64,000 nucleotides of DNA from Candidatus Ryanbacteria bacterium CG10_big_fil_rev_8_21_14_0_10_43_42. GTDB taxonomy: Bacteria; Patescibacteriota; Minisyncoccia; Ryanbacterales; 2-02-FULL-48-12. The stretch covers positions 18,854 to 82,853 of the forward strand of contig PFEF01000003.1 in assembly GCA_002793915.1 (NCBI GenBank), written 5' to 3'. The notes under the pieces were generated by a model that had not been told where the DNA came from, did not search any database, and saw only the letters and a program-made list of their open reading frames with translations. The translations under genes were made by a program, and so were the position numbers. This document shows positions 1 through 64,000 of this stretch, one piece after another. How positions within the stretch are numbered: position 1 is the stretch's first letter; every line of letters starts with the position of its first letter.

Positions 1-84
1 TGTGAACGGTGCTCATCTAAAGCGAGCCTCCTCTGGAAGCGATGGCAAGACCCCGATTTTTCACACACAGTCAGCTCGAAGATT

Positions 85-885
85 TCAAGCAATATGTGTC
101 CCTGTTTCTTTGAGAAAAAAGGAGTGAGGAGGCATTTTCAGGGAGGAGTGAATTCTTCTGGTATTGTAGTAGTGGATGTATCGACCAATGGCTTCAATCA
201 GAAGTTCGATGGTGGGGTGACGAGAAGGTTTCCCAAACTCCAATTTGAATTTATCATAGAATGACTCCTGATGGCCGTTTTTCCATGGTTTGGCCTTGGG
301 AGAGTGGGAAGGGAGAATCTTGTGATCGATGATCCATTGAATACAGGTATGGGAAGTGTATTCACTGCCTTGGTCGGAGTGAAAGAGGTAGGGAGTGCCT
401 CGTTTGCGCACCGCTTCTTCTAACACATCAAGCACCAATCGGGTGGTATGATGGAGACCAATCTGCCAGGCAATCACTTCTCGAGTAAATCGATCAATGA
501 TGGTAGCCAGATAGATTTTTGATCCATGAAAATGAAGCTCAGTAAAATCACCAACCCAGATGACATTCGGGGCAATGGGTGAAATGCCCTGAGTTCGATT
601 GGGTATGCCACTCATTGACTTGGTACGGCCATACCGAGCCTTTTTATGACGAATACGGGGTTGAATGCCAAACTTTTTCATCACGCGGTGAGCCCGATTT
701 TTCCCAATATGTAAGGCAATGGCGATACGGCGATAGCCATATGCTAGATGCTCGATCAATGTTTCCAAAATACGATCCCGCAGAGTACGGTCTTTAATCT
801 CTTGTTTTGGTTTGTAGTAGAGACTGGAACGGGAAACGCCGAGAGAGCGAGCGAGAGCCGCTTTGGAGATTTCTTTTTCCCGCAA
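85..885 (-). CDS. IS3-family transposase OrfB (DDE integrase catalytic core)
   Basis: The 266-aa translation has an rve-type core (WVGDFTE...HSDQGSEYTS...YYNTRRIHSSL). The listed first codon is TTG, so it is probably expressed as an OrfAB fusion by frameshifting. Confidence 0.9.
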   Translation of the reverse strand: MREKEISKAALARSLGVSRSSLYYKPKQEIKDRTLRDRILETLIEHLAYGYRRIAIALHIGKNRAHRVMKKFGIQPRIRHKKARYGRTKSMSGIPNRTQGISPIAPNVIWVGDFTELHFHGSKIYLATIIDRFTREVIAWQIGLHHTTRLVLDVLEEAVRKRGTPYLFHSDQGSEYTSHTCIQWIIDHKILPSHSPKAKPWKNGHQESFYDKFKLEFGKPSRHPTIELLIEAIGRYIHYYNTRRIHSSLKMPPHSFFLKETGTHIA

Positions 886-889
886 AATA

Positions 890-1156
890 TCACGCGCTAA
901 GAAAGGAGCTTTTCTTTTTCATCTTCTGGTGCAGAATCATTTCGCCAATGATAGCTTTCAATTCCTGATTCTCCTGTTTCAACCTTTGTACTTCTGTACT
1001 GGAGGTATGGCTATTTCTGGTTTGTTTCCGTAGCCACTTCTTAATCGTATCTTCTGTTATTACAAATGTCTTCGCGGCATCAGGGATGGACATACCTTCA
1101 TCCTTGATGGCGGAAATAATCTTAGCCCGTTGTTCCGGGCTGACGCGTGTTGCCAT
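890..1156 (-). CDS. IS3-family transposase OrfA (HTH DNA-binding + leucine zipper)
   Basis: 88 aa. N-terminal HTH ([19 protein letters not shown]) followed by a heptad Leu/Ile zipper ([19 protein letters not shown]). Ends 4 nt upstream of the orfB start. Confidence 0.85.
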
Positions 1157-1253
1157 ATATGTATATATTACGTCCGTCTAAAGGTGCGGACACATGTACA
1201 GTATATCAGGGCCATGCCAACAAGAGCCTGCGCGCGGTCTTCGTCCTACACTG

Positions 1254-1338
1254 CGGAGAGGGAGGGATTCGAACCCTCGAAGCCTTTCGACTTGCCGGTT
1301 TTCAAGACCGGTGCATTCAACCGCTCTGCCACCTCTCC
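1254..1338 (-). tRNA. tRNA-Ser (anticodon TGA)
   Basis: Reverse complement GGAGAGGTGGCAGAGCGG...CCGGTCTTGAAAACCGG...GGGTTCGAATCCCTCCCTCTCCG has a 7-bp acceptor stem, anticodon loop CTTGAAA, a long variable arm and a TTCGAAT T-loop. Confidence 0.8.
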
Positions 1339-1457
1339 CGATTTTTATCTTCACTTGCTGTCCGCATTAAAAATTATTTGGAATATACCACACCTATAAA
1401 CTAACTCCTGCACCCGAAAGTTTTGCCGCCAAACCACAGATTTGGGCAAAATTCGGG

Positions 1458-1546
1458 CGGAGAGGGAGGGATTCGAACCCTCGAACCGGTTTTACCCAGT
1501 TAACTCCTTAGCAGGGAGCCCCTTTCAACCACTCAGGCACCTCTCC
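1458..1546 (-). tRNA. tRNA-Ser (anticodon GCT)
   Basis: Reverse complement GGAGAGGTGCCTGAGTGGTTGAAAGGGGCTCCCTGCTAAGGAG...GGTTCGAATCCCTCCCTCTCCG. Anticodon loop CTGCTAA, long variable arm, canonical T-arm. Confidence 0.8.
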
Positions 1547-1704
1547 AATATATTTAATTATTTGTACAAACCTCCGGTTTTACCCAGGCGCAAAGTAATG
1601 CCTATTACTTTGCGCTCCCGCGCAGGGAGCCCCTTTCAACCACTCAGGCACCTCTCCAATATATTTAATTATTTGTACAAACCTCCGGTTTTACCCAGGC
1701 GCAA
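1511..1704. repeat. Perfect 83-bp direct repeat, two copies (1511-1593 and 1622-1704), separated by a 28-nt spacer that forms a 12-bp-stem hairpin (GCGCAAAGTAAT gcct ATTACTTTGCGC)
   Basis: Each copy is the 5' ~36 nt of tRNA-Ser(GCT), ending inside the anticodon loop, plus 47 nt of upstream flank. Copy 1 is part of the intact tRNA and copy 2 is an orphan 5' half. Confidence 0.75.
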
Positions 1705-1794
1705 TTGAGGGTTGCCGGGTAGCGCTCAATCCCCTTTCTTTAGGAATATAATCCTCGGCAAAGCCTCGAGCAAAAAACTGTTTATTCCTAAAGC

Positions 1795-1860
1795 CGGGGA
1801 AACGTTTGTTTCCCGTTGGAAGCTCACTTACTCGCTTCCAACCCACTTAGGCACCTCTCC
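1795..1860 (-). pseudogene. tRNA-like remnant (pseudo-tRNA)
   Basis: Minus-strand sequence starts GGAGAGGTGCCTAAGTGGG, nearly identical to the 5' ends of the two Ser tRNAs. Two non-canonical stem-loops follow and there is no TTCGAAT T-loop. A TAATATAAT -10-like box lies upstream, as at the real tRNAs. Confidence 0.4.
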
Positions 1861-1951
1861 AGATATTATATTATCGGCAAAGCCTTAAACAAAAACGTTA
1901 CCCTTAAAGAATATCATTCCCCATTATGGCTTCAACCGTAGCATAATCTTA

Positions 1952-2557
1952 TTGGATTTTAAACACTTGCCTTGCTACAATACTACTGCTACTATGACAT
2001 CCGTAATAAACTTAAAAAAACATGACCGTCCGCTTTCTTCCGAAAAAGCGACTCCCCCTCTAGCGCCGGATCAGAAAAAATCGGAACGGGAAAATTTTTA
2101 CCGCCCTATTTTATGGGAAGCGGAGGAATATCCCTATTACCGAAAATCATCCGATTGGTACTGGGCTGTTGGTATTATTACCGCAGGATTTTTTGCTGTA
2201 GCTATTATTGTGGGAAACTTGCTGTTCGGCGCATTTATCCTTCTTGGAGGATTTACCCTTGCTCTCTATGGCGCACGCCGCCCCCAAACCGTATCTTTTT
2301 CCATCTCACCGAAAGGTGTTCATGTGGGCGACACGATATATCCTTATGAATCCATAAAGTCATTTTGGATATTCTACGACCCGCCCCATGTAAAGGAATT
2401 AAGCATTGAATCGCATAAATTTATAATGCCTCATATTAGAATTCCTTTGGGAAACGTAAATCCCGCGAATATGCGTTCGTACCTTCAGCAATTTCTCCCC
2501 GAGGAACAGCAGGAAGAAGCCCTTACCGATTCTCTGGCGCGTTATTTTCGGTTTTAA
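1952..2557 (+). CDS. hypothetical membrane protein
   Basis: 201-aa ORF with a clear hydrophobic segment (WYWAVGIITAGFFAVAIIVGNLLFGAFILLGGFTLALYG). No recognisable motif. The true start may be the internal Met at MTSVINL. Confidence 0.55.
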   Translation: MDFKHLPCYNTTATMTSVINLKKHDRPLSSEKATPPLAPDQKKSERENFYRPILWEAEEYPYYRKSSDWYWAVGIITAGFFAVAIIVGNLLFGAFILLGGFTLALYGARRPQTVSFSISPKGVHVGDTIYPYESIKSFWIFYDPPHVKELSIESHKFIMPHIRIPLGNVNPANMRSYLQQFLPEEQQEEALTDSLARYFRF

Positions 2558-2618
2558 AACACACACATATACCAAGTGATTCGTGTTTTATAAAATCATA
2601 ACAGCACTACACATTCCT

Positions 2619-2690
2619 GTTCCCGTCGTTCAATGGATAGGACGCCAGCTTGCGGAGTTGGTAATAGAGGTTCGAATCCTCTCGGGAACA
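2619..2690 (+). tRNA. tRNA-Arg (anticodon GCG)
   Basis: Manual fold: acceptor GTTCCCG/CGGGAAC, D-arm GTTC-AATGGATA-GGAC, anticodon stem CCAGC/GTTGG with loop TTGCGGA (34-36 = GCG), T-arm AGAGG-TTCGAAT-CCTCT, discriminator A. Confidence 0.7.
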
Positions 2691-2733
2691 CAATAACATT
2701 TCCCTTGCTCAGTATTCTTCGTATACTACATAT

Positions 2734-3024
2734 ATGGATATTAACAATAATTCCGGCATACGGTTTGATGAAGGAACCTTCTCTCCTGATCCATTCTCCC
2801 GGCCGTCCGGTCTTGCCGGGTGGATTATTAACCACTCCAACGGACGAATAACAACAGAAGCTGAAGCGAATAATATATTAATCGGTCTTTTTGTCATTAT
2901 TATTATAGTCATTATTACCATATTTTTTATATTGAACCGTTCCCCCTCTGTAGAACTTCCTCTCGGTACAGAAATAATATATCCTCCCAAAGAACCGCCA
3001 CGATTAAATATTCCTTTATTGTAA
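2734..3024 (+). CDS. possible small membrane protein upstream of the pilin gene
   Basis: 96-aa ORF with one strongly hydrophobic segment (ILIGLFVIIIIVIITIFFIL). It ends 13 nt before the pilin start. AT-rich, no SD; could be spurious. Confidence 0.25.
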   Translation: MDINNNSGIRFDEGTFSPDPFSRPSGLAGWIINHSNGRITTEAEANNILIGLFVIIIIVIITIFFILNRSPSVELPLGTEIIYPPKEPPRLNIPLL

Positions 3025-3037
3025 GTATGGTAAAATT

Positions 3038-3526
3038 ATGAAAAAAGGATTTACTCTTATAGAACTTCTCGTTGTCATCTCTATTATTGGGCTTTTGGCG
3101 AGTGTTGTGTTGGCAAGCTTAAACACAGCACGTTCCCGTGCGCGAGACGCACGGCGCATGACGGACATGCGCCAAATACAAACCGCCCTCGAACTGTATT
3201 TTAATGATAATGGCGTGTACCCCAGTACCAGCAACGTATGGTTCGGTGTTTCAGTTAATGGAGGAAGCCGCGGCGTTACCGGTGCCGGCGGCTATATACC
3301 CAACCTTGCCCCTACGTACATACCAACCTTACCCGTAGACCCTCTTGATAATAGAAGTGGTTGGTCCGGGTATCTATATCTATCAATTAATGGATCACAA
3401 TACGCCCTCCTCTCTACCGTGATTGGCCCCGAAAGTTTCCCGTCTGCCGGAGAACCATTTTATGACCCCAATCGCCCCACATGGGCATGGAAAGTCTGTA
3501 GCGGTCCGCCGGAATGTAATCGCTAA
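3038..3526 (+). CDS. type IV pilin / pseudopilin (prepilin-type N-terminal methylation domain)
   Basis: N-terminus MKKGFTLIELLVVISIIGLLASVVLASL is the canonical class III signal (G|FTLIELLVV). Confidence 0.85.
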   Translation: MKKGFTLIELLVVISIIGLLASVVLASLNTARSRARDARRMTDMRQIQTALELYFNDNGVYPSTSNVWFGVSVNGGSRGVTGAGGYIPNLAPTYIPTLPVDPLDNRSGWSGYLYLSINGSQYALLSTVIGPESFPSAGEPFYDPNRPTWAWKVCSGPPECNR

Positions 3527-3572
3527 ATACAATCCTTGCAAATCCTTCACAAAGAAGACATCCTTGGGATAT

Positions 3573-5729
3573 ATGAATTCGTACGATGCCCCACTTGATG
3601 CCGTTCTTCATGTGTCCTCTGCGCATAAAACGGCCTTTAAAAAAGCGGGTATTGAAACCGTGCGCGATTTGTTGTTTTTCTTCCCCGCACGATATGAGGA
3701 TTTTTCGGTACGTACATCCATTAAAAATCTTTCTGCCGGAGTACATACCAGTATTGAAGGAATAATTGCCTCTATAACGTCAAAGAAAGCATATCCGCGG
3801 CGTATTCCGTTAGTGGAAATTGTCGTGGAAGACAGCTCCGGTAAAACACGGGCGCTTTGGATGAACCAACCCTACATTGCAAAAGCACTTGTGAAAGGAT
3901 CGATCATTCATCTTTCGGGAACAGTAAAGCAAAATAAAAAAGGTGAGCTATATATGGTAAATCCGGTACGCAACACATCACGCGCACATACCGACGAACA
4001 TACCGAGCGCATTATATCGTACGACGACGATACCGCTGAACCTCTTATTCCTGTTTACCCCCCAGTGCGTGGCGTACCGGCACGCATACTTCCCTCTTAT
4101 ATACAGGATATTCTTCATCTTGCCTCCGAACTGCCGGACAGCATTCCCGCTTCCGTCCGAAAAACCTATAATCTGCCGGAAATTAAAAATGCCCTTTTTC
4201 ATATTCATAAACCGAGCACAATGGCGTGGGCGGATGCCGCGCGAAAACGATTTGCGTTTGACGAAATGTTTGCCATACAACTGCATCGCGTACGCATGCG
4301 CACTAATCTCTCAACACAAAAGTCATTTACGATTCCCTTTTCTGAAACTCCCATAACAGATATAGAAACCCGTATCGCATTTCCCCTCACTGGTGCGCAA
4401 AAACGAGCCGGTAAGCATATTTTAAAGGACTTTTCATTATCACACCCCATGGCGCGTTTGTTGGAAGGCGATGTCGGCTCCGGAAAAACTCTGGTGGCCA
4501 TTATTGCCGCCCGCGCTGTTACCGCCGCAGGCGGACAAACAGCCTATCTGGCACCCACAGAAATTTTAGCGCGCCAACATCTTCGGGAATTTTGCAAACA
4601 TCCCTTTTCCGGACGTATCGGGCTTATTACATCGAGTGAATGTCGGGTATTTCCTTCCAAAGCGCGTCCAACAGAATCCGTACGCATATCACGCGCACAA
4701 CTGCTTGTATGGGTTGCCGATGGTACGGTGTCTGTTCTCATCGGAACACATGCCCTTATACAAAAAGATGTTCTATTTAAATGCCTTGCTCTCCTTATCG
4801 TGGATGAACAACATAGATTCGGCATAGAACAAAGAAACCGTCTCGTACGCATGCAGGAAAAACAACCACACCTGCTTTCCATGACCGCAACACCCATACC
4901 CCGCACACTGGCACTCACGCTTTATGGCGATCTTGATATTTCTCTTTTGGACGAAATGCCTCCGGGACGGAAGCCGCCAGAAACACATATCATACCTCCC
5001 GAAAAACGCGAAAGCGCCTATGAGTTTATACGGAACACCATTAAAGACGGCGGACAGGCATTTGTTATATATCCTAAAATAGGATTACAAAGCGAGGAAC
5101 ACACAAAACCGGATAAGCCAATTTCCGAAATATCCGCATCCATGAAAGCGGTTGTAGAAGAACATAAGCGTCTTAAGGAAGATATTTTTCCTGAATTTAC
5201 CGTCGGCATGCTTCATGGAAAATTAAAGCCACGGGAAAAAGAAGATGTTATTGCGCAATTTCGTGCCGGAGACATTCATATTCTCGTATCCACGTCTGTT
5301 ATCGAAGTGGGTATCGATATTCCTAATGCGTCTATTATGATGATTGAAGGCGCCGAACGATTCGGCCTTGCCACACTGCATCAATTCCGCGGACGCGTGG
5401 GGAGAGGCGGGCAAAAATCATATTGTTTTATTTTTACCGATTCCAAAACACCAAAAACGCTTGAACGCCTACAAGCCCTTACAAAAGCAAAAAATGGCTT
5501 TGAGCTTGCCGAGTATGATCTTTCCTTTCGTGGTCCGGGAGAACTTTCCGGGTCTTCGCAATGGGGCATTAGCGATATTGGCATGGAAGCGCTTCGCAAT
5601 ATAAAAATGGTGGAGGCGGCACGAACAGAGGCTGAAAAACTTCTTTTGTCTGATCCAAAGCTTGCCGCGCACCCCATCCTAAAAGAGCGCGTAGAAAAAC
5701 TTGAAAAACAATCTCTGCATTTCGAATAA
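3573..5729 (+). CDS. recG: ATP-dependent DNA helicase RecG
   Basis: Wedge-like N-terminus (VRDLLFFFPARYEDF), Walker A GDVGSGKT, DEQH box (LIVDEQHRFG), helicase C motifs (QFRGRVGRG). The start was moved to the Met at 3573, after the pilin stop; the ORF-track start 3423 overlaps the pilin gene. Confidence 0.9.
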   Translation: MNSYDAPLDAVLHVSSAHKTAFKKAGIETVRDLLFFFPARYEDFSVRTSIKNLSAGVHTSIEGIIASITSKKAYPRRIPLVEIVVEDSSGKTRALWMNQPYIAKALVKGSIIHLSGTVKQNKKGELYMVNPVRNTSRAHTDEHTERIISYDDDTAEPLIPVYPPVRGVPARILPSYIQDILHLASELPDSIPASVRKTYNLPEIKNALFHIHKPSTMAWADAARKRFAFDEMFAIQLHRVRMRTNLSTQKSFTIPFSETPITDIETRIAFPLTGAQKRAGKHILKDFSLSHPMARLLEGDVGSGKTLVAIIAARAVTAAGGQTAYLAPTEILARQHLREFCKHPFSGRIGLITSSECRVFPSKARPTESVRISRAQLLVWVADGTVSVLIGTHALIQKDVLFKCLALLIVDEQHRFGIEQRNRLVRMQEKQPHLLSMTATPIPRTLALTLYGDLDISLLDEMPPGRKPPETHIIPPEKRESAYEFIRNTIKDGGQAFVIYPKIGLQSEEHTKPDKPISEISASMKAVVEEHKRLKEDIFPEFTVGMLHGKLKPREKEDVIAQFRAGDIHILVSTSVIEVGIDIPNASIMMIEGAERFGLATLHQFRGRVGRGGQKSYCFIFTDSKTPKTLERLQALTKAKNGFELAEYDLSFRGPGELSGSSQWGISDIGMEALRNIKMVEAARTEAEKLLLSDPKLAAHPILKERVEKLEKQSLHFE

Positions 5730-5765
5730 AATTGTTCTGTATTAAAAAATGAAACTCTATGTCAT

Positions 5766-7307
5766 TTAGCGGCGATGCTTAGGCGTAACCCAAAAACCAA
5801 GCCGCCATCGTCCCCCCAGCATGAGGCGCGTTTGGGCCTCGAGCCCCGGAATGGCGCCAAAAACAATGATGGTAAACGGCATAAGCACCCATTGAAAAAC
5901 CATACTAAAACTCCTCCACTTGCCATAGTGTTTCGGACGCGGCGGCAGAAGAGATGTTGAAATAACGGCAGATGTGATAAGCCCCACCATAGCAAATCGC
6001 ATAAGCGTCTGTGTAATAACCGGCAAATTATAAGAAAGAAGCGTTGTATTAAACTCTTTCCCTCCCAGATAAATGGGAAGCCATCCCAAGGCAAAAATAA
6101 TAAGTGCATTGGTCGCCCATGACCAAAACCCCTCCAGCAAGACACCGGTAAAATATATTTTTTGTCTAATGGGAATATTTTTGTTCCGTACAAAATTAAA
6201 AAATACATATGGCATATTTTCGACTCCCCATCCCCACCTGCGTTGTTGCTTGTATACATTTTTTACCGTTTCCCAAAATGTAGGGGCAACATTTGCATCC
6301 AATGATATTGGATATGAAAGCGGTATTGTACGGTAGTCTCCGTTATACGGAAAAAAATGATTCCAAAAAATACGCGAATCTTCCGATACAATGTTTTTCT
6401 GCCAATAGCCGACATCCACAAGTCCGCTTAAACTCATAGAATGAGAAGAAAATGTTGTAAGCCGTTCCGGACGCTCCTGTTGCATCATTTGCCAAAACGT
6501 ACCCGATGACGCAACCACGCGGGAAAGCATGGGGGCATCCCATATATTATTGTTATATACCGGCACCGGCTGAAATGATGAGCGATACGGTTTTTCTACT
6601 GTAAGAAAGTGATATGCTACACAAGAAAAATAATGCGGATACACGCGGGAATCGATATCAAATGCAGAAACAATTACATTTTTATGCGGAATATTTTTCG
6701 GATCAATATAGTTCTCTACAATTTCTTTGGCGGCATATGTTCCGTTTGATCCCTTTCCCGCAAGCTCACCCTCTGTGTCCATAGGATGCAATGTTGTAAA
6801 AAACATACCGAACTTATCACCATACTCTTCGACAATAACACGCTCTGTTTCAGCGGCCTCCTCTCCGGCGCGCTCCTCCCGAGCGAGAACAATAATCATA
6901 CGATCTTTCGGCCAGGGCGTTGCTAAAATGGCATCTAAAGATCCTCGCACAACGGAAGCATCTTCTTTATAAAACGGCAGTATAACCAGTTGTTGTAAAT
7001 GCTCCCACCGCATATTAGCAAGTTTTGAATGCCAATCGATTTCCATATGTTTTTTAAGACGCTTGGCGCTAATACGCATATGCACCGATAAAAATACGGT
7101 CTTTATAAGCCAGTACAAATCGAATGTAATGATAAACACAGCCGCCCACACGGGCGCCCGCCACGAAAGAAGGAAAAGTCCTATAAGCGTAGTCCACGCA
7201 AGCGCTCCCGGAACAATCTCAAAAAAACGATAAAGACGACGATCGCTTCCCGTTAAGTCATTTGCTTTTGAAATATTGTAATATGTATTCACGCAGGAAT
7301 TGTACAT
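5766..7307 (-). CDS. processive family-2 glycosyltransferase (polysaccharide synthase-like, QxxRW motif), integral membrane
   Basis: 513 aa. N- and C-terminal transmembrane helices, D-x-D (SAFDIDS) and KQQRRWGWG (QxxRW) as in cellulose/chitin/hyaluronan-synthase-type GT2 enzymes. Confidence 0.7.
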   Translation of the reverse strand: MYNSCVNTYYNISKANDLTGSDRRLYRFFEIVPGALAWTTLIGLFLLSWRAPVWAAVFIITFDLYWLIKTVFLSVHMRISAKRLKKHMEIDWHSKLANMRWEHLQQLVILPFYKEDASVVRGSLDAILATPWPKDRMIIVLAREERAGEEAAETERVIVEEYGDKFGMFFTTLHPMDTEGELAGKGSNGTYAAKEIVENYIDPKNIPHKNVIVSAFDIDSRVYPHYFSCVAYHFLTVEKPYRSSFQPVPVYNNNIWDAPMLSRVVASSGTFWQMMQQERPERLTTFSSHSMSLSGLVDVGYWQKNIVSEDSRIFWNHFFPYNGDYRTIPLSYPISLDANVAPTFWETVKNVYKQQRRWGWGVENMPYVFFNFVRNKNIPIRQKIYFTGVLLEGFWSWATNALIIFALGWLPIYLGGKEFNTTLLSYNLPVITQTLMRFAMVGLITSAVISTSLLPPRPKHYGKWRSFSMVFQWVLMPFTIIVFGAIPGLEAQTRLMLGGRWRLGFWVTPKHRR

Positions 7308-7364
7308 AAGATAAAGAGAAATGCAAATAAAAACCGGCTTATCTTTTGGATAAGCCGGGATACC

Positions 7365-9305
7365 TTAATCTTTCCATAAATTATTTGCCGCATACTTCAG
7401 CACCACATCCACGCAATACTCACAGTAACCACCGTCAAGCATGCTACGCACCATGGTCCCGTACTTATCTGTTTGCTCTTCATCCCGGGTGCGAGCTTTG
7501 GTGATGATGCGGCTAATGTCCCGCACCGAAGCCATGAGCTTTTTTTCTATGGCTTCTTTGAGGGGCTCATAACTCTGGTATGAGATACTCTCACCCCGCC
7601 TGCCACACGCCCACAAATAGGCAATCACTTCTTGGCGGAAGCCGTCGGCGGCGGATCCGATAATCGCAATCTGTTCTTCCACCGATTTAAGAAATGCCTC
7701 ATCCGGCTGAAGCTCTTCACGAGTGTTGGCATCTCTGACTTTAGTTTTATTCACATGCGCCTCGGCGTGGTCCAGATAATTCTGAAACAACGTCTCTGCC
7801 TGTTCTTGATATGAATAAACAAACGCTTTGGTAATCTCTTTCTCCACGAGCTCCAGATACTCCTTATGCAAGGTATCCTGGAGAAACTCGAGATACATCT
7901 TACGTATGTCGTCAGCCATGTCTTGATCCTTGACCATACTAATCATGGCTTCCCGCACGTTAATCGGGTTAATGCATTTACCGGATTCGGCAAGCGCATT
8001 ATCAAGCGCTTTCATGATAAAGCGGGTTGAGATACCGAAAAGACCCTCGCGTTTGGCCTCATCGTGCAACTCTTGGATATTGATCTTCTTTGTCCGTCCT
8101 TTCTCGACCACTTCTTCGCCGTTATACAGCGCCAGTTTTGTCATTAGATCACACTTTGGAGTCGGTTCGAGTCGGGATAAGACGGCAAACATCGACGCCA
8201 TCTCTAGTGTGTGAGGCGCTACGTGAGCATCAAAAGACGATTTCTGCAAGATCTTCTGATAAATCTTGACCTCTTCAGACATCCGCAGATTATACGGAAC
8301 TTTGACGACCACAATACGGTCAAGAATCGCTTCGTTGGTGTGATCGGCTTTGAACTTTTGCCACTCGGCCTCGTTTGAGTGGGCAACAATAACCGAGTCT
8401 ATATACACCGTGCCGTGCCGTCCGGGCGCAGGGACGAACTTCTCTTGAGTTGCCGTAATCATGGCATGCAGGTATTCTGTTTCATTCTTAAATACCTCAA
8501 TAAATTCAACCATGCCACGGTTGCCCACATTAAACGCCCCGTTCAGTTCTAGCACGCGAGGATCACCTTCGGAGTACATATCGAGCTTAGAGATATCCTC
8601 TGATCCGATCAATACGGACGTATCTTGGTTGTTCGGATCAACCGGCGGAACAACACCAATGCCACGCCGGTTACGTTTAGAAAATTCCACCTGGACGATG
8701 GGAAACTCTTCATAGCGTGCGCCAAATTCGTCCTTAAGCCGATGCCGGCAAATGGGACACAAATCTCCTTCGATATGGACATCAAGCATCTTCTCGAATT
8801 CCTTGCGCAGATGACGCGGAACAAGATGCAATGGCTCTTCGAACATTGGACAGCCTTCAATGGCATAGACCGACTCGGCTTCTTCCAGACCCCTCTGCAA
8901 TTTTTCAACCAGCGAGCTTTTGCCCGATCCAACCGGTCCCATCAGGTACAACACCTGGCGACTTTCCTCTCCCTTTAATGAAGCTGAATGAAAATAACGA
9001 ACAATCCGTGCCGCCGTTCGTTCAATACCAAAAAATTCATCTTTGAAAAAGTTGTAAACCTTGAGGGGTTCATCTTTGTACAAGCGCCCCACTCGTGGAT
9101 CATCGGATTCGGTGATCTCCGACATACCCTGGGCAATCATCATATTGTACAGACGACTGTGCGCAAGTCGGGTTATGCCCGGATTCTTTCGGACTTCTTC
9201 AAGGTAATCGATCAACGTTCCCTGCCATTCTACCCTTTGATGACTCGCCCTGTCCTTGGTAATCATAGTCTCGAACTGTTCCCGTGATGCCTGTTGCTGT
9301 GCCAT
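7365..9305 (-). CDS. prkA: PrkA-family serine protein kinase (AAA+ N-domain)
   Basis: 646 aa. P-loop LMGPVGSGKSSLVEKL and a typical PrkA N-terminus (GTLIDYLEEVRKNPGITRLAHSRLYNMM). GGAGGA SD 4 nt upstream of the ATG. Confidence 0.85.
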   Translation of the reverse strand: MAQQQASREQFETMITKDRASHQRVEWQGTLIDYLEEVRKNPGITRLAHSRLYNMMIAQGMSEITESDDPRVGRLYKDEPLKVYNFFKDEFFGIERTAARIVRYFHSASLKGEESRQVLYLMGPVGSGKSSLVEKLQRGLEEAESVYAIEGCPMFEEPLHLVPRHLRKEFEKMLDVHIEGDLCPICRHRLKDEFGARYEEFPIVQVEFSKRNRRGIGVVPPVDPNNQDTSVLIGSEDISKLDMYSEGDPRVLELNGAFNVGNRGMVEFIEVFKNETEYLHAMITATQEKFVPAPGRHGTVYIDSVIVAHSNEAEWQKFKADHTNEAILDRIVVVKVPYNLRMSEEVKIYQKILQKSSFDAHVAPHTLEMASMFAVLSRLEPTPKCDLMTKLALYNGEEVVEKGRTKKINIQELHDEAKREGLFGISTRFIMKALDNALAESGKCINPINVREAMISMVKDQDMADDIRKMYLEFLQDTLHKEYLELVEKEITKAFVYSYQEQAETLFQNYLDHAEAHVNKTKVRDANTREELQPDEAFLKSVEEQIAIIGSAADGFRQEVIAYLWACGRRGESISYQSYEPLKEAIEKKLMASVRDISRIITKARTRDEEQTDKYGTMVRSMLDGGYCEYCVDVVLKYAANNLWKD

Positions 9306-9407
9306 GCTATCCTCCGTATGTTATAGGGTTATATTTCAATTTTAATGAACACATCATCAACTACACCTTACAAAAGCACATAAATATATCTTAGTCTATA
9401 TATAACG

Positions 9408-9436
9408 TTATCAAATATTATCGTTTATGATATAGT
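9408..9436 (+). promoter_or_regulatory. putative sigma70-type promoter for tRNA-Ile (TTATCA-17-TATAGT)
   Basis: Hexamers with a 17-nt spacer about 25 nt upstream of the tRNA 5' end. By eye only. Confidence 0.3.
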
Positions 9437-9460
9437 GTATAGGCACTATTTACAGCTATT

Positions 9461-9532
9461 CGGTCTGTAGCTCAATGGTAGAGCGCTGAGCTTATACCTC
9501 AGTGGTTGTAGGTTCGATCCCTACCAGACCGA
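9461..9532 (+). tRNA. tRNA-Ile (anticodon TAT)
   Basis: Manual fold: acceptor CGGTCTG/CAGACCG, D-arm GCTC-AATGGTA-GAGC, anticodon stem CTGAG/CTCAG with loop CTTATAC (34-36 = TAT), T-arm GTAGG-TTCGATC-CCTAC, discriminator A. Confidence 0.7.
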
Positions 9533-9539
9533 CAAAAAA

Positions 9540-9559
9540 CTCCCTTTCGGGAGCTTTTT
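9540..9559. terminator. rho-independent terminator (CTCCC-tttc-GGGAG + TTTTT), bidirectional: tRNA-Ile (+) and ftsH (-)
   Basis: Hairpin followed by a T-run on the plus strand and preceded by AAAAAA, which gives a T-run on the minus strand. Confidence 0.6.
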
Positions 9560-9565
9560 ACTTTC

Positions 9566-11440
9566 TTATACCGCCTGCGCCGGCGAAATACCCATAATTT
9601 TATTAAACATATCGCGTTCGATAGTTTCGTGTTCCAGCAAATATTCAGCAATTTCGGCAAGTTTTCCTTTCTTTTCTTTGAGTATTGTTTGCGCCTTTAC
9701 AAGAGCTTCTTTCATAAAACGCGATACTTCCGTATCCACCTGTGAAGCAACTTCCTCCGAATATTTTTTCTCATGCCCAATGTCGCGTCCGAGAAATACC
9801 ATGTCGCTTTGATCATCCCAGGCAACCGGACCTATTTTTTCAGACATACCGTACCGTGTTACCAAACTGCGCGCTATAGAAGTTGCCTTGCGGATATCGT
9901 CGGATGATCCGGTAGTAAGCTCGCCAAATATAAACTCTTCAGCCGCATACCCTCCAAGAGAAACCGCCAATTCGTCCAAGAAGTGATCTTTTGAGTAGTA
10001 ATGTTTGTCTTCCGTTGGTAATTTCATAGTATATCCGCCGGCACGCCCACGAGATATAATGGAAATTTTATGCACGGGATCCGTATTGGGAAGCGACGCC
10101 GCCACCAGCGCGTGCCCCGCTTCGTGATATGCCGTAATTTTTTTCTCTTTGTCTGAAAATACCTTACTTTTACGCTCCGGTCCGAGAAGTACTTTTTCTA
10201 TAGATGTAAGAACGTCCATTTGATTCACCTCCTTTCTGTTTTCACGCGCCGCCGCTATAGCCGCTTCATTTACAAGATTTGCCAAATCGGCTCCGGAAAA
10301 TCCGGGCGTACGCTCCGCAATACGACGCAAATCAATATCGCCCGCCATATGCTTTTTTATCACGTGCACCGCTAAAATAGCTTCTCTGTCTTTAATATCG
10401 GGCAAATCAAGAACAACCCTTCTATCAAACCGTCCCGGGCGAAGAAGCGCCGGATCAAGCACGTCCGGACGGTTCGTTGCCGCCATTACAATTACTTGGT
10501 CTGATGTTTCAAATCCATCCATTTCGGTAAGGATCTGGTTAAGCGTTTGTTCACGCTCATCATGTCCGCCACCGAGACCTGCACCACGATGACGCCCCAC
10601 CGCATCAATTTCGTCTACGAATATAATAGAGGGAGCGGTCTTCTTCGCGGTACGAAACAAATCCCGTACACGACTTGCGCCCACACCCACAAACATTTCA
10701 ACAAATTCGGAAGCCGACATATGAAAAAACGGCACGCCAGCCTCTCCCGCAACCGCTTTTGCAAGCAGTGTTTTTCCCGTACCGGGACTTCCCATAAGAA
10801 GTACTCCGCGCGGAATGCGAGCACCGATATCCAAAAATTTCTTCGGATTTTTAAGAAAATCCACAATTTCTTCAAGTTCCTCCTTTGCTTCTGCGGATCC
10901 GGCAACATCCTTGAATGTAACACGATCTCCTTTTTTATCCTGCGGATTAATAACGCGTGCCCGCGACTGGCCAAACATCATAGCCTGTCCATTCGAACGC
11001 TGAACCTGCCGCATGGTAAGCCAGATAAATAAACCGATAAGCAAAATAGGAAGGAGAAACGGCAGAACGGTCGCCGCCCAAAACGCAAGTCCCGACGGCT
11101 CCTTTACTTCGATTGTTATGCTTTCCAAAAGCGCCGGACTGACGCCATAATTTACGAGCGTTTCCGTAAGAGCCGCGTCTGATTCTTTCTTTGTCGTCTG
11201 CACAACCTCATTAACAAGAGTTATTTCAAGCTTATCTTGCTGTACGGTTATACGCTCCACGTCACCAGCCTTGATTTCCGTTACCAGACGGGACAGCGTA
11301 ATTTCCTCCGGCTCCTCGTTGGTTACAAATGAAGCATAGACCGCCGTTAGAATGAAAAAAATTAAAACGGCGTAAAGGATATTCTTTCCGAATAACGTAA
11401 CCGGATTTTTCATTATGGGCTTTTTAATGGGATTTTTCAT
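9566..11440 (-). CDS. ftsH: ATP-dependent zinc metalloprotease FtsH
   Basis: N-terminal transmembrane helices, AAA Walker A GPPGTGKT, second region of homology, HEAGHA zinc motif. 624 aa. Confidence 0.95.
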
Positions 11441-11534
11441 GAATTATGTTATGTGAATTAATCAATAGAAACATACAGATAAAACGTCTCTGTTATACTC
11501 CAGGGTACAATTATTGTACCACAATGGCAAGGAT

Positions 11535-13040
11535 TTATCGTAATTCTTTTTCTATATCGATCTCCGCCATTTCCGCCAAATCTGATTTTTGAGGCTGATT
11601 TTTTCGAAGCGCCGAAGATAATTTGGCAAGTATAATTCCTACCTCCGGGACAACTCCCATTGACGATGTGGCGATTCCCTTTCGAAATACAAGTTTAAAG
11701 ATACGCGGTACCCCTTGAGCAATGCTACTGCCGAAACGCGGCACGGAATCTACAATAAGAAACTCGCCATCATTTTTTATATCTTCCATGAATATACCCG
11801 CCCGGATATATGTAAGTTCGCTTGTTTCATGATTATATCTGTAAATTCCCGTTTGCAGAGGAAGCGTCATTTTCTGTATACCATGCGGCACAAGAGCGAT
11901 ATGCGATAGTGGCAAACGTTGCTTTATCGCCGCATTTACTTTTTCAAAATCGAATTGAACATCAATGCCAAGGTGCGCCGCTATATGGAAAAACTCCATG
12001 GGCGGTACTCCCTGCATCATCAACATTTGCGAGTGCATAGGAAATGCTCCGGTAAAGCGCGGATTACATTCTATAGGATACAGGTCATGTGTTTCTTTGT
12101 TGTAAATAAAATCAATACCAAAAACTCCCTTGTATCCCTTACGTGATAGGTATAATCCTATTTCCTCTACAATATGCTGTGCCGTTTTTACCGTTTCATC
12201 CGGCCATGAATGAAAAATCCAATCATTACCAAGAAATGTTCCCGTTGCCGCACTCCCGTGTAATGATTCCGGTACATCTATTAACTGCAACTGCAAGGTA
12301 GACGTAAGAACGCCGCGCGCCGTAACGCATCCAAGCATGGAAGGCGCAAAACCTTCTATAAAAGGAGAGATGAGAATCTCATTGAAACGATTATCACCGG
12401 AAAGAATATCTCGGCACATATGCCAATCATCCTTCGTATGCAAAAAGAATGTTCCCAAATTACCACTCACTTCAAGATCCGCTCGCTGAACCACCACCGA
12501 TGTTTGCCACTTACCATGCAAATCATCATATGATAACTTCAAAAACTCTTCGCGGGACATGCGCCATTCCGGCATAGTAGGAAGTTTTAGCTGTTTTATA
12601 AGATCACGAAACTCCCCTTTAAGCTGTGTTCCCTCATAGTTTTTTGGCGTATTACCTATCCAATCAATACCAAGCTTATCAAGCGTTTCCGCAGTTCGCC
12701 TAGTTGCTAAATTAATCATGAGCCGGTAGGGTTTTTTCCACGATTTGAGAAATCCTTGAAATATATAATTATTCACCAGATAACCAAGGGCATGTACTTT
12801 AGCGGCAATCCGCGGATGATGTTCTTCCAGACAAAAAATCTTTGCATGTTTCCGCAACATGTCCAAATCGACACTGTCTTTGACGCAATAAATAGCGTAG
12901 TTATCGAGAAAAAGCGCCGGTATAATACGATTATACGGCTCTATCCCTACAGCTATAATTGTTTTTTCCTGCATGTTCTTCAGTACATCTCCCAGATTAT
13001 GAATATACTTTTGCCATGCCAAGAAGCGTGTCTTGTCCAT
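11535..13040 (-). CDS. ATP-grasp domain protein (carboxylate-amine/thiol ligase superfamily), substrate unknown
   Basis: C-terminal half contains FGIDFIYNKETHDLYPIECNPRFTG, the E-x-N-x-R catalytic loop typical of ATP-grasp enzymes, preceded by a Rossmann-like pre-ATP-grasp N-domain. No SD. Confidence 0.65.
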   Translation of the reverse strand: MDKTRFLAWQKYIHNLGDVLKNMQEKTIIAVGIEPYNRIIPALFLDNYAIYCVKDSVDLDMLRKHAKIFCLEEHHPRIAAKVHALGYLVNNYIFQGFLKSWKKPYRLMINLATRRTAETLDKLGIDWIGNTPKNYEGTQLKGEFRDLIKQLKLPTMPEWRMSREEFLKLSYDDLHGKWQTSVVVQRADLEVSGNLGTFFLHTKDDWHMCRDILSGDNRFNEILISPFIEGFAPSMLGCVTARGVLTSTLQLQLIDVPESLHGSAATGTFLGNDWIFHSWPDETVKTAQHIVEEIGLYLSRKGYKGVFGIDFIYNKETHDLYPIECNPRFTGAFPMHSQMLMMQGVPPMEFFHIAAHLGIDVQFDFEKVNAAIKQRLPLSHIALVPHGIQKMTLPLQTGIYRYNHETSELTYIRAGIFMEDIKNDGEFLIVDSVPRFGSSIAQGVPRIFKLVFRKGIATSSMGVVPEVGIILAKLSSALRKNQPQKSDLAEMAEIDIEKELR

Positions 13041-13159
13041 AAAAATATACTACTCACATTATGTCATGCTTATATATAAACTTAAACATCACATCATGTG
13101 ATTATACACTGATCCAAATATGATAGTGGGGCAGAATGCGATTGCATCTGCCCCAGAGT

Positions 13160-14056
13160 TTATGCAGCAACTATTTCCACCACGGAAGCGACTGAATGAA
13201 TTTTTTCAATTGGCGGGAGTTGCCCCTTCACCGGGGCGTCAGAAACAAGAAAATGAACTGCCGTCATTGACTCAAGGACCGGGAGGTCGCCATGTTCCTC
13301 CTCCACCGCCTTCCGGTGAACAAAGTAGGATTGTTGATCCTCAATATCCCACACGCGGCCGGTGCCGGTAACACCGTTAAAATACATAACCACCCCGCGG
13401 TGCCATTGATCGCTTTTCGGATTTGGCACCTCCGGCGGATTCCAAGCTACAGCGGGCACCTTATGTTTTTGCATAACTTTCTCGATGCTTTCCGCGGCAT
13501 ATCTGGTAACCAGATCGCCAACTTGGTCCCATATGCCGGAGAACGAAGCTCCCGGATAGGCGTTAGACGCTTCTAACGCCACCACGTCATACCCGCCGCG
13601 CTTTTTAACGGCTTGACCAAGGAAAATCTTCTCAACGTATTGAAAAAACTTTCCCCTCCAAGTGACAATTGACCATTCTTCCTGGACAAACGATCCATCC
13701 TTGTAGATCGTTAGAAGATCTACATTATCTTTCCCTGTTTCCCGAGTATGTGGAATGTCTACACCGCGATATCCTTGACTCCATCGGACCGGCACTGCCA
13801 TGGTAAAGGACGTCTGTCCCGTTACCTTTTTTGGTTCTCCTTCCTTTCGAGCATTAAACCAAAAGCGTTCTACTACGGGTTCATCCTCTTCACGCCCGCT
13901 GGTATCCACCGTAAAGATGATTTTATCTGGCGTTCTCCCGGTGAGCATAATCTTTCGCCACATCGCTTCACCGCTTGATGTGGAATAAGCATTCCGGGTT
14001 CCGGCAAAATCGCTAACCGTCATGGTCACTCCATGGAAATTAATCGAAGAATTCAT
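13160..14056 (-). CDS. hypothetical protein with C-terminal cold-shock (CSD/OB-fold) domain
   Basis: The C-terminal ~70 aa (GVVMYFNGVTGTGRVWDIEDQQSYFVHRKAV) match the CspA pattern G.V.WFN..KGFGFI....VFVH with RNP1/RNP2-like motifs. The N-terminal ~220 aa are unassigned. The start is set at MNSSI (14056) because AAGGAGAG lies 4 nt upstream; the ORF-track start 14074 falls within that SD. Confidence 0.6.
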   Translation of the reverse strand: MNSSINFHGVTMTVSDFAGTRNAYSTSSGEAMWRKIMLTGRTPDKIIFTVDTSGREEDEPVVERFWFNARKEGEPKKVTGQTSFTMAVPVRWSQGYRGVDIPHTRETGKDNVDLLTIYKDGSFVQEEWSIVTWRGKFFQYVEKIFLGQAVKKRGGYDVVALEASNAYPGASFSGIWDQVGDLVTRYAAESIEKVMQKHKVPAVAWNPPEVPNPKSDQWHRGVVMYFNGVTGTGRVWDIEDQQSYFVHRKAVEEEHGDLPVLESMTAVHFLVSDAPVKGQLPPIEKIHSVASVVEIVAA

Positions 14057-14236
14057 ATTCTCTCCTTTTGTCAAAGTTTTTTATTCTGGTAAGAATTTAT
14101 CATACTTTATTACTTTTGTCAATAGAATTCGTCTGTTTCATTCATAAAAACTCTTATTTTTTGGGCATTTTTCAAACTTTATAATGATATTCTCGATAGT
14201 TATGTATATGAACAAAAAAAGCCCGATTAAGGGACT

Positions 14237-14806
14237 TTAGGCGGCAATTTGATACCGATTTTTTATATAATATTTTTTTAATTCGGAAAAAAGGCGCATT
14301 GCCTCCTTCTCCTGCGGCTCCTTTTTTTGGGGCGCGAAAAGCAAAATGCCTCTGTCTCCATATTTTTCAAGAGCTATTGAAATTCCCTCCCGTGAACTCT
14401 TAACATCCACATTAAACCGAAACCCTCCTTCCGCATCGGACGCAAGACCAAAAAAATCAATACCGCGTCTGTCCGGCGCACTTTGTTTTAATGTTTCTTC
14501 AACCCATGCGATAAATCCGTGAGCTTGCAGATATCGAAATAATTCTGCCACATAATCCTGGGACGCCTTTCCTCTTTTCTCTCCCTGAACCTCTTTACAA
14601 AGCGCGACCACCCGCTCCCATTCCCGTTTCCCTTTACACCTCCTGTATATCTTAGGGCCATTGTAATCCTTAACATCATTCGCCTTTATACCCGGGGAAC
14701 TCATGGGCTGTATGGTCATACAAATACTACCTGCGCGTGATGGCGGTACATACACGCATACAGTAGTGCAGATAGTACTCCGCATACTTTCTTCCTGATA
14801 GCACAT
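14237..14806 (-). CDS. hypothetical protein (no recognisable domain)
   Basis: 189-aa ORF. The first ATG is preceded by a perfect AAAGGAGGA SD (4-nt spacing). Basic central region. Confidence 0.55.
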   Translation of the reverse strand: MCYQEESMRSTICTTVCVYVPPSRAGSICMTIQPMSSPGIKANDVKDYNGPKIYRRCKGKREWERVVALCKEVQGEKRGKASQDYVAELFRYLQAHGFIAWVEETLKQSAPDRRGIDFFGLASDAEGGFRFNVDVKSSREGISIALEKYGDRGILLFAPQKKEPQEKEAMRLFSELKKYYIKNRYQIAA

Positions 14807-14933
14807 GATCCACGTCCTCCTTTGGAGTATTTGAAGCGATTAATTTGTTTTATGATAACAATTTCATTCCATGACACACTACTGTGGATATCTTTACATG
14901 TCAATATGATCGCAAAATTCCTATACTGTATGT

Positions 14934-17900
14934 ATGGAGAAAAAGAGAAAATCGTTCATAGATGGACGGGACGCCCTTAATATACTTAGGGAAGCGTTTA
15001 CGTCCCGTGATAAAAAAACACCACCCTTTTCGGGACATATTGCGGAACTTCAAAAATCACTGCACGGCCCCGAAGCGCATACCGTAGCTATTGATACCGA
15101 GAAAAGCAGTGATACCCTTAACGAAACTCCGCCTTTAACAACCAATCTGGGAGATGTATTTAAAAGGGCAAAACAAAAAGCCGAAAGCAATGCCTCATCT
15201 TCCACGGAAACAAATCCTTCGTTGAAAAACGGAGAATTACCGCCCGAAAAAACACCGGGAGAAAACGCCACCCTGCATAATGCCGCGGCCAGAATATTAC
15301 GCGGGGAAACGCCGCTTCCCCATGAACAAGAGGTTCTTGAAAATGAGCTCGAGAAAGCCGGTATTAATGAGGAAGTCAAGACGGAAAAAGAACTCTCTCC
15401 TGAAAAAAATAGCCCCGGTATCTCTGATAAGGAACGTAATGAATATGTGGACAGATTATTGACTCGCATGAGAAATGGCACCGGAAAGGGGTACGGACAA
15501 GGTCAGGGCGCAGGGCCGGGATATGAAGAAACGTGGTTGCGAGGATGGATGGCGGAACAAATGGCGGAACATGCTAATAGTCCTTCCATACAGGAAGAAA
15601 TACGCGCTATTGGTGAGCGCGCTCTTGCGTTGGAGAAAGAGAAAAAAAACGCTGACGATGCCCCCAAAATGCCCCCCGCTCCCATCCCGGAAACGGATTC
15701 CAAAGAGGTGGTAACATTAGCGGATCATTCTCCAGATACCGAAGAAGACAAAAAAGAAACGGGGAACAATCTTCCCGAAACCATCCTTATAACACCGGAA
15801 AACATTCCCGTACCCGAAGAAAATGCTCTTGCGATCGTACAGGATACTCATCCTAAGTCTGATGCGGTGTCCGAGCAAGTTGATACGCCAATGGAAGAAC
15901 ACCCTCCGGTAAAGGAAGGTCTTAAAAAAACGGAACAAGTTGCATTATTTATCCAAAAATATGATGCATTATTGGAAGCACTGGAGACAAAACGCCCTAC
16001 CGCCGAGGAACAACTTGAACGTCTTGCTCGTGGCATTGCCCAAAGGACGCAATTTAATGTTAGGGAAATTGAACAACGTTTGGCTGATGCGGAAGATGAC
16101 GGAGACAAGGTAATGTACGAAAAAGCAATTGAACTCATTAAGGAAGAAATCACCCCAGACGAAGAATCCTTCGCCCAAGAACATGTAAACGCATCAGAAA
16201 AAAAGGAAGAAGATATACCGGAAAACATTCCCGTACCCGAAGAAAATGCTCTTGCGAGCATAGCGAAAAAAACGGAACATCCTCCGGAACAGCAAGAAGA
16301 ATACTCTCCGATAAAGAAAGAAGACCTACCGGAAAAACCATTACGTGAAGAGAAAGAGGAGGAAGAGAAGGAGAAGGAGGAAGAGAAAATAGCCCGACTT
16401 GGTGTGGCATGGAAAGCCCTTAATGAACAAGTAGAGGAAGAGCGGAAAAAGCAGGAAGACGCGGAAAAGAAACGGAGAACAGATACCACAAAACGGGAGC
16501 AACCACTGGATCCAAATGATCTCCCCTCTGAAAAAAAAGAGCAAACGGATACTCCTAATACCGAAAACATCACGGCACACCGTGAGCAACCGATGTCTCA
16601 CATAACTCCGCGCGTTGAACAAGTGTTTAAAACATCGGGTATTCCGCTTGAACATATTAGGGAGATTCCCGGATATGAAAAGCTCTCCGAGGGACAACTT
16701 ATTCTTCTCTGCCGCAACATACAAGAGATGACTGTTGGTTTTGTGCATCGAGAAGCACATACGCAATTCGAACAGGACGCAAATACATCAGATGCCACGA
16801 AGTGGCTATCGGAAAAAATGGAAAGTTTTATTGACACAAAAGCAAAAAAATATCCGTGGATGGAACAACTTTACAAAGGCCTTGCCATTGGAAGCACGTT
16901 TACACATTTCCTTGGCAACGCATGGCACCGTGCTACGGAAGATGTTCAGCTTGAAAAGCGCCGTGAACATGCCCTTATGAACAAAGAGCTTTTCTTTAAT
17001 GATCCAACTACGAAAAATCATATACGCATACTTGCGGACCGCCTACAGGAAGGACCTGACGTTATTATTCACGGAAAAAATATCGAACTTCATTATTTAT
17101 CAGAAAATATAATGGATCCCTATTGGGAAAAACTTCCCGCTCATGACCGCATTAAGGCAAAAGCCATTCTCACTTCATTTAATAAATCCGTATGGAAATT
17201 CCAAGAAACTCCTTTCGCCAAAGATAAAGAACATAAAAAAGAAAAAGCATTTGTAAAAAACCGCGATAAACTTCTTGCCGTTATCAATAACCCCGATTTT
17301 TCAGCCTACATGACACGCATTGAAGGAGTGGCACGTGAACAAAAATTTCTGCGTAGTAACGAAGACGCCGCTAAGTACCTTGCTTGCGTGGAAGATAAAT
17401 CGGCATTGTGGGCGGCCTACGGAAAGATGGCATTGGAAAGAGGTACGAGCGTCGTACTGGGGCGGACCGTACGGGCCGGCATTAACGGTTTAACCGGTTT
17501 TATTGCATATCCGCTAGCAGGCGCCGCCGGAGCTGCTGTTGCGGGAGTCGGCGTTCATGGTCTTTTGCGCAGGGGACGCGTTCGTCGGGAGGAAACCATT
17601 AAACGCGAACAGGGCGTAACAAATGCACTTCGCCCATATATGAACGCTAGTAATCTTAGTCGTCGTTTCGAAACGCTCCTTTCCCGAACGGAAACAACGA
17701 CGGATAAAAAGAGTCGTGAAAGAAATCTTCTCTTCCTTGAACGACTCGTACACGCCACGGAAGGACGCGCCGAAGAAGGTCTTATTACCTATGGAGAAAA
17801 AGAGAAAGCCGGATCAGTGGAAGTAAACCGTTATGAACTTGGTATGCATATTGCAAAAGCACGCGTTTTACTTGCCCAAGAACATCTTGATAAAGAAAAA

Positions 17901-19169
17901 TCATCCCTGTATCAAAAACGTATTAATGCCCTTTCTAAGGGCTGGGAAAAGAAATTAAAGAAAAAGGAACATGATGCTATTGTAGACCGCGTTAAATATG
18001 CGGCCATGTACAATGCTGTGTTTTCCGTGGCAGGCGCCGCACTAAGCGATACATACGAAACATTTGTTAAGTTAAACGGAAATATAGTGGACACACCCGA
18101 ACTTGCCGCGCCTCGCGCGCCTGCTTCACCACGTTTTTCTTCAACGAACAGTGATATGTCGCCCGAAGAACTCATAACAAAACCCCCTCCTCTGCCTGCG
18201 AATACTTCCCCCGATGATAGTTATCGATATAATCCGGAAGGAAAACGTGATCCATTTTCTGTTCCGGAGACGGTACATAAAGCAATGACCGAAATTCCGG
18301 CAACGGAAGAAGATGCGCGCGAAATAGTCCAAAAAACGCATATGTCGGTCGTTCGTGAGGGGGAAAATGTCTGGCGCGCCACCCGCCGCTTTATTGAAAG
18401 CGATACCCTTACAAATAAGGAATGGGCGGAAGCATGGGGTAATTCTCCCGATATTCATGATAAAGATCTTGTTTATGCCGGAACTGCTGTTGAATATGAT
18501 GCGGGAGAAAAGAAATTTATTGTTTCTCGACATTTGGCGGAAAAAGAACCGACCTCATATGCCGCCCTGGGAGAAAAACCCCCTACCCCATCAGAAACAT
18601 CATCTCATGAAGCGGTGATTGCCGCCCAAAAAGAAGGAGCCGCTATTCTGAAAAGCCCCATCGAAGAAAGCAGTGTGTCATTCAAAGATGCCATTACGCA
18701 TCCGAAAAAATTTGCTGATACATTTAGGGGAGAAAATTTATACGTTCAGGACGCTGTTATTGGTAATATTCAACGCCGTGTAAGCGACTTACGCAGTCTT
18801 GGTGAAAGTCTTTACCAAGAGGAGATCTCCCAGGGAGATGATTTAATGAGCAAACTCCTTTCGAATGCGTCCTACCAAGAAAACCAGAAGCAATGGCTTC
18901 GCCTTCAGTCAATATGGGAGAAAGATCTTACTCTTAAAAAAGAGGCCTTCCACGCATTAATGGAATGGCGGGTTGAGGATTTTCGCTCCATGAAACATGC
19001 TCTCACGGAAGGGCGCACGGAAGGCGGCGCAATCGGCAAAATACTTTATAATCAAATAATGAAAACGGGAGACGGCATACTTAAACTACTGGAAGGCATT
19101 GATAAGCGTATTCCGCGCAACATCCCCGAAGGCACTACCCTTAGTGATGCACTTCGGCGCACCGTTTAG
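14934..19169 (+). CDS. giant acidic hypothetical protein (1411 aa) with one central hydrophobic segment
   Basis: Single uninterrupted ORF. N-terminal third is E/K/P-rich low complexity (EKEEEEKEKEEEK) with an internal repeat PENIPVPEENALA x2. Putative transmembrane segment GFIAYPLAGAAGAAVAGVGVHGLL. No catalytic motif recognised. Confidence 0.7.
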   Translation: MEKKRKSFIDGRDALNILREAFTSRDKKTPPFSGHIAELQKSLHGPEAHTVAIDTEKSSDTLNETPPLTTNLGDVFKRAKQKAESNASSSTETNPSLKNGELPPEKTPGENATLHNAAARILRGETPLPHEQEVLENELEKAGINEEVKTEKELSPEKNSPGISDKERNEYVDRLLTRMRNGTGKGYGQGQGAGPGYEETWLRGWMAEQMAEHANSPSIQEEIRAIGERALALEKEKKNADDAPKMPPAPIPETDSKEVVTLADHSPDTEEDKKETGNNLPETILITPENIPVPEENALAIVQDTHPKSDAVSEQVDTPMEEHPPVKEGLKKTEQVALFIQKYDALLEALETKRPTAEEQLERLARGIAQRTQFNVREIEQRLADAEDDGDKVMYEKAIELIKEEITPDEESFAQEHVNASEKKEEDIPENIPVPEENALASIAKKTEHPPEQQEEYSPIKKEDLPEKPLREEKEEEEKEKEEEKIARLGVAWKALNEQVEEERKKQEDAEKKRRTDTTKREQPLDPNDLPSEKKEQTDTPNTENITAHREQPMSHITPRVEQVFKTSGIPLEHIREIPGYEKLSEGQLILLCRNIQEMTVGFVHREAHTQFEQDANTSDATKWLSEKMESFIDTKAKKYPWMEQLYKGLAIGSTFTHFLGNAWHRATEDVQLEKRREHALMNKELFFNDPTTKNHIRILADRLQEGPDVIIHGKNIELHYLSENIMDPYWEKLPAHDRIKAKAILTSFNKSVWKFQETPFAKDKEHKKEKAFVKNRDKLLAVINNPDFSAYMTRIEGVAREQKFLRSNEDAAKYLACVEDKSALWAAYGKMALERGTSVVLGRTVRAGINGLTGFIAYPLAGAAGAAVAGVGVHGLLRRGRVRREETIKREQGVTNALRPYMNASNLSRRFETLLSRTETTTDKKSRERNLLFLERLVHATEGRAEEGLITYGEKEKAGSVEVNRYELGMHIAKARVLLAQEHLDKEKSSLYQKRINALSKGWEKKLKKKEHDAIVDRVKYAAMYNAVFSVAGAALSDTYETFVKLNGNIVDTPELAAPRAPASPRFSSTNSDMSPEELITKPPPLPANTSPDDSYRYNPEGKRDPFSVPETVHKAMTEIPATEEDAREIVQKTHMSVVREGENVWRATRRFIESDTLTNKEWAEAWGNSPDIHDKDLVYAGTAVEYDAGEKKFIVSRHLAEKEPTSYAALGEKPPTPSETSSHEAVIAAQKEGAAILKSPIEESSVSFKDAITHPKKFADTFRGENLYVQDAVIGNIQRRVSDLRSLGESLYQEEISQGDDLMSKLLSNASYQENQKQWLRLQSIWEKDLTLKKEAFHALMEWRVEDFRSMKHALTEGRTEGGAIGKILYNQIMKTGDGILKLLEGIDKRIPRNIPEGTTLSDALRRTV
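15795..16257 (+). repeat. 40-bp perfect direct repeat inside the giant gene (15795-15834 and 16218-16257)
   Basis: CCGGAAAACATTCCCGTACCCGAAGAAAATGCTCTTGCGA occurs twice, 423 bp apart (in frame), encoding the duplicated peptide PENIPVPEENALA. Confidence 0.8.
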
Positions 19170-19221
19170 TTAATTTCGTTTATTTTTGACTTCTCTTTGG
19201 TTTTTTTTCTATAGTGCCTCT

Positions 19222-20307
19222 ATGGATACGGAGACATTATTTGCCCATGCACTAAATACCATTCCCGAATTAGGTCCTCTGCGCATGCGTTCTCTTAAGA
19301 ATTATTGCGGTTCTTTTACGGAAGCATGGCACTCCCCCCGTATACGCATAGAAGAAGCTCTGGAGAATAAAAAAATTGCCCATAGCGTTTGTCAAAAACG
19401 AAAAAATATTTCTCCCGAACATTTATGGAAAGATATTACCTCCTCCGACATAACGGTCCTTCTTCCCGACTCTTCCCTATATCCAAGACGTCTCCATACC
19501 ATACCGGCTCCTCCTCAAATTTTATACCTAAAAGGAATTCTTCCGGCCGAAGACACTCCCGCCATAGCCGTTGTCGGCACGCGTCATCCGACGCAATACG
19601 GAAAAGATATGTGTGATAATATTGTACGCGATCTCTCTCACGCCGGTATTTGCATCGTATCCGGTCTCGCTATCGGTATAGACGCTCGAACACACATGGC
19701 GTCCTTAGATGCAAGCGGTCATACGATCGCCGTTGTAGGATCAGGACTGCATCAAAACGTTCTGTATCCCGCATCCAACAGAAAACTCGCAGATGCCATC
19801 CTGTCTTCCGGAGGAGCTATTATATCCGAATATCCACCATCCCTTCGCGCCGCCACCTGGACATTTCCCCAAAGAAATCGTATTATCGCCGGGATTAGCG
19901 ATGCCACCCTTGTAATAGAGGCGAGAAAACAGAGCGGTACGCGCATTACAGCCAATTACGCATTGGAGTACGGCAGAGACATATTTGCCGTTCCCGGACC
20001 TGTCTATTCTCTCTATTCCGAAACACCTCACATGCTTATCAAAGAAGGAGCAGGACTTGTTACATCAGCTGATGATATTCTCTCCACCTTACCCGGATAT
20101 ACACCGCCCATTAGTACGACATCTTCCGTTGATACTCTTTCATCCGAAGAACATCTTATGCTTTCTTTATTATCCGAACCTCGAACAATAAACGATCTCG
20201 TGCATGCCACAAAAAAATCTTCCGCTGATATAACACGCATTATAAGCATGCTTGAAATAGGCGGGAAAATAAAAAACAATGGCGCCGGCACATACCACAA
20301 CGTATAA
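19222..20307 (+). CDS. dprA: DNA processing protein DprA (Smf)
   Basis: Rossmann core AVVGTRHPTQYG...IVSGLAIGIDARTHMASL...AVVGSGLH...TLVIEARKQSGTRITANYALEYGRDIFAVPGP. The start was moved to the internal Met at 19222. Confidence 0.85.
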   Translation: MDTETLFAHALNTIPELGPLRMRSLKNYCGSFTEAWHSPRIRIEEALENKKIAHSVCQKRKNISPEHLWKDITSSDITVLLPDSSLYPRRLHTIPAPPQILYLKGILPAEDTPAIAVVGTRHPTQYGKDMCDNIVRDLSHAGICIVSGLAIGIDARTHMASLDASGHTIAVVGSGLHQNVLYPASNRKLADAILSSGGAIISEYPPSLRAATWTFPQRNRIIAGISDATLVIEARKQSGTRITANYALEYGRDIFAVPGPVYSLYSETPHMLIKEGAGLVTSADDILSTLPGYTPPISTTSSVDTLSSEEHLMLSLLSEPRTINDLVHATKKSSADITRIISMLEIGGKIKNNGAGTYHNV

Positions 20308-20315
20308 TTACACAC

Positions 20316-22382
20316 ATGAGTAAAAAGTTAATCATCGTAGAATCACCCACAAAAGCCCGCACCATCTCCCGCTTTCTCGGAAAAAAATATTCCGTAGAAT
20401 CCAGTATGGGGCATATTCGTGATCTACCGGCATCACAGCTCGGTATTGATGTTGATAATGATTTTGAACCACACTATGTTATCTCGCGAAAAGTACAGCC
20501 TCAAGTAAAAAAACTGCGGGAACTCGCAAAAAAAGCGGATACCATTATACTTGCAACTGATGAAGATCGTGAAGGAGAAGCTATAGCGTGGCATCTTACT
20601 TATGCTCTTAAACTGCATGAGGAAAAAAATGCCGAAAAACATGTCGAGCGTATTGTATTCCATGAGATAACCAAACATGCCATCGAAGAAGCTCTTGAAC
20701 ATCCGCGCTCAATCAATACCCATCTGGTAAATGCCCAACAGGCCCGGCGCATTCTCGACAGAATCGTCGGTTATAAACTTTCTCCCTTTTTGTGGAAAAA
20801 AATTGCCAAGGGACTTTCCGCCGGACGTGTGCAGTCCGTTGCTGTTCGTCTTATAGTTGAGCGTGAAAAAGAAATTTCCGAATTTAAGCCGGAAGAATAT
20901 TGGACAATCACCGCGCACTTCGCCGGAAAACAACCCTTTACCGCGCGCCTCTACAAAGCGAATGGGGTTATTGTCCCCCAACGCGGTATTACGACAAAAA
21001 AGGAATCGGACGTTATTTTGAAAAATCTCGAGCAAGCGGCATACACCATTACATCCATCGAAAAAAAGGCGAGTATGCGAAATCCCCGTCCGCCCTTTAC
21101 CACAAGTACCCTCCAACAGGCCGCCTCAAGCCGTTTTGGGTTTTCAGCAAAACAAACCATGCGCCTTGCTCAACAATTATACGAAGGTATTGTTATAGAC
21201 GCTAAAGGTGCCGTAGGTCTTATAACCTATATGCGTACGGACTCGCTCAATCTTTCAGAAGAGGCCCTTTCACACGCTAAAACATTTCTTACCGAATCAT
21301 TCGGTGAGAAATATGCTCTTCCGGAACCCCGCCGCTTTAAAACAAAATCAAAGGGAGCGCAGGAAGCTCATGAAGCAATTCATCCCACCGACATCACACG
21401 TACACCGGAATCGATAAAAGACAAACTTGAACCGCGTCAATATAAATTATACGAACTCATCTGGCAAAGATTTTTAGCAACTCAAATGCCGCCGGCACTA
21501 TTTGATGCCACAACCATTGATATAAATGCCGACGACTATACATTCCGCGCCACCGGATCCGTTCTTATATTTGATGGATTTCTTGCCGTATATCCCATGA
21601 AAACGGAAGATACGCTTCTGCCGGTTCTGAAAGAACATGACGTTCTTTCTCTTGAGAAACTTGCCTCCGAACAGCATTTCACCGAACCTCCTCCGCGATA
21701 TTCGGAAGCATCACTCATTAAGGCTCTGGAACAAAACGGCATCGGACGGCCATCCACCTACGCACCCACCATAAGCACTATCCAGGATCGCGGCTATGTG
21801 GAACGTAATGAAGCAAAACGCCTCCAGCCTACGGAAATGGGTGGTATGGTAAATAATGTTCTTGTAGAACATTTTCCAAATATTGTTGATATTGCATTTA
21901 CAGCGGATATGGAAAACAAGCTAGACGATGTCGCAGAAGGAAATACTGAATGGGTAGCCCTTATCCGTGACTTCTATCTCCCCTTTGCGAAACGTCTTGA
22001 GGAAAAATATGAATCAGTCGAGAAAAAAACAATGGATGAAGAGACGGATGAACTATGCGAAAAATGCGCCAAGCCTATGATTATAAAACATGGACGGTTT
22101 GGGCGGTTTATGGCATGTTCCGGCTTTCCTGACTGCCGTAATACAAAACAACTTCCCCAACATACGCTCGGCATTACTTGTCCCGTATGTAAAAAAGGTG
22201 ATATTATTCCTCGCCGCACAAAGAGCAAACGCATGTTCTACGGATGCTCCGAATATCCGGCATGTGATTTTGCTTCCTGGGATAAACCAACCCCCCAAAA
22301 CTGCTCCGTTTGCGGGTCACTCATGGTAGAGAAAGGCAAAAAAATTATATGTTCGGACAAAGAATGTCGTACTCGAGACTAA
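20316..22382 (+). CDS. topA: DNA topoisomerase I
   Basis: TOPRIM N-terminus (LIIVESPTKARTI), active-site Tyr region (GLITYMRTDS), C-terminal Cys4 zinc ribbons (CEKCAKPM...CSGFPDC, CPVCKKG...CSEYPACDF). 688 aa. Confidence 0.95.
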   Translation: MSKKLIIVESPTKARTISRFLGKKYSVESSMGHIRDLPASQLGIDVDNDFEPHYVISRKVQPQVKKLRELAKKADTIILATDEDREGEAIAWHLTYALKLHEEKNAEKHVERIVFHEITKHAIEEALEHPRSINTHLVNAQQARRILDRIVGYKLSPFLWKKIAKGLSAGRVQSVAVRLIVEREKEISEFKPEEYWTITAHFAGKQPFTARLYKANGVIVPQRGITTKKESDVILKNLEQAAYTITSIEKKASMRNPRPPFTTSTLQQAASSRFGFSAKQTMRLAQQLYEGIVIDAKGAVGLITYMRTDSLNLSEEALSHAKTFLTESFGEKYALPEPRRFKTKSKGAQEAHEAIHPTDITRTPESIKDKLEPRQYKLYELIWQRFLATQMPPALFDATTIDINADDYTFRATGSVLIFDGFLAVYPMKTEDTLLPVLKEHDVLSLEKLASEQHFTEPPPRYSEASLIKALEQNGIGRPSTYAPTISTIQDRGYVERNEAKRLQPTEMGGMVNNVLVEHFPNIVDIAFTADMENKLDDVAEGNTEWVALIRDFYLPFAKRLEEKYESVEKKTMDEETDELCEKCAKPMIIKHGRFGRFMACSGFPDCRNTKQLPQHTLGITCPVCKKGDIIPRRTKSKRMFYGCSEYPACDFASWDKPTPQNCSVCGSLMVEKGKKIICSDKECRTRD

Positions 22383-22433
22383 GTTATAATTTTTAATTTT
22401 CGTATCCTACATTTGATAACTATTATGTAAACC

Positions 22434-24164
22434 ATGTCGTGGTCTCATTTCACATCCCTTCTTGTAAAAGAAGGCTATTCTTCCGCTGACTCTTTTTTTA
22501 TTGAAAGGGCTTTTATCTTTGCTGAAAAAGCCCATGCAAAACAAAAACGATCTTCAGGGGACCCTTATATGACACATTGTATTGCAACGGCAGAGCACAC
22601 CGTTCGTCTTCATATGGATGCAAAAACAATAGCGGCCGCCCTACTGCATGATACTATCGAAGATTGTTCCGTTTCCGTAAAAACACTCGAAGAACAATTT
22701 GGTGCCGATGTTGCCTTTCTTGTTGAAGGTGTCACGAAAGTATCTCACGTACGCCACAAGGGTACGCAACGTCATCTGGAATCTTTGCGAAAAATGTTTC
22801 TTGCCGTTGCGGAAGATGTGCGCGTGGTTATTATAAAATTAGCCGATCGTCTTCATAATATGGAAACGATCCAATTCGTACGTCCCGAAAAACAAGGACG
22901 TATTGCCCTCGAGACGCTGGAAATCTACGCACCCATAGCGTACCGGCTCGGCATATGGGATATAAAAAGCCGTCTTGAAGATCTTGCTTTCCCTATCGTT
23001 TACCCCGACGAATATAATATGACACGTAATTTTGTCGAGGAGCGCGTTTCCGAAGGGCGCGCATATCTTGAAAACCACGTAAAGCCGTTTTTAGAAAAAG
23101 AACTTGCGGAAGAGCGTATTCATTTTTCCTCTATAGGAACTCGCGAAAAAAATTTATACAGTACATGGAAAAAAGCTGTCTCGTATGATATGGATTTTGA
23201 TCGCATTACCGATCTTCTTGCCGTTCGCATTATCGTTTCCACCATAGAGGATTGTTATCGTGTCCTTGGCATTATTCATGTGTATTGGAAACCGCTCCCC
23301 GGACGTATAAAAGATTATATTGCTCTACCTAAACCAAACGGATATCGCAGTCTCCATACCACCGTATTTTGCATTAATAATGCCATAACAGAATTTCAAA
23401 TTCGCACGCGTGCCATGCATGAAGAAGCAGAGCACGGCATTGCCGCGCACTGGGCATATACGGAATCGGGAAAACCGAAGGGAGGAGGATCGGTAACACA
23501 CGCCACAACATGGATTCAGGATCTTCGTGAATGGCAAAATACCATAGACCCGACTGACGATGGTGAAACTCTTCTTGAGCTTCTTAAAATAGACTTTTTC
23601 CGTGATCGCATTTTCATTCTTACACCAAAGGGAGAAGCTATTGATCTTCCCGCTGGCGCTACTCCCATCGATTTTGCCTACCGAATACATACTGACATAG
23701 GAAACCATATGATAGGCGCCAAAATAAACGGAAAAATGGCACCATTTTCGGCAGAACTCGTATCAGGAGATACGGTGGAAATCCTTACCCAGAAAAAAAG
23801 AAAGCCTAGCTCCGAATGGCTTTCTTTGGTAAAAACATCTTTAGCACGCACGCAAATTCGTACCGCCCTTCGCAGGGAACCCGACACAACTCCTTCCCCT
23901 ATCCGTATTCTTCCGGATGAACACCCTCTCCGTCATCTTCATATTACGGCACGTAACCATGTAGGCCTTTTAAACGATATTTCCCGCGTATTTACCCACT
24001 TTCGTATTCATATTCAAAATATTTCCATGAACACTAATAATAAATCATTTCCGATTTTTGTGGTTTCCTTTCGTCCGCGCGATAAAAAACAATTACAACA
24101 TGTTATTACACGCCTCAAAACGATTACTGAAATTCAAACCGTTTCCGTACGTGATAAAGAATAA
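22434..24164 (+). CDS. rel: bifunctional (p)ppGpp synthetase/hydrolase (RelA/SpoT homolog)
   Basis: HD hydrolase domain (HCIATAEHT...LLHDTIED), synthetase domain (RIIVSTIEDCYRVLGIIH...YRSLHTTV), TGS region and C-terminal ACT-like tail. 576 aa. Confidence 0.9.
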   Translation: MSWSHFTSLLVKEGYSSADSFFIERAFIFAEKAHAKQKRSSGDPYMTHCIATAEHTVRLHMDAKTIAAALLHDTIEDCSVSVKTLEEQFGADVAFLVEGVTKVSHVRHKGTQRHLESLRKMFLAVAEDVRVVIIKLADRLHNMETIQFVRPEKQGRIALETLEIYAPIAYRLGIWDIKSRLEDLAFPIVYPDEYNMTRNFVEERVSEGRAYLENHVKPFLEKELAEERIHFSSIGTREKNLYSTWKKAVSYDMDFDRITDLLAVRIIVSTIEDCYRVLGIIHVYWKPLPGRIKDYIALPKPNGYRSLHTTVFCINNAITEFQIRTRAMHEEAEHGIAAHWAYTESGKPKGGGSVTHATTWIQDLREWQNTIDPTDDGETLLELLKIDFFRDRIFILTPKGEAIDLPAGATPIDFAYRIHTDIGNHMIGAKINGKMAPFSAELVSGDTVEILTQKKRKPSSEWLSLVKTSLARTQIRTALRREPDTTPSPIRILPDEHPLRHLHITARNHVGLLNDISRVFTHFRIHIQNISMNTNNKSFPIFVVSFRPRDKKQLQHVITRLKTITEIQTVSVRDKE

Positions 24165-24190
24165 CAGATGGAATGCACTATAGCCGGATA

Positions 24191-25381
24191 TTATACCGTG
24201 AACGAATCCGTATCATCTGATGAGTGTTCCGCCGATTCTACCGGCAATTGAACGGCAACAGGATCTGACTGATGAGAAGATGCGTAACGCGCTTCTTCCG
24301 CGGATATGCCGGATACGGGAGCATCCACCGTACGCACTTCTCCGCCAACCATCAATGATTCTTTCCTTTCTTCATGAAGACGCGCCATCAATCCCGTTAA
24401 ATGTTCGAATTCTTCGTCCGAAAAAAAATCTATTGAAATACGTCCTTTTCCTTCGCGCGATCTTCGCACTGTGACACGGGTTCCTAACGCACCGGCAAGT
24501 TCTGTCTCTACCTGTTTTGTTGTTGTGTCGTAAGCACGCCTTTCTATCTGTACTTTTCGCTCAGGAGAAACACCCACACGCGAAACAATATCATGAAAAG
24601 CGCTCTCCACATCGCGCGCAGAAAGACCACTGGCGAGAATCGCATGAAAGAGATTTTTTTGCTCTTCCGGCGCATGTGCCAAAGAAATAAGAGGACGTGC
24701 TTGCCCTTCCGTAAGACGTCCTTGTATAAGCGCATCCTGAACATATTCGGGAAGCGCCATCAAACGTACTGTATTTGCAACCGACTCACGACTCTTTCCC
24801 ACCCGAGCGCCCACTTCCCGCGGTGTTAACTTGAATTCATCCATTAAACGCTTATATGCGCGCGCCTTTTCCATCGGATTCAAATCTTCCCGCTGTAAAT
24901 TTTCTATAAGCGCAAGTTCCAGTTTTATTTTATTAGACTCCTCCCGCCGGACAATGGCAGGCATTTGTTGTAATCCTAGATAGGAAGCGGCGCGATATCG
25001 CCGCTCTCCCGCAATAATTTGATATTCGACACGTGTTCCGGTAGGAACATCTATTTCCTCTTTAGAAACAACAATTGGTTGCAGTACGCCATACTGTCGA
25101 ATGGAGTCGGCCAACGATTTTATTTTTTCCTCGTCAAAATGCGTCCGCGGCTGATGCGGATTTGGTTTTATTTTTGCTACCTCCACCCAAAAAACACTCT
25201 CTTTGGGCTGTTCTTGTGCGATAGGGTTTAGTTGTTCGACCACCGAAGACTCCGAACGATACACTGAAGGAGAAGAAGTCCCGGAAACACCGACTTCTTC
25301 TCCTGAAGTATGTTCCTTTTTTCTCTCATTATCATCCCCTCCCAAAAGAGCATCGAGTCCTCGTCCTAAAACATTAGACAT
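24191..25381 (-). CDS. parB: ParB/Spo0J-like chromosome partitioning protein (with acidic C-terminal extension)
   Basis: ParB box GERRYRAA, HTH region (TPREVGARVGKSRESVANTVRLMALP). Immediately downstream of parA on the same strand. Confidence 0.85.
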   Translation of the reverse strand: MSNVLGRGLDALLGGDDNERKKEHTSGEEVGVSGTSSPSVYRSESSVVEQLNPIAQEQPKESVFWVEVAKIKPNPHQPRTHFDEEKIKSLADSIRQYGVLQPIVVSKEEIDVPTGTRVEYQIIAGERRYRAASYLGLQQMPAIVRREESNKIKLELALIENLQREDLNPMEKARAYKRLMDEFKLTPREVGARVGKSRESVANTVRLMALPEYVQDALIQGRLTEGQARPLISLAHAPEEQKNLFHAILASGLSARDVESAFHDIVSRVGVSPERKVQIERRAYDTTTKQVETELAGALGTRVTVRRSREGKGRISIDFFSDEEFEHLTGLMARLHEERKESLMVGGEVRTVDAPVSGISAEEARYASSHQSDPVAVQLPVESAEHSSDDTDSFTV

Positions 25382-25407
25382 AATATAAACAGTTAAATTT
25401 TATATAG

Positions 25408-26172
25408 TTATCCTACTAGTCCGATTATTTCTTCTGTTAATTGGCAATATGCCTTGGCGCCATGAGAATAAGGGTCATATTCAAGGATTGTTTTTCCAAA
25501 ACTAGGCGCTTCCGCCAATTTAGTATTGCGTGGAATGACCGTTTTAAACACGTAATCCACCGCATTACCCCTCACCTCCTCCAGTATAGCACGAGAAAGC
25601 TTTGATGTTCTATCAAACATGGTAAGAACCACCCCCATGACGCCAATTTTTTTACGCGTCCGCATATTCAATTTTTGTATAGTACGCACGAGCTCGGTCA
25701 TCCCCTCTAGGGCATAATAATCGCACTGCACCGGAATAATAACATGATGAGCGGCAAGAAAGCCGTTAATAGTGAGAATACCCAATCCCGGCGGAGCATC
25801 AATAAAAATAAAATCATATTCGCGCGTAATAGGCAAAAGCGCACGATCAAGGTATGTCTCACGATACCGCGTATTCGCAAGTTCCACAGCGGCGGCGGCA
25901 AGATTGGGAGACGACGGCATAAGAAACAGATTGGAAATATTTGTTTTCTTTATCGCATCGCGCGCCGGAATAGCACCGATTATAACTTCATATGTTGTGG
26001 GTGTATCATCCATTCTTTGTATGCGTCCGGAAAGAGCGGATGTGGCATTCGCCTGCGGATCAAGGTCCACTAAAAGTACTTTTTTCCCGAGTGCCGCCAT
26101 ATATGCCGATATATTCAGTGTCGTTGTTGTTTTCCCCACACCCCCCTTCTGATTTGCAAAAATAATAGTCAT
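25408..26172 (-). CDS. parA: ParA/Soj partitioning ATPase
   Basis: Deviant Walker A KGGVGKTTT, LVDLDPQANAT. 254 aa. Confidence 0.9.
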   Translation of the reverse strand: MTIIFANQKGGVGKTTTTLNISAYMAALGKKVLLVDLDPQANATSALSGRIQRMDDTPTTYEVIIGAIPARDAIKKTNISNLFLMPSSPNLAAAAVELANTRYRETYLDRALLPITREYDFIFIDAPPGLGILTINGFLAAHHVIIPVQCDYYALEGMTELVRTIQKLNMRTRKKIGVMGVVLTMFDRTSKLSRAILEEVRGNAVDYVFKTVIPRNTKLAEAPSFGKTILEYDPYSHGAKAYCQLTEEIIGLVG

Positions 26173-26210
26173 TCAATCAGTATAAAGAAGAACGCCCAAA
26201 GAAGAAAGAA

Positions 26211-26239
26211 TTGAAAACTGTGTAAAAACAGGGTATATT
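26211..26239 (+). promoter_or_regulatory. putative sigma70-type promoter for tRNA-Leu (TTGAAA-17-TATATT)
   Basis: -35/-10 hexamers with a 17-nt spacer about 20 nt upstream of the tRNA 5' end. Confidence 0.4.
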
Positions 26240-26258
26240 GCATACACATATATTGCTT

Positions 26259-26342
26259 GGGCAAGTGTCGGAATTGGTAGACGATCACGACTCAAAATCG
26301 TGTGGCCGTATGGCCGTGTGGGTTCGAGTCCCACCTTGCCCA
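26259..26342 (+). tRNA. tRNA-Leu (anticodon CAA)
   Basis: Acceptor GGGCAAG/CTTGCCC, anticodon stem CACGA/TCGTG with loop CTCAAAA, long variable arm GGCCGTATGGCC, T-arm GTGGG-TTCGAGT-CCCAC. Confidence 0.85.
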
Positions 26343-26429
26343 CTCTTTACCAGTAAGATTTGGTTGTGGTTGTTTCGCACGAGTGCGCCAACCGCGACGA
26401 TGTGTTGAGGGTAATTCATATACGTTAAA

Positions 26430-27296
26430 CTAGAGAGTAGATATCCTACTGTCTTGTAAAAATGGTGTAATATCTTCTGCTGGGATTTCGCGACCAATTG
26501 AAACTTCGGGTGTATATATTACGCCATGCCAGTCGCTTCCACCGGTGATATAGAGCCCCAATTTCCTGCCGAGATTTCTTAATGTGATGACTTCGTCTTC
26601 GGAATGTTTTGGGTAATAGACCTCTAATCCTAAAAGTCCCTCCTTTGCGAGGTTGGCTAATATTTCCTCATATGCTACATGTCCAAGCTTTCGTAACTCT
26701 CTCCCAGAATGAGCCAAGACAGGGATGCCACCTGCGCTGGCGATAAGCTGAAAACTTTCTTTTGGCGTCATCATCCACGTATCATCTTCCTGTTCTATAA
26801 AAACATACTTCCTCAAAACATCTTTAACGGTGATATTTCCTTTAAGATGTTGCGCTACTATTCTCGCGATAGTGTTTCTGCTCACATAGGCTTCATGTCC
26901 GGCGAGTCTGAGCGATTGAAAATCCATTCTCAGGTCTGGAAGTAATTTGTTAATTTTATCAATTATTGCGATTGCCCGACGATTATAGCCATCAATCGTT
27001 CGCTGCAGATTCTTATTCAATATTTCTCGATTGAGTTGTCTGCCATACCCAAGGATATGCAAAGAGAAGTTACTTCCAGACATACGATACAATGTAGAAA
27101 TTTCTACACCATCGATATACTGAATTTGGTTCTTTTCCGCATACGTTTTTATACTTGCGGTGTCTGGAAGGAAATTGTGATCAGTAATTGAAAAGATGGA
27201 GGTTTTCTTGTTTCTTGCCTTATCTATGATTTCTTCCGGCGATAACTCACCGTCGGAAAAATATGAATGTGTGTGCAAATCTAAATACATATACAA
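26430..27296 (-). CDS. PHP-domain phosphoesterase (TrpH/YciV-like)
   Basis: N-terminal LDLHTHSYFSDGELSPEEIIDKA matches the PHP metal-binding motif of TrpH/YciV. Further His/Asp ligands (ITDHN, HILGYG, LAHSG, GGSDWHG). 288 aa. Confidence 0.75.
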   Translation of the reverse strand: MYMYLDLHTHSYFSDGELSPEEIIDKARNKKTSIFSITDHNFLPDTASIKTYAEKNQIQYIDGVEISTLYRMSGSNFSLHILGYGRQLNREILNKNLQRTIDGYNRRAIAIIDKINKLLPDLRMDFQSLRLAGHEAYVSRNTIARIVAQHLKGNITVKDVLRKYVFIEQEDDTWMMTPKESFQLIASAGGIPVLAHSGRELRKLGHVAYEEILANLAKEGLLGLEVYYPKHSEDEVITLRNLGRKLGLYITGGSDWHGVIYTPEVSIGREIPAEDITPFLQDSRISTL

Positions 27297-27359
27297 ATGA
27301 TATTTTATATTATAACAAAAAGCTCCCGTCGGGTTAAATTTTCCGGCGGGAGCGTGGGT

Positions 27360-28133
27360 TCAACGCGAGCGAAGTGTATGACACAAGGACTGGTAATCTG
27401 CCTTAAACTGATCGCCGTGAATAACGAGATTGAAAAGACTCTCATACCAGTTCATGAGCAGCACGCCACGCTCAAAGTCTATTGACTTTTTGCAAGCGGA
27501 CAAAAAATCGATGGCAGTCGTTGAATCCACTCCATAGAATCGATCAAATGCCTCGAAGCATCCCTCAAGATTCGATGGAGGGATGACATAATCTGTTCTT
27601 AGCCTGCATGCTTGATATGTAAGCGCATTTCCTGGACCGTGTAGCAACTTGCTGACGAATATTCTTCCTTCTTCTCCGTTAAATGACCGTACGAGTTGGC
27701 GTCTACATATCGTTCTGTTGTCATGAAGTACATAGGCTGTAAGGTCAGCGAAGGAAAATCTGTGGACAGCGGTACTAATTGGTGTCACGCGGAAAACACC
27801 TTTGATGTCGCGACCGAAGACCAGTGATGGATTATATCGCGGATACCACAATGGAGAATTCCGATCAACAAACTCATCGACCGTGTGAGGCACCAGGTCT
27901 GTATCCTGGCCGGTCTTTTCCGTCAACGAGCGCCGTATGTCTCGCAATGTGCGATAATGCTCCGCATCCACGATACCGAAATTGCTCTCTACAATGACAG
28001 CAACATCCATATCTACGGATAGTTCGTTGTAGAGCCATGATCCATATATCCTAGCACTCGAGATGCAAGGTGCATTTTGCAGGACTTCTTGAACATTCTG
28101 AAGAATTAGTTCGCGTTCTTCATTCATTTTCAT
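27360..28133 (-). CDS. Pol-beta-superfamily nucleotidyltransferase with C-terminal helical domain (ANT/AadA-like minimal NTase architecture)
   Basis: hG[GS]x8-DhD motif (IYGSWLYNELSVDMDVAV). A candidate third acidic residue lies about 40 aa later (QDTDLV). About 150 aa of helical C-terminal domain. Strong GGAGGT SD 3-4 nt before the ATG. 63 nt upstream of, and co-directional with, the PHP gene. Confidence 0.55.
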   Translation of the reverse strand: MKMNEERELILQNVQEVLQNAPCISSARIYGSWLYNELSVDMDVAVIVESNFGIVDAEHYRTLRDIRRSLTEKTGQDTDLVPHTVDEFVDRNSPLWYPRYNPSLVFGRDIKGVFRVTPISTAVHRFSFADLTAYVLHDNRTICRRQLVRSFNGEEGRIFVSKLLHGPGNALTYQACRLRTDYVIPPSNLEGCFEAFDRFYGVDSTTAIDFLSACKKSIDFERGVLLMNWYESLFNLVIHGDQFKADYQSLCHTLRSR

Positions 28134-28271
28134 TACCTCCGTTTTGTGGTTGTAAATGTACTGCTTTGAGAAACCCGCTATGAATTTCTCACGGCGCTAC
28201 CGTAACACAATTTCTCACTTGATACAAAAGACCCTGCGTTAAAAATCCGCCGTGCATTCCTCATTGAATCC

Positions 28272-28288
28272 TGCCGCCCGCGCGTCAG
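28272..28288. repeat. GC-rich 17-18 bp motif TGCCGCCCGCGCGTCAG (left copy), embedded in an imperfect GC hairpin (CTGCCGCCC...GGCGGGCAG)
   Basis: Near-identical to 31113-31130. The two copies bracket the MTase-REase-Vsr cassette as imperfect direct repeats. Local GC is far above the surrounding sequence. Confidence 0.5.
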
Positions 28289-28518
28289 CGGAGGCGGGCA
28301 GCGGGGCGGGAGAGCGTACGATTTTGGTCAGAGCCACCACACGTTCCGCGCGGCACATTGTCAGCGATAGTATTGGTATAAAGCCAAAAAATTGCTAAAA
28401 TGTAGTTAGCGGAACATCCACAGGTCAAAACTAGCTGCTTTTTTCTGAAAAACCATATAGAATTAAGTTATGGGCGTTGGCCGTCCGGCGCGCCAAGCCC
28501 AAAATTAAGCTAATTTTT

Positions 28519-29535
28519 ATGAGCAATAAAACTTACAAAACTTTAGACCTGTTCGCCGGTATCGGAGGAATCCGAATGGGCTTTGAACGCGCCGGATTTG
28601 AAACAGTTTTTTCCAACGACTTTGACCCTTACTGCAAGCCAACCTACGATCTGAATTACAAAACGGCGCAGCTCGCTGTTGGCGACATTCAAAAGATAAA
28701 AAGTTCGTCTCTGCCTGCTTTTGATATTTTACTCGGCGGATTTCCTTGTCAGCCGTTTTCTGTTGCGGGTTACCGGCGCGGATTTCTTGATACAGGCAGA
28801 GGCGATTTATTTTTTGAAATTGTAAGGATTCTGCGGGACAAAAAGCCGTCCGCGTTTTTGCTTGAAAATGTAAAAAATCTAAAATCACACGACAAGGGCA
28901 AAACATTCAAAATTATTTCGGACGCGCTTGCCGACCTCGGCTATCATGTCAAAGTGAAAGTTCTAAACAGCATGGAATACGGGAATGTCCCGCAGAATCG
29001 CGAGCGTGTTTATATCGCCGGTTTCAAATCAAAAAAAGCGCATGATGTTTTTGAATTTCCGGAGCAAACACCGCTTACAAAAAGTATTTCCGATATTTTG
29101 GAGGAGTCGGTGGACAGTAAATATTACTACAACGACAGCACGCTTTATAAGCAACTCAAAGAAGCGATAAAATCACCGAATACAGTTTATCAATGGAGGC
29201 GAGCTTATGTGCGCGAGAATAAAAGCGGTGTTTGTCCGACACTTACCGCAAATATGGGAATGGGCGGACACAATGTTCCGCTTGTCAAAGATAAAAAAGG
29301 AATTCGGAAACTTACACCTCGGGAATGCGCGCGTTTGCAGGGCTTTCCCGAAAGTTATAAACTTCCGAAAGATTTGCCGGACACCAAGCTGTACAAACAG
29401 TTTGGTAATTCTGTCACGGTTTCCGTGGTAGAGAGGGTCGCAAGGCAGATGATGAAAGCCCTGCAAACAAACAATAATTATGTTTATAGAGAGCCAGTCA
29501 AAAGAACAACGAGAGTATTACGAACGGCTGCTTAA
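28519..29535 (+). CDS. DNA (cytosine-5)-methyltransferase (Dcm-type)
   Basis: Motif I LDLFAGIGGIRMGF, motif IV GGFPCQPFSVAG, motif VI ENVKNL, motif VIII/X region. Start set at the Met at 28519. The 3' end overlaps the next ORF by 56 nt. Confidence 0.9.
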   Translation: MSNKTYKTLDLFAGIGGIRMGFERAGFETVFSNDFDPYCKPTYDLNYKTAQLAVGDIQKIKSSSLPAFDILLGGFPCQPFSVAGYRRGFLDTGRGDLFFEIVRILRDKKPSAFLLENVKNLKSHDKGKTFKIISDALADLGYHVKVKVLNSMEYGNVPQNRERVYIAGFKSKKAHDVFEFPEQTPLTKSISDILEESVDSKYYYNDSTLYKQLKEAIKSPNTVYQWRRAYVRENKSGVCPTLTANMGMGGHNVPLVKDKKGIRKLTPRECARLQGFPESYKLPKDLPDTKLYKQFGNSVTVSVVERVARQMMKALQTNNNYVYREPVKRTTRVLRTAA

Positions 29536-30646
29536 AGCGGTCGGTTCACTCTCAAAATTATTTTCCGAAGCGCCGGAGCCGTATATTGCATACCGCGCAG
29601 CGGAAAATTTGTTTTGCAAGGCGTTTGAAGCCGAAAACCTTTCGCGTTCGGATGCTTCCGCTGATGCCTCAAAGAATAAAGTCGGTTTCGGAATAAAAAC
29701 ATTTTTGCACAAGAACGGAAAGTCGTTTGAAAAAATTGCCGAATTCAACAGCGACCACTCGCTTTTTCGCGCACTCGGCACCGAAGAAAAAATCAGAAAA
29801 ATTGCAGAGCTTAGAAATGAGCGCATAGAAACGACAAAGCGCATTTTCGGGCTTGAACAAATTATTTACCACTGTATAACGCGGCAGGTCGGAAAAATTC
29901 TTGTCTACGAAACTCCGGCTCCGCTAATTAAAATTGACGAAATAAAAGACCTGAAAGCGAACGGAAACACAATCCAGTTTTCCGACCCGTCCGCAGAGTA
30001 TTCTTTCAATGTTGCAAAAAGCACCCTGTATAAGCGGTTTATTACGCCCGAAAATGTGCTTCTTGAAGTTCCGGTTAGAATTCTTGAGGACCCGTTTGAC
30101 GAGATTGAAAAACTTATAACAGAAGCGGGACTAATTTTTGCTCCGATAAAAGTCCAGCCACATGTATTTCTTCCGCTGTATTCTACGCGGGGAGGAGATA
30201 AAAAGGTTCCTGAAAAAAGCGGACTTAATCAGTGGAACGCGAGTGGCCGTCCCCGCGATCCGAACGAGATTTATATTCCGATACCGGCATGGCTACACAG
30301 AAAATTTCCGAACTTCTTTCCTCCCCGCGACCAAGCATTTGAACTCACTTTGCCCGACAGGGCGACAATGAGCGCAAAAGTTTGCCAAGACAACAGCAAG
30401 GCGTTAATGAGCAATCCAAACTCTGCTCTGGGCAAATGGCTTTTGCGCGATGTTCTCAATCTTTCGGAGCGGGAACTGCTGACTTATGACAAACTTCAGG
30501 CAATCGGGCTTGATACTGTCGTTATCTACAAGACTGATAATCATACTTATGACATTGATTTTACGCGCATTGGGTCATACGAAAAGTTTTTGAATGAAAA
30601 CGGTGAATCCGGCGAGGAGGAAATCTCTGACGATGAGGAGGAATAA
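29480..30646 (+). CDS. putative type II restriction endonuclease (assigned by position between the C5-MTase and Vsr; catalytic motif not verified)
   Basis: 388-aa ORF with no recognisable enzymatic motif by eye. Acidic C-terminal tail (GESGEEEISDDEEE). Confidence 0.45.
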   Translation: MFIESQSKEQREYYERLLKAVGSLSKLFSEAPEPYIAYRAAENLFCKAFEAENLSRSDASADASKNKVGFGIKTFLHKNGKSFEKIAEFNSDHSLFRALGTEEKIRKIAELRNERIETTKRIFGLEQIIYHCITRQVGKILVYETPAPLIKIDEIKDLKANGNTIQFSDPSAEYSFNVAKSTLYKRFITPENVLLEVPVRILEDPFDEIEKLITEAGLIFAPIKVQPHVFLPLYSTRGGDKKVPEKSGLNQWNASGRPRDPNEIYIPIPAWLHRKFPNFFPPRDQAFELTLPDRATMSAKVCQDNSKALMSNPNSALGKWLLRDVLNLSERELLTYDKLQAIGLDTVVIYKTDNHTYDIDFTRIGSYEKFLNENGESGEEEISDDEEE

Positions 30647-30651
30647 TCGCT

Positions 30652-31050
30652 ATGGACAAAATAACGAGGGAACAACGGAGCCGAAATATGGCGGCTATTC
30701 GGAGCAGAGGAAATCAGACTACGGAAATTGCTTTTTCAAAACTGCTCCGAGCAAACAAAATTACAGGCTGGCGCAGACATAGCCGCCAAGTTTTCGGCGT
30801 TCCCGATTTTATTTTTCAGAAGGAAAAGGTGGCGATTTTTATAGACGGCTGCTTTTGGCACGGGTGTCCGCGGTGTAAAACACAACCAAAAACAAATACA
30901 AAGTATTGGAAACAAAAAATCGCCAACAATCAAAAAAGAGACAAGCAGGTCAAAAAACAACTTATTCGGGACGGGTGGAAAGTTTTTCGGTTTTGGGAGC
31001 ACGAGGTAAAAAAGAATCCGAATCGTGTTATGGACAAGATTGTTTTTTGA
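30652..31050 (+). CDS. vsr: very short patch repair endonuclease Vsr
   Basis: 132 aa. FIDGCFWHGC motif, conserved N-terminal TREQRSRNM and KLL...GWR regions of Vsr. Confidence 0.9.
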   Translation: MDKITREQRSRNMAAIRSRGNQTTEIAFSKLLRANKITGWRRHSRQVFGVPDFIFQKEKVAIFIDGCFWHGCPRCKTQPKTNTKYWKQKIANNQKRDKQVKKQLIRDGWKVFRFWEHEVKKNPNRVMDKIVF

Positions 31051-31112
31051 CCTTTCCGCCGCAAATTTAGGCGAACAGGCAAAAAGGAAGGGGATTGGGG
31101 GGAAGGAATTTT

Positions 31113-31130
31113 TGCCCGCCCGAGCGTCAG
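31113..31130. repeat. GC-rich motif TGCCCGCCCGAGCGTCAG (right copy of the direct repeat flanking the R-M/Vsr cassette)
   Basis: 17/18 identity with 28272-28288 after a 1-nt gap. Sits in a GC-rich patch (GGGGATTGGGGGGAAGG) just after the vsr stop. Confidence 0.5.
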
Positions 31131-31322
31131 ATTTCGTTTCTGCCACGCGAAGCGCGGCAATCGGTCAGATGTTTCGTTCAAAAAATGTTCGAGCAGAGTC
31201 GTATAATTCCACCAGATAGCCCCTCAAAAATCAAAAAGTTTTGTGTTGGTGTATTTATACAACCACGCTCGAACGCATTTTACCAAGAATTAAAAATACC
31301 CGTAAAAAATCCTTTACAAACC

Positions 31323-32723
31323 CTATGCGTTTTCCTGAGCATCAAGAAACACTCCCATCCTGTTCCATTTTTGCCACCTAAGCTCCGACTTGGTGACGAT
31401 TTTTTTTATGCTTTTTAAAAGGGCTTGGTACTCTACCAAATCCATAAAATAGAATAACAGCCACGCAGTTGGTGCCAACAACACCAGATTTCGATGAAAT
31501 TTTACCTTCGGATCAGAAATTATTTGAAGTACTATTACTCCCGTTAGCAGTGTAATGACAAATGCGAGTGGTACAAAGTCATTTGTATAAAACGTATATG
31601 TATAAAAGATTATGAGCAGAATACCCTCGCATAACAGTAAGAGTTCCGCAAAAAGAGCTATCGGAAGAATAAGAAAGCTTAAGTAAGATTTATGCGTCTT
31701 TCTTAAACTAAAAAAAAGACTTCGGTGTTTCCAAAATGTGAGCAACCGACCAAGCTTCCAACGAAGGCGTTGCTTACACAAACTCATAAAATCTGATGGT
31801 CCCTCAGTAAACACATACGCATCGGATGCGTAACGAACATGATACCCGAAAGCTTGTAATCGTGTAGAAATTTCAATATCTTCAGTAATCATATTTACAT
31901 CAAAATTACCGATTTCGGCGAACACGCTTTTTCTGTATGCGGCCGCGGCACCTCCAACTATATACACAGCGTTAAACAGTGAGTCTGCTCGTTTAAAATA
32001 AAAGCCGTAAAGATACTCGAGTTGTTGTATTAAACAAATTGGATTTGATCGATTACCAATGACAACGTTTCCAGCAACAGATGCAACGCGCATATCGGCA
32101 AAGTGTTTTACAATATTCTTAATGGCATTTTTATCCATAATGCTATCTGCATCAACGGTCATAACGATCTCATTAACTGCAACTTCGAGCGCTTTATTTA
32201 ATGCTCGTGCCTTGCCCCCATTTTTAATTTTCAGATAACGAATTTGTACCCCCGAATAAAGATTCTCTTTTTGACACTTGTTCAAAAAATCTGTCACTGT
32301 TTTGTGTGTATTGTCTGTTGATCCGTCATTTACCACCACAAGTTCCATCTTTGGATATTTTGTGTTTAATACGGACTTTATCGTCTTCATAATCCCAACC
32401 TCTTCATTCCATGCAGGAATTATAACCGAAACGCTTGGGAAAAAGTTTTCTTGCCTTCGTATCGATCTGGCGTGTTCAACTACAGAATAAAAAGGTGCTA
32501 TAAGTAACTGTATAAAATATTTTAGGATAATTGGGGCAAATAAAAGCAATACTAAAAATCGAATCGACTCAAACCCTTCAAGGGGTACAAAATCTTTTGA
32601 CCACGCAAAATAAAACACCAGTATTGTTGGTATATAAAGAAATAAAACAAACGACACAACAACTAAGGATTGTTTAAAATTACGGAAACTCATCATATAG
32701 CTTAAGTTACAAATATGACCCAT
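31323..32723 (-). CDS. processive family-2 glycosyltransferase (PgaC/IcaA/NodC-like polysaccharide synthase), membrane protein
   Basis: GT-A fold signature SVIIPAWNEE...VVNDGSTDNT, DAD (TVDADSIM), KQRLRWKLG (QxxRW). Transmembrane helices at both ends. 466 aa. Confidence 0.8.
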   Translation of the reverse strand: MGHICNLSYMMSFRNFKQSLVVVSFVLFLYIPTILVFYFAWSKDFVPLEGFESIRFLVLLLFAPIILKYFIQLLIAPFYSVVEHARSIRRQENFFPSVSVIIPAWNEEVGIMKTIKSVLNTKYPKMELVVVNDGSTDNTHKTVTDFLNKCQKENLYSGVQIRYLKIKNGGKARALNKALEVAVNEIVMTVDADSIMDKNAIKNIVKHFADMRVASVAGNVVIGNRSNPICLIQQLEYLYGFYFKRADSLFNAVYIVGGAAAAYRKSVFAEIGNFDVNMITEDIEISTRLQAFGYHVRYASDAYVFTEGPSDFMSLCKQRLRWKLGRLLTFWKHRSLFFSLRKTHKSYLSFLILPIALFAELLLLCEGILLIIFYTYTFYTNDFVPLAFVITLLTGVIVLQIISDPKVKFHRNLVLLAPTAWLLFYFMDLVEYQALLKSIKKIVTKSELRWQKWNRMGVFLDAQENA

Positions 32724-32936
32724 TTAATTACTTTTGTCAATAAATATTTATAAATCGCCGAATCAGATCTGGATTAAATAAGTGCAGGTTCCGGCTTCTT
32801 CTCTGCATCTTACCCGGACAATTTGTCGTTCAAATGTTTTTACGCATTCCATTAAACCAATTATATTCGTGTTTTTCAAGCATAAAATCCAACGATCTTA
32901 ACGATTGTATGAGTTTGACTCCCATCCGTAGCACAC

Positions 32937-32965
32937 TTTACAATACTATCTTCATATAGTATCAT
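32937..32965 (+). promoter_or_regulatory. putative promoter (TTTACA-17-TATCAT) with an embedded 7-bp-arm palindrome ATACTAT-n6-ATAGTAT (operator-like)
   Basis: The hexamers have ideal spacing 17-23 nt upstream of the small ORF at 32982. The palindrome occupies the spacer. Confidence 0.35.
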
Positions 32966-32981
32966 ACAAAAAATTGCCCCC

Positions 32982-33179
32982 ATGGAGGATGCGATGCAAC
33001 CAAAATCAGGGAACCGGAAAAGCGCATGTACTGCGCCTAAACATCCACGGCGTTTAATACGCCATTGGCCGGATAGGGCTCATAAGGTTAGGGTTCACGT
33101 CAGTAATCTACCCCCTGACCTTCGAGATGGCCAGCGTACGTTATGGAAGGAGAGATGCGGCGATGTTGTGTTTGTCTAA
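32982..33179 (+). CDS. small basic hypothetical protein (65 aa)
   Basis: ORF between the promoter/palindrome and the next small gene. An alternative start ATGCAACC is preceded by GGAGGA. Arg/Lys/His-rich. Coding status uncertain. Confidence 0.3.
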   Translation: MEDAMQPKSGNRKSACTAPKHPRRLIRHWPDRAHKVRVHVSNLPPDLRDGQRTLWKERCGDVVFV

Positions 33180-33203
33180 ATCATTTTAAGAAGGAGGAAA
33201 ATT

Positions 33204-33422
33204 GTGGCCGATAAAATGACGCGACGTCAAGTCATTCAGATGGCTTATGTTGCACCTCTCGTGCTGACTTTACCAGTAACCCCGTCATTTGCCATGACGG
33301 GGTCGGGGGCTCCCCATTCCCGGAGACGTCCCCACATAAACAGACCACGTATAACTGGGAGAAGGAATGTGACAAAAATAGTCACTCAATCACATCCCGG
33401 TAGCCGAGTAGACAGAGAGTAG
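33204..33422 (+). CDS. small protein (~70 aa) with twin-arginine-like N-terminal hydrophobic region
   Basis: Perfect AAGGAGG SD upstream. A rho-independent terminator abuts the stop. The peptide is MTRRQVIQMAYVAPLVLTLPVTPSFA|MTG... followed by a strongly basic 40-aa tail. Confidence 0.45.
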   Translation: MADKMTRRQVIQMAYVAPLVLTLPVTPSFAMTGSGAPHSRRRPHINRPRITGRRNVTKIVTQSHPGSRVDRE

Positions 33423-33448
33423 GACGTTCCCAGGAACGTCCTTTTTTA
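33421..33448 (+). terminator. rho-independent terminator (AGGACGTTCC-cag-GAACGTCCT + TTTTTT)
   Basis: 9-10 bp GC-containing stem plus T6 immediately after the small-gene stop. Abuts the folD stop codon (33446-33448), which lies inside its T-run. Confidence 0.6.
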
Positions 33449-34285
33449 TACGTTTATACCACACAATATAAGTAAATTTTTAAATACATTTGCAACCACA
33501 ATAGGTCCTACGCCGCCGGGCACGGGCGTTATGAGAGCGGCTTTCTTTTTTACCGAATCAAAATCCATATCCCCCCGTAACACTCCCTGCACCGGTGTTG
33601 TGCCTACATCAATGGCGCACACTCCTTCTTGTACCATATCTCCCGTAATAATCCCCGGAGATCCCGCACCTGTAACAATAATATCTGCATTTTTTGTGTA
33701 ATATATGCTGTCTTTCGTATACTTATTTATGGTTGTGATGGTGGCGCCTTCACGCAAAAACCATTCGCTAACCAATTTCCCCACCAGCATACCAGACCCT
33801 ACAACAACAACACGCTTGTCCCGCAATACATACGACGCATCATGGCGCAATAAAATTTCTTTTACCGCTCCCACTACGGGCGGCAGAATAATTGATGACC
33901 CCACATTAAAATCTCCAATGCTCCGGGCAGATAACATATCGACGTCTTTCTCCGGCGTAACAGCATTGAGTACTTTCTGTACGTTTCCTACACTATCCGC
34001 AAGAGGCAACTGTACAATAACGCCATTATTTTCCGGTACATGCACAAGTTCTGAAACGCGATCGCGCAAAGAACGTGCCGACATTGCATTCAGTACCTCA
34101 TCATACACCCGCACATCTACGCCTATTTTTTTGCCAAATTCCTCTTTTTTGCGCACAAATGTCTTTGTTGCCGGATCATGCGTCGTAAGAACAATAGCTA
34201 GTCGTAATTTTTTACGGGACATCTGAATCTTTTCCCGCAGAGTGTCCGCAATATCTGCCGATATTTTTTTGCCGTCAATTATCAT
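33446..34285 (-). CDS. folD: bifunctional methylenetetrahydrofolate dehydrogenase/cyclohydrolase FolD
   Basis: 279 aa. Conserved VVGSGMLVGK NADP-binding region and PVPGGVGP motif. Confidence 0.9.
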   Translation of the reverse strand: MIIDGKKISADIADTLREKIQMSRKKLRLAIVLTTHDPATKTFVRKKEEFGKKIGVDVRVYDEVLNAMSARSLRDRVSELVHVPENNGVIVQLPLADSVGNVQKVLNAVTPEKDVDMLSARSIGDFNVGSSIILPPVVGAVKEILLRHDASYVLRDKRVVVVGSGMLVGKLVSEWFLREGATITTINKYTKDSIYYTKNADIIVTGAGSPGIITGDMVQEGVCAIDVGTTPVQGVLRGDMDFDSVKKKAALITPVPGGVGPIVVANVFKNLLILCGINV

Positions 34286-34344
34286 AGCGTATTACCACCT
34301 TAACCTGTAGATGATTAATTTATATTTTCCCATACCTTTTTCCG

Positions 34345-35523
34345 TTATTGGGCACATTTCCGCACTTCAGCCAAAAGAATGTCGTCAATATTTTTTGCTA
34401 TTCGAATCATATCCTTTTCCCGCATTCCCTGGGTTGTGACGGCGGCCGTACCTAGCCGAATGCCGGAGGGATCAAACGGACTACGAACATCAAACGGTAT
34501 AGTATTTTTATTCACAATAATACCATTCTCCTCTAAGCAATTACTTGCCACTGCTCCCGGCACACCCCGAGACATTGTATCTACCAGCAATAAATGATTA
34601 TCCGTTCCTCCTGAAACAATACGCCATCCTCGCTTCTTTAATTCCCCCGCTAATACCTTTGCATTGGCAACTATATGACGAGCGTATGTTTGAAACGACA
34701 AACGCATAACCTCATGAAGCGCCACTGCAACGGCGGCAATTTGATTTTCATGCGGTCCTCCCTGAAGACCCGGAAATACAGCTTTGTCGATTTTTTTTGC
34801 GTATTCCCGACGTGAAAAAATAAGAGCACTGCGCGGTCCGCGGAGCGTCTTATGCGTTGTCGTTGTTACAACATCCGCGTAAGGAAAAGGCGTTGTATGA
34901 GCGCCCCCCGCAACAAGACCCGCAATATGCGACATATCTACCATCAAAAGCGCCCCGCATGCATCTGCCATAGCGCGGAATTTTTTCCAATCGATTTTGC
35001 GCGGATATGCCGTAAAGCCGGCTATAATAAGTTTTGGTTTTTCCTGTATTGCAATCTTTTGCAATGCATCATAATCCAAGCGTTCCGTTTTTTTATCCAC
35101 TCCATACGGCACCTGCTTCCATATTTTCCCCGTAATACTGACTGCCTGCCCATGCGTTAAATGTCCTCCCATGGGAAGCTCCATGCCCATAATCTTTTCT
35201 CCCGGAGGAACCAATGCCAGATATACCGCAAGATTTGCCGGAGACCCTGAATAAGGCTGTACATTTACCGTCCATTTTTCCGGATTCACCTTAAATGCCG
35301 CGAGTGCTCGCCTTTGGCACAGAACCTCAATATCATCAATAACAGCATTTCCCCCATAGTATCGCTTATGCGGATATCCTTCCGCATATTTATTATTCAG
35401 AACTGATCCAAGAGCTTCAAGCACGTCAGCAGACACATAATTTTCAGATGGAATAAGGTTGATAACGCCTTTTTGACGTTTTTCTTCCGCGTGTATTAAT
35501 TTTTGAATTTCTTTGTCTTTCAT
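34345..35523 (-). CDS. glyA: serine hydroxymethyltransferase
   Basis: 392 aa. PLP-lysine region TTTTHKTLRGPRSALI, the YSGSPANLAVYLA segment and the PMGGHLTHG stretch. Confidence 0.95.
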   Translation of the reverse strand: MKDKEIQKLIHAEEKRQKGVINLIPSENYVSADVLEALGSVLNNKYAEGYPHKRYYGGNAVIDDIEVLCQRRALAAFKVNPEKWTVNVQPYSGSPANLAVYLALVPPGEKIMGMELPMGGHLTHGQAVSITGKIWKQVPYGVDKKTERLDYDALQKIAIQEKPKLIIAGFTAYPRKIDWKKFRAMADACGALLMVDMSHIAGLVAGGAHTTPFPYADVVTTTTHKTLRGPRSALIFSRREYAKKIDKAVFPGLQGGPHENQIAAVAVALHEVMRLSFQTYARHIVANAKVLAGELKKRGWRIVSGGTDNHLLLVDTMSRGVPGAVASNCLEENGIIVNKNTIPFDVRSPFDPSGIRLGTAAVTTQGMREKDMIRIAKNIDDILLAEVRKCAQ

Positions 35524-35535
35524 AATGCATGATTA

Positions 35536-36171
35536 TTATTCCGCCTGGTTATTCAATAATTCAATCAATTTATGTTTTGGAAGCGCTCCCGTGCGCAGTA
35601 TCCGAGGCGGCGATACCATAAAATCAATTACCGCCGATGGGCTATTGGGTGGCAGATCACCGGCATCTACAATAAGATCAGGCTCCATTCCTCCTTCAAA
35701 TTCATCAATAACATCTCCAATCTTCGTGTATGGTCCACGTCCCGATGTATTCGCACTTGTACCAGTAATGGGAGACCCGAATGTTTCCAGAATTTTTTTA
35801 ACAAACGGATGAAATGGAATACGAACGCCCACCGTCAAACTTCCGCCTCTCAAGGAAAGCGGTACCCATCCCCGTGCAGGCAATATTGCCGTTACCGAAC
35901 CAAACGATTCTATGCGTTCTTTTAGTGACTCATTAGCAACAGCAACTTTATCCATCATAGTAAAGTCTGATACAAAAATGGGCAGTGCCTTTTCAGCCGT
36001 ACGCATTTTAATTTTGAATATACGGTCTATCGCTTTCTCGTTCCATGCATCGGCGATGATGCCGTATACGGTATCCGTAGGAACGATGACAACACCTCCG
36101 TTTTTAATAATCCGTATTGTCTCCAAAACTGCAGAGACTTCGTGAGTCGCATCAAGAGGAATAATACGCAT
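35536..36171 (-). CDS. tsaC: L-threonylcarbamoyladenylate synthase (YrdC/TsaC family)
   Basis: VIVPTDTVYGIIADA and TGTSANTSGR motifs. Start set at MRIIPL (36171), after the stop of the upstream gene. Confidence 0.85.
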   Translation of the reverse strand: MRIIPLDATHEVSAVLETIRIIKNGGVVIVPTDTVYGIIADAWNEKAIDRIFKIKMRTAEKALPIFVSDFTMMDKVAVANESLKERIESFGSVTAILPARGWVPLSLRGGSLTVGVRIPFHPFVKKILETFGSPITGTSANTSGRGPYTKIGDVIDEFEGGMEPDLIVDAGDLPPNSPSAVIDFMVSPPRILRTGALPKHKLIELLNNQAE

Positions 36172-36181
36172 AGCTCTTCTA

Positions 36182-36871
36182 TTATACCATATTCCGCAAC
36201 ATGTCTTCTGCACGCACCACATCTTCGGGGTATCCTATTACAATCCACTGCGAAGACCGCACCGTATGAAACGTATGTCCATCCTCAAGCATTGCCATAA
36301 TTCTGTCCGGAATATATTCTTCTCCATCACGAGGTTGAGCAACATAAGAAAAAATGGCATTACTCAATAAAAGAACTCCCGAAGATACAAGGTTTGATTT
36401 TGGCTTTTCAGGCTTCTCATCAATACGAACTATCCTTCCTTCACTGTCTGTTTCTATAACACCAAATTTTCTCGGATCATCAACTTCATCAATCAGCAAG
36501 CACGGTGACCCTTTTTCTACACATGCACGAACACCTTCCTTTCCATGAATATCATCCGCATACATTACCATAAACAATGGTTCATTTTTTAAAAACTGCT
36601 CGCACAAAGCCAGTGCCGCCGCCGTACCTCCCGGCTTTTTCTGTTCAATATATGTAATGGGCCGTCCCCGCCATGAATCTCCCAAAAAATCTTCTATCTG
36701 ATTTCTCTTATAACCCACAACCAAAATAAGTTCCGTGATGACATCGGGAAGCACATCAAGCTGATACTCCAGGAGTGTGCGCCCTAAAACACGTACCATC
36801 TGTTTTGGCATTGTTTCTGTAAGCGGACGCATGCGACGCCCCTCTCCGGCTGCTAATATCACTGCCTTCAT
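36182..36871 (-). CDS. sugar-phosphate nucleotidyltransferase (NTP_transferase family)
   Basis: N-terminal LAAGEGRRMRPLT (G-x-G-x-R-x-x-P motif) and GGTAAAL. 229 aa. Confidence 0.75.
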   Translation of the reverse strand: MKAVILAAGEGRRMRPLTETMPKQMVRVLGRTLLEYQLDVLPDVITELILVVGYKRNQIEDFLGDSWRGRPITYIEQKKPGGTAAALALCEQFLKNEPLFMVMYADDIHGKEGVRACVEKGSPCLLIDEVDDPRKFGVIETDSEGRIVRIDEKPEKPKSNLVSSGVLLLSNAIFSYVAQPRDGEEYIPDRIMAMLEDGHTFHTVRSSQWIVIGYPEDVVRAEDMLRNMV

Positions 36872-36953
36872 AAAAATACCTTACTGATATAACACAATTT
36901 GTATCATAAACCCTCCAAGAAAAAAAGCCCTCGCATGAGTATTCATCTCCGCC

Positions 36954-39491
36954 CTATAAAACAAAATTAATCAGCTTGTCCGGCACAAAAATTACTTTCC
37001 GTATCGTACCGGCATCCAAGAAACCCATTACGCGCTTTTCCTGGCGGACAAGTATTTCTGCCTCTTCTCGCGTACTCCCACGGGGCATTTCTATTGTGGC
37101 ACGTACACGCCCGTTTACCTGCACAACCAGGTTATAGGTTTCTTCCATAAGATATTTCTCATCATAAGCGGGCCACGTGGCTACATGAATACTTTTTTTC
37201 TCTCCGAGCATATGCCATAGTTCTTCCGTCATGTGAGGCGCGAACGGCGCTGTAAGCTTAAGCAGTATTTTTACATCAGATGCCGTTACATTATTCTTAC
37301 CCGCCTCAAACGCATTAAGTAAAATCATACATGCGCTAATTGCCGTGTTATATCTTAAATTGGCAATATCATCCGTAACTTTTTTTATAGCGGCGTGGGT
37401 ATCTTTTTCAAAAACACTCTTTTTTCCGGAATGCACATTATGCGAAAGTCGCCATATTCTTTCCAAAAAACGTGTAATCCCCAAAATACCCGTATCTTGA
37501 AAATCTCCCCCTTCCGCAAAAGGACCTAAAAACATAAGATACATGCGAAGAGCGTCCGCTCCGCATTTTTTTATATAATCATCCGGATTAACAACATTAC
37601 CCTTCGATTTAGACATCTTAGATCCTCCCTTAATAAGAAGTCCGTGAGCACGAAATTTCTGAAATGGCTCTTCAAACGTGATCATACCTCCGTCATAGAG
37701 AGCCATGGCAAAAAACCGCACATACAACAAATGTAGTACCGCGTGCTCCGCACCTCCTATATACATATCAACGGGAAACCATTTCTTTGTTATACCCTCA
37801 TGCCACGGCCTTTTTTTCTCCGTTTGTGAAGGATAACGCATATAATACCAGGCGGAATCGAGAAACGTATCCGATACATCCGTTTCCCGCCGCGCCATTT
37901 TTTTGCATTTTGGACATACAACCTCGTAAAATGATTTTACTGATGCAAGAGGAGATGTGTCATTTCCGGTGGGACGGAAATTTTTTATATTGGGAAGCAT
38001 AACCGGCAAGTCATTATTAGGCACCGTATACCATCCCGGCATATCCTTTCTTTCTCCCGCACCCTTTTCTTTGCATGACACGCAAAAAATCATAGGAATG
38101 GGCGGTCCCCAATATCTCTGTCGGGAAATGAGCCAATCACGTAAACGATATGTTATTTTTTTCTTTCCCTCTACGGCCTTGATAATTTTTGTTCTTGCCT
38201 CTAATGAATCCATCCCATCGTATGGACCGGAATTAACAAGCCGTCCATGGCCTACATATGCCTCATCATCATCCACAATACTTTTTCGAAGACGAACCGC
38301 CATGTCATCCGCAGTATCGGCATGTGCATCCGGTTCCACCACCGGAACAATATTAAGCCAATATTTTTTTGCAAAGGCAAAATCGCGCGTATCATGCGCC
38401 GGCACCGCCATAATGGCACCTGTTCCCACATGCCCCAACACATAATCGGCAACCCATACGGGAATAGGTTCCTTGGTTGCCGGATTAATCGCCCGAACGC
38501 CCTCCAATTCCACGCCCGTCTTTTCTACTTTATCCCGCATGCGATCCTCTTCCGATTTTTTCTTAGCAACCTTGATATACTCTTTTACTTCTTCTTCATT
38601 GTTAATATCCAGTTCATTATTCATGAGCAAAGGATGCTCCGGACCTATCACTAAAAACGTAGCGCCGAAAATCGTATCCGCCCGCGTTGTATAAACCTCA
38701 ATTGAAAGTTGAGAATGGGAAATGGGAAACTGAATCAGCGCACCTTCTGATTTTCCAATCCAATTTTTTTGTGCAATCTTAACTTTTTCAGACCAATCAA
38801 TTGTATCAATACCGGAAAGAAGGCGCTCCGCATATTTCGTTATCTTAAAAAACCACTGCTCCAATTCCTTTTTAATGACAATGGTATCACACCGCTCACA
38901 CTCACCGGCAATAACCTGTTCATCAGCAAGCACTGTTTTGCACGACGGGCACCAATTTACCACAGCTTTTTTTCTATACGCGAGTCCTTTTTTGAACATA
39001 ACGGTAAAAAGCCACTGCGTCCATCGATAATAATCCGGATCATATGTTTCCAACCGTTCTTTCCAGGCAAAGCCGTTTCCAATCATTTCAAGCTGTTTAT
39101 AAAAACGCTTTTCCGAAATTTTCGCCTGTGTTATGGGATGTGTTCCCACCTTAAGCGCGTAATTTTCCGAATGAATACCAAAACCATCCAAACCAATTGG
39201 CTCAAACACATCATATCCCTGCATACGCTTAAACCGTCCGTATACATCCGCTCCGGTAAATGCATACATATTCCCGACATGTAATCCTTCTGCCGAAGGA
39301 TACGGGAACATCATCAAATTATAAAAAGGATTTTTTGCCGTTTTTAGATTTGGTTCATATATGCCGGATGATGCCCATTTCTTCTGCCATTTCTTTTCTG
39401 TACGCGCATGATTATATGCCACTACTCGCTTTACCGAAGACCGTTTTTTAAGAGTTTTTTTTGGCAAGGATTTTACGCTCTTTTTTGACAT
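36954..39491 (-). CDS. leuS: leucyl-tRNA synthetase
   Basis: Class I aaRS: HIGH-like region (PYPSAEGLHVGNMYAF), KMSKS (GSKMSKSKGN), CP1 editing domain, Leu-specific C-terminal domain. 845 aa. Confidence 0.95.
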   Translation of the reverse strand: MSKKSVKSLPKKTLKKRSSVKRVVAYNHARTEKKWQKKWASSGIYEPNLKTAKNPFYNLMMFPYPSAEGLHVGNMYAFTGADVYGRFKRMQGYDVFEPIGLDGFGIHSENYALKVGTHPITQAKISEKRFYKQLEMIGNGFAWKERLETYDPDYYRWTQWLFTVMFKKGLAYRKKAVVNWCPSCKTVLADEQVIAGECERCDTIVIKKELEQWFFKITKYAERLLSGIDTIDWSEKVKIAQKNWIGKSEGALIQFPISHSQLSIEVYTTRADTIFGATFLVIGPEHPLLMNNELDINNEEEVKEYIKVAKKKSEEDRMRDKVEKTGVELEGVRAINPATKEPIPVWVADYVLGHVGTGAIMAVPAHDTRDFAFAKKYWLNIVPVVEPDAHADTADDMAVRLRKSIVDDDEAYVGHGRLVNSGPYDGMDSLEARTKIIKAVEGKKKITYRLRDWLISRQRYWGPPIPMIFCVSCKEKGAGERKDMPGWYTVPNNDLPVMLPNIKNFRPTGNDTSPLASVKSFYEVVCPKCKKMARRETDVSDTFLDSAWYYMRYPSQTEKKRPWHEGITKKWFPVDMYIGGAEHAVLHLLYVRFFAMALYDGGMITFEEPFQKFRAHGLLIKGGSKMSKSKGNVVNPDDYIKKCGADALRMYLMFLGPFAEGGDFQDTGILGITRFLERIWRLSHNVHSGKKSVFEKDTHAAIKKVTDDIANLRYNTAISACMILLNAFEAGKNNVTASDVKILLKLTAPFAPHMTEELWHMLGEKKSIHVATWPAYDEKYLMEETYNLVVQVNGRVRATIEMPRGSTREEAEILVRQEKRVMGFLDAGTIRKVIFVPDKLINFVL

Positions 39492-39589
39492 ATATCAACG
39501 GTACCCAAAAATAAGAGTTTTGGGTACTTGACTTTATATAATAAATATGGTTTTAATACATATCATATTAATTATTCAGGAGGTGTGTT

Positions 39590-39934
39590 ATGAAAATAAA
39601 ACTACTGGCGGTAGTTTTATCGTTGACAACGTGTTTCCTTTTTTCGCACGCTTATGCCGAAGGGAAAAACAGGGCTGAAGAAATTTCTCGGGTTATAATA
39701 CAGGTAAATGACCTTCAAAAAAAGAAGGATACGTTCATGAAAACAAGTCCTTCTTCTTCAGCTAAGGAGCTTGTTGCTGACATACACGAAAGAATGCTGA
39801 AGGCGAAAGATCTTACCCTAACGGCTTGTGCCAATGAAAAAACATATCATGAATGCACAAGTCGCCTAAGTACACTCGAAAGGCTCATAGCGCTGGAGAA
39901 GCGAATACTAGACGATCAGTCTCCGGCAATATAA
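39590..39934 (+). CDS. small secreted hypothetical protein (signal peptide)
   Basis: MKIKLLAVVLSLTTCFLFSHAYA|EG signal peptide. 114 aa. Followed by a terminator. Confidence 0.5.
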   Translation: MKIKLLAVVLSLTTCFLFSHAYAEGKNRAEEISRVIIQVNDLQKKKDTFMKTSPSSSAKELVADIHERMLKAKDLTLTACANEKTYHECTSRLSTLERLIALEKRILDDQSPAI

Positions 39935-39945
39935 GCCGTTAACCT

Positions 39946-39965
39946 AAGTCCTTCGGGACTTTTTT
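39946..39965 (+). terminator. rho-independent terminator (AAGTCC-ttcg-GGACTT + TTTTT)
   Basis: Hairpin plus T-run between convergent genes. Confidence 0.6.
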
Positions 39966-39982
39966 AGTTGTAATATTTCGGA

Positions 39983-40840
39983 TTACATGCCAAACACCGT
40001 ACGGGTATTTCTTACAAGTTGTATAAACACATCTTCTTCGGGAAGCTCTTTTATCTCCGCAATACGGCGCGCGGTGTGCTCCACATATAACGGTTCATTG
40101 CGTTTTCCACGGTACGGCACGGGAGATACATATGGCGCATCGGTCTCTACCATGATCCGTTCAAGCGGCGTTTTTTTCACTACTTCATCGTAATCATGCG
40201 TAAAGGTAAGTACGCCCGTAAAAGAAAGGTGAAAATTTAAATCCAAAAATTGCCTTGCAACATTCCACGATCCCGCAAAAAAATGGACATCCCCGCCGAT
40301 TTCTTCTCCCCTTTCTTCCTTAAGTATGGCAATTAAATCTTCGTATGCATCTCGGCAATGGATCATAAGCGGTTTACCTACATCACGCGCAAGCCCCACC
40401 TGCGCCCGAAATACTTCCTTCTGCTTTTGTTTTAAATCTTCATCCATACTGTTCGATTCCTGATTTTTGCCTCTAAAATAATCAAGTCCGCATTCCCCGA
40501 TGGCTACCGTTTTTGGGTTCATGGCAATTTTTTTATAAGCATTATAGTCAAATTCTTCTACGCGCGATGTAAAGCCGGGCACGGCATCTCCCGCATCGAT
40601 CTCATTCTTATCAACATATGTTTCCGATAAATGAATGGGATGAAGCCCTACGGATGCATAAATTCCCTCTTCGTATTTAACCGCATATTCCACCGCGCGT
40701 TGCGAAGTGTCAATTTGTGAGCCCACTAAAATAGTCCAAACGCCTCCGTCCAACGTGCGCTTAATAACCTCATTGCCGTCGTTTTTATAGGCGTTAAAGT
40801 TTATATGAGAATGGATATCGATAAATCTTGGATTCGACAT
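39983..40840 (-). CDS. tatD: TatD-family metal-dependent DNase/hydrolase
   Basis: N-terminal IDIHSHINF, HCRDA and VETDAPY motifs of TatD. 285 aa. Confidence 0.9.
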   Translation of the reverse strand: MSNPRFIDIHSHINFNAYKNDGNEVIKRTLDGGVWTILVGSQIDTSQRAVEYAVKYEEGIYASVGLHPIHLSETYVDKNEIDAGDAVPGFTSRVEEFDYNAYKKIAMNPKTVAIGECGLDYFRGKNQESNSMDEDLKQKQKEVFRAQVGLARDVGKPLMIHCRDAYEDLIAILKEERGEEIGGDVHFFAGSWNVARQFLDLNFHLSFTGVLTFTHDYDEVVKKTPLERIMVETDAPYVSPVPYRGKRNEPLYVEHTARRIAEIKELPEEDVFIQLVRNTRTVFGM

Positions 40841-40849
40841 GCTGTGTTT

Positions 40850-42181
40850 TTACTGTTTCCCTTGTGCCACCCCCGTCCAGCGTGCCACGAGCGGCGTGAG
40901 TGGCGGCTCAATAATAAGCGTAAGTAAGATAACCCACATGCCGATAGCTATCACGAAATCAGACTGAATAGCACCGGCAGTGGATGCAATAATTAACAAC
41001 ACGGCGGCTATAATACCCGTTTCCCGAACGAAGCTAAGAAACAACAGATCTCCCACATAAAACACATTACTCCGAAACCATGGAATGAGAGATATAAAAA
41101 CAACTAAAGGACGTACTATGAACATAAAGAGAAGTGCTGAAATAATACCCAGGGGAGCCAAGTCGATAAGAATAGCAAACGGCACCAGGGCACCTAAAAT
41201 AATAAAGACAAAAGGTTTTACCAGATGATCAAGAAAATTCTCATAAAAATGGGATGCTTTTTCAGCTTCTCCGGATACGTCAGTAAGAAGTCCGCTTACA
41301 AATGCCGCAAGAAATCCCGCACCGCCCAAGCTATTTCCCACCACAAACGTAATTACGGGAACCGCCAACAAAAGAGCCGGGTCCCCTTCCCCCGTATCAC
41401 GGTAGAACTTTTTAAGAATACGGAACCCCGCATACCCTATAAAAATACCGGATATAATTTGAAGTGAAAGAGCATCATACGCCGCCTTATTAAGAAGAGG
41501 TGAAAATAAGGAAAACACGGTAGTACCCGCCGTAAGGGGTACAGATACAAATGCAATTAAAAGAAATCGCGTTAAAATACTCCCGCTAATGTCGGTAAGC
41601 GCGCTTTCCGCAATAGCGATTTGCTTTATGAATGCCCGCTTAAACCGAAGGACTTTTAACGTAGGGATAATGGCTGTCGGATCGGTGGATGAAAGCGCCG
41701 CTCCTAAAATAACAATGGAAGGAAGAAGAGCATGTTCGACATATCCAAAGGATGATACGAGAAAAAACAGAAGAAAAGAAAACCCAACGGCAGAAACTGC
41801 CACTCCGACAAGAGACAGTGATGCAATCGGAAAGAACCATTTACGAAAATTTTTAAATGGAATTTCCAATCCTCCCGCAAAAAGAACAATAGCGGCAAAT
41901 AACTCAACGGCAATCTGTAAGCTTGATGTCCCATTCGTAAACGGACTCAATAGCTGTTGCATGGCCATACCCGCACAAATTGCCCAAACAAACGACGGTA
42001 TTGCCGTTTCTGGAGCAATACGATTTACGATATAACTTACAAAAAGCGCAATACCGAGAACAAGCGCTTGAAACTCCGTACCATCCGTAATATGAGAATC
42101 TCCACCAAGTAAAATACCTGCTCCCCAAGAAAGAAGGGTAAGAAAGACGATGAGAGTAAGGTACGGAACAAAACGCTTCAT
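40850..42181 (-). CDS. monovalent cation:proton antiporter (Na+/H+ exchanger, CPA family)
   Basis: 443-aa polytopic membrane protein, about 12 predicted transmembrane helices with Gly-rich helices typical of CPA antiporters. Confidence 0.65.
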   Translation of the reverse strand: MKRFVPYLTLIVFLTLLSWGAGILLGGDSHITDGTEFQALVLGIALFVSYIVNRIAPETAIPSFVWAICAGMAMQQLLSPFTNGTSSLQIAVELFAAIVLFAGGLEIPFKNFRKWFFPIASLSLVGVAVSAVGFSFLLFFLVSSFGYVEHALLPSIVILGAALSSTDPTAIIPTLKVLRFKRAFIKQIAIAESALTDISGSILTRFLLIAFVSVPLTAGTTVFSLFSPLLNKAAYDALSLQIISGIFIGYAGFRILKKFYRDTGEGDPALLLAVPVITFVVGNSLGGAGFLAAFVSGLLTDVSGEAEKASHFYENFLDHLVKPFVFIILGALVPFAILIDLAPLGIISALLFMFIVRPLVVFISLIPWFRSNVFYVGDLLFLSFVRETGIIAAVLLIIASTAGAIQSDFVIAIGMWVILLTLIIEPPLTPLVARWTGVAQGKQ

Positions 42182-42214
42182 AAATTAACGTAAATGCCTG
42201 TTATGAGACATATA

Positions 42215-43783
42215 TTATCCGATACGAGGGAACATCTGTTCCCGTTCCTTGATTGTATACTCATTTTGATCTGAAGGAATGCCTTCCTTATCCACACCAA
42301 GCATGGCACGGATAGACGCGCTCGTTTGCGGCATAAATGGAAGTAATGCATATGCCACCGTATCAATACCTCTAAGAAGCTGCCATAATACCACCTGTGT
42401 TTTTTCCTTGTCCGTCTTAATAAGCTTAAACGGTTCGTATGTTTGAATATATTTATCCATCATATGAATGATCCCCCAAACGATGTTCATCGCCTCGTTA
42501 AGACGATATGTTTGCATGTGTTCATGATACAATGGCAGTATACTGCGCTCCACCTCGTACAATAAACTTGTTCCTTCCACCGAAAGATGCTCTCCCTTTG
42601 CATGAATAAACGCAATATCAGAAACAAGAGGTGCTGTAGTAAGAAGATCATCTGCCGGCTTTGCGAGATATCCTTCAAAATACGCTTCAACCATCTTTGT
42701 AACACGACTCACCACATTCCCCAGCCCGTTTGCCAAATGAGCATTATATGCTTCCGTAAAACGATCTTCCGTAAAATCACCATCTTCAAATGTGGGAATT
42801 TCCCGCAACAAAAAATACCGGAGCGAATCAACGCCATACTTATCGATGAACGAAAAGGGATCTATGACGTTCCCCAAAGACTTGGACATTTTTTTTCCTC
42901 CCGAATTAATAAACCCATGCGCCATTACACGCTTCGGAAGCGCAATGCCCGCGGACAAAAGCATACCCGGCCATATAAGTGCGTGAAAGCGCAGAATATC
43001 TTTTCCGATTACATGCATGTCGCACGGCCAATACGTTTCGAGTTGTTTCGTATTGTTTTCGCCAAATCCCAGAGCGGTTATGTAATTTGAAAGCGCATCA
43101 CACCACACATACATTGTTTGCGTATTATCTCCCGGCACCGGCACTCCCCATGATATGTCTTTGGCAGGACGCGAAAAACTTACATCTTCAAGTCCTTCAT
43201 TTAAAAAGGTGAGCATTTCATTTTTACGAAAACTCGGTATAATTTCAAGCTCCCCCGATTTGATACGTTTTTTTATTTCTCCGGTATACCGAGAAAGCCG
43301 AAAAAAATAATTTTCTTCCTCCACATCTTCGGGCTCCTTTCCATGATCCTGACACACACCATCCACTAGATCTTTTTCCGTAATAAATGCCTCGTGTCCC
43401 ACACAATACAATCCCCGATAAGACGCCTTATATATATCTCCCGCCTTTTCAAGACGGCGCCATAATTCCTGTGCTCCTGGCCAATGACGCTCCTGATCGG
43501 ACGTACGGATATATGCCGTATGCGACGCATGCACCTTATCCGCCAATGCGGTAAATAAAGAAGCGTGCTCATCAACAAATTCTTTTGGAGACTTGCCAGC
43601 TGATTCCGCGGCACGGGCGATTTTTGCTCCATGTTCATCCGTTCCTGTAAGAAAAAAAACATCGTCCCCCTGAAGACGCCGGTAACGCGCGATTGTATCC
43701 GCCTGTAAAAGCTCCATTGCATATCCCACGTGCGGAGGTGCATTTACATATGCAATGGATGTTGTTATGTAAAATTTACTCAT
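42215..43783 (-). CDS. metG: methionyl-tRNA synthetase
   Basis: Class I aaRS: HVGYAMELLQADTIARY (HIGH region), KMSKSLGN. 522 aa (no C-terminal tRNA-binding extension). Confidence 0.95.
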   Translation of the reverse strand: MSKFYITTSIAYVNAPPHVGYAMELLQADTIARYRRLQGDDVFFLTGTDEHGAKIARAAESAGKSPKEFVDEHASLFTALADKVHASHTAYIRTSDQERHWPGAQELWRRLEKAGDIYKASYRGLYCVGHEAFITEKDLVDGVCQDHGKEPEDVEEENYFFRLSRYTGEIKKRIKSGELEIIPSFRKNEMLTFLNEGLEDVSFSRPAKDISWGVPVPGDNTQTMYVWCDALSNYITALGFGENNTKQLETYWPCDMHVIGKDILRFHALIWPGMLLSAGIALPKRVMAHGFINSGGKKMSKSLGNVIDPFSFIDKYGVDSLRYFLLREIPTFEDGDFTEDRFTEAYNAHLANGLGNVVSRVTKMVEAYFEGYLAKPADDLLTTAPLVSDIAFIHAKGEHLSVEGTSLLYEVERSILPLYHEHMQTYRLNEAMNIVWGIIHMMDKYIQTYEPFKLIKTDKEKTQVVLWQLLRGIDTVAYALLPFMPQTSASIRAMLGVDKEGIPSDQNEYTIKEREQMFPRIG

Positions 43784-43833
43784 TATATTTTTAACGCTTT
43801 GTCGAAAAATATTTTTTATCGAGCGTATTTCCT

Positions 43834-44892
43834 CTAATTCTCAAATATATGCTTATCGCGAGCAACATCGTTAACGTACTCAACTATGGCGGCCGCTATA
43901 GGAACAGCAAGCACAAAACCCACCACTCCTCCCAATTTTCCTCCTATAAGAAGAGCAATAATAACCAAAAGCGGTGGTACTCCCACGGCTCTTCGCACTA
44001 CGAGAGGATAAATCAAATGATTTTCCATTTGCTGAACGATAACGTAAAGAACAATAACCCACAACCCCAAAATAGGTGCTTGTATGACGGCTAGCAAAAC
44101 GCTCGGGATAGCGGCCATAATAGGTCCGAAAATAGGAATAAGCTCAAATATTGCGGCAATGACCGCAAGCACAAGGGCATATTTTACTCCCAAAAGCGCG
44201 AGTCCGATATATACCAACACCCCCACCATCACGCCCAGTAAGAGTTGTCCCTGAAGCCACTTCCCTATTTTATGCTGTGATCTGCGCCATAAATCAATAA
44301 CGTACGCCTCATGTTCCTTTGGTGCAATAATTTTAAGCACATTAGCAATACCATTTTCCTGTACCGCAAAATAAAAAGATAACACAATAACAAGCACAAA
44401 AGAAAGAGCGCCTCCGAACAAAGAAGATCCTAATGAAGATGTCAGCGAGAAAAATGATCCGATATTCTCATTAACGAATGTATTTAAGTTATCAGTTACG
44501 CTTTCCGCCGGCACCGATATATATTCGGGCGCATACGAAAAAATAAAACTTGCCCGCCCACGCAATTCTTCCAGAGTATCTTCAAGGGATACCGGAAAAG
44601 CCAAAGAAAAATTCTGTACCTCGTTTACTAAAGGCGGCACAATAAGATAAAAGGCAAATGCGAGCAAGGATGCCGTAAGAAAATAAACAGCAAGAACCGC
44701 AAGTACCCGCGGAAAACGAAATCTGCTTATAAAGGAATGGATGCCCGGCTCAATAGCGGATGCAATAACAATAGATAAAAGCAAAATAACAACAATATCG
44801 CGCACAACATACAAAAGCGCCAATCCCAATAAAATAAGAACTGTCTTAAAAATAGTCCATGTGGACACTTCTATTAATTTTCGCTCAATCAT
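43834..44892 (-). CDS. AI-2E family transporter (PerM/UPF0118 permease)
   Basis: Multiple transmembrane helices and the family C-terminal signature LVVRRAVGVPPLLVIIALLIGGKLGGVVGFVLAVP. Start set at MIERK (44892), after the stop of the upstream gene; the ORF-track start is 45006. Confidence 0.7.
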   Translation of the reverse strand: MIERKLIEVSTWTIFKTVLILLGLALLYVVRDIVVILLLSIVIASAIEPGIHSFISRFRFPRVLAVLAVYFLTASLLAFAFYLIVPPLVNEVQNFSLAFPVSLEDTLEELRGRASFIFSYAPEYISVPAESVTDNLNTFVNENIGSFFSLTSSLGSSLFGGALSFVLVIVLSFYFAVQENGIANVLKIIAPKEHEAYVIDLWRRSQHKIGKWLQGQLLLGVMVGVLVYIGLALLGVKYALVLAVIAAIFELIPIFGPIMAAIPSVLLAVIQAPILGLWVIVLYVIVQQMENHLIYPLVVRRAVGVPPLLVIIALLIGGKLGGVVGFVLAVPIAAAIVEYVNDVARDKHIFEN

Positions 44893-44947
44893 ATCGTAAG
44901 TATAGTAGAGAAAAGGAAAAGAAGAAAGTATTGCGGATATACGTAAA

Positions 44948-46213
44948 TTATGCCAGTAATTTCTCCATTCCTCGTACATCTGCATGCGGACCAATAAGTA
45001 CTGCATTCAAATTACGCGGGTGAAATATATGAGTGGCAACAGCATTAATATCCCGCTCCGTTACACGCTCGATGCGTGCCATAACCTCTTCCGGGGTTTG
45101 CACCCGCCCATAGAACAACTCTTGCTCGGCAAAGAACGATGCCACTTCATCGGATGACTCCAGGCTAATGGCAAAATGTCCGCGATAAAAATCTTTTGCA
45201 CGCCTAACCTCATCCGGCGTAACGCCTTCTTTTTCAGCCACACGAAAGGCATCCCTAATACGACGCACCACCTCTTTTGCTTTTTCATGGGGTACGCCCG
45301 CATACACGGAAACATATCCCGAATCGGTATAGGTTTGCGTGCCAGCACCAATAGTATAAGCAAGTCCCAATCGTTCACGGATGTCCATATATAGGCGCGA
45401 ACTTGCTTTTCCTCCTAAAATAGATGCCAGAAGAGATGTCGCATAACGTTCTTCATCATACATGCCATATGCCCGTGCGCCCACAATCATATGTGTTTGA
45501 TCCGTTTTTTTTCGCATAATTTGTACGGCCGGTGTTTTTTGTCCCTCACGTACGGGCTTTTTCTTTTTTGGCATTCCAGCGGGAAGAGACGAAAACGCTT
45601 TTTTTATCTGCTGTACAGCCGTATGCTCATCGATGTTTCCCGCCACAACCACAATAGCATTGGATCCCACATAGTAATTTTTTCTGTAATTCACAATATC
45701 TTTACGCACGAGAGAATTAAGTGACTCCTTCGTGCCGATAATATCCCATCCTGCCGGCTGATCACCATACAAAAGTCCCTCAAACAAATCATGAATATGT
45801 TGCCGCGGCGTATCGAGGTACATATTCATCTCCTGAAATATAACGCCCCGCTCCTTTTCTATTTCATCCGTATTAAACAAAGGTTCCAACAAAATATCGG
45901 AAACAATATCAAGTGCCAGCGGAAATTGCTTGGATGCGGTTTTTACCCAATACCCCGTCACTTCTTTTGACGTAAAAGCATTATGCTCCGCACCAACATC
46001 ATCCAGTACACGACTTATATCGCCCGGCTCGGGACGGGACACGGTGCCTTTAAAAAACAAATGCTCTAAAAAGTGAGAAACGCCATTAATGCGTTTTGCT
46101 TCATATTTCGATCCTGTGCCAAAAAGTACCAACAGAGTAAGACTTTTTGTATCCTTCATGGGAACCGTAATTACCCGAAGGCCATTTTTAAGAGTTGTTT
46201 TTGTATATTTCAT
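44948..46213 (-). CDS. M16-family zinc peptidase (insulinase/pitrilysin-like)
   Basis: Inverted zinc motif HFLEHLFFKGT (HxxEH) near the N-terminus. 421 aa. Confidence 0.85.
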   Translation of the reverse strand: MKYTKTTLKNGLRVITVPMKDTKSLTLLVLFGTGSKYEAKRINGVSHFLEHLFFKGTVSRPEPGDISRVLDDVGAEHNAFTSKEVTGYWVKTASKQFPLALDIVSDILLEPLFNTDEIEKERGVIFQEMNMYLDTPRQHIHDLFEGLLYGDQPAGWDIIGTKESLNSLVRKDIVNYRKNYYVGSNAIVVVAGNIDEHTAVQQIKKAFSSLPAGMPKKKKPVREGQKTPAVQIMRKKTDQTHMIVGARAYGMYDEERYATSLLASILGGKASSRLYMDIRERLGLAYTIGAGTQTYTDSGYVSVYAGVPHEKAKEVVRRIRDAFRVAEKEGVTPDEVRRAKDFYRGHFAISLESSDEVASFFAEQELFYGRVQTPEEVMARIERVTERDINAVATHIFHPRNLNAVLIGPHADVRGMEKLLA

Positions 46214-46240
46214 TTCGTCATGCTACCATACATTGCCAAT

Positions 46241-46260
46241 AAAAAAAGCGGCCGGGCCGC
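46241..46260 (-). terminator. rho-independent terminator on the minus strand (GCGGCC-cg-GGCCGC + TTTTTTT)
   Basis: Plus strand reads AAAAAAAGCGGCCGGGCCGC. On the minus strand this is a GC hairpin followed by T7, immediately after the small ORF stop. Confidence 0.55.
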
Positions 46261-46265
46261 AGAGA

Positions 46266-46382
46266 TCACCCCCGTTTATACAACTTTCCGATAGTGACGT
46301 CATAACCGCAGTATCCGGAGATTCCAAATATTGCCGCAAGAAAAAGTAAGGGAATTACCGCCAGCCATTCGTATCCAGGCAT
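46266..46382 (-). CDS. small hydrophobic membrane peptide (39 aa), not in the ORF track
   Basis: Minus-strand ATG preceded by GAGG (6-nt spacing). Translation MPGYEWLAVIPLLFLAAIFGISGYCGYDVTIGKLYKRG. TGA stop is followed directly by the terminator at 46241-46260. Confidence 0.4.
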   Translation of the reverse strand: MPGYEWLAVIPLLFLAAIFGISGYCGYDVTIGKLYKRG

Positions 46383-46484
46383 GGTAGACCTCTTGGCAAT
46401 TGGAAAACAAAGTTGTTATTTAAAAAAACAATCTCTCTTTTATCAGGTTACATAATACGGTTCAAAACTGCAACGAATACAAAA

Positions 46485-47795
46485 CTATCTTTCTCCCTGT
46501 ATTCCCTCCCTTATATATGCCGACAGTTCATCGATAGACACACGATCTTGTTCTCCCGTGTCACGATCCCGTACAGTAACGGTATCATTTTCAAGCGTAT
46601 CGAAATCCACTGTAATACACCAAGGAGTGCCAATTTCATCCTGCGCATAATAACGCTTCCCGATATTTCCTCGGTCATCCCATGCCACCGCATAATTCTC
46701 GCGAAGTAAATCGTATATATCCCGCGCCCTCCCCACAAGCTCCGCTCTATTCGCCATAAGAGGAAATACCGCCACCGTGTACGGTGCTATGATGGGTGGC
46801 AATTTCAAATACACGCGCTTTTTGCCATCAGCAGATTCGTCTTCCTGATATGCTTCCAGAAGAGCTACTAGCACTGAACGGTCAACTCCCCACGTCGGTT
46901 CAATAACATGCGGAAGAAATTCCTCCTGCGTTTCCGGATCACGATATTGCAGATTCTCGCCGGAATGCTTCTGATGAGTGGATAAATCAAAATCGCCACG
47001 ATACGCAAGTCCGTAAAGTTCTTTTTGTCCAAACGGAAATGCATATTCAAAATCTACTGTACGTTTTGAATAGTGCGCTCGTTCCCCGTCCGGAATTTCT
47101 ACTTCCGTTATATGATTAGGATTAACGCCTAATGCCGCAAGCCACGCACGCATCTCTTTAAGCCAATGCTCAAAATGCTGTTCCCATTCCTCCTCACGGA
47201 CAAAATATTCGATTTCCATTTGCTCAAACTCCCGTGTACGAAAAATAAAATTACCGGGCGTTATTTCATTTCGAAATGCCTTCCCAATCTGTGCAATACC
47301 AAACGGCACCCGCATACGCGTTGTATCCAAAACATTTTTAAAATTTACAAACATTGCCTGCGCCGTTTCGGGACGGAAAAACACCTCATTAGCTTTTTCT
47401 TCCGCCGGACCAAGAAACGTTTTAAGCATAAGATTAAATTGTTTTGCTTCCGTAAGTTCTCCTTTGCAATCCGGACACGTACCCGTATTCTCCAATTGAT
47501 CCGCCCGAAATCGATGATGGCATTTTTTGCATTCAACTAATGGATCAGTAAACTCTTCCAAGTGCCCGGATGCTTCCCATACTTTCGGGTTCATAATAAG
47601 CGCGGCATCCAATCCCACCATGTCGCTTCGCTTGTGTACAAACCTATTCCACCACAGTTGTTTAATATTATTTTTAAGCTCTACACCCAACGGACCGTAA
47701 TCCCATGAATTCGCAAGACCACCGTAAATATCCGATCCGGGAAAAATAAACCCGCGCCGTTTTGCCAAGCTAATAATAGTATCCATCTTATCCAT
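46485..47795 (-). CDS. glyQS: glycyl-tRNA synthetase (alpha2 dimeric class II type)
   Basis: N-terminal IISLAKRRGFIFPGSDIYGGLANSWDYGPLG, class II motifs and anticodon-binding C-domain. 436 aa. Confidence 0.9.
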   Translation of the reverse strand: MDKMDTIISLAKRRGFIFPGSDIYGGLANSWDYGPLGVELKNNIKQLWWNRFVHKRSDMVGLDAALIMNPKVWEASGHLEEFTDPLVECKKCHHRFRADQLENTGTCPDCKGELTEAKQFNLMLKTFLGPAEEKANEVFFRPETAQAMFVNFKNVLDTTRMRVPFGIAQIGKAFRNEITPGNFIFRTREFEQMEIEYFVREEEWEQHFEHWLKEMRAWLAALGVNPNHITEVEIPDGERAHYSKRTVDFEYAFPFGQKELYGLAYRGDFDLSTHQKHSGENLQYRDPETQEEFLPHVIEPTWGVDRSVLVALLEAYQEDESADGKKRVYLKLPPIIAPYTVAVFPLMANRAELVGRARDIYDLLRENYAVAWDDRGNIGKRYYAQDEIGTPWCITVDFDTLENDTVTVRDRDTGEQDRVSIDELSAYIREGIQGER

Positions 47796-47840
47796 ACTTC
47801 AAATAGTTAACCTCTGCATCTAACATATGAGTTCCCTCAA

Positions 47841-49748
47841 TTACTGCACAACTTTATATTCGGTACCGTCGACTAAGGGATCATCCCGAAGAGTTGTACT
47901 TACTTCGCCGCGGTTTTCCGCAATAGGCGTATCCGTAAATATATCATGTCCTTCAAAGCGTGCTTCCGTTATAAGCGCCGGTTGAGATCCGACATGATTT
48001 TGATTAGGAACAAGTCCTACCTGAAAGGAAACTTCGCGTGCCGGCCTTGTGAACCCGGTTCCGGCAACGAGAAATCCGACATCCCACATAATGCGTCCCG
48101 TATTGGAATTATATGTTATTTTTTCATTTGCCGGATTGACAACATTCTTCCATCGCACGTAAGCCGGCAAGCTCGATTCTACAACCCCGTTTTCGACATC
48201 GTTTGATACATTGGTAAGCGACCAGGTGATGGTATATGTCGTTTCCTCTCCTACGCGTGGGGGCATAGGTCCTCCGTTCGGAATAACACCGCTACGATGC
48301 AGTCCTTTACTGACAAAATCCACACGCGTTATAAATGAAGCGGAAAGACTATCGGTACCGGTAATATCAACTCCTTCGTATCCCTCGGGAACAAAGTTGG
48401 AATAAATACGTGCACGGGCAGAAACGGTAAAGTTTTTGTCTCGAATAGATTGAACACTTGGATTTTCAACCGTACCCACCGAAAACGTAAATGACCCTGA
48501 CTCTCCGGGATCCAAAAACTCAAGCCGCGGATCGGTGGATGCATTAACTAAAACACGCTTATTCACGCCATCATATGAACCTCCCTCCACACTTACATTT
48601 CCGTAGTTAAACTGCTCCCCCTCCAGAATAACTTCAATCAAAGCATTTTGGACACTCACCGGCAAGTTATTCCGCCACGGTACACTAAAAACAATAATAC
48701 CACCCGGCGTTATCTTCACGTTATTCTCGCCCCCCACCAACAAATCGACTGAAAGAAGTGCTTCGCGTATGTGCACATTATGTGATGCGCGGGCGTAAGT
48801 GTTCCATGCTTTTGTTTCTTCGTCAAAAATACCTATTTGTGCTTCAAAAAAATGAGAATCAAGCGGATTTCCTGTAAGAATCCCGCGCACCGTTATAGTA
48901 CCCTCCGCATCAGGTTCTAGCGCTCCTATATGCCAAATGGAGTTATCGATACCGGGCGCAGGCACAGCAGAAATCATTGAAAAATTATCGGGATAACGTA
49001 TTTCAAGCGATACATCCTCAAACGCGCTTTCCCCCGTGGAAACATAATCGATCGTAAGCTCAACTTCCTGCCCGTTATTTATCTCTTCTGGTACGGAAAT
49101 CGTGATGCCGATCGGAGACTTATTAACCATAACGAGAGCACTCGTATCTTTTCCGAAACGAGCACTTGTGTTTTCCGGACGATACTCAAGCGTAGCATCC
49201 GCCTTTACGGAAACACCTTCGTCACCAAACACAAATGCTTCAAAACGCTCCTCTCCCTCCCCACCAGGCAAGAGCCGCCCAATGGGTATGCGTTCGCGAA
49301 AGCGACCGCGGCGCGGCGCTTCTCCAAACACCGGACGTGCGCCATCCGGATATTCAAAAATAAGCTCCACGCTTTCAAGTGCCACTTCGTTGCGGTTAGC
49401 ATACCGTACTTCAAACGTAACGTGCTCACCCGCGGCAATTGTCTCGGGCGAGAGTATGGTAAGTTCAATATTGTCTGCTGATATATTCCCTTCATTATTA
49501 AGAAAAATAAACGTCGCCACACCACCAGCAAGCACAAACACAAGAAGAGTCATCATGCTCCAAAAGATTGTGCGCGTGTGACGACGCTTCTTTTGTTCTC
49601 TTCGCTCCTCTATGACGCGCGGATCACTGTCCCCTCCCCACGTACGTACTCCTCCCGAATATGCCGGACTTAAGTCCGGTTCTCCTCTTCGTTCGGGAAA
49701 TGTTTCATTTGGCTTAAATAATCGTTTTTTTAAATCATCAAGTGCCAT
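47841..49748 (-). CDS. large hypothetical membrane-anchored extracytoplasmic protein
   Basis: 635 aa. Basic cytoplasmic N-terminus, a single transmembrane helix (IFWSMMTLLVFVLAGGVATFIFL), then about 560 aa of beta-rich repetitive domain. No catalytic motif. Confidence 0.6.
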   Translation of the reverse strand: MALDDLKKRLFKPNETFPERRGEPDLSPAYSGGVRTWGGDSDPRVIEERREQKKRRHTRTIFWSMMTLLVFVLAGGVATFIFLNNEGNISADNIELTILSPETIAAGEHVTFEVRYANRNEVALESVELIFEYPDGARPVFGEAPRRGRFRERIPIGRLLPGGEGEERFEAFVFGDEGVSVKADATLEYRPENTSARFGKDTSALVMVNKSPIGITISVPEEINNGQEVELTIDYVSTGESAFEDVSLEIRYPDNFSMISAVPAPGIDNSIWHIGALEPDAEGTITVRGILTGNPLDSHFFEAQIGIFDEETKAWNTYARASHNVHIREALLSVDLLVGGENNVKITPGGIIVFSVPWRNNLPVSVQNALIEVILEGEQFNYGNVSVEGGSYDGVNKRVLVNASTDPRLEFLDPGESGSFTFSVGTVENPSVQSIRDKNFTVSARARIYSNFVPEGYEGVDITGTDSLSASFITRVDFVSKGLHRSGVIPNGGPMPPRVGEETTYTITWSLTNVSNDVENGVVESSLPAYVRWKNVVNPANEKITYNSNTGRIMWDVGFLVAGTGFTRPAREVSFQVGLVPNQNHVGSQPALITEARFEGHDIFTDTPIAENRGEVSTTLRDDPLVDGTEYKVVQ

Positions 49749-49823
49749 GCGAAAAATTACGTTATGTTTATGTTACTACTCAATCACTATGTATAGTATA
49801 CCTTCCTTTCTTTCTTCTTTCTA

Positions 49824-50438
49824 CTACGCGTAATCTTCCGGACGCCATACTCCCGCATATGCATATATGTCGCGCAAAAATAAACGCGTAGTTATTTCTT
49901 CCTGCCTGGTAAGAACATCTGAAGAAATGAGCGTGGGAGCATTATATAATCTGTCGACTGCTTCAGTACGGTCATCAGGCATATACCCCAAAAGTGCCAC
50001 CATCTTTACCTGGAACGCATATAACAACAATGATCCCTCGCGTGTTTCGTATTTATCGCTATTTATAACCCGAAACGCTTCTTTTATAAGTTGCCATATA
50101 CGCGCGTCTTGTTCCTCATCCACCATAAGATGCATCGCGATGCGAGCTACTGCCGTTGCCGCACGAAACCGGCTCATGGTATTTCGTATAGACCCGAAAG
50201 GTGTTCGCGTTTCCGCCGAAACTAACCGGTATTGTTCACGGCCCGCAATAAACGACAATGCCACATGCGTAAATAATTCCACATGACCCCGAAGTTTTGA
50301 TTTTTCAAGTCGAATACCTTTAGCATATATGGAGAGCATTCCATATTTTTCCGTATATACACGCATACGGATATCAGCTTCGCCACGTGGATATACGGCA
50401 AGTACAAGAGCGTCCGTTTGATGTATATCATAAGACAT
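49824..50438 (-). CDS. recO: DNA repair protein RecO
   Basis: N-terminal OB-fold region DALVLAVYPRGEADIRMRVYTEKYGMLSIYAKGIRLEKSKLRG typical of RecO. 204 aa. Confidence 0.85.
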   Translation of the reverse strand: MSYDIHQTDALVLAVYPRGEADIRMRVYTEKYGMLSIYAKGIRLEKSKLRGHVELFTHVALSFIAGREQYRLVSAETRTPFGSIRNTMSRFRAATAVARIAMHLMVDEEQDARIWQLIKEAFRVINSDKYETREGSLLLYAFQVKMVALLGYMPDDRTEAVDRLYNAPTLISSDVLTRQEEITTRLFLRDIYAYAGVWRPEDYA

Positions 50439-50458
50439 TTTATGAATGAGAAATTATC

Positions 50459-53400
50459 TTATTCCTTCTCAATACGCACATATACACCTTTCGTCCGCAA
50501 CTCTTGCATACCATCGGCATGCTCTGCAAATGAAACCGTATGCGCTCCCACAGCTTTCGCAATATCATCCACCCCTCTCGTTAAAGCCTCCATTTCTGCA
50601 TCCGCATACAATACGATATGTATTGCGTCATTCGGTTGCATGCCCTCCCTTTTTCGTAAATCTTGTATGTCGCGCATAACCTCACGCCAAAGTCCTTTCA
50701 TGCGAAGATTATCCGTTAACTCCGTATCCAAAACACAATCTTCCGTCATTTCGATATGTTCCGCGAGTGATTCTATATTCGTCCGCTCACGAATAATGGC
50801 TCGGAATGATTCTTCTTCCGGAAGCTCTCTTACTGTTGCCTTTGAGAGTGGCTGTCGCACTGAAATACCCGCCATGCTTCTGCTAGCAAGAATGTGCTCT
50901 ATGGCTGACCGCGTTATTTTCATTTCCTGATTTGTCTTTTCATATTTCTCTCCCGGAACAGCGGAGGGCCACTCTTCCAAGTGCACCGACTCTTTTCCGT
51001 TTTCATCTTTGATATCCTGATATATATATTCAGCCGCGAAGGGCGCGAAGGGCGCCAGTATTTTTGCAAATACAAGGAGTGCATAGTGAAAATACTCCAA
51101 AGCGCACACTCTTTCTTCCGCCCCCTCCCGAAACCTATCCCGTGAATACTGCAAATATATCGTTGAAAACATATCCACAAAATCGGCAAGGAGACGCACG
51201 GCGCGATCAAGGCGGTACTGCTCCATAGCATGCATCACGTTTTTCTCTGTTTGCATGAGATTATACACAAGATACTGATCCAGTACATGAGCATTCATAT
51301 CAAAAAGCGGCTCTTTTACGGTATGGGTCCGATACAGATTATAAAAGGAAACCATATTAACGAGACGTGCGATAACTTTTTTAGCCGTTTCGTCCACCCC
51401 TTTTTCCGAAAAATGAAGATCTTCGGCACTAACTGCCGGTGACATAAGAAAATATAAGCGAAGCGCATCGGCTCCGTACCGGGAAATCACCTCCATCGGA
51501 TCCGGATAGTTCTTGAGGCGCTTGGACATTTTCTGTCCATCCTCCGCTAAAATCGTTCCATTTACCAATACCTGTTTATATGCCGGTTTTTCGAAAAGCG
51601 CGGTTGCCAAAACGTGTAACGAATAAAACCATCCGCGTGTCTGGTCCAGTCCCTCGGCAATATAATGAGCCGGATATCCCTTATTATTCTTCGGATCGAA
51701 TATATCCGTATTTTCAAACGGATAATGTTGCTGTCCGTAAGGCATAGATCCCGATTCAAACCAACAATCAAATACTTCAGGAATACGCTTCATCACACCC
51801 CCGCACGAACACGCAAGCACAATATCATCCACGAACGGTCTATGCATATTAAGCCAACCACGCTCATCGTAGGGGAAATTCCGCACATGAAGCGGACGCA
51901 ATTCTCCCTGCTTAATATAATGCCGTCTCTCGCCAAGCCATTTATCAAGAGCGCGTTCCGGCAAAACATAATCCATAGACGCCTCAAGAACCCACAATGG
52001 ATCTCCGTGACTCACAATAAGAATACGCTTTCCCTCATGTTTTTTATCAATATCCCGTACTGCGTTTACCATACGCTCTTGCACATCATGTAAAGACTCC
52101 CCTCCCTTTGGCGCATTCGCAATACGGTTATGATGATCATTACCGAAATATGCCAGATATTCACGTACTTCCTTCCCCTCAAATTCCGTACCATGCCTTA
52201 GTTCCCTTAGACGTTCGTCATATACAATTTTTGCTCCCGTTATATGCGCTACAATTTCCGCCGTCTCGCGCGTGCGCACGAAGTCGGATGCGTAAATAAC
52301 ATCCACTCCTCCATCTTTCAGTAATTGCCGGGCTATGTTACTAATATCGTTTTTTCCTTTGTCCGTCATATGAATGGGAGCCTCGGGATCATGCGTAATT
52401 TTTACATACTTCACGTCCGAAATACCATTACCTGAGCCATCCAAATCATTACGCTCTCCGTGACGCAAAACAAAAAAAGTATTGGCTTTTGTAATACGCC
52501 TCTCTTCCAGTTCGACAAGCGAACCTACCACGTGTATGTCTTTACACTTCTCGCATCGCCATACCGGCAAGGGCGCTCCCCAATAACGACTCCGCGAAAT
52601 AGACCAGTCTGGCGCCGTTTCAAGACCTCTGCCAAACCTCCCCTCCTTTAAGTGTTCCGGTGACCATACAATATCTTTATTTGCCGCAATAAGATTTTCC
52701 CGAATGGACGGTACATTCACAAACCATGAGTTTGCGGCATAATTAAGAAGCGGTGTATCACATCTCCAGCAAAACGGATACGAGTGAGTAATTTTCTTTT
52801 TTGCAAACAATACTCCTGTATGTGCCAAGTGCTTTATAATTTCTATATCAGTTTTTTGATGATCATCTTTCGGTTTCACCGGTAAACCCGCAAAGTCCCG
52901 TATATCATCCACAAAGCTACCATCTCCCTTTACATGCTGAACGAACGGTAAATGATGTTTCTTGCCCAACTGCATATCTTCATCTCCAAATGCGGGTGCA
53001 ATGTGCACAACACCAGTACCTTCGTTGGTTGTTACAAAATCACCCGCATATATTTTCCAACCGTTTTCCCCATCCGGCAAATCTTTTTGTTTAATGTAAT
53101 AATCAAATACCGGCTTATATGCACGACCTACTAATTGTGCTCCCGGCACTTCGTCGATAATTTCATATTCCCCTTCAATAACATCTTTTATGAGATCCTT
53201 AGCAAGATAAAACACCGGATCATCATTAGCATGATCCGTCCCGTATTCCGATGTTGCCACATCGGCGCGCCTTTGTACCTTTGCGTAGATAATATCAGGA
53301 TGTACCGCAAGCGCCACATTTCCGGGCAATGTCCAGGGCGTCGTTGTCCATGCAAGCACAAAAGCGCCCTTTTCATCCGCGAGTTCAAATTGCACGGTGA

Positions 53401-54013
53401 CAGAAATATCCGTAATGTCTTTATATCCCTGACTTACTTCAAAATTTGCAAGTGTTGTTTCGCATCGCGGACAGAGATGCATCGACTTATATCCCTCATA
53501 AATAAGTTGTTTATCGTAGAGCGTTTTAAAAATCCACCATACCGATTCCGTATACGTTGGATCCATTGTCCGATAATCGTTTTCCATATCCACCCAGCGA
53601 CCAATACGAGGAATAATACGTCGCCAATCATCGGCATACCGAAGAACCGTTTCTTCGGCACGGCGGTTAAACTTAGCAATACCGTATTCTTCAATTTCCT
53701 TCTTATGCGTAAATCCTAATTCCTGTTCAATAATATTCTCGAGCGGAAGACCATGACAGTCCCATCCCCATCTTCGCGGCACATAACGTCCGCGCATGGT
53801 CTGATAACGCGGAATAACATCTTTAAGGACGCTCGCCAAAATATGCCCGTAATGCGGAAGGCCGGTAGCAAACGGCGGACCGTCATAAAATACAAATTCT
53901 TCTTTATTTTTCGTCTGTTCCAAGCTTTTCTCAAAAATCTTATGCTCACGCCAAAAAGCGAGAATTTCCTCTTCTCGCTCCGCTATCGTTTTTTTCGCCT
54001 GTTCGTCTGCCAT
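50459..54013 (-). CDS. ileS: isoleucyl-tRNA synthetase with an inserted histidine-phosphatase (PGAM-like) domain
   Basis: Class I aaRS: PHYGHILAS (HIGH), CP1 editing domain, KMSKRLKN (KMSKS), type-2-like segment RPFVDDIVLACSCGGVMKRIPEVFDCWFESGSMPYG. Between WRCEKCKD and LNMHRPF (about aa 498-722, nt ~51850-52500) sits a ~220-aa insert with VLRHGERNDL...DVIYASDFVRTRETAEIV...RLRELRHGTEFEG...GGESLHDVQERM...ILIVSHGDPL, i.e. the RHG and SHG motifs of the histidine phosphatase superfamily. Confidence 0.9.
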   Translation of the reverse strand: MADEQAKKTIAEREEEILAFWREHKIFEKSLEQTKNKEEFVFYDGPPFATGLPHYGHILASVLKDVIPRYQTMRGRYVPRRWGWDCHGLPLENIIEQELGFTHKKEIEEYGIAKFNRRAEETVLRYADDWRRIIPRIGRWVDMENDYRTMDPTYTESVWWIFKTLYDKQLIYEGYKSMHLCPRCETTLANFEVSQGYKDITDISVTVQFELADEKGAFVLAWTTTPWTLPGNVALAVHPDIIYAKVQRRADVATSEYGTDHANDDPVFYLAKDLIKDVIEGEYEIIDEVPGAQLVGRAYKPVFDYYIKQKDLPDGENGWKIYAGDFVTTNEGTGVVHIAPAFGDEDMQLGKKHHLPFVQHVKGDGSFVDDIRDFAGLPVKPKDDHQKTDIEIIKHLAHTGVLFAKKKITHSYPFCWRCDTPLLNYAANSWFVNVPSIRENLIAANKDIVWSPEHLKEGRFGRGLETAPDWSISRSRYWGAPLPVWRCEKCKDIHVVGSLVELEERRITKANTFFVLRHGERNDLDGSGNGISDVKYVKITHDPEAPIHMTDKGKNDISNIARQLLKDGGVDVIYASDFVRTRETAEIVAHITGAKIVYDERLRELRHGTEFEGKEVREYLAYFGNDHHNRIANAPKGGESLHDVQERMVNAVRDIDKKHEGKRILIVSHGDPLWVLEASMDYVLPERALDKWLGERRHYIKQGELRPLHVRNFPYDERGWLNMHRPFVDDIVLACSCGGVMKRIPEVFDCWFESGSMPYGQQHYPFENTDIFDPKNNKGYPAHYIAEGLDQTRGWFYSLHVLATALFEKPAYKQVLVNGTILAEDGQKMSKRLKNYPDPMEVISRYGADALRLYFLMSPAVSAEDLHFSEKGVDETAKKVIARLVNMVSFYNLYRTHTVKEPLFDMNAHVLDQYLVYNLMQTEKNVMHAMEQYRLDRAVRLLADFVDMFSTIYLQYSRDRFREGAEERVCALEYFHYALLVFAKILAPFAPFAAEYIYQDIKDENGKESVHLEEWPSAVPGEKYEKTNQEMKITRSAIEHILASRSMAGISVRQPLSKATVRELPEEESFRAIIRERTNIESLAEHIEMTEDCVLDTELTDNLRMKGLWREVMRDIQDLRKREGMQPNDAIHIVLYADAEMEALTRGVDDIAKAVGAHTVSFAEHADGMQELRTKGVYVRIEKE

Positions 54014-54125
54014 ATACGCCCTATACTACGGGAAATATCGTATTTATTAAACTTGACAATATAATAATATAATACCACGGTATATTCGGTAAAATATTCA
54101 GTAACCTCCCGAAATACCGTTACCG

Positions 54126-54171
54126 TAAAAAACACCAGGTAAAAAACCGTGTTTTTACCTGGTGTTTTTTA
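54126..54171. terminator. bidirectional rho-independent terminator (13-bp stem ACACCAGGTAAAAA / TTTTTACCTGGTGT flanked by A6 and T7)
   Basis: Lies between the argS stop and the ileS start. Serves argS on the minus strand. Confidence 0.6.
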
Positions 54172-54213
54172 TTTCTCACAATATACAAAGATCCTCAAAT
54201 TGAACAACTTTTA

Positions 54214-55938
54214 TTACATTTCTTCAGGGGCATCTATTCCTAAAAGATATAATCCTTTTTTAAGAGTAGTTGCCGCCGCATCCACCAATGCCAAACGAAA
54301 CTGCCTGATCTCTTCATGTTCTTCCGTCAGAACAGGACATGCATGATAAAAATCATTTGTAGTCTTAGCAAGCACAAATACATATCCGGCAATGATGTGT
54401 GGTGCGTAATCGGCGAGCGCATCCGTAATCGCCTCCGGGAAACGTAAAATCCGCACCACGAGCGCACGTTCTTTTTCTTCCATCTTTACCGTGTTCGGAA
54501 GTGAGATTTTCGAAGATTTTGCTTTGCGTAAGATGCTTTTTAACCGCGCATGCGTGTACTGAATATATGGTCCGGTATCTCCATCGAATGATAGAGCGTT
54601 ATCCCATGTAAATACGATATCGGATTTTCTGTTATGCGAAAGATCAAAATACTTTATTGCTCCTATACCCACCTGATGCGCAATCGTATCGGCCTGCGAA
54701 AGATCCGGATTTTTTTCATCAATAATGGCGCGCGCCCGATCATACGCCTCGTCAAACAGTGCATCCAGCGCAATAACCGTTCCCTTTCGCGTACTCATAG
54801 ATCCTTCCGGAAGGCGCATCTCGCCGTAAGAAACATGCTCTGAAACCCCCGCGTCATTATATCCCAACAAATCCGCCACCCGAAACACCTGCCGAAAATG
54901 ATATTCCTGACGCACATCCACTACATATATATTTTTCCAAAAACGCCATTGTTTCTTCCTATATGCAATAGTGGCAAGATCACGCAATAAATAAGTGGAT
55001 GCGCCATCCGACTTACGAAGTACCGCTTCTCCCAACCGTTCCCCTGTAAGATCAACCAAAACAGCCCCTTCCACATTTTTTGCAACACCTTTCGTAATTG
55101 CTTCATCAACAATCCGCGCCATATCATTTTCATATGCCGACTCTCCCTTATGCTCATCAAAGGGAAGAAGATCTAATCGATGCGCCCCCTCCTCCAGTTT
55201 TTTCATGGAAACGGCTACCATCCATTGCCAAATGTCCCTGTTTTCCTTATCCCCTCTTTCCAGCTTCGCAAATTCCGCTTTCGCGCGTTCCCGCCGTTCG
55301 GGCTCCTCTTCTATTTTTTTATTCTCTTTTTTGTATATATCCTCAAGAAATGCGAACGGATCTTCCGCAATGCGCGGCTTTATATCATCCGTTATATTCT
55401 CTTTATATGCAAGGAGCAATATACCAAATTGCGTTCCCCAATCTCCCACATGCGTATCCGACACCGCATGATATCCCCCTGCGGCAAACATGCGCTTCAA
55501 CGCATCGCCAATAATACCGGTACGCATGTGTCCTATATGTGGGCGCTTTGCGATATTAAGCTGAAAATATTCAACGACAACTGTTTTTCCAGCTCCCGCC
55601 GTACTGGTACCCCATGTTTCTTTTTTCTCCAAAACACCCTCCGCAAGCTCTCGCATTAAGAAAGCATCCGCAAGAAAGAAATTTACAAATCCCGGAGCCG
55701 CCGCCTCTGCACACCACATATCATTTGTCAGTTTGCTCGCAAGCTCATTTGCAATATCCATCGGACTTTTTCTCAAGGAATCCGCAAGAAGAAGTGCTAC
55801 ATTTGTGGCATAATTTCCGTGAGACACATCGTCCGGCTCCGACACAGAAAAAACCGGCATATCTCTTTCCGGCGCATCTACTATCATGGTGTGTACGGCC
55901 TCTTCAAGACATGCCCGAATTTGATCGCGTATCGTCAT
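54214..55938 (-). CDS. argS: arginyl-tRNA synthetase
   Basis: Class I: N-terminal add-1 domain, PHIGHMRTGIIGD (HIGH), catalytic core, C-terminal DALR anticodon-binding domain. 574 aa. Confidence 0.9.
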   Translation of the reverse strand: MTIRDQIRACLEEAVHTMIVDAPERDMPVFSVSEPDDVSHGNYATNVALLLADSLRKSPMDIANELASKLTNDMWCAEAAAPGFVNFFLADAFLMRELAEGVLEKKETWGTSTAGAGKTVVVEYFQLNIAKRPHIGHMRTGIIGDALKRMFAAGGYHAVSDTHVGDWGTQFGILLLAYKENITDDIKPRIAEDPFAFLEDIYKKENKKIEEEPERRERAKAEFAKLERGDKENRDIWQWMVAVSMKKLEEGAHRLDLLPFDEHKGESAYENDMARIVDEAITKGVAKNVEGAVLVDLTGERLGEAVLRKSDGASTYLLRDLATIAYRKKQWRFWKNIYVVDVRQEYHFRQVFRVADLLGYNDAGVSEHVSYGEMRLPEGSMSTRKGTVIALDALFDEAYDRARAIIDEKNPDLSQADTIAHQVGIGAIKYFDLSHNRKSDIVFTWDNALSFDGDTGPYIQYTHARLKSILRKAKSSKISLPNTVKMEEKERALVVRILRFPEAITDALADYAPHIIAGYVFVLAKTTNDFYHACPVLTEEHEEIRQFRLALVDAAATTLKKGLYLLGIDAPEEM

Positions 55939-55985
55939 ACCTCCACTTTAGCGAAGAACGGTAAAAAGTGAAAGCGCGAGAAACA

Positions 55986-57500
55986 TCACCGTTCCTCACC
56001 GCGCACTACGTCCATCGCCGTAAGACCACCTTCATCTTCGCAAACAACGACTGCATCTTTCTCTTTTGTGCCGGAAGATGAATCAGATATAACCACTTCC
56101 TCCACCCATGCATGCGTACCAAGATCCGCCCCTTCATTAAGAGAGCACCTATCAGCATTAAGTGCGGTGTATAATGTAAAAAATGTACAAAGACCGTTCT
56201 CACGGCATGCTATAGTTCCCGTTGTATCCGAAAATACCTGCGTTGTACGCACAAAAGACGTGCATCCCGCACAAGGAGCGGGTACGGACAGCACGGATCC
56301 ACCCGATACCGCCGTTTTAATATCCACCCGTGGCACCCCTGATCCGCCAAGGCGTTCAATAATATAATACCCGCGTCTTTGTAAATTTTCTCGATCCGGC
56401 TCAAGTACAACACCTGCCAAGTCCAGCGTTACCGCAATCTGCTCACTTACACCGGTAAGAGAAGCTGATTCATCCGCACATCGTATAGTGTAAACGGTGG
56501 GTACCGCATCAAGTGCTACCAATTCCCGTGCCGTATCCGAAGTTGTGTATACTTCTCTCATAGGAAGCAGTACATGTGCATGTCCGGAACCCGGCAAAGC
56601 GGAAAATACAAATGTCGTATCATTGAACGGTCGATAGGGAACGGGTATAAAATCGGGTGGAGGATTTTTTACTAAATTTGGTTCCGAAAGCCATGTATAT
56701 TCATCCTCAAAAGCCGAACGTGCGGTTAACAAGCACGAATCGGCAGACGATCGCCACTCGAGAGATGCAACCATTCCCGTAAACGAACTGCGACTCACTG
56801 TGCGCGTAAGGGTAAACGGCTCCCCCACATCATATGTGCGGATAATATGCTTTTGATCTGATGGTCCTCTATAAAGAAGCTTGGAAACAACGCGACCGGT
56901 TCGTATAGGCAAAGGTGCATCGCGCCCGTCCGGATCCATTCCGAACTCAAGCGGATGAGCGCGTTCATCCGTACGGTTATCCAATCCAAATGATTGGAGT
57001 ATGTAATTATTTCCCGTACATGATGTGTCCGTGCACCCGCATTTCCACTCTCCGCCAAACCAACTACATGCGTACACCGCCAGATAATTAACACCTTCCC
57101 TTATCATGTCTGCCGGAATGTCCCCCGCGGCGCGTCCTGTGATCCATTCCGAATCCTTATCGTCTTTTTCACCGGTAAGCGTAATTTCTTCCCATTCTTT
57201 CACATTCTCTTCATCTACTGATGCACGTTCCGTTAATATAAATGCCTTCTCCCACACGGCAACAGGCGTAGTGCTTTCACCCGCAATTATCACCTCTACC
57301 GTTTGGTCCGTATTACATAAAATGGTAATTAAAAGCTCCTGCACCTGTGAAAACATATGCACCACCGGCGCAAAATCTTCTTCCGTATCAAGGAAAGATG
57401 TTTTATGGTGGCAAGCCGCCGAAGATTGTGCGTTCGTAAAAGCGCCCCCCCATCCCATTACTACGCTCACCGCAAAAGCAAAAAAGAGCATATACTTCAT
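55986..57500 (-). CDS. secreted cysteine-rich hypothetical protein
   Basis: Signal peptide MKYMLFFAFAVSVVMGWGGAFTNA (start set at 57500). About 500 aa with many Cys (CSWFGGEWKCGCTDTSCTG). No known motif. Confidence 0.6.
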   Translation of the reverse strand: MKYMLFFAFAVSVVMGWGGAFTNAQSSAACHHKTSFLDTEEDFAPVVHMFSQVQELLITILCNTDQTVEVIIAGESTTPVAVWEKAFILTERASVDEENVKEWEEITLTGEKDDKDSEWITGRAAGDIPADMIREGVNYLAVYACSWFGGEWKCGCTDTSCTGNNYILQSFGLDNRTDERAHPLEFGMDPDGRDAPLPIRTGRVVSKLLYRGPSDQKHIIRTYDVGEPFTLTRTVSRSSFTGMVASLEWRSSADSCLLTARSAFEDEYTWLSEPNLVKNPPPDFIPVPYRPFNDTTFVFSALPGSGHAHVLLPMREVYTTSDTARELVALDAVPTVYTIRCADESASLTGVSEQIAVTLDLAGVVLEPDRENLQRRGYYIIERLGGSGVPRVDIKTAVSGGSVLSVPAPCAGCTSFVRTTQVFSDTTGTIACRENGLCTFFTLYTALNADRCSLNEGADLGTHAWVEEVVISDSSSGTKEKDAVVVCEDEGGLTAMDVVRGEER

Positions 57501-57592
57501 GTATATAGTATACGGTACGATCAAAAAATAATCACCTAATAAAATAACATACTCTATTTTATATTTGTCAATATTATGATATACTGTTTCGT

Positions 57593-58072
57593 ATGATTAC
57601 TCTTGCTGTAAATCGGAGAGCGCGATTCGACTTTGATATCCTGGAAACATTCGAAGCGGGATTGTCTTTGCATGGATATGAAGTAAAGTCTGTAAAAATG
57701 GGGCGTGCGAGTATTGGAGGAGCGCATGCCATTATTCGCGGCGAAGAAGCCTATATTATAGGCATGCAAATACCGCCCTACCAGCCGGATAATACCCCTG
57801 ATACATACGATCCGTCTCGTACGAAGAAGCTTATTCTAAAAAAAGCGGAAATTCGTTCTCTTATAGGAAAAATTATCCAAAAAGGCTTGACTTTAACCCC
57901 CATTCGAGTGTATACTAAGCGTGGTCTTGTAAAGATGGAGCTCGGTCTTGCACGCGGAAAAAAGAAAGAAGATAAACGCCAAAAAATCAAAGAACGAGAT
58001 GCGAAACGCAAAATTGAGCGGACTCTTAAAACAAGAATGCAGATAACAGGGGGACGTCGGGATTCGACGTAG
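57593..58072 (+). CDS. smpB: SsrA-binding protein SmpB
   Basis: 159 aa. Conserved RRARFDF..ETFEAG...GYEVKSVK...IPPY and a basic C-terminal tail. The stop (58070-58072) lies 23 nt inside the predicted tmRNA 5' end. Confidence 0.9.
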   Translation: MITLAVNRRARFDFDILETFEAGLSLHGYEVKSVKMGRASIGGAHAIIRGEEAYIIGMQIPPYQPDNTPDTYDPSRTKKLILKKAEIRSLIGKIIQKGLTLTPIRVYTKRGLVKMELGLARGKKKEDKRQKIKERDAKRKIERTLKTRMQITGGRRDST

Positions 58073-58415
58073 TATCCCGGTACATATACTAATCAGGCAG
58101 AGCGCAACCTCTTAAAACTACGAAATAGATAAGTGCAAACTTATTCAAAAAAGCGTTCGCACAGCCAGCAATGGCGTTGGCGTAACGCTTTCCGGGGTTC
58201 GATCTTGCTCTTTAGCAAGACATCCCGGACATCGATAAGATTCACGTCCGTACGATCTTATTTCGGTGTTATATCATCGGACTCGATGATTCCGACTGCT
58301 TGATACGAATCATGACATAAATCAGGCACCCCTTTTGTGCTTCGGCACAGAATAATACCTGTAACAGTTAGATATGTGCCCTCTACGGACGGGAGTTCAA
58401 CTCTCCCCGTCTCCA
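58050..58415 (+). ncRNA. ssrA: tmRNA (ssrA)
   Basis: 5' GGGGACGUCGGGAUUCGACG (tRNA-like acceptor/D). 3' GGACGGGAGUUCAACUCUCCCCGUCUCCA (T-arm plus acceptor pairing with the 5' end, discriminator A). Internal tag reading frame 58135-58185, GCAAAC...GCGTTGGCGTAA, encodes ANLFKKAFAQPAMALA followed by a stop. Confidence 0.85.
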
Positions 58416-58504
58416 CAAGTTTTGCCACCTTTTGCCAAGAGCAAAATAGTTGCAAAACTTAATACACTACACCCGCAAAGTTTAGTGTATACATTGTTTA
58501 AGTT

Positions 58505-59077
58505 TTGTTTCGTATTTCAGCGAAACGCCGTAATGTTTACAATAGTTATAGATTCAAACCTATCCAAAATCCTCGCATCAACAATCAAATACGCGTACCG
58601 GAAGTTCGTGTTGTGGGAAAAGATGGCGATAACCTTGGCGTTATGGAAACGGCAAAGGCGCTTATGCAAGCCCAGAGCGACGGACTCGATCTTATCGAGG
58701 TAGCCGCCAAGGCAAAACCGCCTGTTGTTCGTATTATGGATTATGGAAAGTACCAGTATCAGAAAGAAAAGGAGGCGCGCGATTCAGCGAAAAAACAAAA
58801 AAGCACCGAGGTAAAAGGCATACGCATCGGATTTAACGCATCCCGTCACGATATGGAGCTGAAAGCGAAAAAAGTAGAGGAATTTCTTGCCGAAGGAGAT
58901 AAGGTAAAAGTGGACTTCATCCTTAAGGGACGCGCAAAATACTTGGACAGAAACTTTATTCGAGAGCGATTTAACACCTTTTTAAGCTTTATAGCAACAC
59001 CTTACAAAACCGAAGGCGAACCGAAACGGGCGCCGCGAGGACTATCTCTTATCGTTGAGCCCGATAAAAAAGCATAA
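58505..59077 (+). CDS. infC: translation initiation factor IF-3
   Basis: Conserved RINNQIRVPEVRVV...DLIEVAAKAKPPVVRIMDYGKYQY...KGIRIGFN. The ORF-track start is TTG; the true start is probably a downstream non-AUG codon (in-frame ATT at 58514 or ATC at 58561). Confidence 0.85.
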   Translation: MFRISAKRRNVYNSYRFKPIQNPRINNQIRVPEVRVVGKDGDNLGVMETAKALMQAQSDGLDLIEVAAKAKPPVVRIMDYGKYQYQKEKEARDSAKKQKSTEVKGIRIGFNASRHDMELKAKKVEEFLAEGDKVKVDFILKGRAKYLDRNFIRERFNTFLSFIATPYKTEGEPKRAPRGLSLIVEPDKKA

Positions 59078-59105
59078 CGTACCGATACCAAAAAATAAAA
59101 CCATT

Positions 59106-59291
59106 ATGGCGAAAACAAATAAATCCATCACGAAACGACTAAAAGTTACCCGTACCGGCAAAGTTATGAGCCGTACGCCGGGACATAATCATTTTAATGC
59201 AAAGGCACGCCGCTCCAAACAATTGGATAAAAAAGGTCTTACCGAAATAAGTTTTGGGAAAGCAATTATTAAAAAGGGTATTAAAAATTAA
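59106..59291 (+). CDS. rpmI: 50S ribosomal protein L35
   Basis: MAKTNKSITKRLKVTRTGKVMSRTPGHNHFNAKARRSKQLDKKG. Start trimmed to the internal Met of the listed ORF. Confidence 0.85.
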   Translation: MAKTNKSITKRLKVTRTGKVMSRTPGHNHFNAKARRSKQLDKKGLTEISFGKAIIKKGIKN

Positions 59292-59296
59292 CCCGT

Positions 59297-59647
59297 ATGA
59301 CACGCGTAAAACGAGGAACAATAGCAAATAAACGCCGTCGCAACATCCTTAAGCAAACTAAGGGATTTCGTTGGGGTCGAAAATCAAAAGAACGCGCCGC
59401 GCGAGAGGCACTCCTGCATGCGGGACTACATGCTTTTCAAGATCGCCGCAAGAAGAAGCGGGTATTCCGCAAACTTTGGAACGTACAGGTTAATGCGGCC
59501 TCCCGTCTTGCCGGTACTACTTATTCAAAACTCATCGGCGGAATGAAAAAAGCAAATATCGCCCTTGATCGTAAAGTGCTTTCCCTTCTTGCTCAACATC
59601 ATGTATCGGCGTTTGAAGCCGTAGTAAAAAAAGCAGAAGGTAAATAA
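59297..59647 (+). CDS. rplT: 50S ribosomal protein L20
   Basis: MTRVKRGTIANKRRRNILKQTKGFRWGRK...RKKKRVFRKLW. 116 aa. Confidence 0.95.
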   Translation: MTRVKRGTIANKRRRNILKQTKGFRWGRKSKERAAREALLHAGLHAFQDRRKKKRVFRKLWNVQVNAASRLAGTTYSKLIGGMKKANIALDRKVLSLLAQHHVSAFEAVVKKAEGK

Positions 59648-59651
59648 AAAA

Positions 59652-59680
59652 AGCCGATAAGGATCCTTATCGGCTTTTTT
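59652..59680 (+). terminator. rho-independent terminator (AGCCGATAAGGA/TCCTTATCGGCT perfect palindrome + TTTTTT)
   Basis: 12-bp stem with T-run directly after the rplT stop. Confidence 0.65.
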
Positions 59681-59923
59681 GTTGCCATTCAAAGGATATA
59701 CTTACATGTTTGCTCTTGATTTTTTCCAATTACGTGGTATAGTACCGCCACGGTTTTCTAAGCATAAAACCCTTTATTTTTTCTGTACCGTGTCTTGCGA
59801 GCACTGCAATTTATTTGTAGTGCTCTCGTGGGGATGGTACCCAAATCAAAAATTCCGAAGGATGAGGCGATATTGCTGTAACGATAGCCCTTTGAAAACA
59901 TTTGTAATCCAAGGAGATTTTGA

Positions 59924-61288
59924 ATGGCAGAAGATCCCGTCACGTACATATATCTGATCGTTGTGTTGATTATCGGTCTCCGCTCACTGTACACGTTCGC
60001 AACATTCAGCAGTACTTTTTGGTGGCTCAAACGCCAACGCGTCAAAACTGTGGAAAATACAGATAAACATTTTGTTGTCGTGATCCCGGTGTTGCGCGAA
60101 CAACGGGTGCTTCGGGAAACTGTCGAGTGGTTTTTAAGTCTCGACTATCCACGCGATAAGCTCACCATTGCCATAGTTACAACAGAACAAGAGTACACGA
60201 CCAGAGCAGACGGACAGACAACCGTTGAGCTAGCGGCATTGCTTCATGATGAATACGGACATGCTGTCTGGCACATACACTATCCTGAAACGAGAGGAGA
60301 GAAAGTCCATCAACTAAATTATGCGATCAGCGTGATCTTGGAAGAAGACGCGCTGGCAGACAGTGAGATGTTCATTGCACTGTATGACGCAGATTCCAGA
60401 CCGCATCCGCAAACGTTAAAATGGGTGTCTACGTTATCAGTTGCCAATCGTCGTCAGCAGATTTTGCAGCAATCGGCCATTTTTCTGCAAAACTTCAGCG
60501 ACATGAAGTCAAGAAATGGTTTTATTGTTGCGAAGCTGTTGCAGGCGAACGCCATTCTGCAAACGCGATGGACGTTAGCGCATGAAATTCCCCGTATCCT
60601 TCGACAAGGTTACGCATTACGCAGGTGGAATCGACGATTGTTTCTGTCTCACTGTGTAGGACATGGTCTTTTTCTTCGGAAAGATGTCATGCGAGAGTTG
60701 CGGCGACTACCAACAGAAACATTGACCGAAGACCTCTTTATGGGATTCGTCTTGTCGCTCTTAAGAGAGCCGATTCAGCTTGTGCCTGTGTTTGAATCTG
60801 CCGACATGCCGTATTCTTTGAAATCTGCATTGTTGCAGAAATACGTATGGTTCTATGGCCCGATGGAGCACAGAACCTATGCGAGCGTTTTTCTGCAAAC
60901 CAATCCGGAAAGAGCGCCGAAGTGGCTAGTAAATTTGTTTGCCGTGAGGGGGTTAATACCCGCGGCAGCTTGGCTCACTTCAGGGTGGATGGTGCTCTTT
61001 GTGATTGGATTTACGGCATTTTCCGGAACAACAGGGACGATAATACTTTCAGCGAGTACGCTCATCGCGTATCTAAGCACCTTTGGGCTTACGATACAGC
61101 GGTATGCACTACTCAATGAGATCACTGGAAGACGTGAGGTAGTACGGACAGGAGAAGGGATATTGGTTTTTCTTTTCCTTATCCCGATTTTTGTTCTGCA
61201 TAGTTTGCCTCCGCTTCTATCGGTGACAACCAAGATCCGGTCACTCGTGACCAGCATCAGACCATTTAAACCCAAAACTGAGAGGTGA
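59924..61288 (+). CDS. processive family-2 glycosyltransferase (PgaC/IcaA-like synthase), membrane protein
   Basis: GT-A signature FVVVIPVLREQ, DAD (LYDADSRPHP), QTRW (QxxRW) in AILQTRWTLAHEI. N-terminal transmembrane helix and about 4 C-terminal transmembrane helices. AAGGAG SD 7 nt upstream. Confidence 0.75.
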   Translation: MAEDPVTYIYLIVVLIIGLRSLYTFATFSSTFWWLKRQRVKTVENTDKHFVVVIPVLREQRVLRETVEWFLSLDYPRDKLTIAIVTTEQEYTTRADGQTTVELAALLHDEYGHAVWHIHYPETRGEKVHQLNYAISVILEEDALADSEMFIALYDADSRPHPQTLKWVSTLSVANRRQQILQQSAIFLQNFSDMKSRNGFIVAKLLQANAILQTRWTLAHEIPRILRQGYALRRWNRRLFLSHCVGHGLFLRKDVMRELRRLPTETLTEDLFMGFVLSLLREPIQLVPVFESADMPYSLKSALLQKYVWFYGPMEHRTYASVFLQTNPERAPKWLVNLFAVRGLIPAAAWLTSGWMVLFVIGFTAFSGTTGTIILSASTLIAYLSTFGLTIQRYALLNEITGRREVVRTGEGILVFLFLIPIFVLHSLPPLLSVTTKIRSLVTSIRPFKPKTER

Positions 61289-61291
61289 CGG

Positions 61292-62284
61292 ATGGAAGAA
61301 CGACTGCATCGAACATTGAGAGAGGTGATGCTAAATCACAATAATGACTACGGGTTCGACGTACACGCGACGCTTCTTCAAAGCCCTGATGTTCCAAACC
61401 TTAGCATCGTCATTCCGTATTATGAGAGCAAGCACATCACCCTTGTAATACGCTACCTCTACACGGGGATAGTAAAGGTTCAGCAAGAACACCCCGAGTG
61501 GCAGTTTGAGGTTATCGTGATCGACGACGGATCGATGAATCGCGCGGATAGAATTTTTAACCCTCAAGAGTACCACAATCTTGCTGTGACAACGCTCCAA
61601 AGTAATCGCGGCAGAACCGAGGCTCGCAACGTAGGTTTGCGACAAGCTCGGTTTCCTGTGGTGCTGTTCATGGATGCTGATATTATCGTGAGCGATGACG
61701 TAATCCTTAACCATTTGAAGGTGCAGGTAGCCGAAGGGATTGCGGGGCGATGCATTACAGTGGGTTTTTTTGCCACTGTTGCGCCGGCCGACCCATTCCT
61801 TACTCAACCACTTACGAATAATGCGATACGGAGCAAGCTCAACGATTTCAGACTCTCCTGCGTATACCAGTCATCATGGATTGGTTGTGAGGAAGATAAA
61901 CAATTCATAGGAAGGATGTTTGAGATAGTTCGGGAGACTAACGGCTTTAGAAACTGGCCAATTGGCTCATTTTTTGGCCCGTGGATACTGTCGAATATGG
62001 TTCTCGGCGGATTCTTTATGGTAGACAGAGAAGCCGCGTTCGAGGTGAACGGCTTCGACCGTTCTTTTGTGGGCTACGGCTTCACGGAAACGAGTTTGCC
62101 GACCAAGCTCATTGCGCGATACAGTCATTACGTCGTGCCAGTTATCGAAGGTGTATGTCTGCACATCGACGACGAAAGTGAGTGGCCGTCCCGAAGTGAG
62201 AAAAATGCGCTGTTTCGGGAGAAGCACGCGCAATACTTCAACCGCTATCTTGAACTAACCTGTGAGGAGGCCATTCATGGATAG
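61292..62284 (+). CDS. family-2 glycosyltransferase (soluble GT-A type)
   Basis: LSIVIPYYES...VIVIDDGSMN...TEARNVGLRQA...LFMDADIIV. GAGAGGTGA SD upstream. Confidence 0.8.
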   Translation: MEERLHRTLREVMLNHNNDYGFDVHATLLQSPDVPNLSIVIPYYESKHITLVIRYLYTGIVKVQQEHPEWQFEVIVIDDGSMNRADRIFNPQEYHNLAVTTLQSNRGRTEARNVGLRQARFPVVLFMDADIIVSDDVILNHLKVQVAEGIAGRCITVGFFATVAPADPFLTQPLTNNAIRSKLNDFRLSCVYQSSWIGCEEDKQFIGRMFEIVRETNGFRNWPIGSFFGPWILSNMVLGGFFMVDREAAFEVNGFDRSFVGYGFTETSLPTKLIARYSHYVVPVIEGVCLHIDDESEWPSRSEKNALFREKHAQYFNRYLELTCEEAIHG

Positions 62285-62975
62285 ATTAAATCTTGTGTTC
62301 CACCAAATATTGGACATTGAAGAGAAGCGCAGATCAGTGTACGACATGGTCGAAGAATCGGCGATTAAGATCCTCGAAACCGTCTTAGTTTTGTTGCACG
62401 GTCGCGGAATCGCGCTACGCGTATTCCTCGATGATGGCTATAGCAGACAATTCGGTTTTGCGCGCGTGCTTCAAGAACGGCTCGGCTTGCTCGCCGTCAT
62501 AGGGATCGCCACGGATGATGTCGGCGTAAAAGGATACCTCACGCGGAATCAAGTTCACGTATTATCCTCAAGCGGACAACGTATTGCTTCGCATGGGGTA
62601 TCTCACGCGGCGCTTGGCAAGTATGACAATGATACGGTAATGGAAACACCATCGGGAGGAATATATCGCAATATGCCAAAAGGAAGGATTGAGCTTTTGT
62701 CCGAAGCGGAAGTGCGCTATCAGGTTGTTGAGTCGCACCGTGAATTACAACGGTACGGCGTGTCAGTATCGGATTTCATTTATCCGTATGGCGTATATAA
62801 TCGAACTATACGGAATATCGTTGAGAACTCGAATCTGTACACTACCGCACATACGTGCGACATAGTACTTGAAACGGAACATTCTGACCTATTTCTCATT
62901 CCTCGGCTAGTGATAGACAATTCCTTGCCGGCGGATCAGTGGATCGAAAAGATACGCACATTACTAGGGGGATAG
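62277..62975 (+). CDS. polysaccharide deacetylase (NodB homology / carbohydrate esterase family 4)
   Basis: FLDDGY (TFDDG motif 1), IASHGVSHAAL (H-S-x-x-H motif 2), YPYG region. Start set at MDRLN (62277) with GAGGAGG SD; the ORF-track start is 62262. Overlaps the previous gene by 8 nt. Confidence 0.75.
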   Translation: MDRLNLVFHQILDIEEKRRSVYDMVEESAIKILETVLVLLHGRGIALRVFLDDGYSRQFGFARVLQERLGLLAVIGIATDDVGVKGYLTRNQVHVLSSSGQRIASHGVSHAALGKYDNDTVMETPSGGIYRNMPKGRIELLSEAEVRYQVVESHRELQRYGVSVSDFIYPYGVYNRTIRNIVENSNLYTTAHTCDIVLETEHSDLFLIPRLVIDNSLPADQWIEKIRTLLGG

Positions 62976-63575
62976 ATGCATCAGGAAATCTTTACTATCG
63001 AAGGCATTGTACATGCAGGGAAAACGACTGTACTCGATAACGTGCGTAGGGCAGGTCTGGCCATTATATGCATTGACGAGTATACGAGATACCGAGGCAC
63101 AGAGCCGTTTCCAGAACATCCGACAACACTGGAAGAAGCGTTGCATGCAAACCAATTCTTTGTCGATTTGGACACTCGACGCTTTACTGACATTCATGAC
63201 ATGGCGAAAGCCGTGCTCTTGGATAGAAGTTGCCTTTCCGTTCTTGCGTATCACTATGCGACGGAGGGGATCACACACGGAGAGATTGCCTGCTTCGAAC
63301 CAAGCGTTCGTCTCTATCGAGAGCACTTTCCGCAGTATATTCCGCATGCAATGCTATACCTCGAAATTACCCTTAGTGAGCTAACCAGACGCCATGAAGG
63401 AGATACTACTGTATATAAATCTGTTCTTTTGGAGGAGGAATTCAACCGACATCTCACATATTTCTATGAAAATGCACAGCTCTTTTTCCCAGAGCTGGAA
63501 GTGCATAGGATAGATGGTACATTGCCAGCGGGAGAGATACTACAAGCAGTAATTAGGATTTTAGGTTTCGCCTAA
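62976..63575 (+). CDS. P-loop nucleoside/nucleotide kinase-like protein (dNK/dTMP-kinase fold)
   Basis: Walker A IEGIVHAGKTTVL, LID-like DRSCLSVLAYHYA resembling deoxynucleoside/thymidylate kinases. 199 aa. Confidence 0.5.
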   Translation: MHQEIFTIEGIVHAGKTTVLDNVRRAGLAIICIDEYTRYRGTEPFPEHPTTLEEALHANQFFVDLDTRRFTDIHDMAKAVLLDRSCLSVLAYHYATEGITHGEIACFEPSVRLYREHFPQYIPHAMLYLEITLSELTRRHEGDTTVYKSVLLEEEFNRHLTYFYENAQLFFPELEVHRIDGTLPAGEILQAVIRILGFA

Positions 63576-63581
63576 AAATGG

Positions 63582-63616
63582 GGGCAGCATTCCAACAATG
63601 GAACGCTGCCCTTTTT
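63582..63616 (+). terminator. rho-independent terminator (GGCAGCATTCCA-acaa-TGGAACGCTGCC, 1 mismatch, + CTTTTTC)
   Basis: 12-bp stem followed by a T-run after the kinase gene stop. Confidence 0.5.
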
Positions 63617-63617
63617 C

Positions 63618-64000
63618 ATGTTTGCGTGCAGTTCTGTTATGATGAGTGCAATGCTACATAGTCATAAAACCATATTTTTTGATTGGAATAAGACCCTGTC
63701 CCATTCACAATTCTGGGAACATCTTGAAGATCCCGACCATCCCAACAGCCGTGAAGGTGCGGTGATTTCCAATTTTCTTTTCAATGAGAACCGCGAACTC
63801 TTAAACCCGTGGATGCGGGGAGAAATGAGTACTGATGATGTCCTCATCAAGATCTCTGAAAAAACGGGTATCTCTTTTCAATTCATACGCCAAGAATTAG
63901 AGCACAGTTGTCGCAACATGCGCCTTGTGGCGGACGAAATAGTCGATCTTATACAAAAAGTACGAAGCGCGGGTATTCAATGCGTCATTGCAACCGACAA
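63618..64000 (+). CDS. HAD-like hydrolase (partial, runs off the window end)
   Basis: Open frame from ATG 63618 to the window end, not in the ORF track because unterminated. IFFDWNKTLS resembles HAD motif I (hhhFDxDGTL), with N replacing the second Asp. Confidence 0.35.
   Translation, partial: MFACSSVMMSAMLHSHKTIFFDWNKTLSHSQFWEHLEDPDHPNSREGAVISNFLFNENRELLNPWMRGEMSTDDVLIKISEKTGISFQFIRQELEHSCRNMRLVADEIVDLIQKVRSAGIQCVIATD

Follow-up and report, generated by a model that had tools for sequence, protein, structure and literature searches.

Displaced 5' copies of a tRNA-Ser(GCT) gene in a Parcubacteria genome as possible remnants of small GIY-YIG cassettes

How did a single tRNA gene come to be preceded by a series of incomplete copies of itself? 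This question is raised by the tRNA-Ser(GCT) locus of an uncultivated, ultra-small CPR/Parcubacteria bacterium, which we analysed within a window of 64,000 nucleotides (i.e. the whole 64-kb stretch of DNA under study). Over the 400 bp upstream of the gene lie three displaced and decaying copies of its 5' part with its flank, each broken in a tRNA loop and capped by a hairpin. The initial annotation had described a rearranged region with non-functional orphans, an anatomy that we confirm, and had seen mobile-element activity behind it. Comparative evidence agrees on mobile-element activity as the likely cause, but the candidate agents are GIY-YIG cassettes and hairpin modules. We favour, with a probability of roughly 55%, the reading of the array as a stacked fossil cassette with repair scars, left by small GIY-YIG cassettes that invade tRNA genes.

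Anatomy of the tRNA-Ser(GCT) array

The features of the locus are listed below.

85-885 and 890-1156 (85-1156 overall), minus strand: orfB and orfA of an IS3-family element (NCBIfam NF033516, 225 bits; ORF list)
1253-1338, minus strand: intact tRNA-Ser(TGA) (ARAGORN; Rfam RF00005, 62.2 bits)
1455-1547, minus strand: intact tRNA-Ser(GCT) (ARAGORN; Rfam, 58.3 bits; cloverleaf as minimum-free-energy fold)
1547-1573, minus strand: linker copy 1, 27 nt, AGGTTTGTACAAATAATTAAATATATT (exact second copy at 1658-1684)
1574-1657, minus strand: orphan W2 (repeat family D1, 83-bp exact core; uncalled as a tRNA; folded)
1588-1599 and 1604-1615, no strand: perfect 12-bp palindrome with a 4-nt loop (inverted repeat I1, 100% complementary)
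1614-1630, no strand: second junction hairpin, GCTCCC-TGCGC-GGGAGC (read from the sequence and compared with the reverse complement of the repeat end)
1658-1684, minus strand: linker copy 2, 27 nt (exact match to copy 1)
1685-1740, minus strand: degenerate older copy (variable arm repeated exactly at 1685-1698; 64 of 2000 shuffles attain the local match)
1741-1770, minus strand: duplicate of the native upstream flank inside the array, GAGGCTTTGCCGAGGATTATATTCCT (repeat family D6, 22 nt, 86%, spacing 119)
1771-1860, minus strand: orphan W3 (alignment, covariance model and folding)
1861-1885, minus strand: native upstream flank of the original tRNA 5' end, AAGGCTTTGCCGATAATATAATATCT (repeat search and alignment)
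1994-2557, plus strand: divergent membrane-protein gene of unknown function (synteny anchor)
2619-2691: tRNA-Arg(GCG), following the membrane-protein gene (synteny anchor)

ARAGORN and Rfam agreed on the two intact tRNA-Ser genes (TGA and GCT) already annotated, and neither program (Rfam with E up to 10) called any other tRNA in 1150-2050. The T-arm/acceptor motif occurs just twice in the window, from which an orphan tRNA 3' half is absent, and the gene at 1455-1547 is the sole functional copy in the array. Its variable arm (1486-1499) is a 14-nt sequence, CTGGGTAAAACCGG, that is present three times (at 1486, 1574 and 1685). The three orphans (W3, the degenerate copy and W2) stand just upstream of this gene within about 400 bp and, being devoid of a T arm and a 3' acceptor strand, are incapable of being tRNAs. 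The direct repeat, its exact core, the palindrome and the third 5' remnant each have a chance expectation of about 0 in the 64-kb window.

The direct repeat pairs 1504-1593 with 1615-1704 (90 nt, 97%, period 111), and its exact 83-bp core (1511-1593 = 1622-1704), including 46 nt of upstream flank, is the second copy of flank and tRNA-Ser(GCT) 5' half that had been reported. Orphan W2 comprises exact tRNA positions 1-37 followed by an altered loop (CUGCGCG), and continues with a kept anticodon-stem 3' strand (GGAG), the 12-bp hairpin and the variable-arm copy. The recent breakpoint falls in the anticodon loop, as had been proposed, but the similarity does not end there, given that the GGAG strand and the variable arm were kept.

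The gap between the repeat copies measures 28 nt (1594-1621). The 12-bp palindrome, unique in the window and perfect as described, had been said to fill this gap exactly; it actually overlaps the repeat by 6 nt, its right arm taking in the first 6 nt of the repeat unit (TTGCGC) and its left arm being their inverted copy. The 6 nt of the gap beyond the palindrome pair with the anticodon-stem strand of the tRNA to form the second hairpin (1614-1630), itself a quasi-palindrome made of the anticodon-stem 5' strand and its near-inverted copy, as the GC-GGGAGC that comes after CCCTGC at the W2 junction resembles the reverse complement of GCTCCCTGC. The whole filler is a quasi-palindrome forming two adjacent hairpins, and the loop changes of W2 strengthen a hairpin instead of eroding it.

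Orphan W3 is composed of the 5' 18 nt of the tRNA, a double hairpin (a 9-bp stem at 1815-1842 and a 7-bp stem at 1797-1814), a D-stem-like closure and a T run. Its 5' remnant (GGAGAGGTGCCTAAGTGG, 1843-1860 on the minus strand) has one mismatch with the tRNA and corresponds to the third tRNA-like piece, without T arm, of the initial annotation. Elements of the same type (model R1) were found upstream of tRNA-Ser(GCT) at two other loci (L072 and L060), giving an ORF-less family of three whose hairpin 2 has the pattern GGnnnnC-nAAn-GnnnnCC. The covariance model scores 91.5 (W3), 103 and 73.5 bits, all three being its own seed sequences; it retrieved no further member in about 1.4 Mb of related loci and provided no formal link between W3 and the cassette hairpins described below. 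Compensatory changes affect 4 of the 7 pairs of hairpin 2 across the three sequences; pairs changed on both sides number 5 (shuffled mean, 2.0), and 90.9% of cells are paired in the three-way-junction fold (n=3). All three elements fold better than shuffles (z = -3.6, -2.5 and -4.4; W3, -3.62), and no Rfam family matched the orphans. The W3-type element occurs in just 3 of about 31 sampled tRNA-Ser(GCT) loci, a patchy distribution that is typical of a mobile element. A metagenome pattern scan for W3-like starts was discarded: 39 of its 40 matches were unrelated coding sequence, and the one relevant match (L099) has the same sequence as L072 and is thus not independent. As a separate observation, the tRNA-Ser(GCT) of L072 is nearer to that of the window than the other L072 tRNAs are.

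The degenerate copy, located between W3 and W2, has been reduced to GAAAGGGG from the D arm, a replacement hairpin (ATTGAG..CTCAAT) and the variable arm, and shows no excess folding (z = -0.21). The vestige at about 1699-1740 is a fourth copy, absent from the initial annotation. The internal flank copy (1741-1770) aligns with both flanks of L072, and the immediate A/T-rich upstream flank is retained by each copy. The TATAAT-like boxes previously noted are present as A/T-rich boxes, but none of the copies is preceded by a sigma-70-type -35/-10 pair, and neither a consensus promoter nor a terminator was found for the orphans.

The array is real and not a product of assembly. Over 7557 bp, the whole array included, the window is identical to an independent JGI contig (L002, sample 3300025850) but for a single mismatch at 6392. 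An expanded or chimeric repeat could be suspected from a third assembly (L001), which breaks inside the repeat at window position 1645, but such a break is expected inside a true repeat, the contig from another sample is identical through the array and the 83-bp repeat is shorter than a read. Moreover, the 28-nt filler is unique and joins the end of the repeat to its start, which is possible solely in a tandem arrangement, so that an artefact is hardly credible.

The IS3-family element of the initial annotation is likewise present, with its two ORFs and a DDE (rve) transposase, and the same element occurs on L002, whose gene table lists the rve domains. Simple local alignment of its two ends gave no convincing terminal inverted repeat.

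GIY-YIG cassettes at the tRNA genes of related Parcubacteria

Relatives of the window were then compared, the closest reaching a best RecG identity of 50%. In related Parcubacteria, stand-alone GIY-YIG genes encoding 80-90 aa lie 1-82 nt from same-strand tRNA genes. In a survey of 80 RecG loci, 11 of 12 GIY-YIG ORFs (PF01541) were at most 82 nt from a same-strand tRNA; in an independent test based on two further homologues, all 20 of the 20 places lay 6-60 nt upstream of a tRNA-Ser gene. The encoded proteins, which are chromosomal, contain the catalytic domain only and are closest to UPF0213 (PDB 1zg2, 1ywl); they are predicted nucleases.

These ORFs are placed between a hairpin-capped orphan tRNA piece and a regenerated tRNA, within a recurring architecture: a direct-orientation orphan whose break lies in a loop is followed by two adjacent hairpins, in some cases by an ORF, and then by the intact tRNA. 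The 5' type with a GIY-YIG ORF was found at tRNA-Ser(GCT) (L034) and tRNA-Glu (L038 and L091), the 3' type at tRNA-Glu (L030, L039 and L043), and an ORF-less type with an anticodon-loop break like that of W2 at L015 and L090. The orphan-plus-hairpins layout with an ORF was also seen in L151-L160. W2 and W3 both display this layout (i.e. direct orphan, loop break, adjacent hairpins and regenerated tRNA).

Synteny brings the comparison to the locus itself. In the common Parcubacteria layout, tRNA-Ser(TGA) and tRNA-Ser(GCT) on the minus strand are divergent from tRNA-Arg and RecG on the plus strand (L038, L060 and L043); an inversion of the tRNA-Ser pair, first inferred from L003, L009 and L013, was rejected on the basis of this layout. 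Two loci (L151 and L154) carry tRNA-Arg(GCG) and a homologue of the neighbour gene of the window (32% identity, E = 2e-31), then an orphan, GGAGAGGTGGCT{double hairpin}GAGCGG, a GIY-YIG ORF and tRNA-Ser(GCT). The syntenic locus L154 accordingly has an intact cassette at the exact site of the ORF-less array of the window. The same cassette is found in L155, whose sample is shared with L002, and most other tRNA-Ser(GCT) loci are without it, i.e. the homologous site is polymorphic for presence or absence of the cassette. Both in the window and in L154, the first orphan base lies 134 nt from the start codon of the neighbour gene, an agreement that was given no weight, as the spacers do not align.

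No GIY-YIG, LAGLIDADG or PD-(D/E)XK gene or remnant was detected by tblastn in the 64-kb window (best E = 0.47 with five GIY-YIG queries), and the array is therefore at most an ORF-less remnant. A LAGLIDADG C-terminus gave an 11-aa match (1837-1869, plus strand), which was dismissed as chance, being on the wrong strand with E = 7.9. The 30-nt double-hairpin module of the ORF-bearing cassettes, TCCGCCnnnGGCGGAyCCGCCnnnGGCGGr, is not matched anywhere in the window even when 5 substitutions are allowed; the window hairpins differ from it in size and sequence, and the direct repeat is of 83 bp in the window versus 8-39 nt in cassettes. Since the two sets of hairpins are unrelated, the array is tied to the cassettes by architecture and synteny and not by sequence homology. 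In its 3' part, the linker resembles the stop codon and spacer of a GIY-YIG cassette (AAATAATTAAATAT vs AAATAATTAAAAAT), with 13 of 14 positions shared with the ORF end of L155 in a short, A/T-rich match that 15 of 2000 shuffles equalled. The 30-bp module may also colonise protein-coding genes in frame, adding about 10 residues (SAKGGPASGG).

Origin of the array

According to the mechanism that we favour, tiny cassettes of Parcubacteria (an 80-90 aa GIY-YIG ORF plus a double-hairpin module) would insert into tRNA genes and bring a replacement copy of the tRNA part that they displace; because of this replacement copy, an intact gene would be restored on the far side, with the old piece orphaned beside the hairpins. 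The lineage of the window may have undergone at least two or three such insertion events, W3 pointing to the D loop and W2 to the anticodon loop, with nuclease ORFs that would since have been lost. The latest event, presumably starting from a nuclease-made break, would have produced the tandem copy of flank and 5' half and sealed it with a filler made of inverted copies of both junction ends, a type of filler that may be the signature of snap-back or template-switch repair. As the orphans lie between the native promoter region and the gene, they are probably transcribed as a structured leader, which RNase P would remove on cutting at the 5' end of the tRNA. More broadly, and tentatively, the window could preserve fossils of a hitherto undescribed family of minimal CPR mobile elements, combining a UPF0213-type GIY-YIG nuclease and a double hairpin, homing to tRNA loops, expressed from the tRNA promoter within the pre-tRNA, regenerating the gene and giving rise to ORF-less derivatives (W3-type elements and the in-frame 30-bp module). 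Within the limited collection of full texts searched, no account of CPR tRNA-flanking GIY-YIG cassettes or of in-frame palindromic modules was found, a silence that is no proof of novelty.

The same array could have arisen as neutral junk from spontaneous replication errors alone, with neither a mobile element nor a nuclease: at a template switch in the anticodon stem-loop, a stalled or slipped fork would have recopied the upstream flank and the 5' half and left the palindromic filler, the older vestiges having formed alike. tRNA gene stems are quasi-palindromes, the three copies of the 14-nt variable arm could favour unequal exchange, tblastn revealed no nuclease gene in the window, and the W2 junction fits well (the GC-GGGAGC near-inverted copy and the inverted left arm of the palindrome). 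As in quasi-palindrome template switching or snap-back insertion, the filler consists of inverted copies of both adjacent sequences and an imperfect palindrome, the anticodon stem-loop, has been made better. Known template-switch cases are point-like corrections or short insertions, whereas the filler of the array comes together with an 83-bp tandem copy and recurs in tRNA loops throughout the phylum. Replication errors leave unexplained this recurrence at tRNA-Ser and tRNA-Glu of distant Parcubacteria and the tight linkage of GIY-YIG ORFs in relatives. The W3 homologues with compensatory hairpin changes in two distant lineages and the intact cassette at the same spot in a syntenic relative also argue against them, as does the A-B-A pattern, in which B is unrelated to what comes after the second A, a plain tandem duplication giving A-B-A-B; we regard such an origin as unlikely. 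It is rather improbable, too, that the orphans are functional tRNA-derived RNAs, with W3 and its homologues in L072 and L060 as a conserved structured RNA (a small RNA or a regulatory leader) whose transcription would start at a duplicated tRNA promoter, and W2 as an encoded 5' tRNA half (an anticodon-nuclease decoy, an extra promoter raising tRNA-Ser dosage or a processing signal). The W3-type three-way-junction fold, kept through compensatory changes and superior to shuffles, the A/T-rich flank of every copy and the hairpin-strengthening loop changes of W2 speak for a function. W2 is nonetheless an exact 83-bp copy, too young to reveal selection, the degenerate copy is unstructured, the covariation is based on three sequences, and the rarity of the W3-type element, the lack of an Rfam match and the failure to find a consensus promoter or terminator all weigh on the other side.

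Attachment-site scars of an integrase-type element or phage using tRNA-Ser(GCT) as attB, or a by-product of IS3, had been the suggestion of the initial annotation and are very unlikely. Integrases reportedly fall into sublocation classes, as Williams is said to have set out in 2002, with the anticodon loop as a crossover site; the array shares with integrase integration its breakpoints in anticodon, T or D loops and its direct repeats of tRNA sequence. Integrases, however, duplicate the 3' part and leave kilobases and an integrase gene between the repeats, whereas the parts duplicated here are the 5' part and upstream flank, the copies are 28 nt apart, and no recombinase was found among the genes called (gene tables of the 11 kb downstream, and 374 nt of sequence upstream of IS3). 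Phage and plasmid collections match the intact tRNA only. The IS3 copy lies about 100 bp beyond tRNA-Ser(TGA), i.e. on the far side of another tRNA, and has no link to the array; IS3 elements are expected to leave target duplications of 3-4 bp. A resemblance to the split or permuted tRNAs of Nanoarchaeum equitans and Cyanidioschyzon lies in the stand-alone 5' half followed by structured sequence. The window differs in having no matching orphan 3' half and an intact gene, and a tRNA that is split or has an intron was rejected given that no intron-sized or ribozyme-like sequence and no Rfam match were found either; to our knowledge, bacteria are without the archaeal splicing endonuclease.

Known parallels and significance of the cassettes

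The derivation from GIY-YIG cassettes has parallels among known mobile ORFs. In the Allomyces atp6/ORF360 case, reportedly described by Paquin and colleagues in 1994, an inserted ORF is said to bring a replacement gene end, the displaced end persisting as a pseudogene fragment. Such fungal mitochondrial ORFs resemble the cassettes in that the host gene is regenerated by the copy of the cassette and the old part becomes a direct-orientation partial duplicate; they differ in involving protein genes, 3' ends and organelles, whereas here tRNA genes, either end, hairpin modules and bacteria are concerned. The nearest known parallel to the array is phage SegB, a GIY-YIG homing endonuclease that recognises a tRNA T-loop motif (PMC2330249). 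SegB is free-standing within the tRNA gene cluster of phages T4/T6, is inherited with flanking tRNA sequence (PMC2330249; PMC13096335) and drives tandem segmental amplification, in which the 3' end of the SegB gene recombines with a tRNA 5' region (PMC13096335). In both systems, a GIY-YIG gene sits among tRNA genes, with a conserved loop motif of tRNA genes as the target of SegB and tRNA loops as the putative target of the cassettes, and the linker before each tRNA 5' copy of the window resembles an ORF 3' end. In contrast, SegB has a DNA-binding domain and is encoded by phages, the CPR proteins being chromosomal, of 80-90 aa and reduced to the catalytic domain; CPR cassettes leave behind an orphan piece of tRNA capped by hairpins, and the window itself is without any such ORF. 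General context on free-standing homing-endonuclease ORFs of fungal mitochondria is given in PMC7487136.

At the level of the locus, an odd tRNA region would thereby be explained, with dead orphans and IS3 as a bystander. Those who annotate or assemble genomes should be aware that contigs break at such arrays (as in L001), which also mimic pseudo-tRNAs. In ultra-small CPR bacteria, homing into tRNA genes appears to be routine for nuclease cassettes that, at about 300 bp, are the smallest so far seen. As tRNA sequences are conserved across lineages, these cassettes could cross species easily, dragging tRNA sequence with them, and their spread may shape tRNA evolution in genomes with one gene per tRNA. 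The SegB parallel suggests a general link between GIY-YIG nucleases and the plasticity of tRNA genes, and the in-frame 30-bp hairpin module in essential proteins would constitute a new kind of protein-altering nano-element.

Structure and authenticity of the tRNA-Ser array

The initial annotation described two intact tRNA-Ser genes (TGA and GCT) with orphan pieces that are not tRNAs, and tRNA finders agreed, recognising the intact genes only. All array features lie on the minus strand and are listed in 5' to 3' order (1885 to 1455), followed by adjacent elements.

1861-1885 (-), native A/T-rich flank
1771-1860 (-), W3, orphan piece with the first 18 nt of tRNA-Ser (1 change)
1741-1770 (-), diverged copy of the native flank
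about 1699-1740 (-), degenerate copy, D arm reduced to GAAAGGGG, with a substitute hairpin
1685-1698 (-), exact variable-arm 14-mer
1658-1684 (-), 27-nt linker, with a second occurrence at 1547-1573
1574-1657 (-), W2, orphan piece with exact tRNA positions 1-37
1455-1547 (-), intact tRNA-Ser(GCT), directly after the linker at 1547-1573
1253-1338 (-), intact tRNA-Ser(TGA)
85-1156 (-), IS3-family element

In W3, the tRNA part is followed by perfect hairpins of 9 bp and 7 bp, then by a short segment that closes on the D-stem strand by base pairing and, last, by a T run. W2 keeps the anticodon stem strand, its loop being altered to CUGCGCG, and also carries a perfect 12-bp hairpin and a further variable-arm 14-mer. 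The hairpins and motifs of the array have no second occurrence elsewhere in the 64-kb window, and the whole region of ~400 nt folds with z = -3.8.

An assembly artefact was discarded as the source of the duplication: a second assembly, made from a different JGI sample, contains a contig (L002) with an identical stretch of 7557 bp that spans the entire array. A third assembly terminates within the repeat, as expected if the repeat is true, and the unique filler leaves repeat end to repeat start as the only possible junction.

The exact 83-bp repeat reported initially was recovered; its upstream part measures 46 nt and its tRNA part 37 nt. The filler of 28 nt, GCGGGAGCGCAAAGTAATAGGCATTACT, first repeats the repeat end in nearly inverted form (GC-GGGAGC vs the reverse complement of GCTCCCTGC), then the repeat start in inverted form (GCGCAA vs TTGCGC), and a 16-nt palindrome lies within it. 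Being made of inverted copies of both repeat ends, it places two adjacent hairpins at the break. This is the pattern expected where synthesis at a stalled or broken end snaps back or switches template, and W2, the latest event, resembles a repaired break with a templated filler.

Both window tRNA-Ser genes share identical 29-nt 3' ends (T arm and acceptor strand, 1253-1281 and 1457-1485) and the acceptor 5' strand GGAGAGG, whereas acceptor stems differ between the two isoacceptors of L072, a locus from unclassified Patescibacteria. Elsewhere, the window encodes a tmRNA (58050-58416, +; tag peptide ANLFKKAFAQPAMALA) and a tRNA-Ile with anticodon TAT (9461-9533, +; 74 bits in Rfam), also found in a relative (L135). 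A genome-encoded UAU anticodon is unusual in bacteria, and this gene hints at AUA decoding without lysidine.

GIY-YIG cassettes and W3-like elements in relatives

In 80 Parcubacteria RecG loci, each tRNA called by ARAGORN was compared with the sequence around it. It was common to find orphan tRNA pieces beside intact tRNA genes, many of the pieces adjoining an ORF of 80-90 aa consisting of the GIY-YIG catalytic domain alone (PF01541), with UPF0213 proteins as nearest solved relatives. These ORFs lay at most 82 nt from a same-strand tRNA in 11 of 12 cases. Two arrangements were seen.

L030 5590-5980 (-), 3' type at tRNA-Glu(TTC)
L039 10495-10925 (-), 3' type at tRNA-Glu(TTC)
L043 14970-15395 (-), 3' type at tRNA-Glu(TTC)
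L034, 5' type at tRNA-Ser(GCT)
L038 and L091, 5' type at tRNA-Glu

In the 3' type, the ORF begins 0-2 nt past the tRNA 3' end, so that tRNA 3' processing would yield a leaderless mRNA; a double hairpin follows, then 17-20 nt repeating the tRNA 3' end from the T loop on. The 5' type opens with flank and 5' tRNA piece, the double hairpin being placed within or behind this piece; the ORF follows, and a few nt separate its stop codon from the intact tRNA. For this ORF we see no separate promoter, and as it has the native tRNA promoter region on one side and the tRNA on the other, we infer co-expression with the pre-tRNA and release by RNase P. ORF-less versions at L015 and L090 are broken in the anticodon loop, as in W2, the former with a typical double hairpin.

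A search with the L034 protein found 734 relatives, of which the best 120 comprised, besides the query itself, proteins of 70-87 % identity from many CPR lineages. Two homologues were located in their loci as an independent test: in 20/20 places, a tRNA-Ser gene followed the ORF at a distance of 6-60 nt. These places fall into two types, L151-L160 and L141-L150.

The cassette loci L151-L160 have the layout CAAG / GGAGAGGTGGCT {TTGGCC-CAA-GGCCAA CCAGCC-TAG-GGCTGG} GAGCGG / 9 nt / ORF / AAATTT / tRNA-Ser(GCT). Their orphan corresponds to tRNA positions 1-18 with the double hairpin in the D loop, in essence the layout of W3 except that the ORF is retained. They are syntenic with the window (tRNA-Arg(GCG), homologue of the neighbouring membrane-protein gene at 32 % identity and E = 2e-31, divergent spacer, cassette), and one of them, L155, shares its sample with L002. 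The window linker, before W2 and before the tRNA, resembles the cassette stop codon and spacer at 13/14 positions, a short match equalled by 15/2000 shuffles. By the names that neighbour-gene homologues bear, the organism is an uncultivated member of the Parcubacteria (CPR) near Candidatus Giovannonibacteria; the best RecG identity to the window was 50 % among 185,579 species representatives.

W3 itself aligns with elements upstream of tRNA-Ser(GCT) in L072 and L060 (Gribaldobacteria). Common to all three are the first 15-18 nt of the host tRNA, hairpin 1 (GTTGG...CCAAC), hairpin 2 (GGnnnnC-nAAn-GnnnnCC), the D-stem-strand closure and the T run; hairpin 2 shows compensatory changes at 4/7 pairs, and all three fold better than shuffles. 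A covariance model, run on about 1.4 Mb of related loci, retrieved no additional member; the distribution is patchy, as for a mobile element. The tRNA-Ser(GCT) of L072 is the most similar to that of the window (84 % overall), its tRNA-Ser(TGA) and tRNA-Arg showing no comparable closeness, which is compatible with, without proving, co-transfer of element and tRNA sequence.

Further elements at tRNA genes

Loci of the L141-L150 type carry a whole new tRNA-Ser(TGA) (acceptor GGAGGGG; L141 1744-2100 vs L145 1744-2065) inside an older allele; the two halves of the latter, a 5' piece (GGAGGCG...) and a 3' piece (...CGCCTCC), have kept their match to one another. Between the near-identical L141 and L145 contigs, a 35-nt hairpin insertion in the orphan D loop is polymorphic. 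At L140 (1-146, -), a tRNA-Ser-like sequence upstream of a neighbour-gene homologue, truncated by the contig end and not called by ARAGORN, has hairpin insertions behind the D arm and within the T loop.

In 7 loci (L024, L025, L045, L047, L083, L089, L139), the end of a LAGLIDADG_3 gene encoding roughly 264-346 aa precedes tRNA-Ser(GCT) by about 20-30 nt, with a divergent tRNA-Ser(TGA) on the opposite side in 5 of them; a homologous ORF in L054 has no tRNA after it. A PD-(D/E)XK (PDDEXK_5) gene lies between two tRNA-Ser genes at L065 225-587 (homologue at L055 7114-7458). These loci mark the tRNA-Ser pair as a general hot spot for genes of the endonuclease type. Window 30137-30316 (+) weakly matches the N-terminal part of the LAGLIDADG-type protein of L045 (tblastn, E = 0.005, 32 % over 60 aa).

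Downstream of tRNA-Arg, tRNA-Lys, tRNA-Leu and tRNA-Glu there are ORF-less elements of 90-200 nt, rich in GC and in hairpins (L067 9455-9612 (-), L082 3415-3580 and 3706-3826 (+), L056 1-100 (-), L043 20510-20697 (-), L038 15243-15454 (-)). Each terminates in an exact 17-22 nt tRNA 3'-end copy, and several start with an inverted copy of their own tRNA's T arm (GGATTTGAACC). Apparent tRNA fragment duplications at L021 13936-13965 and L065 755-786 abut N runs, are probably scaffolding artefacts and were left out of the evidence.

A fixed 30-nt double hairpin, TCCGCCnnnGGCGGAyCCGCCnnnGGCGGr, absent from the window, borders GIY-YIG ORFs at tRNA genes and also occurs in frame within genes for RecG (three different positions), a glycosyltransferase and others (L063 9923-9952 and 10496-10525, L080 2730-2759, L018 8089-8118, L031 8386-8415, L064 7432-7461, L054 12238-12267), contributing about 10 residues (e.g. 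SAKGGPASGG). Among 14 copies, chosen by perfect-hairpin scan, 9/12 pairs vary on both sides.

Origin of the array

The initial annotation pointed to a site-specific recombinase target and to past mobile-element activity suggested by the IS3 copy. An integrase or IS3 origin is contradicted by the duplication of 5' parts, by copies only 28 nt apart, by the lack of a recombinase among the genes called in the 11 kb downstream, and by phage and plasmid collections matching the intact tRNA only. Most likely, the array represents the leavings of putative nuclease cassettes or hairpin modules in the tRNA gene. Against this reading, the window contains neither a nuclease gene nor a remnant of one, and its hairpins have no sequence relation to cassette hairpins. 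Given these points, the short linker match and the putative nature of the nuclease activity, some weight is left to a purely replicative origin of the array and to a function of W3-type RNAs, both of which we consider unlikely.

For the favoured cassette origin, phage SegB offers a published, tested precedent: this GIY-YIG endonuclease recognises a tRNA T-loop motif (PMC2330249) and leads to tandem amplification in which the 3' end of its own gene recombines with a tRNA 5' region (PMC13096335). From organelles and phages it is known that homing-endonuclease ORFs leave partial gene duplications behind and that GIY-YIG nucleases associate with tRNA genes. In the literature searched, we found no description of chromosomal catalytic-domain-only cassettes in CPR tRNA genes, nor of their hairpin-capped orphans on either side or ORF-less stacks such as the present array. 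A putative nuclease cassette or hairpin module would invade the loop-coding part of a tRNA gene and bring a substitute for the displaced part, so that a complete tRNA gene would be restored alongside, and a hairpin-interrupted or hairpin-capped orphan would remain. In the window, the ORFs would have been lost, leaving a structured leader of roughly 400 nt.

Follow-up and report, generated by a model that had tools for sequence, protein, structure and literature searches.

Two of three consecutive minus-strand genes in a Candidatus Ryanbacteria (CPR) genome, encoding an ATP-grasp carboxylate-amine ligase and a partner protein with a cold-shock domain (CSD), form an undescribed, functionally linked module specific to Parcubacteria-type CPR, and probably constitute an ATP-driven amide-ligation system. 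The window, i.e. the whole 64,000-nucleotide stretch of DNA that we analysed, contains all three of the genes flagged by an initial annotation, and their open reading frames were confirmed where it had placed them, between ftsH and a divergently transcribed gene for a giant protein:

7365-9305: PrkA
9566-11440: FtsH (Peptidase_M41 and AAA), flanking the trio
11535-13040, minus strand: gene 1, ATP-grasp carboxylate-amine ligase, 501 aa (ORF and homologues)
13160-14056, minus strand: gene 2, CSD-fusion partner (our "c3" family), 298 aa (ORF, ATG start)
14237-14806, minus strand: gene 3, orphan, 189 aa (ORF from an SD-preceded ATG)
14934-19169: divergent gene, 1411 aa, flanking the other side of the trio

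Core housekeeping genes, including those for FtsH and PrkA, surround the trio; the 1411-aa divergent gene has no Pfam match. Numerous homologues establish genes 1 and 2 as real. The most likely start of gene 2 is the ATG at 14056 (298 aa), which we prefer over a TTG at 14074.

An uncharacterised cluster of three genes had been proposed, and for genes 1 and 2 the linkage is supported. In 25 of the 28 loci collected around an ATP-grasp orthologue, the partner gene is located upstream of it on the same strand; the ligases across these loci are only 41-57% identical, and the flanking genes vary (FtsH, RseP-RRF, DnaJ/DnaK or aaRS-MreB). When the comparison was reversed and anchored on the partner, a ligase gene was found downstream in four of six informative loci. 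Ligase genes are almost never found without the partner, but some genomes have a partner and no ligase. In Doudnabacteria-type loci, a different, unrelated family occupies the upstream position.

Gene 3 does not share in this linkage. Its sole match among 5.8 billion proteins is itself, no homologue was found in 80+ related loci, and it has no match in Pfam, NCBIfam, PADLOC, PHROGs or PDB. Since gene 3 has no homologues and is absent from related loci, the three genes do not make up a cluster; gene 3 is a lineage-specific orphan, unrelated to the conserved module and no part of it. Its status as a gene is supported by no more than the length of the ORF, the SD and a following hairpin that resembles a terminator. 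Its product is basic (pI 9.2), as the initial annotation had stated, and NCBI starts it at Met30, giving 160 aa.

The partner family has at least 146 members (146 representatives at E < 1e-3 in a full HMMER search), is fast-evolving, and has diverged to 20-33% identity. A word-indexed homology search made the partner seem a near-orphan; neighbourhood clustering and the full HMMER search exposed the family. For the window protein itself, we found no match in Pfam, PADLOC or PHROGs at E < 0.1 and none in NCBIfam. Its AF2 model (pLDDT 89.3, pTM 0.88) comprises a beta-rich N-domain (aa 1-160), for which there was no structural match, a helix (aa 172-194) and the CSD (aa 219-288). Two elements can be placed on the DNA:

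13193-13402, minus strand: CSD, aa 219-288 (Foldseek, and Pfam in relatives)
13718-13747, minus strand: conserved loop of the N-domain, T104-R-E-T-G-K-D110-N-V-D113

The reading of gene 2 as a CSD fusion was upheld by superposition of residues 219-288 on E. coli CspA (1mjc; TMt 0.87, rmsd 1.9 Å, Foldseek) and by Pfam CSD (PF00313) matches in 40 of 89 family members (best E 6.8e-8). Like the CspA family, the partner has the CSD fold in its C-terminal 70 residues; unlike that family, it carries this domain fused behind a novel domain of ~200 aa, and the RNP1 aromatics are not conserved. RNP2 reads F-V-H-R in the window copy and F-V-H-F in the family consensus, which also keeps x-F-N, and the RNP1 positions are variable (G-T-G-R-V in the window copy). 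By comparison with the CspA motifs, the FVH of RNP2 and the aromatic before F-N are kept and the RNP1 aromatics replaced. Nucleic-acid binding by the partner is therefore only putative.

The loop in the N-domain has the family consensus P-[HS]-T-R-x4-D-N-x-D, with positions that are nearly invariant in alignments. It is kept in 28 of 29 partner genes adjoining an ATP-grasp gene (the exception is L041), and both partner homologues that have no adjacent ligase have lost T104, R105, D110 and N111. This association between motif retention and ligase linkage has a hypergeometric p of ~0.007, with phylogeny ignored and two unlinked loci. The family alignment has neither an invariant Lys nor an invariant Glu. 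We rejected the idea of a target modified at an acidic C-terminus, as in S6, LysW and tubulin: the last 10 residues contain 6.6% Asp+Glu, as against 11% for the whole protein, and the C-termini are neither acidic nor conserved, the commonest ending being ...VKS[VIC]K[PA]A; this comparison bears on the tails, and a side chain may still be modified.

For gene 1, the assignment as a three-domain ATP-grasp enzyme with an E-C-N-P-R loop proved correct. The product scores 31.9 bits against Pfam ATP-grasp_3 (gathering cutoff 23.2), and its AF2 model (pLDDT 93.6) has the three-domain ATP-grasp fold. We collected at least 182 homologues with 43-61% identity. Across 74 homologues the E324-C-N-P-R328 loop is conserved, with F307, G308, E324, C325 and P327 invariant and D310, N326 and R328 conserved in at least 90% of sequences. 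From the canonical roles of such residues, we take D310, E324 and N326 to be Mg ligands and R328 to be the catalytic Arg; with the Mg, ATP and catalytic residues apparently intact, the ligase looks active. The "hhhK" strand position, before the Gly-rich loop, reads V-V-Q185-R186-A-D. R186 aligns to the ATP-binding Lys of Ddl 3tqt in a profile alignment, and Doudnabacteria-type members have Pro at this position. K141 is invariant, and may compensate for the missing canonical hhhK Lys. The tail of the ligase (487-501) is disordered and acidic.

Foldseek matched the gene 1 model to PurK, biotin carboxylase and PurT at probability 1.0 (E down to 3e-17), and comparison with these three and an L-amino-acid ligase (3vot) gave a TM of ~0.5 at 10-14% identity. 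The 50 best structural matches are all of PurK, biotin-carboxylase, PurT or L-amino-acid-ligase type, and no chain of RimK or MdnC is represented. For the window ligase and for all distant homologues tested, the highest-scoring family is NCBIfam NF005096 (PRK06524, "biotin carboxylase"), whose uncharacterised ATP-grasp proteins of ~493 aa are similar in length to the window ligase. The window ligase and its distant homologues score 76-179 bits against it, and in several of the latter the match spans almost the full length; the window ligase itself scores 89.5 bits over residues 65-427. Because the scores fall far under the cutoff of 684, the window ligase represents a distant sister clade and is not a member. 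Its sequence places it in an uncharacterised PRK06524-like clade that is conserved in Parcubacteria-type CPR. We found no function supporting the name "biotin carboxylase" for PRK06524, and E-C-N-P-R-F-T-G in the window ligase compares with E-M-N-T-R-x-Q-V-E-H in biotin carboxylase.

Three identities were considered and rejected: biotin carboxylase (NF005096 below cutoff; best carboxylase PDB sequence match E = 0.26), Ddl (no Pfam Dala_Dala_lig match at E < 0.1; archaeal Ddl model E = 0.033) and RimK (no Pfam RimK match at E < 0.1). The family profile reached a PDB Ddl at E = 0.03, over only 98 residues. Thus, the enzyme groups with neither of the housekeeping ligases that the initial annotation had named, Ddl and RimK, by sequence or by structure. 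It is not a Ddl, RimK, biotin carboxylase, graspetide ligase or known defence protein. The window ligase weakly matches LdmS, and distant homologues weakly match BesA, MfnD, PylC and archaeal Ddl-like (pseudomurein) models; matches of the LdmS/BesA/MfnD/PylC type are local, with E between 1e-3 and 1e-7, far under the family cutoffs. These affinities point to carboxylate-amine ligases. LdmS, BesA, MfnD, PylC and BL00235-type L-amino-acid ligases have carboxylate-amine ATP-grasp chemistry in common with the window ligase but, unlike it, have no dedicated protein partner.

A gene for a variable amide-bond hydrolase usually adjoins the pair: GGACT (ChaC-like) in 7 loci, alpha/beta-hydrolase (S9/S33-type) in 16 and peptidase C26 in 1. 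Positions and orientations vary, and GGACT and alpha/beta-hydrolase genes never occur together in one locus. Within the available flanks there is no hydrolase at the window locus or at 6-7 others; the Ryanbacteria locus may have lost it.

Signals read from the DNA argue against a single operon of the three genes:

13058-13063, minus strand: candidate -10 box of gene 1, CATAAT, 17 nt before the ATG
13101-13106, minus strand: candidate -10 box of gene 1, TATAAT, read from sequence
13126-13156, minus strand: hairpin between genes 1 and 2, CTGGGGCAGA / loop of 11 / TCTGCCCCAC, with a T-rich tail
14062-14067, minus strand: SD of gene 2, AAGGAG(A), 5 nt before ATG 14056
14094-14122, minus strand: promoter of gene 2, sigma-70-type TTGACA-17-TAAATT with TG extension
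14218-14238, minus strand: terminator-like hairpin after gene 3

A terminator-like hairpin follows gene 3 and another follows gene 2. Gene 2 is also preceded by a strong promoter of its own, which matches at 10 of 12 positions and is the top match of the region. The GC-rich hairpin at 13126-13156 begins 3 nt past the gene 2 stop codon and is likely an intrinsic terminator or attenuator. The same arrangement was detected in 21 of 23 orthologous intergenic regions, compared with 17% of shuffled sequences, and hairpins were seen by eye in the remaining two (L002 and L006). Since a terminator nearly always lies between genes 1 and 2, the two genes would be on separate transcripts. The -10 boxes, weaker signals than those of gene 2 and with no SD after them, are candidates for driving a separate ATP-grasp transcript; with a strict pattern, such a box is seen at a distance of 12-18 nt upstream of the ligase start codon in 9 of 23 orthologous loci. 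The gene 2 product may be made in larger amounts than the ligase, which would fit the promoter, SD and terminator signals.

Our leading hypothesis is that the CSD protein is a substrate, regulator or target of the ligase. We tentatively favour an ATP-dependent amide ligation, probably of gamma-glutamyl type, that takes place on or with the partner and is undone by the hydrolase. The ligase would activate a carboxylate as an acyl-phosphate and then join the acyl group to an amine, the bond formed most probably being glutamyl or gamma-glutamyl. Ligation would occur on the partner itself, the conserved loop being the candidate site; alternatively, the partner would present the acceptor, a ligand or a nucleic acid. 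The hydrolase would then reverse or recycle the ligation product. A more specific version, which we regard as unlikely, is that the T-R-x4-D-N-x-D loop, in an abundant CSD protein peculiar to CPR, receives a covalent modification from the ligase, by glutamylation or other amino-acid addition on a side chain, with the GGACT, C26 and alpha/beta-hydrolase enzymes as erasers. If true, loop modification would be a previously unknown reversible control of an RNA-binding protein in minimal-genome bacteria. Several observations count against ligation to the partner: the separate transcription units, partner C-termini that are neither acidic nor conserved, the lack of an invariant Lys or Glu, the two loci and the L041 exception behind the motif-loss correlation, the loci with no hydrolase in the available flanks, the different upstream family in Doudnabacteria-type loci, and nearest folds that are those of small-molecule enzymes, not of RimK or TTL.

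RimK/S6 and LysX/LysW each pair an ATP-grasp ligase with a specific protein that the ligase modifies; the targets are nucleic-acid-associated or carrier proteins, and the Rim system encodes a protease/eraser, RimB, alongside. The pair described here is alike in coupling a ligase gene with the gene for a dedicated protein. It differs in that the ligase resembles PurK, biotin-carboxylase, PurT and L-amino-acid-ligase structures, and in that the partner lacks the conserved acidic end of RimK/LysX targets. In the butirosin system, in work attributed to Li in 2005 and Llewellyn in 2007, BtrJ reportedly adds glutamate to a BtrI-tethered substrate and GGACT-fold BtrG later removes the gamma-glutamyl group. 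BtrJ, BtrI and BtrG are the same component types as are found in the seven GGACT loci, a likeness of component type only: the loci here have no acyl carrier protein, antibiotic gene cluster or BtrH-type transferase, and the partner is a CSD protein. RimK is discussed and a BtrJ-like clade is named in PMC4431377, and the role of BtrH/BtrG is mentioned in PMC8430323.

The ligase could instead be a small-molecule enzyme that makes a dipeptide or gamma-glutamyl amine, such as a glutamyl-polyamine or thiol-type compound, with the hydrolase degrading the product and the CSD protein not a substrate; we consider this possible, if rather doubtful. The partner would then be an abundant RNA-binding housekeeping protein, adjacent to the ligase gene through regulation or inherited synteny, as would suit the separate transcription of genes 1 and 2 and the genomes with a partner but no ligase. 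This alternative is harder to reconcile with adjacency kept in 25 of the 28 loci despite reshuffled surroundings and a partner at 20-33% identity, with the near absence of ligases lacking a partner, and with the decay of the N-domain motif where the ligase is missing. The fold and the weak family matches (PurK, PurT, biotin carboxylase, L-amino-acid ligase, LdmS, BesA, MfnD) all belong to small-molecule enzymes, and distant ligase homologues in Desulfobacterales sit between genes for Opp-type peptide-transporter ATPases and an L-amino-acid-ligase-type ATP-grasp protein. GGACT/ChaC and C26 (PuuD-type) enzymes, both present among these loci, normally act on small gamma-glutamyl amines, which would fit a metabolite product too.

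We consider it improbable that the ligase acts on the envelope, adding an amino acid to a peptidoglycan stem peptide or surface polymer that the hydrolase trims. Envelope genes (MreB, MreC, PBP2, RseP, sortase or PG_binding proteins) do lie near several loci, but they are not conserved beside close orthologues, and the window neighbours are FtsH and PrkA. In Microgenomates and Saccharibacteria, distant homologues are preceded by a 7TM_transglut gene and an ATPgrasp_ST/Zn_protease gene, and PBP1A is often close by. The weak matches to the archaeal pseudomurein Ddl-like model also lean this way; against them stand the lack of any Mur, Fem or Ddl signature and the E of 0.03 for the best Ddl match. 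The partner is a cytoplasmic protein, neither it nor the window ligase has an N-terminal signal or membrane segment (by eye), and an envelope role leaves the CSD partner unexplained. The suggestions of a three-gene graspetide RiPP locus, a RimK-type ribosomal-protein-modification locus or an anti-phage module are very improbable and largely refuted. Such systems do employ ATP-grasp ligases, and some CPR bacteria have graspetide loci (PMC8939145), with neighbours that differ from those of the window ligase. Gene 3 is not conserved, and no precursor ORF of graspetide type (15-80 aa, Thr/Ser/Lys plus Asp/Glu core) was found in window positions 1500-25000, nor was the short Glu/Asp-rich peptide expected within ~10 kb. 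With no Pfam RimK match, no RimK or MdnC chain in the top 50 structures, no PADLOC or PHROGs match (E < 0.1) for any of the three proteins, and housekeeping surroundings, neither RimK-type nor anti-phage function was borne out.

CPR/Patescibacteria make up a large part of bacterial diversity, and many of the genes conserved in them lack a functional assignment. The module defined here consists of two families with clear boundaries and a variable hydrolase. One of its proteins carries a new domain whose sharply defined loop is a candidate functional site, and the proposed relation between enzyme and partner is testable. Should the ligase modify its partner, protein modification by ATP-grasp enzymes would gain a further system, distinct from the RimK, TTL and LysX types and with an RNA-binding protein as its target; should it make a gamma-glutamyl metabolite, these organisms, usually credited with hardly any biosynthesis, would have a small-molecule pathway that has so far gone unrecognised.

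The initial annotation had also described perfect AAGGAGG SDs for two of the genes. This is correct for gene 3, whose SD lies 9 nt before the ATG, but the gene 2 SD matches at six of seven positions and is present in about half of gene 2 orthologues. SDs are carried by about one quarter of window genes. As had been claimed for neighbouring core genes, the FtsH, ATP-grasp and 1411-aa giant genes have none, but the claim does not extend to PrkA, which has GGAGG.

The initial annotation described three consecutive minus-strand genes between ftsH and a divergently transcribed giant gene, an arrangement borne out by the ORF listing and the sequence, and proposed them as one uncharacterised cluster. 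We refer to the first, an ATP-grasp gene, as the ligase, to the second, a cold-shock-domain (CSD) fusion gene, as the partner, and to the third as gene 3:

11535-13040, minus strand: ATP-grasp ligase gene, 501 aa, from the ORF listing and sequence
13126-13156: partner-ligase intergenic hairpin, GC-rich with a T-tract
13160-14056, minus strand: partner gene, 298 aa counted from the SD-preceded ATG
14237-14806, minus strand: gene 3, 189 aa

At the protein level, the ligase matches hypothetical protein COU90_00485 from a Candidatus Ryanbacteria MAG with 100% identity, which places the window in a CPR/Patescibacteria genome. Housekeeping genes (RecG, PrkA, DprA, TopA, RelA/SpoT and ParAB) lie in the wider surroundings.

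We gathered 80 genomic loci at which a relative of the ligase is encoded and clustered their ORFs. In this clustering, the partner belongs to a group of ORFs located directly upstream of the ligase. For four loci (L003, L014, L019 and L021), longer shadow ORFs from the other strand hid the partner in the ORF-based table; hence, the final count was taken from a six-frame HMM search, which is free of such errors. By this count, the partner family lies upstream of the ligase, on the same strand, in 25 of the 28 close-orthologue loci for which upstream DNA was available, immediately adjacent in 23 and with a hydrolase gene between the two in the other 2. A word-indexed search had returned a single relative of the partner (33% identity), but its status as a near-orphan was ruled out by the locus clustering, the six-frame search and a full HMMER scan of 1.84 billion representatives, which defined a family of 146 members of 250-405 aa. 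The family evolves fast, with partners sharing 20-33% identity compared with 41-61% for the ligases they accompany, and contains no stretch conserved enough for pattern design.

The pair has different flanking genes in different lineages. In Ryan- and Wildermuthbacteria-type loci the flank is FtsH; Nomurabacteria- and Paceibacterota-type loci have an aminoacyl-tRNA synthetase (aaRS) and MreB on the upstream side and RseP and RRF on the downstream side; other loci have DnaJ and DnaK. Thus, the pair persists through rearrangement. When we anchored the comparison on the partner instead, the ligase was directly downstream in four of six informative loci and absent from two. One of the latter, L089 (4001-7403), has the same synteny as L015 and L022, aaRS - partner - X - RseP - RRF. 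In L015 and L022, both with MreB upstream, position X holds the ATP-grasp ligase; in L089 it holds a class-I aminoacyl-tRNA synthetase encoded on the other strand. This clean case of presence and absence is useful for comparative tests. Dependence is therefore asymmetric: the ligase needs the partner, whereas the partner is not always found with the ligase.

Gene 3 stands outside this association. Among 5.8 billion proteins it matches itself alone, it is absent from all of the more than 80 related loci, and searches for family, defence, phage and PDB matches returned none, with PDB hits at noise level only. A terminator-like hairpin follows gene 3, and the best sigma-70-type promoter of the region, that of the partner gene, lies downstream of this hairpin. 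Gene 3 is a lineage-specific orphan that neighbours the pair by chance, and the proposal that the three genes form one unit does not hold; co-localisation in relatives applies to the ligase and partner but to gene 3 in no related locus. By eye, the gene 3 pattern 'RRGIDFFG...(15 aa)...NVDVK' ('GIDFF...VDVK') resembles a PD-(D/E)xK nuclease motif, and we note it as a candidate.

A hydrolase adjoins the pair in 24 of 32 close loci and belongs to one of three unrelated types: a GGACT/ChaC-like gamma-glutamyl cyclotransferase (7 loci, those nearest to the window), an S9/S33-type alpha/beta-hydrolase on either strand and either side (16 loci), or a peptidase C26 (1 locus). The GGACT and alpha/beta types never occur together in one locus. 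No hydrolase lies beside the pair in the window or in the other Ryanbacteria locus (L008), and no GGACT or alpha/beta-hydrolase homologue was found anywhere in the 64-kb window. We conclude that ligase and partner make up a conserved module of two genes, to which a hydrolase is usually added as third component. Of the three types of hydrolase, two are specialists in gamma-glutamyl amide bonds, and it is on this basis that we propose a glutamyl or gamma-glutamyl product.

The DNA between the two genes has a recurrent layout. A GC-rich hairpin with a T-tract follows the partner stop codon in 21 of 23 loci, or in all 23 when judged by eye, as compared with 17% of shuffled sequences, and a strict pattern for a -10-like box is matched 12-18 nt before the ligase ATG in 9 of 23. 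About half of the partner genes have an SD, and by eye the ligase gene rarely does. On these signals, the two genes form separate transcription units: the partner is a separate, monocistronic unit that is probably strongly expressed, and the ligase is expressed separately or via read-through. An abundant substrate or structural protein typically has its gene placed in this way ahead of that for its enzyme, RiPP precursors and pilins being examples; by analogy, we infer that partner and ligase may be related in the same way.

The claim that SDs distinguish the flagged genes from neighbouring core genes was roughly right: AAGGAGG precedes gene 3 and AAGGAG the partner, with none on FtsH, the ATP-grasp gene or the giant gene, but PrkA has GGAGG. 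Across the window, about a quarter of genes have an SD and about 30 of 45 large ORFs lack one entirely; starts at 20316, 26430 and 9566-11440 are examples. Several of these SD-less ORFs have a TATAAT-like box just 6-20 nt ahead of the start codon, as for TopA (GTATAATTACACAC-ATG) and the gene at 26430 (GTTATAATATAAAATATCAT-TTG). Together, the many SD-less ORFs and the boxes near their starts suggest that leaderless or very-short-leader mRNAs are widespread in this Ryanbacteria genome.

The AF2 model of the ligase (pLDDT 93.6) shows a classical three-domain ATP-grasp fold to which a C-terminal beta-subdomain is added. Structurally it comes nearest to PurK, biotin carboxylase, PurT and an L-amino-acid ligase, all at a TM of about 0.5 and 10-14% identity, and neither single-sequence nor profile searches of PDB returned anything below E = 0.03. 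Among family models, the ligase and all its distant homologues match the uncharacterised NF005096/PRK06524 best, at scores far below its cutoff; weak secondary matches of the distant homologues are to carboxylate-amine ligases (LdmS, BesA, MfnD, PylC and an archaeal Ddl-like model). The protein is not a Ddl, RimK, biotin carboxylase or graspetide macrocyclase; grouping with a housekeeping ligase such as Ddl or RimK, which the initial annotation named as refuting its proposal, is not seen. Residues D310, E324, N326 and R328, which we take to be Mg ligands and the catalytic Arg, are conserved, so the ligase looks catalytically competent and should be active. Q185-R186 appears to stand in place of the usual ATP-binding Lys.

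In the AF2 model of the partner (pLDDT 89.3, pTM 0.88), a beta-rich N-domain (aa 1-160) is joined by a long helix to a C-terminal barrel. The barrel is a genuine cold-shock domain: it superimposes on CspA with a TM of 0.87 and an rmsd of 1.9 A, and 40 of the 89 aligned family members match Pfam CSD. Across the family, RNP2 (F-V-H-F) is kept and the RNP1 aromatics vary. The N-domain is new: it has no Pfam model, and Foldseek searches of PDB and BFVD gave it no credible neighbour. Its most conserved feature is a loop, P-[HS]-T-R-x4-D-N-x-D (T104 to D113 in the window copy). Also conserved are A-Y-P-G, two Trp and, at alignment position 127, a Gln that is Glu in the window copy. The T/S-R...D-N-x-D motif is kept by 28 of 29 ligase-linked partners, the sole exception being that of L041, and is missing from both unlinked partners (T-V...S-D-x-D and V-S...E-D-x-Q) and from about 20 lower-scoring family representatives. 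A simple hypergeometric calculation by hand gives p of about 0.007 for motif and linkage, a value that ignores phylogeny and includes only two unlinked lineages; we therefore regard coupling of loop and ligase as a lead, not a result.

We tentatively favour a reading, to which we give somewhat less than an even chance, in which the ligase would form an amide bond through an acyl-phosphate, probably of the glutamyl type. The substrate would be the partner itself, for which the conserved loop is the candidate site, or else something presented by the partner, and the hydrolase would reverse the ligation. Against the partner as target, its C-termini are not acidic and it has no invariant Lys or Glu, the nearest folds to the ligase are those of small-molecule enzymes, and Doudnabacteria-type loci have an unrelated protein upstream of the ligase. 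The latter family (222-233 aa; 5204-5872 in L081 and 9179-9880 in L011, 34% identical to each other) has no Pfam match and was rejected as a relative of the partner family (hhalign probability about 1% or less); it may be an alternative partner. That the ligase instead acts on a small molecule, its link to the partner being regulatory or syntenic, seems to us less likely, and a role in envelope peptides unlikely. A RiPP, RimK-type or defence system, as ATP-grasp genes had led the initial annotation to consider, is close to excluded; the CPR graspetide loci described previously (PMC8939145) differ from the ligase-partner pair.

By analogy, the amide-ligation reading comes closest to RimK-S6-RimB, LysX-LysW and the butirosin trio of BtrJ (ATP-grasp), BtrI (carrier protein) and BtrG (GGACT); by sequence, the ligase is closest to the unstudied PRK06524 clade. 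Of the defining features of these systems tested here, the pair shares only membership of the ATP-grasp superfamily. It would thus represent an ATP-grasp ligase with a dedicated partner, a pair for which full-text literature searches returned no description.

Several further features of the two families were observed. Residues 487-501 of the ligase (11535-11579) form a disordered acidic tail that is found in the Ryan/Wildermuth-type subgroup (homologues P0002-P0066) and not in others, often finishes in -EEL, -EEF, -QEF or -NEF, and recalls SSB or tubulin tails; that it could dock on the basic CSD face is pure speculation. Many partners have a semi-conserved C-terminus, ...V-[KR]-S-[VIC]-K-[PA]-A, with a terminal Ala in 33 of the 89 members of the family alignment (A5); the window copy ends in ...SVVEIVAA. 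The Wildermuthbacteria locus L041 has two ligase paralogues (7534-9003 and 9974-11482, 52% identity) on either side of the partner. The upstream paralogue has E-C-M-P-Q for E-C-N-P-R, replacing the catalytic N and R, and has lost the Gly-rich strand; hence, it is probably a pseudo-enzyme.

More distant ligase homologues share 24-31% identity and come from Microgenomates, Saccharibacteria and further CPR bacteria (L033, L046-L048, L050, L053-L059, L061-L063, L065 and L067). They are preceded by genes for two proteins, one a 7TM_transglut membrane protein and the other combining ATPgrasp_ST with Zn_protease (PF05618), and often lie behind YebC-RuvC and close to PBP1A. The ligases of L046, L050 and L053 have a C-terminal extension of roughly 290 aa with no Pfam match. 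In Desulfobacterales (L031, L032, L038, L040, L043, L045, L049 and L060), one or two genes for OppD/F-type ABC ATPases precede the homologue, other conserved genes also lie upstream, and in L028-L032 and L060 the homologue is followed by an L-amino-acid-ligase-type ATP-grasp gene (ATP-grasp_4 + LAL_C2). The Desulfobacterales arrangement looks like a peptide-handling operon with two ligases.

Elsewhere in the window, the giant gene (14934-19169, plus strand), divergent from gene 3, encodes a Glu/Lys-rich protein of 1411 aa with no Pfam match, in whose N-terminal half PENIPVPEENALA is present twice. At 5766-9305 (minus strand), a PrkA-type AAA serine kinase (E 1e-148), in our view unexpected for a reduced CPR genome, is followed by a 513-aa protein without a Pfam match. 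Lastly, an rve-family integrase/transposase gene adjoins a group of three tRNA genes (85-885, minus strand; 1254-1546; 2619-2690), a possible insertion-sequence or integration site.

Follow-up and report, generated by a model that had tools for sequence, protein, structure and literature searches.

The genome of a small uncultivated CPR bacterium carries a run of accessory genes that adjoins a tRNA-Leu(CAA) gene (26259–26343, plus strand; ARAGORN, and Rfam RF00005 at 55.4 bits), and the locus raises the question of how these genes came to lie there and what they do. The initial annotation of the window, by which we mean the whole 64-kb stretch of DNA analysed, had read them as a single defence islet, made up of a nucleotidyltransferase (NTase)–PHP phosphoesterase pair and a restriction-modification (RM) cassette that had entered together where the tRNA gene ends (3′). 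The tRNA and the five genes were real and at the coordinates given there, as judged by ARAGORN, Rfam and profile matches. Our analysis favours, with a probability of roughly 0.65, a mosaic gene-flux hotspot holding an RM cassette that is probably GCWGC-specific and an NTase–PHP pair for which a role at RNA ends is a low-confidence guess.

The left flank, parA (25408–26172, minus strand; Pfam AAA_31/CbiA/ParA) and, further left, parB (24191–25381), had been taken as core genes, and the conserved synteny in distant CPR relatives supported this. In CPR relatives parA was syntenic with tRNA-Leu(CAA), and the tRNA gene adjoined parA/parB in L006, L007, L009–L014, L054, L055 and other loci. The tRNA gene is thus the constant element that anchors the hotspot, with the variable block on its 3′ side. 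The right core flank is folD (33446–34285, minus strand) followed by glyA (34345–35523). The order in the distant relatives was TopA-RelA-ParB-(ParA)-tRNA-Leu(CAA)-FolD-GlyA, with 0.5–1.9 kb and a PAP2 gene between the tRNA and FolD (L006, L007/L056, L009/L058 and L010; a PAP2 gene also adjoined the tRNA in L013, L014 and L110), compared to a gap of 7.1 kb here (26344–33445). No PAP2 gene was found in the whole 64-kb window. The flanks were syntenic on both sides and the genes of the block were absent between them in these relatives, which are distant (ParB 44–67% identical) and none of which offered a true empty site.

The block had been described as 4.9 kb long, with a glycosyltransferase gene as its core right flank. 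This gene (31323–32723, minus strand) encodes a GT2 processive glycosyltransferase of PgaC/IcaA-like type (PF00535, E 7.6e-32; TIGR03937, 203 bits, under the cut-off of 422). It was absent from the syntenic gap in the relatives and had the lowest GC in the window (0.35–0.36; 4-mer z 2.7), and the variable block therefore runs on to folD, ending at 33445, for a length of ~7.1 kb. A small ORF of 72 aa (33204–33422, plus strand) with a hydrophobic, signal-peptide-like N-terminus gave no Pfam match; it is preceded by an AAGGAGG ribosome-binding site and followed by an intrinsic terminator (33421–33442). GT2 and this ORF would complete the block, in place of the PAP2-like membrane phosphatase gene of the relatives.

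The two modules next to the tRNA had been called co-directional, but they diverge from a 376-nt spacer: PHP and NTase are minus-strand genes, and the RM genes are plus-strand. By blastn, the RM cassette (28387–31055, plus strand; promoter region, dcm, REase and vsr) was 82.8% identical to L046 (6945–9578) and 81.8% identical to L051 (1939–4203), and on the left both matches stopped at position 28387 of the window. The L046 cassette is located between tRNA-Ile/EF-P and a VTT-domain gene, and the L051 cassette, in which vsr is missing, follows tRNA-Leu(GAG)/rplS. The NTase–PHP unit (26414–28250, minus strand) was delimited by the near-identical DNA that it has in common with L122, a contig of another genome. 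Positions 28250–26414 of the window matched L122 3976–5811 at 93.1% DNA identity, and the flanks were unrelated, with no homology beyond either end of the unit. An 18-mer, ATCCGCCGTGCATTCCTC (28245–28262, plus strand), lies at the NTase-side boundary; it is also present in L122, where its orientation with respect to the NTase gene is reversed.

The NTase and PHP genes were adjacent in all eight contexts (the window, L039, L040, L042, L043, L118, L119 and L122), and their identities dropped in parallel (NTase/PHP 76/59, 70/58, 63/53 and 53/47%). In addition, 24 PHP-clade clusters listed a longest contig of the same size as an NTase cluster. The genes form a two-gene unit, usually a co-directional operon with NTase followed by PHP, and we regard them as a rare pair of undescribed function that is present as a mobile cassette.

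The comparison of base composition proposed with the initial annotation gave a divided answer. GC was flat over the five genes (0.43–0.45), and the 4-mer composition deviated in the RM cassette and GT2 only; no other part of the window was as deviant as the RM cassette (z up to 3.75). The NTase–PHP unit was native-like in its 4-mers (z 0.1–0.6) and may therefore have been resident for a long time. The block contains at least two separately mobile units of differing composition.

A single island would agree with the start of the block 1 nt after the tRNA, whose 3′ end faces it, with the absence of the block genes from the syntenic locus of the relatives, and with the fact that two further CPR genomes have RM cassettes of this type immediately downstream of a tRNA gene. 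However, no integrase or recombinase was found in 26344–33445, there was no att repeat at the block, and a search for a repeat of the tRNA 3′ end gave best alignment scores of 17–18 compared to a shuffled mean of 19.1. Moreover, the modules occur apart elsewhere, each with its own limits, they differ in 4-mer composition, and the pair adjoins an RM system in the window only, one of its eight contexts. The GC-rich flanking repeats of the initial annotation amounted to a weak direct repeat of 15 nt, CCGCCCGCGCGTCAG (28274–28288, plus strand) and CCGCCCGAGCGTCAG (31116–31130, plus strand), with 14/15 matching positions, a score that was equalled in 10/500 shuffles; neither copy falls within the conserved RM cassette. 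Integration of the whole block in one event is highly improbable on these grounds. The spacer between the tRNA and the PHP gene (26344–26413, plus strand) is outside the 93% homology with L122 and contains a stable hairpin (fold of 26344–26425, plus strand, −28.3 kcal/mol, z = −2.78) that probably terminates transcription of the tRNA, of the convergent PHP gene, or of both.

The native-like composition of the NTase–PHP unit, the flat GC and the distance of the relatives (ParB ≤67% identical) could also be explained if the block were ordinary chromosome content, ancestral in this lineage and lost in the relatives. This is hard to reconcile with the different occupant, PAP2, that all synteny-keeping relatives share, with the deviant 4-mers of the RM cassette and its ~82% DNA identity to copies at unrelated loci, or with the 93% DNA identity of the NTase–PHP unit to a copy with unrelated flanks. 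GCWGC sites were also ~8-fold enriched in the block compared to the core (P 1e-5), and an ancestral origin is scarcely credible. That the block is accessory and horizontally mobile, as originally proposed, was upheld by the conserved flanks that lack its genes and by the recurrence of both modules in other contexts. In the mosaic reading, 26344–33445 would be a gene-flux hotspot between tRNA-Leu(CAA) and folD, filled piecemeal by small cassettes without mobility genes and not by one integrase-borne island.

The NTase gene (27360–28133, minus strand; start placed by gene callers at 28127, 255 aa) encodes a two-domain, ANT/KNTase-like member of the Pol-beta superfamily, as judged from motif conservation and the AF2 fold. 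The Pfam Polbeta match was weak (21.8 bits, under the cut-off of 26.9), but the assignment made in the initial annotation stands, with G31-S32, D41xD43 and D79 invariant in 46 homologues, together with H83, T84, E87, D138, R144, R145, Q146, R149, K162, H165 and G166. The catalytic triad is intact and the fold is ANT-like (AF2 model, pLDDT 96.6), and the best Foldseek matches were AAD(9), AadA, LinB, ANT(4′) and HalB. The family is tiny and unannotated, with only 46 representatives among 1.84 billion.

The PHP gene (26430–27296, minus strand; called start codon ATG at 27290, 286 aa) encodes a TrpH/YciV (RNase AM)-like phosphoesterase, in agreement with the earlier call (PF02811, E 4.9e-11). Its closest solved relatives are Cv1693 (2yb1) and RNase AM (7ug9), and the alignment with 2yb1 (E 1.4e-18) showed identity at the DLHxHS, SDG, TDH, GVE, HI.G, AHxG and SDxH blocks. 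The protein belongs to a discrete, TrpH/RNase AM-like clade of ~75 clusters. The PHROG matches were generic PHP/polymerase only. The initial annotation would have been refuted by HMM searches that showed the two genes to encode ordinary metabolic enzymes, but the PHP protein scored far under both NCBIfam equivalog cut-offs (pAp phosphatase, 128 bits compared to 400; RNase RNM, 108 bits compared to 375), and the NTase family is the small one described above.

Our best guess, held with low confidence, is that the pair acts in RNA-end metabolism. RNase AM and pAp phosphatase are the closest enzymes to the PHP protein, the pair sits between a CCA-adding enzyme and RNase J in L119, and one homologue, an NTase–NUDIX fusion, is encoded immediately behind the archaeal exosome genes Rrp4-Rrp41-Rrp42. 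RNase AM/pAp phosphatase enzymes are 5′-to-3′ oligoribonucleases and remove FAD caps (PMC7261194, PMC9410882, PMC11528712). The predicted pairing is of a TrpH/RNase AM-type trinuclear-metal phosphoesterase with a catalytically intact NTase; the NTase would transfer a nucleotidyl group onto the end of an RNA or nucleotide, and the PHP protein would strip 5′-terminal nucleotides, caps or 3′-phosphates. The basis for this idea is the gene neighbourhood at two loci, a single fusion and the likeness to known families. The adjacency to a tRNA could stem from insertion preference and not from function.

The structural matches to aminoglycoside and lincosamide NTases, with the same two-domain layout (AAD(9), E 2.5e-4; AadA, LinB, ANT(4′)), and the hydrolysis of pAp and related small nucleotides by TrpH-type enzymes (NCBIfam match; Cv1693/2yb1) may also suggest a small-molecule substrate, either through ANT/Lnu-like antibiotic nucleotidylation with PHP hydrolysing the adduct or a by-product, or through nucleotide salvage. 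The TM-scores were low (~0.3), however, and no solved ANT was matched at the sequence level, including when a family profile was used. The conserved C-terminal residues are mainly basic (R144, R145, R149, K162 and H165), and such residues suit an anionic substrate better than cationic aminoglycosides. No resistance NTase is known to depend on a PHP partner. The NUDIX fusion points to RNA, as do the neighbourhoods with exosome genes, RNase J and a CCA-adding enzyme, and a small-molecule role seems unlikely.

A new two-gene anti-phage system was likewise given a small chance. Here the NTase would make an (oligo)nucleotide signal or modify a target, PHP would be a nuclease effector or reset enzyme, and the adjacency to RM would reflect defence-island clustering. 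The pair is sporadic, rare and mobile, it adjoins RM here, and in L043 genes for a serine recombinase and a TrwB-type coupling protein are close by; the NTase has a weak structural likeness to Hailong HalB (E 0.03), and PHP domains occur in some known defence proteins, an example being the NCBIfam TrlF model, which matches the PHP N-terminus (E 1e-7). Yet the defence search with PADLOC, which recognised the RM trio, gave no significant match to the pair (best E 0.003–0.008), and no sensor or effector domain could be recognised in either protein. For the NTase there was no PHROG match, viral locus or viral fold match. A known defence gene was present in one of the eight contexts, the window, and never adjoined the pair in the seven others, which hold housekeeping or RNA-metabolism genes. 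The defence role given to the pair in the initial annotation is thus not supported.

All three genes of the RM cassette gave profile matches, which confirmed the complete C5-methyltransferase/REase/Vsr set. The conserved upstream control region (28387–28509, plus strand), defined by alignment of three cassettes, contains a TG-extended −10 element and a GCTGC at 28434–28438 that was invariant in all three; a promoter-like site was scored at 28373–28401. The DNA (cytosine-5) methyltransferase (28510–29535, plus strand; PF00145, E 5.3e-95; TIGR00675, 348 bits; PADLOC MTase_II, E 5.9e-129) has its ATG at 28510, the same start as in L046 and L051. The REase gene (29480–30646, plus strand) overlaps dcm by 56 nt and encodes a Type II enzyme of the "NgoFVII family" (PADLOC REase_II, E 1.5e-108, full length) with a C-terminal B3-like DNA-binding domain (PF20731, E 1.9e-14). 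It has >5000 homologues, the best 120 listed being 73–98% identical and from several phyla, and is 85% identical to a Methylomirabilota protein. Its presumed catalytic N-terminal domain showed no Pfam match and no invariant HxK motif, and model confidence was low there (pLDDT 42–60). Vsr, a very-short-patch T:G mismatch endonuclease (30652–31050, plus strand), matched TIGR00632 (124.4 bits, cut-off 97.85), PF03852 (E 2.8e-20) and PADLOC Vsr. The cassette is a complete and probably active Type II system. The methyltransferase would mark host DNA, the REase would read the site via its B3-like domain and cut unmethylated invader DNA, and Vsr would repair the T:G mismatches that arise when 5-methylcytosine deaminates.

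The recognition sites of related methyltransferases and PLD-type nucleases are GCSGC, GCCGC or GCWGC (PMC10734518, PMC4267653). Depletion was measured in the loci of three host genomes (the window, L046 and L051) and in 16 control CPR loci. The observed/expected ratio for GCWGC was 0.16 for the part of the window beyond the block; the cassette flanks gave 0.25 in L046 and 0.26 in L051, and the pooled ratio was 0.20, compared to 0.71 in the controls (P ~1e-6); no GCSGC depletion was seen in the motif counts. Because of the depletion in three genomes and the invariant promoter GCTGC, the recognition site is most likely GCWGC. The depletion in the core implies long exposure, yet the window's own cassette retains five GCWGC sites, as would suit a cassette that came in recently. 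An older or distinct GCWGC system may therefore be the source of the depletion.

Compared with solved structures, the methyltransferase is closest to M.HhaI (E 2.8e-61), and the REase matched R.NgoAVII (4rct, E 4.5e-7), with its B3 domain matching 4rd5 (TMt 0.66), and BfiI (2c1l) in Foldseek. The locus thus combines a known kind of RM system with an undescribed gene pair.

The ORF listing, tRNA detection and Rfam placed the tRNA-Leu(CAA) gene at 26259-26343 on the plus strand, with parA and parB (both with strong profile matches), relA/spoT and topA to its left. To its right, the genes for a PHP phosphoesterase (26430-27296; clear PHP match) and a predicted nucleotidyltransferase, NTase (27360-28133; Polbeta match below threshold only), lie on the minus strand. 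From a 376-nt spacer in the ORF listing they diverge from a plus-strand trio of restriction-modification (RM) genes, namely the C5-methyltransferase gene dcm (28510-29535; strong profile match), a restriction endonuclease (REase) gene (29480-30646) and vsr (30652-31050; strong profile match). The minus-strand genes for a GT2 glycosyltransferase (31323-32723; strong profile match), folD (33446-34285) and glyA (34345-35523) follow. The initial annotation had described the two modules as co-directional; its inventory was largely right, and strand, boundary and repeats were corrected. A small ORF of 72 aa at 33204-33422 is preceded by a strong ribosome-binding site (AAGGAGG) and followed by a clean intrinsic terminator (33421-33442). 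Its N-terminus is hydrophobic and resembles a signal peptide (RRQVIQMAYVAPLVLTLPVTPSFA), and no Pfam match was found for it. Three GGCC sites are clustered at 33067-33206, two upstream of this ORF and one across its start, despite a genome-wide avoidance of GGCC. The sequence at 32966-33200 folded no better than shuffles, and an Rfam scan of 24000-35000 with E values up to 1 returned the tRNA alone and no further RNA gene.

The gene order GlyA-FolD-[gap]-tRNA-Leu(CAA)-(ParA)-ParB-RelA-TopA was kept in loci of other genomes (L006, L007/L056, L009/L058 and L010), and its tRNA-ParA/B-RelA-TopA half was seen in many more. In the relatives L006, L007, L009 and L010 the gap between FolD and the tRNA spanned 0.5-1.9 kb and held a gene for a PAP2-like membrane phosphatase with or without small ORFs; a PAP2 gene also adjoined the tRNA in L013, L014 and L110. 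The same gap in the window is 7.1 kb long (26344-33445) and holds none of the relatives' gap content, and there was no PAP2 homologue anywhere in the 64-kb window. The variable block thus takes in the GT2 gene and the stretch up to folD, so that the GT2 gene, previously taken for a housekeeping flank, lies inside it. The proposal of an accessory, horizontally acquired region near a tRNA held up, since the genes are absent from the syntenic gap of the relatives and both modules occur in other contexts. The organism belongs to the CPR (Patescibacteria), and the nearest ParB proteins in GTDB, searched with one genome per species, were 48-53% identical and came from Parcubacteria, Giovannonibacteria or Saccharibacteria MAGs. 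The GTDB scan gave no closer relatives (ParB at most 53% identical by best segment), and a metagenome scan gave ParB at 60-62% by best segment and 66-67% by tblastn re-scoring, on contigs that stop 39-178 nt past the tRNAs. Exact-protein look-ups returned the same population alone. The GTDB and metagenome scans contained no close empty site, and the syntenic relatives are distant. An ORF with a DUF559/Vsr-like endonuclease domain was found at 8407-8763 of L009, in the equivalent gap between FolD and tRNA-Leu; this would agree with a gap that receives small selfish genes across the wider lineage. Public metagenome contigs whose sequence is identical to that of the window terminate in the block, three independent assemblies at 27476-27480 within the NTase gene and two more at 28848 within dcm and at 30390 within the REase gene. 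REase variants at 97-98% identity are in the database, and an exact match is absent; together with the contig ends, this hints at strain-level variation here.

Both modules were found in other genomes with sharp limits of their own. REase homologues at 90-91% protein identity led to contigs of other CPR genomes, where the dcm-REase-vsr cassette lies between tRNA-Ile(GAT)/EF-P and a gene for a VTT-domain protein (L046-L050), or where dcm and the REase gene without vsr follow tRNA-Leu(GAG)/rplS (L051). At the DNA level, 28387-31055 of the window is 82.8% identical to the L046-type cassette and 28387-30639 is 81.8% identical to that of L051, and the left end of homology falls at 28387 in both comparisons. 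The contigs L122-L124 were reached through a PHP homologue at 93% identity, and their DNA matches the window at 93% over 26414-28250 and nowhere outside that range. Neither a tRNA nor RM genes are present on them, and their upstream genes differ from those of the window. The distinct limits and the other contexts of both modules show that the RM cassette and the NTase-PHP pair are discrete units.

The initial annotation had proposed one defence islet integrated at the tRNA. No integrase or recombinase was found in 26344-33445, where every ORF of at least 100 aa has another assigned function. No duplicate of the 3′ half of the tRNA that could serve as attL/attR was found in 26351-34000, the best local alignment scoring 17-18 compared to a mean of 19.1 and a maximum of 26 for shuffled sequences. 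The GC-rich flanking repeats that had been described shrank to a 15-nt match (14 of 15 identical) with both copies outside the conserved cassette, a score reached in 10 of 500 shuffles, and were rejected as a target duplication; the GC-rich hairpins were no more stable than shuffled sequences (z -0.2 to -1.1). The picture from composition was mixed. In strand-symmetric 4-mer distance, 28250-31250 with the RM genes deviated more than any other part of the window (z up to 3.75) and the GT2 gene also deviated (z 2.7), whereas the NTase-PHP pair was unremarkable (z 0.1-0.6) and GC was flat over the five genes, with the window's minimum of 0.35-0.36 in the GT2 gene. The block is therefore composed of several pieces, a hotspot stacked with independent cassettes, and is not a single tRNA-integrated island. 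A second island at the tmRNA gene was considered and rejected, as the genes directly after the tmRNA are the core genes infC and rplT and the mild deviation further on comes from a GT2/deacetylase cluster. This cluster, at 59924-62975 downstream of tmRNA-infC-rplT, has two GT2 glycosyltransferases and a polysaccharide deacetylase, a 4-mer z of about 1.9 and a GC of 0.47-0.485, and may be another acquired glycan cluster.

The RM cassette consists of dcm, the REase gene and vsr alone, and the next gene, GT2, is on the opposite strand. Dcm matched PF00145 over residues 1-323 of 324 (E 5.3e-95) and TIGR00675 with 348 bits (cut-off 100.65), and the PCQ and ENV motifs are present. The 388-aa REase, equal in length to its homologues, matched PADLOC REase_II (PDLC03479, E 1.5e-108) over 10-376 of 376, and Vsr matched TIGR00632 with 124.4 bits compared to a cut-off of 97.85. 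By these profile matches the cassette is assigned to the Type II RM systems of a known kind with Vsr. The REase family gave more than 5000 matches, and the best 120 listed were 73-98% identical and came from several phyla, among them a Methylomirabilota MAG protein at 85%. The homologues carry the NCBI name 'NgoFVII family restriction endonuclease'. Homologues on plasmids, 30-55% identical along most of the protein, adjoin C5-methyltransferases; next to a Priestia plasmid homologue there are also a C-protein and Vsr, so that the Dcm/REase/Vsr content is as in the window. The C-terminus of the REase matched PF20731 (E 1.9e-14, residues 240-353), and Foldseek aligned the C-terminal half with the B3 domain of R.NgoAVII (4rd5/4rdm, E about 4e-6, TMt 0.62-0.66). 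The AF2 model of the REase is mediocre (pLDDT 69), with low confidence at the N-terminus, and it is with this model that Foldseek aligned the whole chain to R.NgoAVII (4rct, E 4.5e-7) and BfiI. Residues 1-226 had no Pfam match even at E values up to 10, an invariant HxK was absent from an alignment of 28 REase sequences, and a search of the PDB sequences with the family profile returned nothing. A PLD class for the N-terminus, for which the full-length alignment to 4rct and the names of the homologues are the sole positive evidence, is a possible assignment. D58, D62, K65, K73 and H131 are invariant residues of the REase.

GCWGC was the most depleted 5-mer in the window, with an observed/expected ratio of 0.27 for the whole window and 0.16 outside the block. 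The ratio was 0.25 and 0.26 in the flanks of the L046 and L051 cassettes, respectively, and 0.71 in 16 pooled control CPR loci (P about 1e-6 for hosts versus controls); GCSGC was not depleted. All three cassettes share an invariant GCTGC in the conserved control region that precedes dcm, and GCWGC enzymes are numerous among the relatives of the methyltransferase M.NgoFVII (PMC10734518). From the depletion in three hosts, the invariant GCTGC and the related methyltransferases, we infer that GCWGC is the recognition site. Eight of the window's 16 GCWGC sites lie in the block (P 1e-5), at a density about 8-fold above that of the core, and five of them lie in the cassette; the cassette copies in L046 and L051 have 1-2 sites. 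These counts fit a recent arrival in a genome purged earlier by similar systems. Another four of the 16 sites are in the window's final 4 kb (60-64 kb). GGCC was also rarer than expected over the whole window (74 observed, 170 expected; O/E 0.44, z -7.4), evenly along its length, and CTCAG/CTGAG was depleted over the whole window as well (O/E 0.28). These deficits suggest that the genome is, or once was, exposed to HaeIII-like and CTCAG-specific restriction systems with genes in other parts of it.

The NTase and PHP genes were adjacent in all eight contexts found (the window, L039, L040, L042, L043, L118, L119 and L122), overlapping by 14 nt in L118 and divergent at a distance of 26 nt in L119. 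Their identities fall in parallel, and for 24 PHP clusters the longest contig was equal in size to that of an NTase cluster. The surroundings of the pair were different in every context, with a recombinase and TrwB nearby in L043 and with a CCA-adding enzyme and RNase J on its two sides in L119; RM genes adjoin the pair in the window alone. The two enzymes are tightly linked and, as a pair, undescribed. In one member of the NTase family, P0219 (5001-6185 of contig L120), the NTase is fused to a NUDIX hydrolase domain; its gene immediately follows a set of archaeal exosome genes (Rpp14, proteasome alpha, SBDS, Rrp4, Rrp41 and Rrp42), and no PHP gene was found near it on L120. The 117 nt upstream of the NTase gene (28134-28250) are 93% conserved in L122 and are not conserved in more distant homologues. 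GAGAAAT(T/C)C occurs repeatedly in this stretch, and a GAGAAA...TTTCTC hairpin immediately precedes the ribosome-binding site; the stretch could be an operator or leader element. An exact 18-mer, ATCCGCCGTGCATTCCTC, is found where the homology over the NTase-PHP unit stops, both in the window (28245-28262) and in L122 (3943-3960). Its orientation relative to the NTase gene is opposite in the two, and the L122 copy lies within an ATCCGC...GCGGAT inverted repeat. This 18-mer could represent a small inversion, or else a recombination site.

In four of the eight contexts a tRNA gene lies within about 500 nt of the pair, with a binomial P of 4e-4 to 5e-3 under rough assumptions; outside the window these tRNAs are at 5544-5617 in L042, 4418-4506 and 7238-7309 in L118 and 4331-4401 in L119. 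In both of the other genomes with an RM cassette, the cassette follows a tRNA at a distance of 85-220 nt (L046, tRNA at 6790-6861; L051, tRNA at 1633-1717). The proximity of both cassette types to tRNAs could be an insertion-hotspot effect or reflect a functional tRNA link. Elsewhere in the window, at 9461-9533, there is a tRNA-Ile with the anticodon UAU (TAT), and tRNA-Ile(TAT) also occurs in the Kuenenbacteria locus L027; tRNA-Ile(UAU) is an uncommon bacterial means of decoding AUA.

The NTase belongs to a small and isolated family. There were 89 homologue clusters, all of about 255 aa and from CPR- or DPANN-type sources, and a full-library profile search picked out only 46 of 1.84 billion representatives, without a tail of matches leading to other NTases. 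G31, S32, D41, D43 and D79 (hG[GS], DxD and a third carboxylate) were invariant in the 46 sequences, as was a basic C-terminal motif (R144, R145, Q146, R149, K162, H165 and G166). PF18765 matched 39 of the 46 members, the window protein scoring 21.8 bits, below the cut-off of 26.9. Judged by its conserved residues, the protein is a predicted member of the Pol-beta nucleotidyltransferase superfamily. The PHP protein matched PF02811 and could be aligned with Cv1693 and RNase AM, and its DLHxHS, SDG, TDH, GVE, HI.G, AHxG and SDxH blocks are identical to those of 2yb1 (Cv1693); the His, Asp and Glu in these blocks are presumably the trinuclear metal ligands of the family. Its NCBIfam matches (E 3.7e-37 and 4.7e-31) remained below the equivalog cut-offs, with 128 bits compared to 400 for NF041577 and 108 bits compared to 375 for NF047791. 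About 75 clusters of at least 38% identity form a separate PHP clade, after which identity drops to about 33% with ordinary TrpH proteins.

We prefer the reading that NTase and PHP are an RNA or oligonucleotide end-processing pair, with a probability of about 35-40%. RNase AM is a 5′-to-3′ exoribonuclease that matures the 5′ ends of rRNA (PMC7261194), degrades di- and oligoribonucleotides (PMC11528712) and takes off FAD caps (PMC9410882). The AF2 model of the NTase is excellent (pLDDT 96.6), and its nearest solved folds in Foldseek were the two-domain ANT-type enzymes AAD(9), AadA, LinB and ANT(4′). The likeness was at the fold level only (TM about 0.3), and a search of the PDB sequences with phmmer and the family profile at E values up to 10 returned nothing, so that no sequence homology to characterised ANT/Lnu enzymes was found. 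An action of the pair on a small molecule ranks after the RNA-end reading and is improbable. Weaker fold matches were to Hailong HalB and MNT antitoxins. An MNT-HEPN toxin-antitoxin system was rejected, as the partner is PHP and not HEPN in all eight contexts and the likeness to MNT is in the N-terminal domain only. A role of the pair in defence, which the initial annotation had extended to the whole block, also ranks after RNA ends and is unlikely; PADLOC-DB 2.0, which supported the REase, gave only PDC-M37B (E 0.003) and PDC-S09 (E 0.005-0.008) as best matches for the pair, and these are not significant. A viral origin of the NTase was rejected, as IMG/VR contained no locus, PHROG gave no match and no fold in BFVD matched at an E value under 0.016, and for PHP the PHROG matches were only generic PHP/polymerase ones.

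A more specific and rather doubtful proposal is an undescribed, horizontally mobile RNA-end nucleotidyl 'writer-eraser' of CPR bacteria and DPANN-like archaea, or the same chemistry used as a new nucleotide-signal defence. The ANT-like NTase would put a nucleotide cap or tail on RNA, possibly tRNA, and the RNase AM-like PHP would strip off the cap or 5′-terminal nucleotides. A NUDIX domain of the decapping type, fused to the NTase, would stand in the place of the eraser in one lineage; processing of RNA 5′ ends is also known for NUDIX enzymes of the NudC/RppH type.

The RM cassette alone is routine, a further member of a very large endonuclease family moving across phyla. Together, the two modules illustrate accessory gain in CPR bacteria, with short cassettes of 1.8-2.7 kb that lack a mobility gene landing in tRNA-adjacent gaps between core genes, and with limits that can be mapped to the base through genome comparison. 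The NTase-PHP pair is compact, strictly linked and rare, has intact active sites and occurs only in organisms with minimal RNA-processing equipment. If an RNA-end activity is true, it would be a new enzyme pair in RNA maturation, decay or capping for these lineages, and if defence is true, it would be a new type of system.

A comparison between the NTase and the ANT/KNTase enzymes (AadA, AAD(9), LinB and ANT(4′)) showed the same N-terminal minimal Pol-beta domain with GS...DxD...D, an all-helical C-terminal domain and a total length of about 255 aa. In contrast, the window NTase is marked by a conserved C-terminal motif peculiar to it, DNRTICRRQ...SKLLHGPGNALT, and belongs to a tiny family limited to CPR and DPANN, in which PHP is an obligate partner except in one member with a NUDIX fusion instead. 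PHP shares fold and length (about 285 aa) with RNase AM/YciV/TrpH and with the pAp phosphatase Cv1693, but it scores far under both equivalog cut-offs, forms its own clade and is always paired with a specific NTase, a constant pairing that to our knowledge has not been described for RNase AM. In bacterial PolX, a Pol-beta-like domain is fused to PHP, and the two act jointly in the processing and extension of 3′ ends of nucleic acids (PMC2665239). The likeness to PolX is one of theme only, a Pol-beta-superfamily NTase combined with a PHP phosphoesterase; here the two are separate small proteins, the NTase resembles ANT and lacks the DNA-binding subdomains of PolX, and PHP is of the TrpH type and not the PolX type.

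The RM cassette resembles the NgoFVII/AspCNI-type systems, whose B3-domain endonuclease is a stand-alone protein, together with NgoAVII/CglI/BceSIV and BfiI, in that a C5-methyltransferase adjoins an endonuclease with a C-terminal B3-like domain and that GCNGC-type sites (GCSGC, GCCGC and GCWGC) are recognised in the NgoFVII-type family. It differs in that NgoFVII recognises GCSGC compared to the GCWGC proposed here, in the N-terminus of the REase, where neither a PLD HxK motif nor a Pfam match could be detected, and in an overlap of 56 nt between the methyltransferase and REase genes; compared to the Priestia copy, it lacks the C-protein. The CglI/NgoAVII/BceSIV subtype has a helicase/ATPase (N/H) partner (PMC4267653), and since there is none beside the window REase, the cassette does not belong to that subtype. 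As in other RM cassettes without a transposase or integrase, the cassette is a discrete unit with sharp homology limits, differing chromosomal sites between genomes and a composition unlike that of the host. RM cassettes without mobility genes are known to insert into chromosomes. Compared to these, the present cassette has a weak 15-nt repeat only, with no long target duplication found, and adjoins a tRNA gene in two other genomes.
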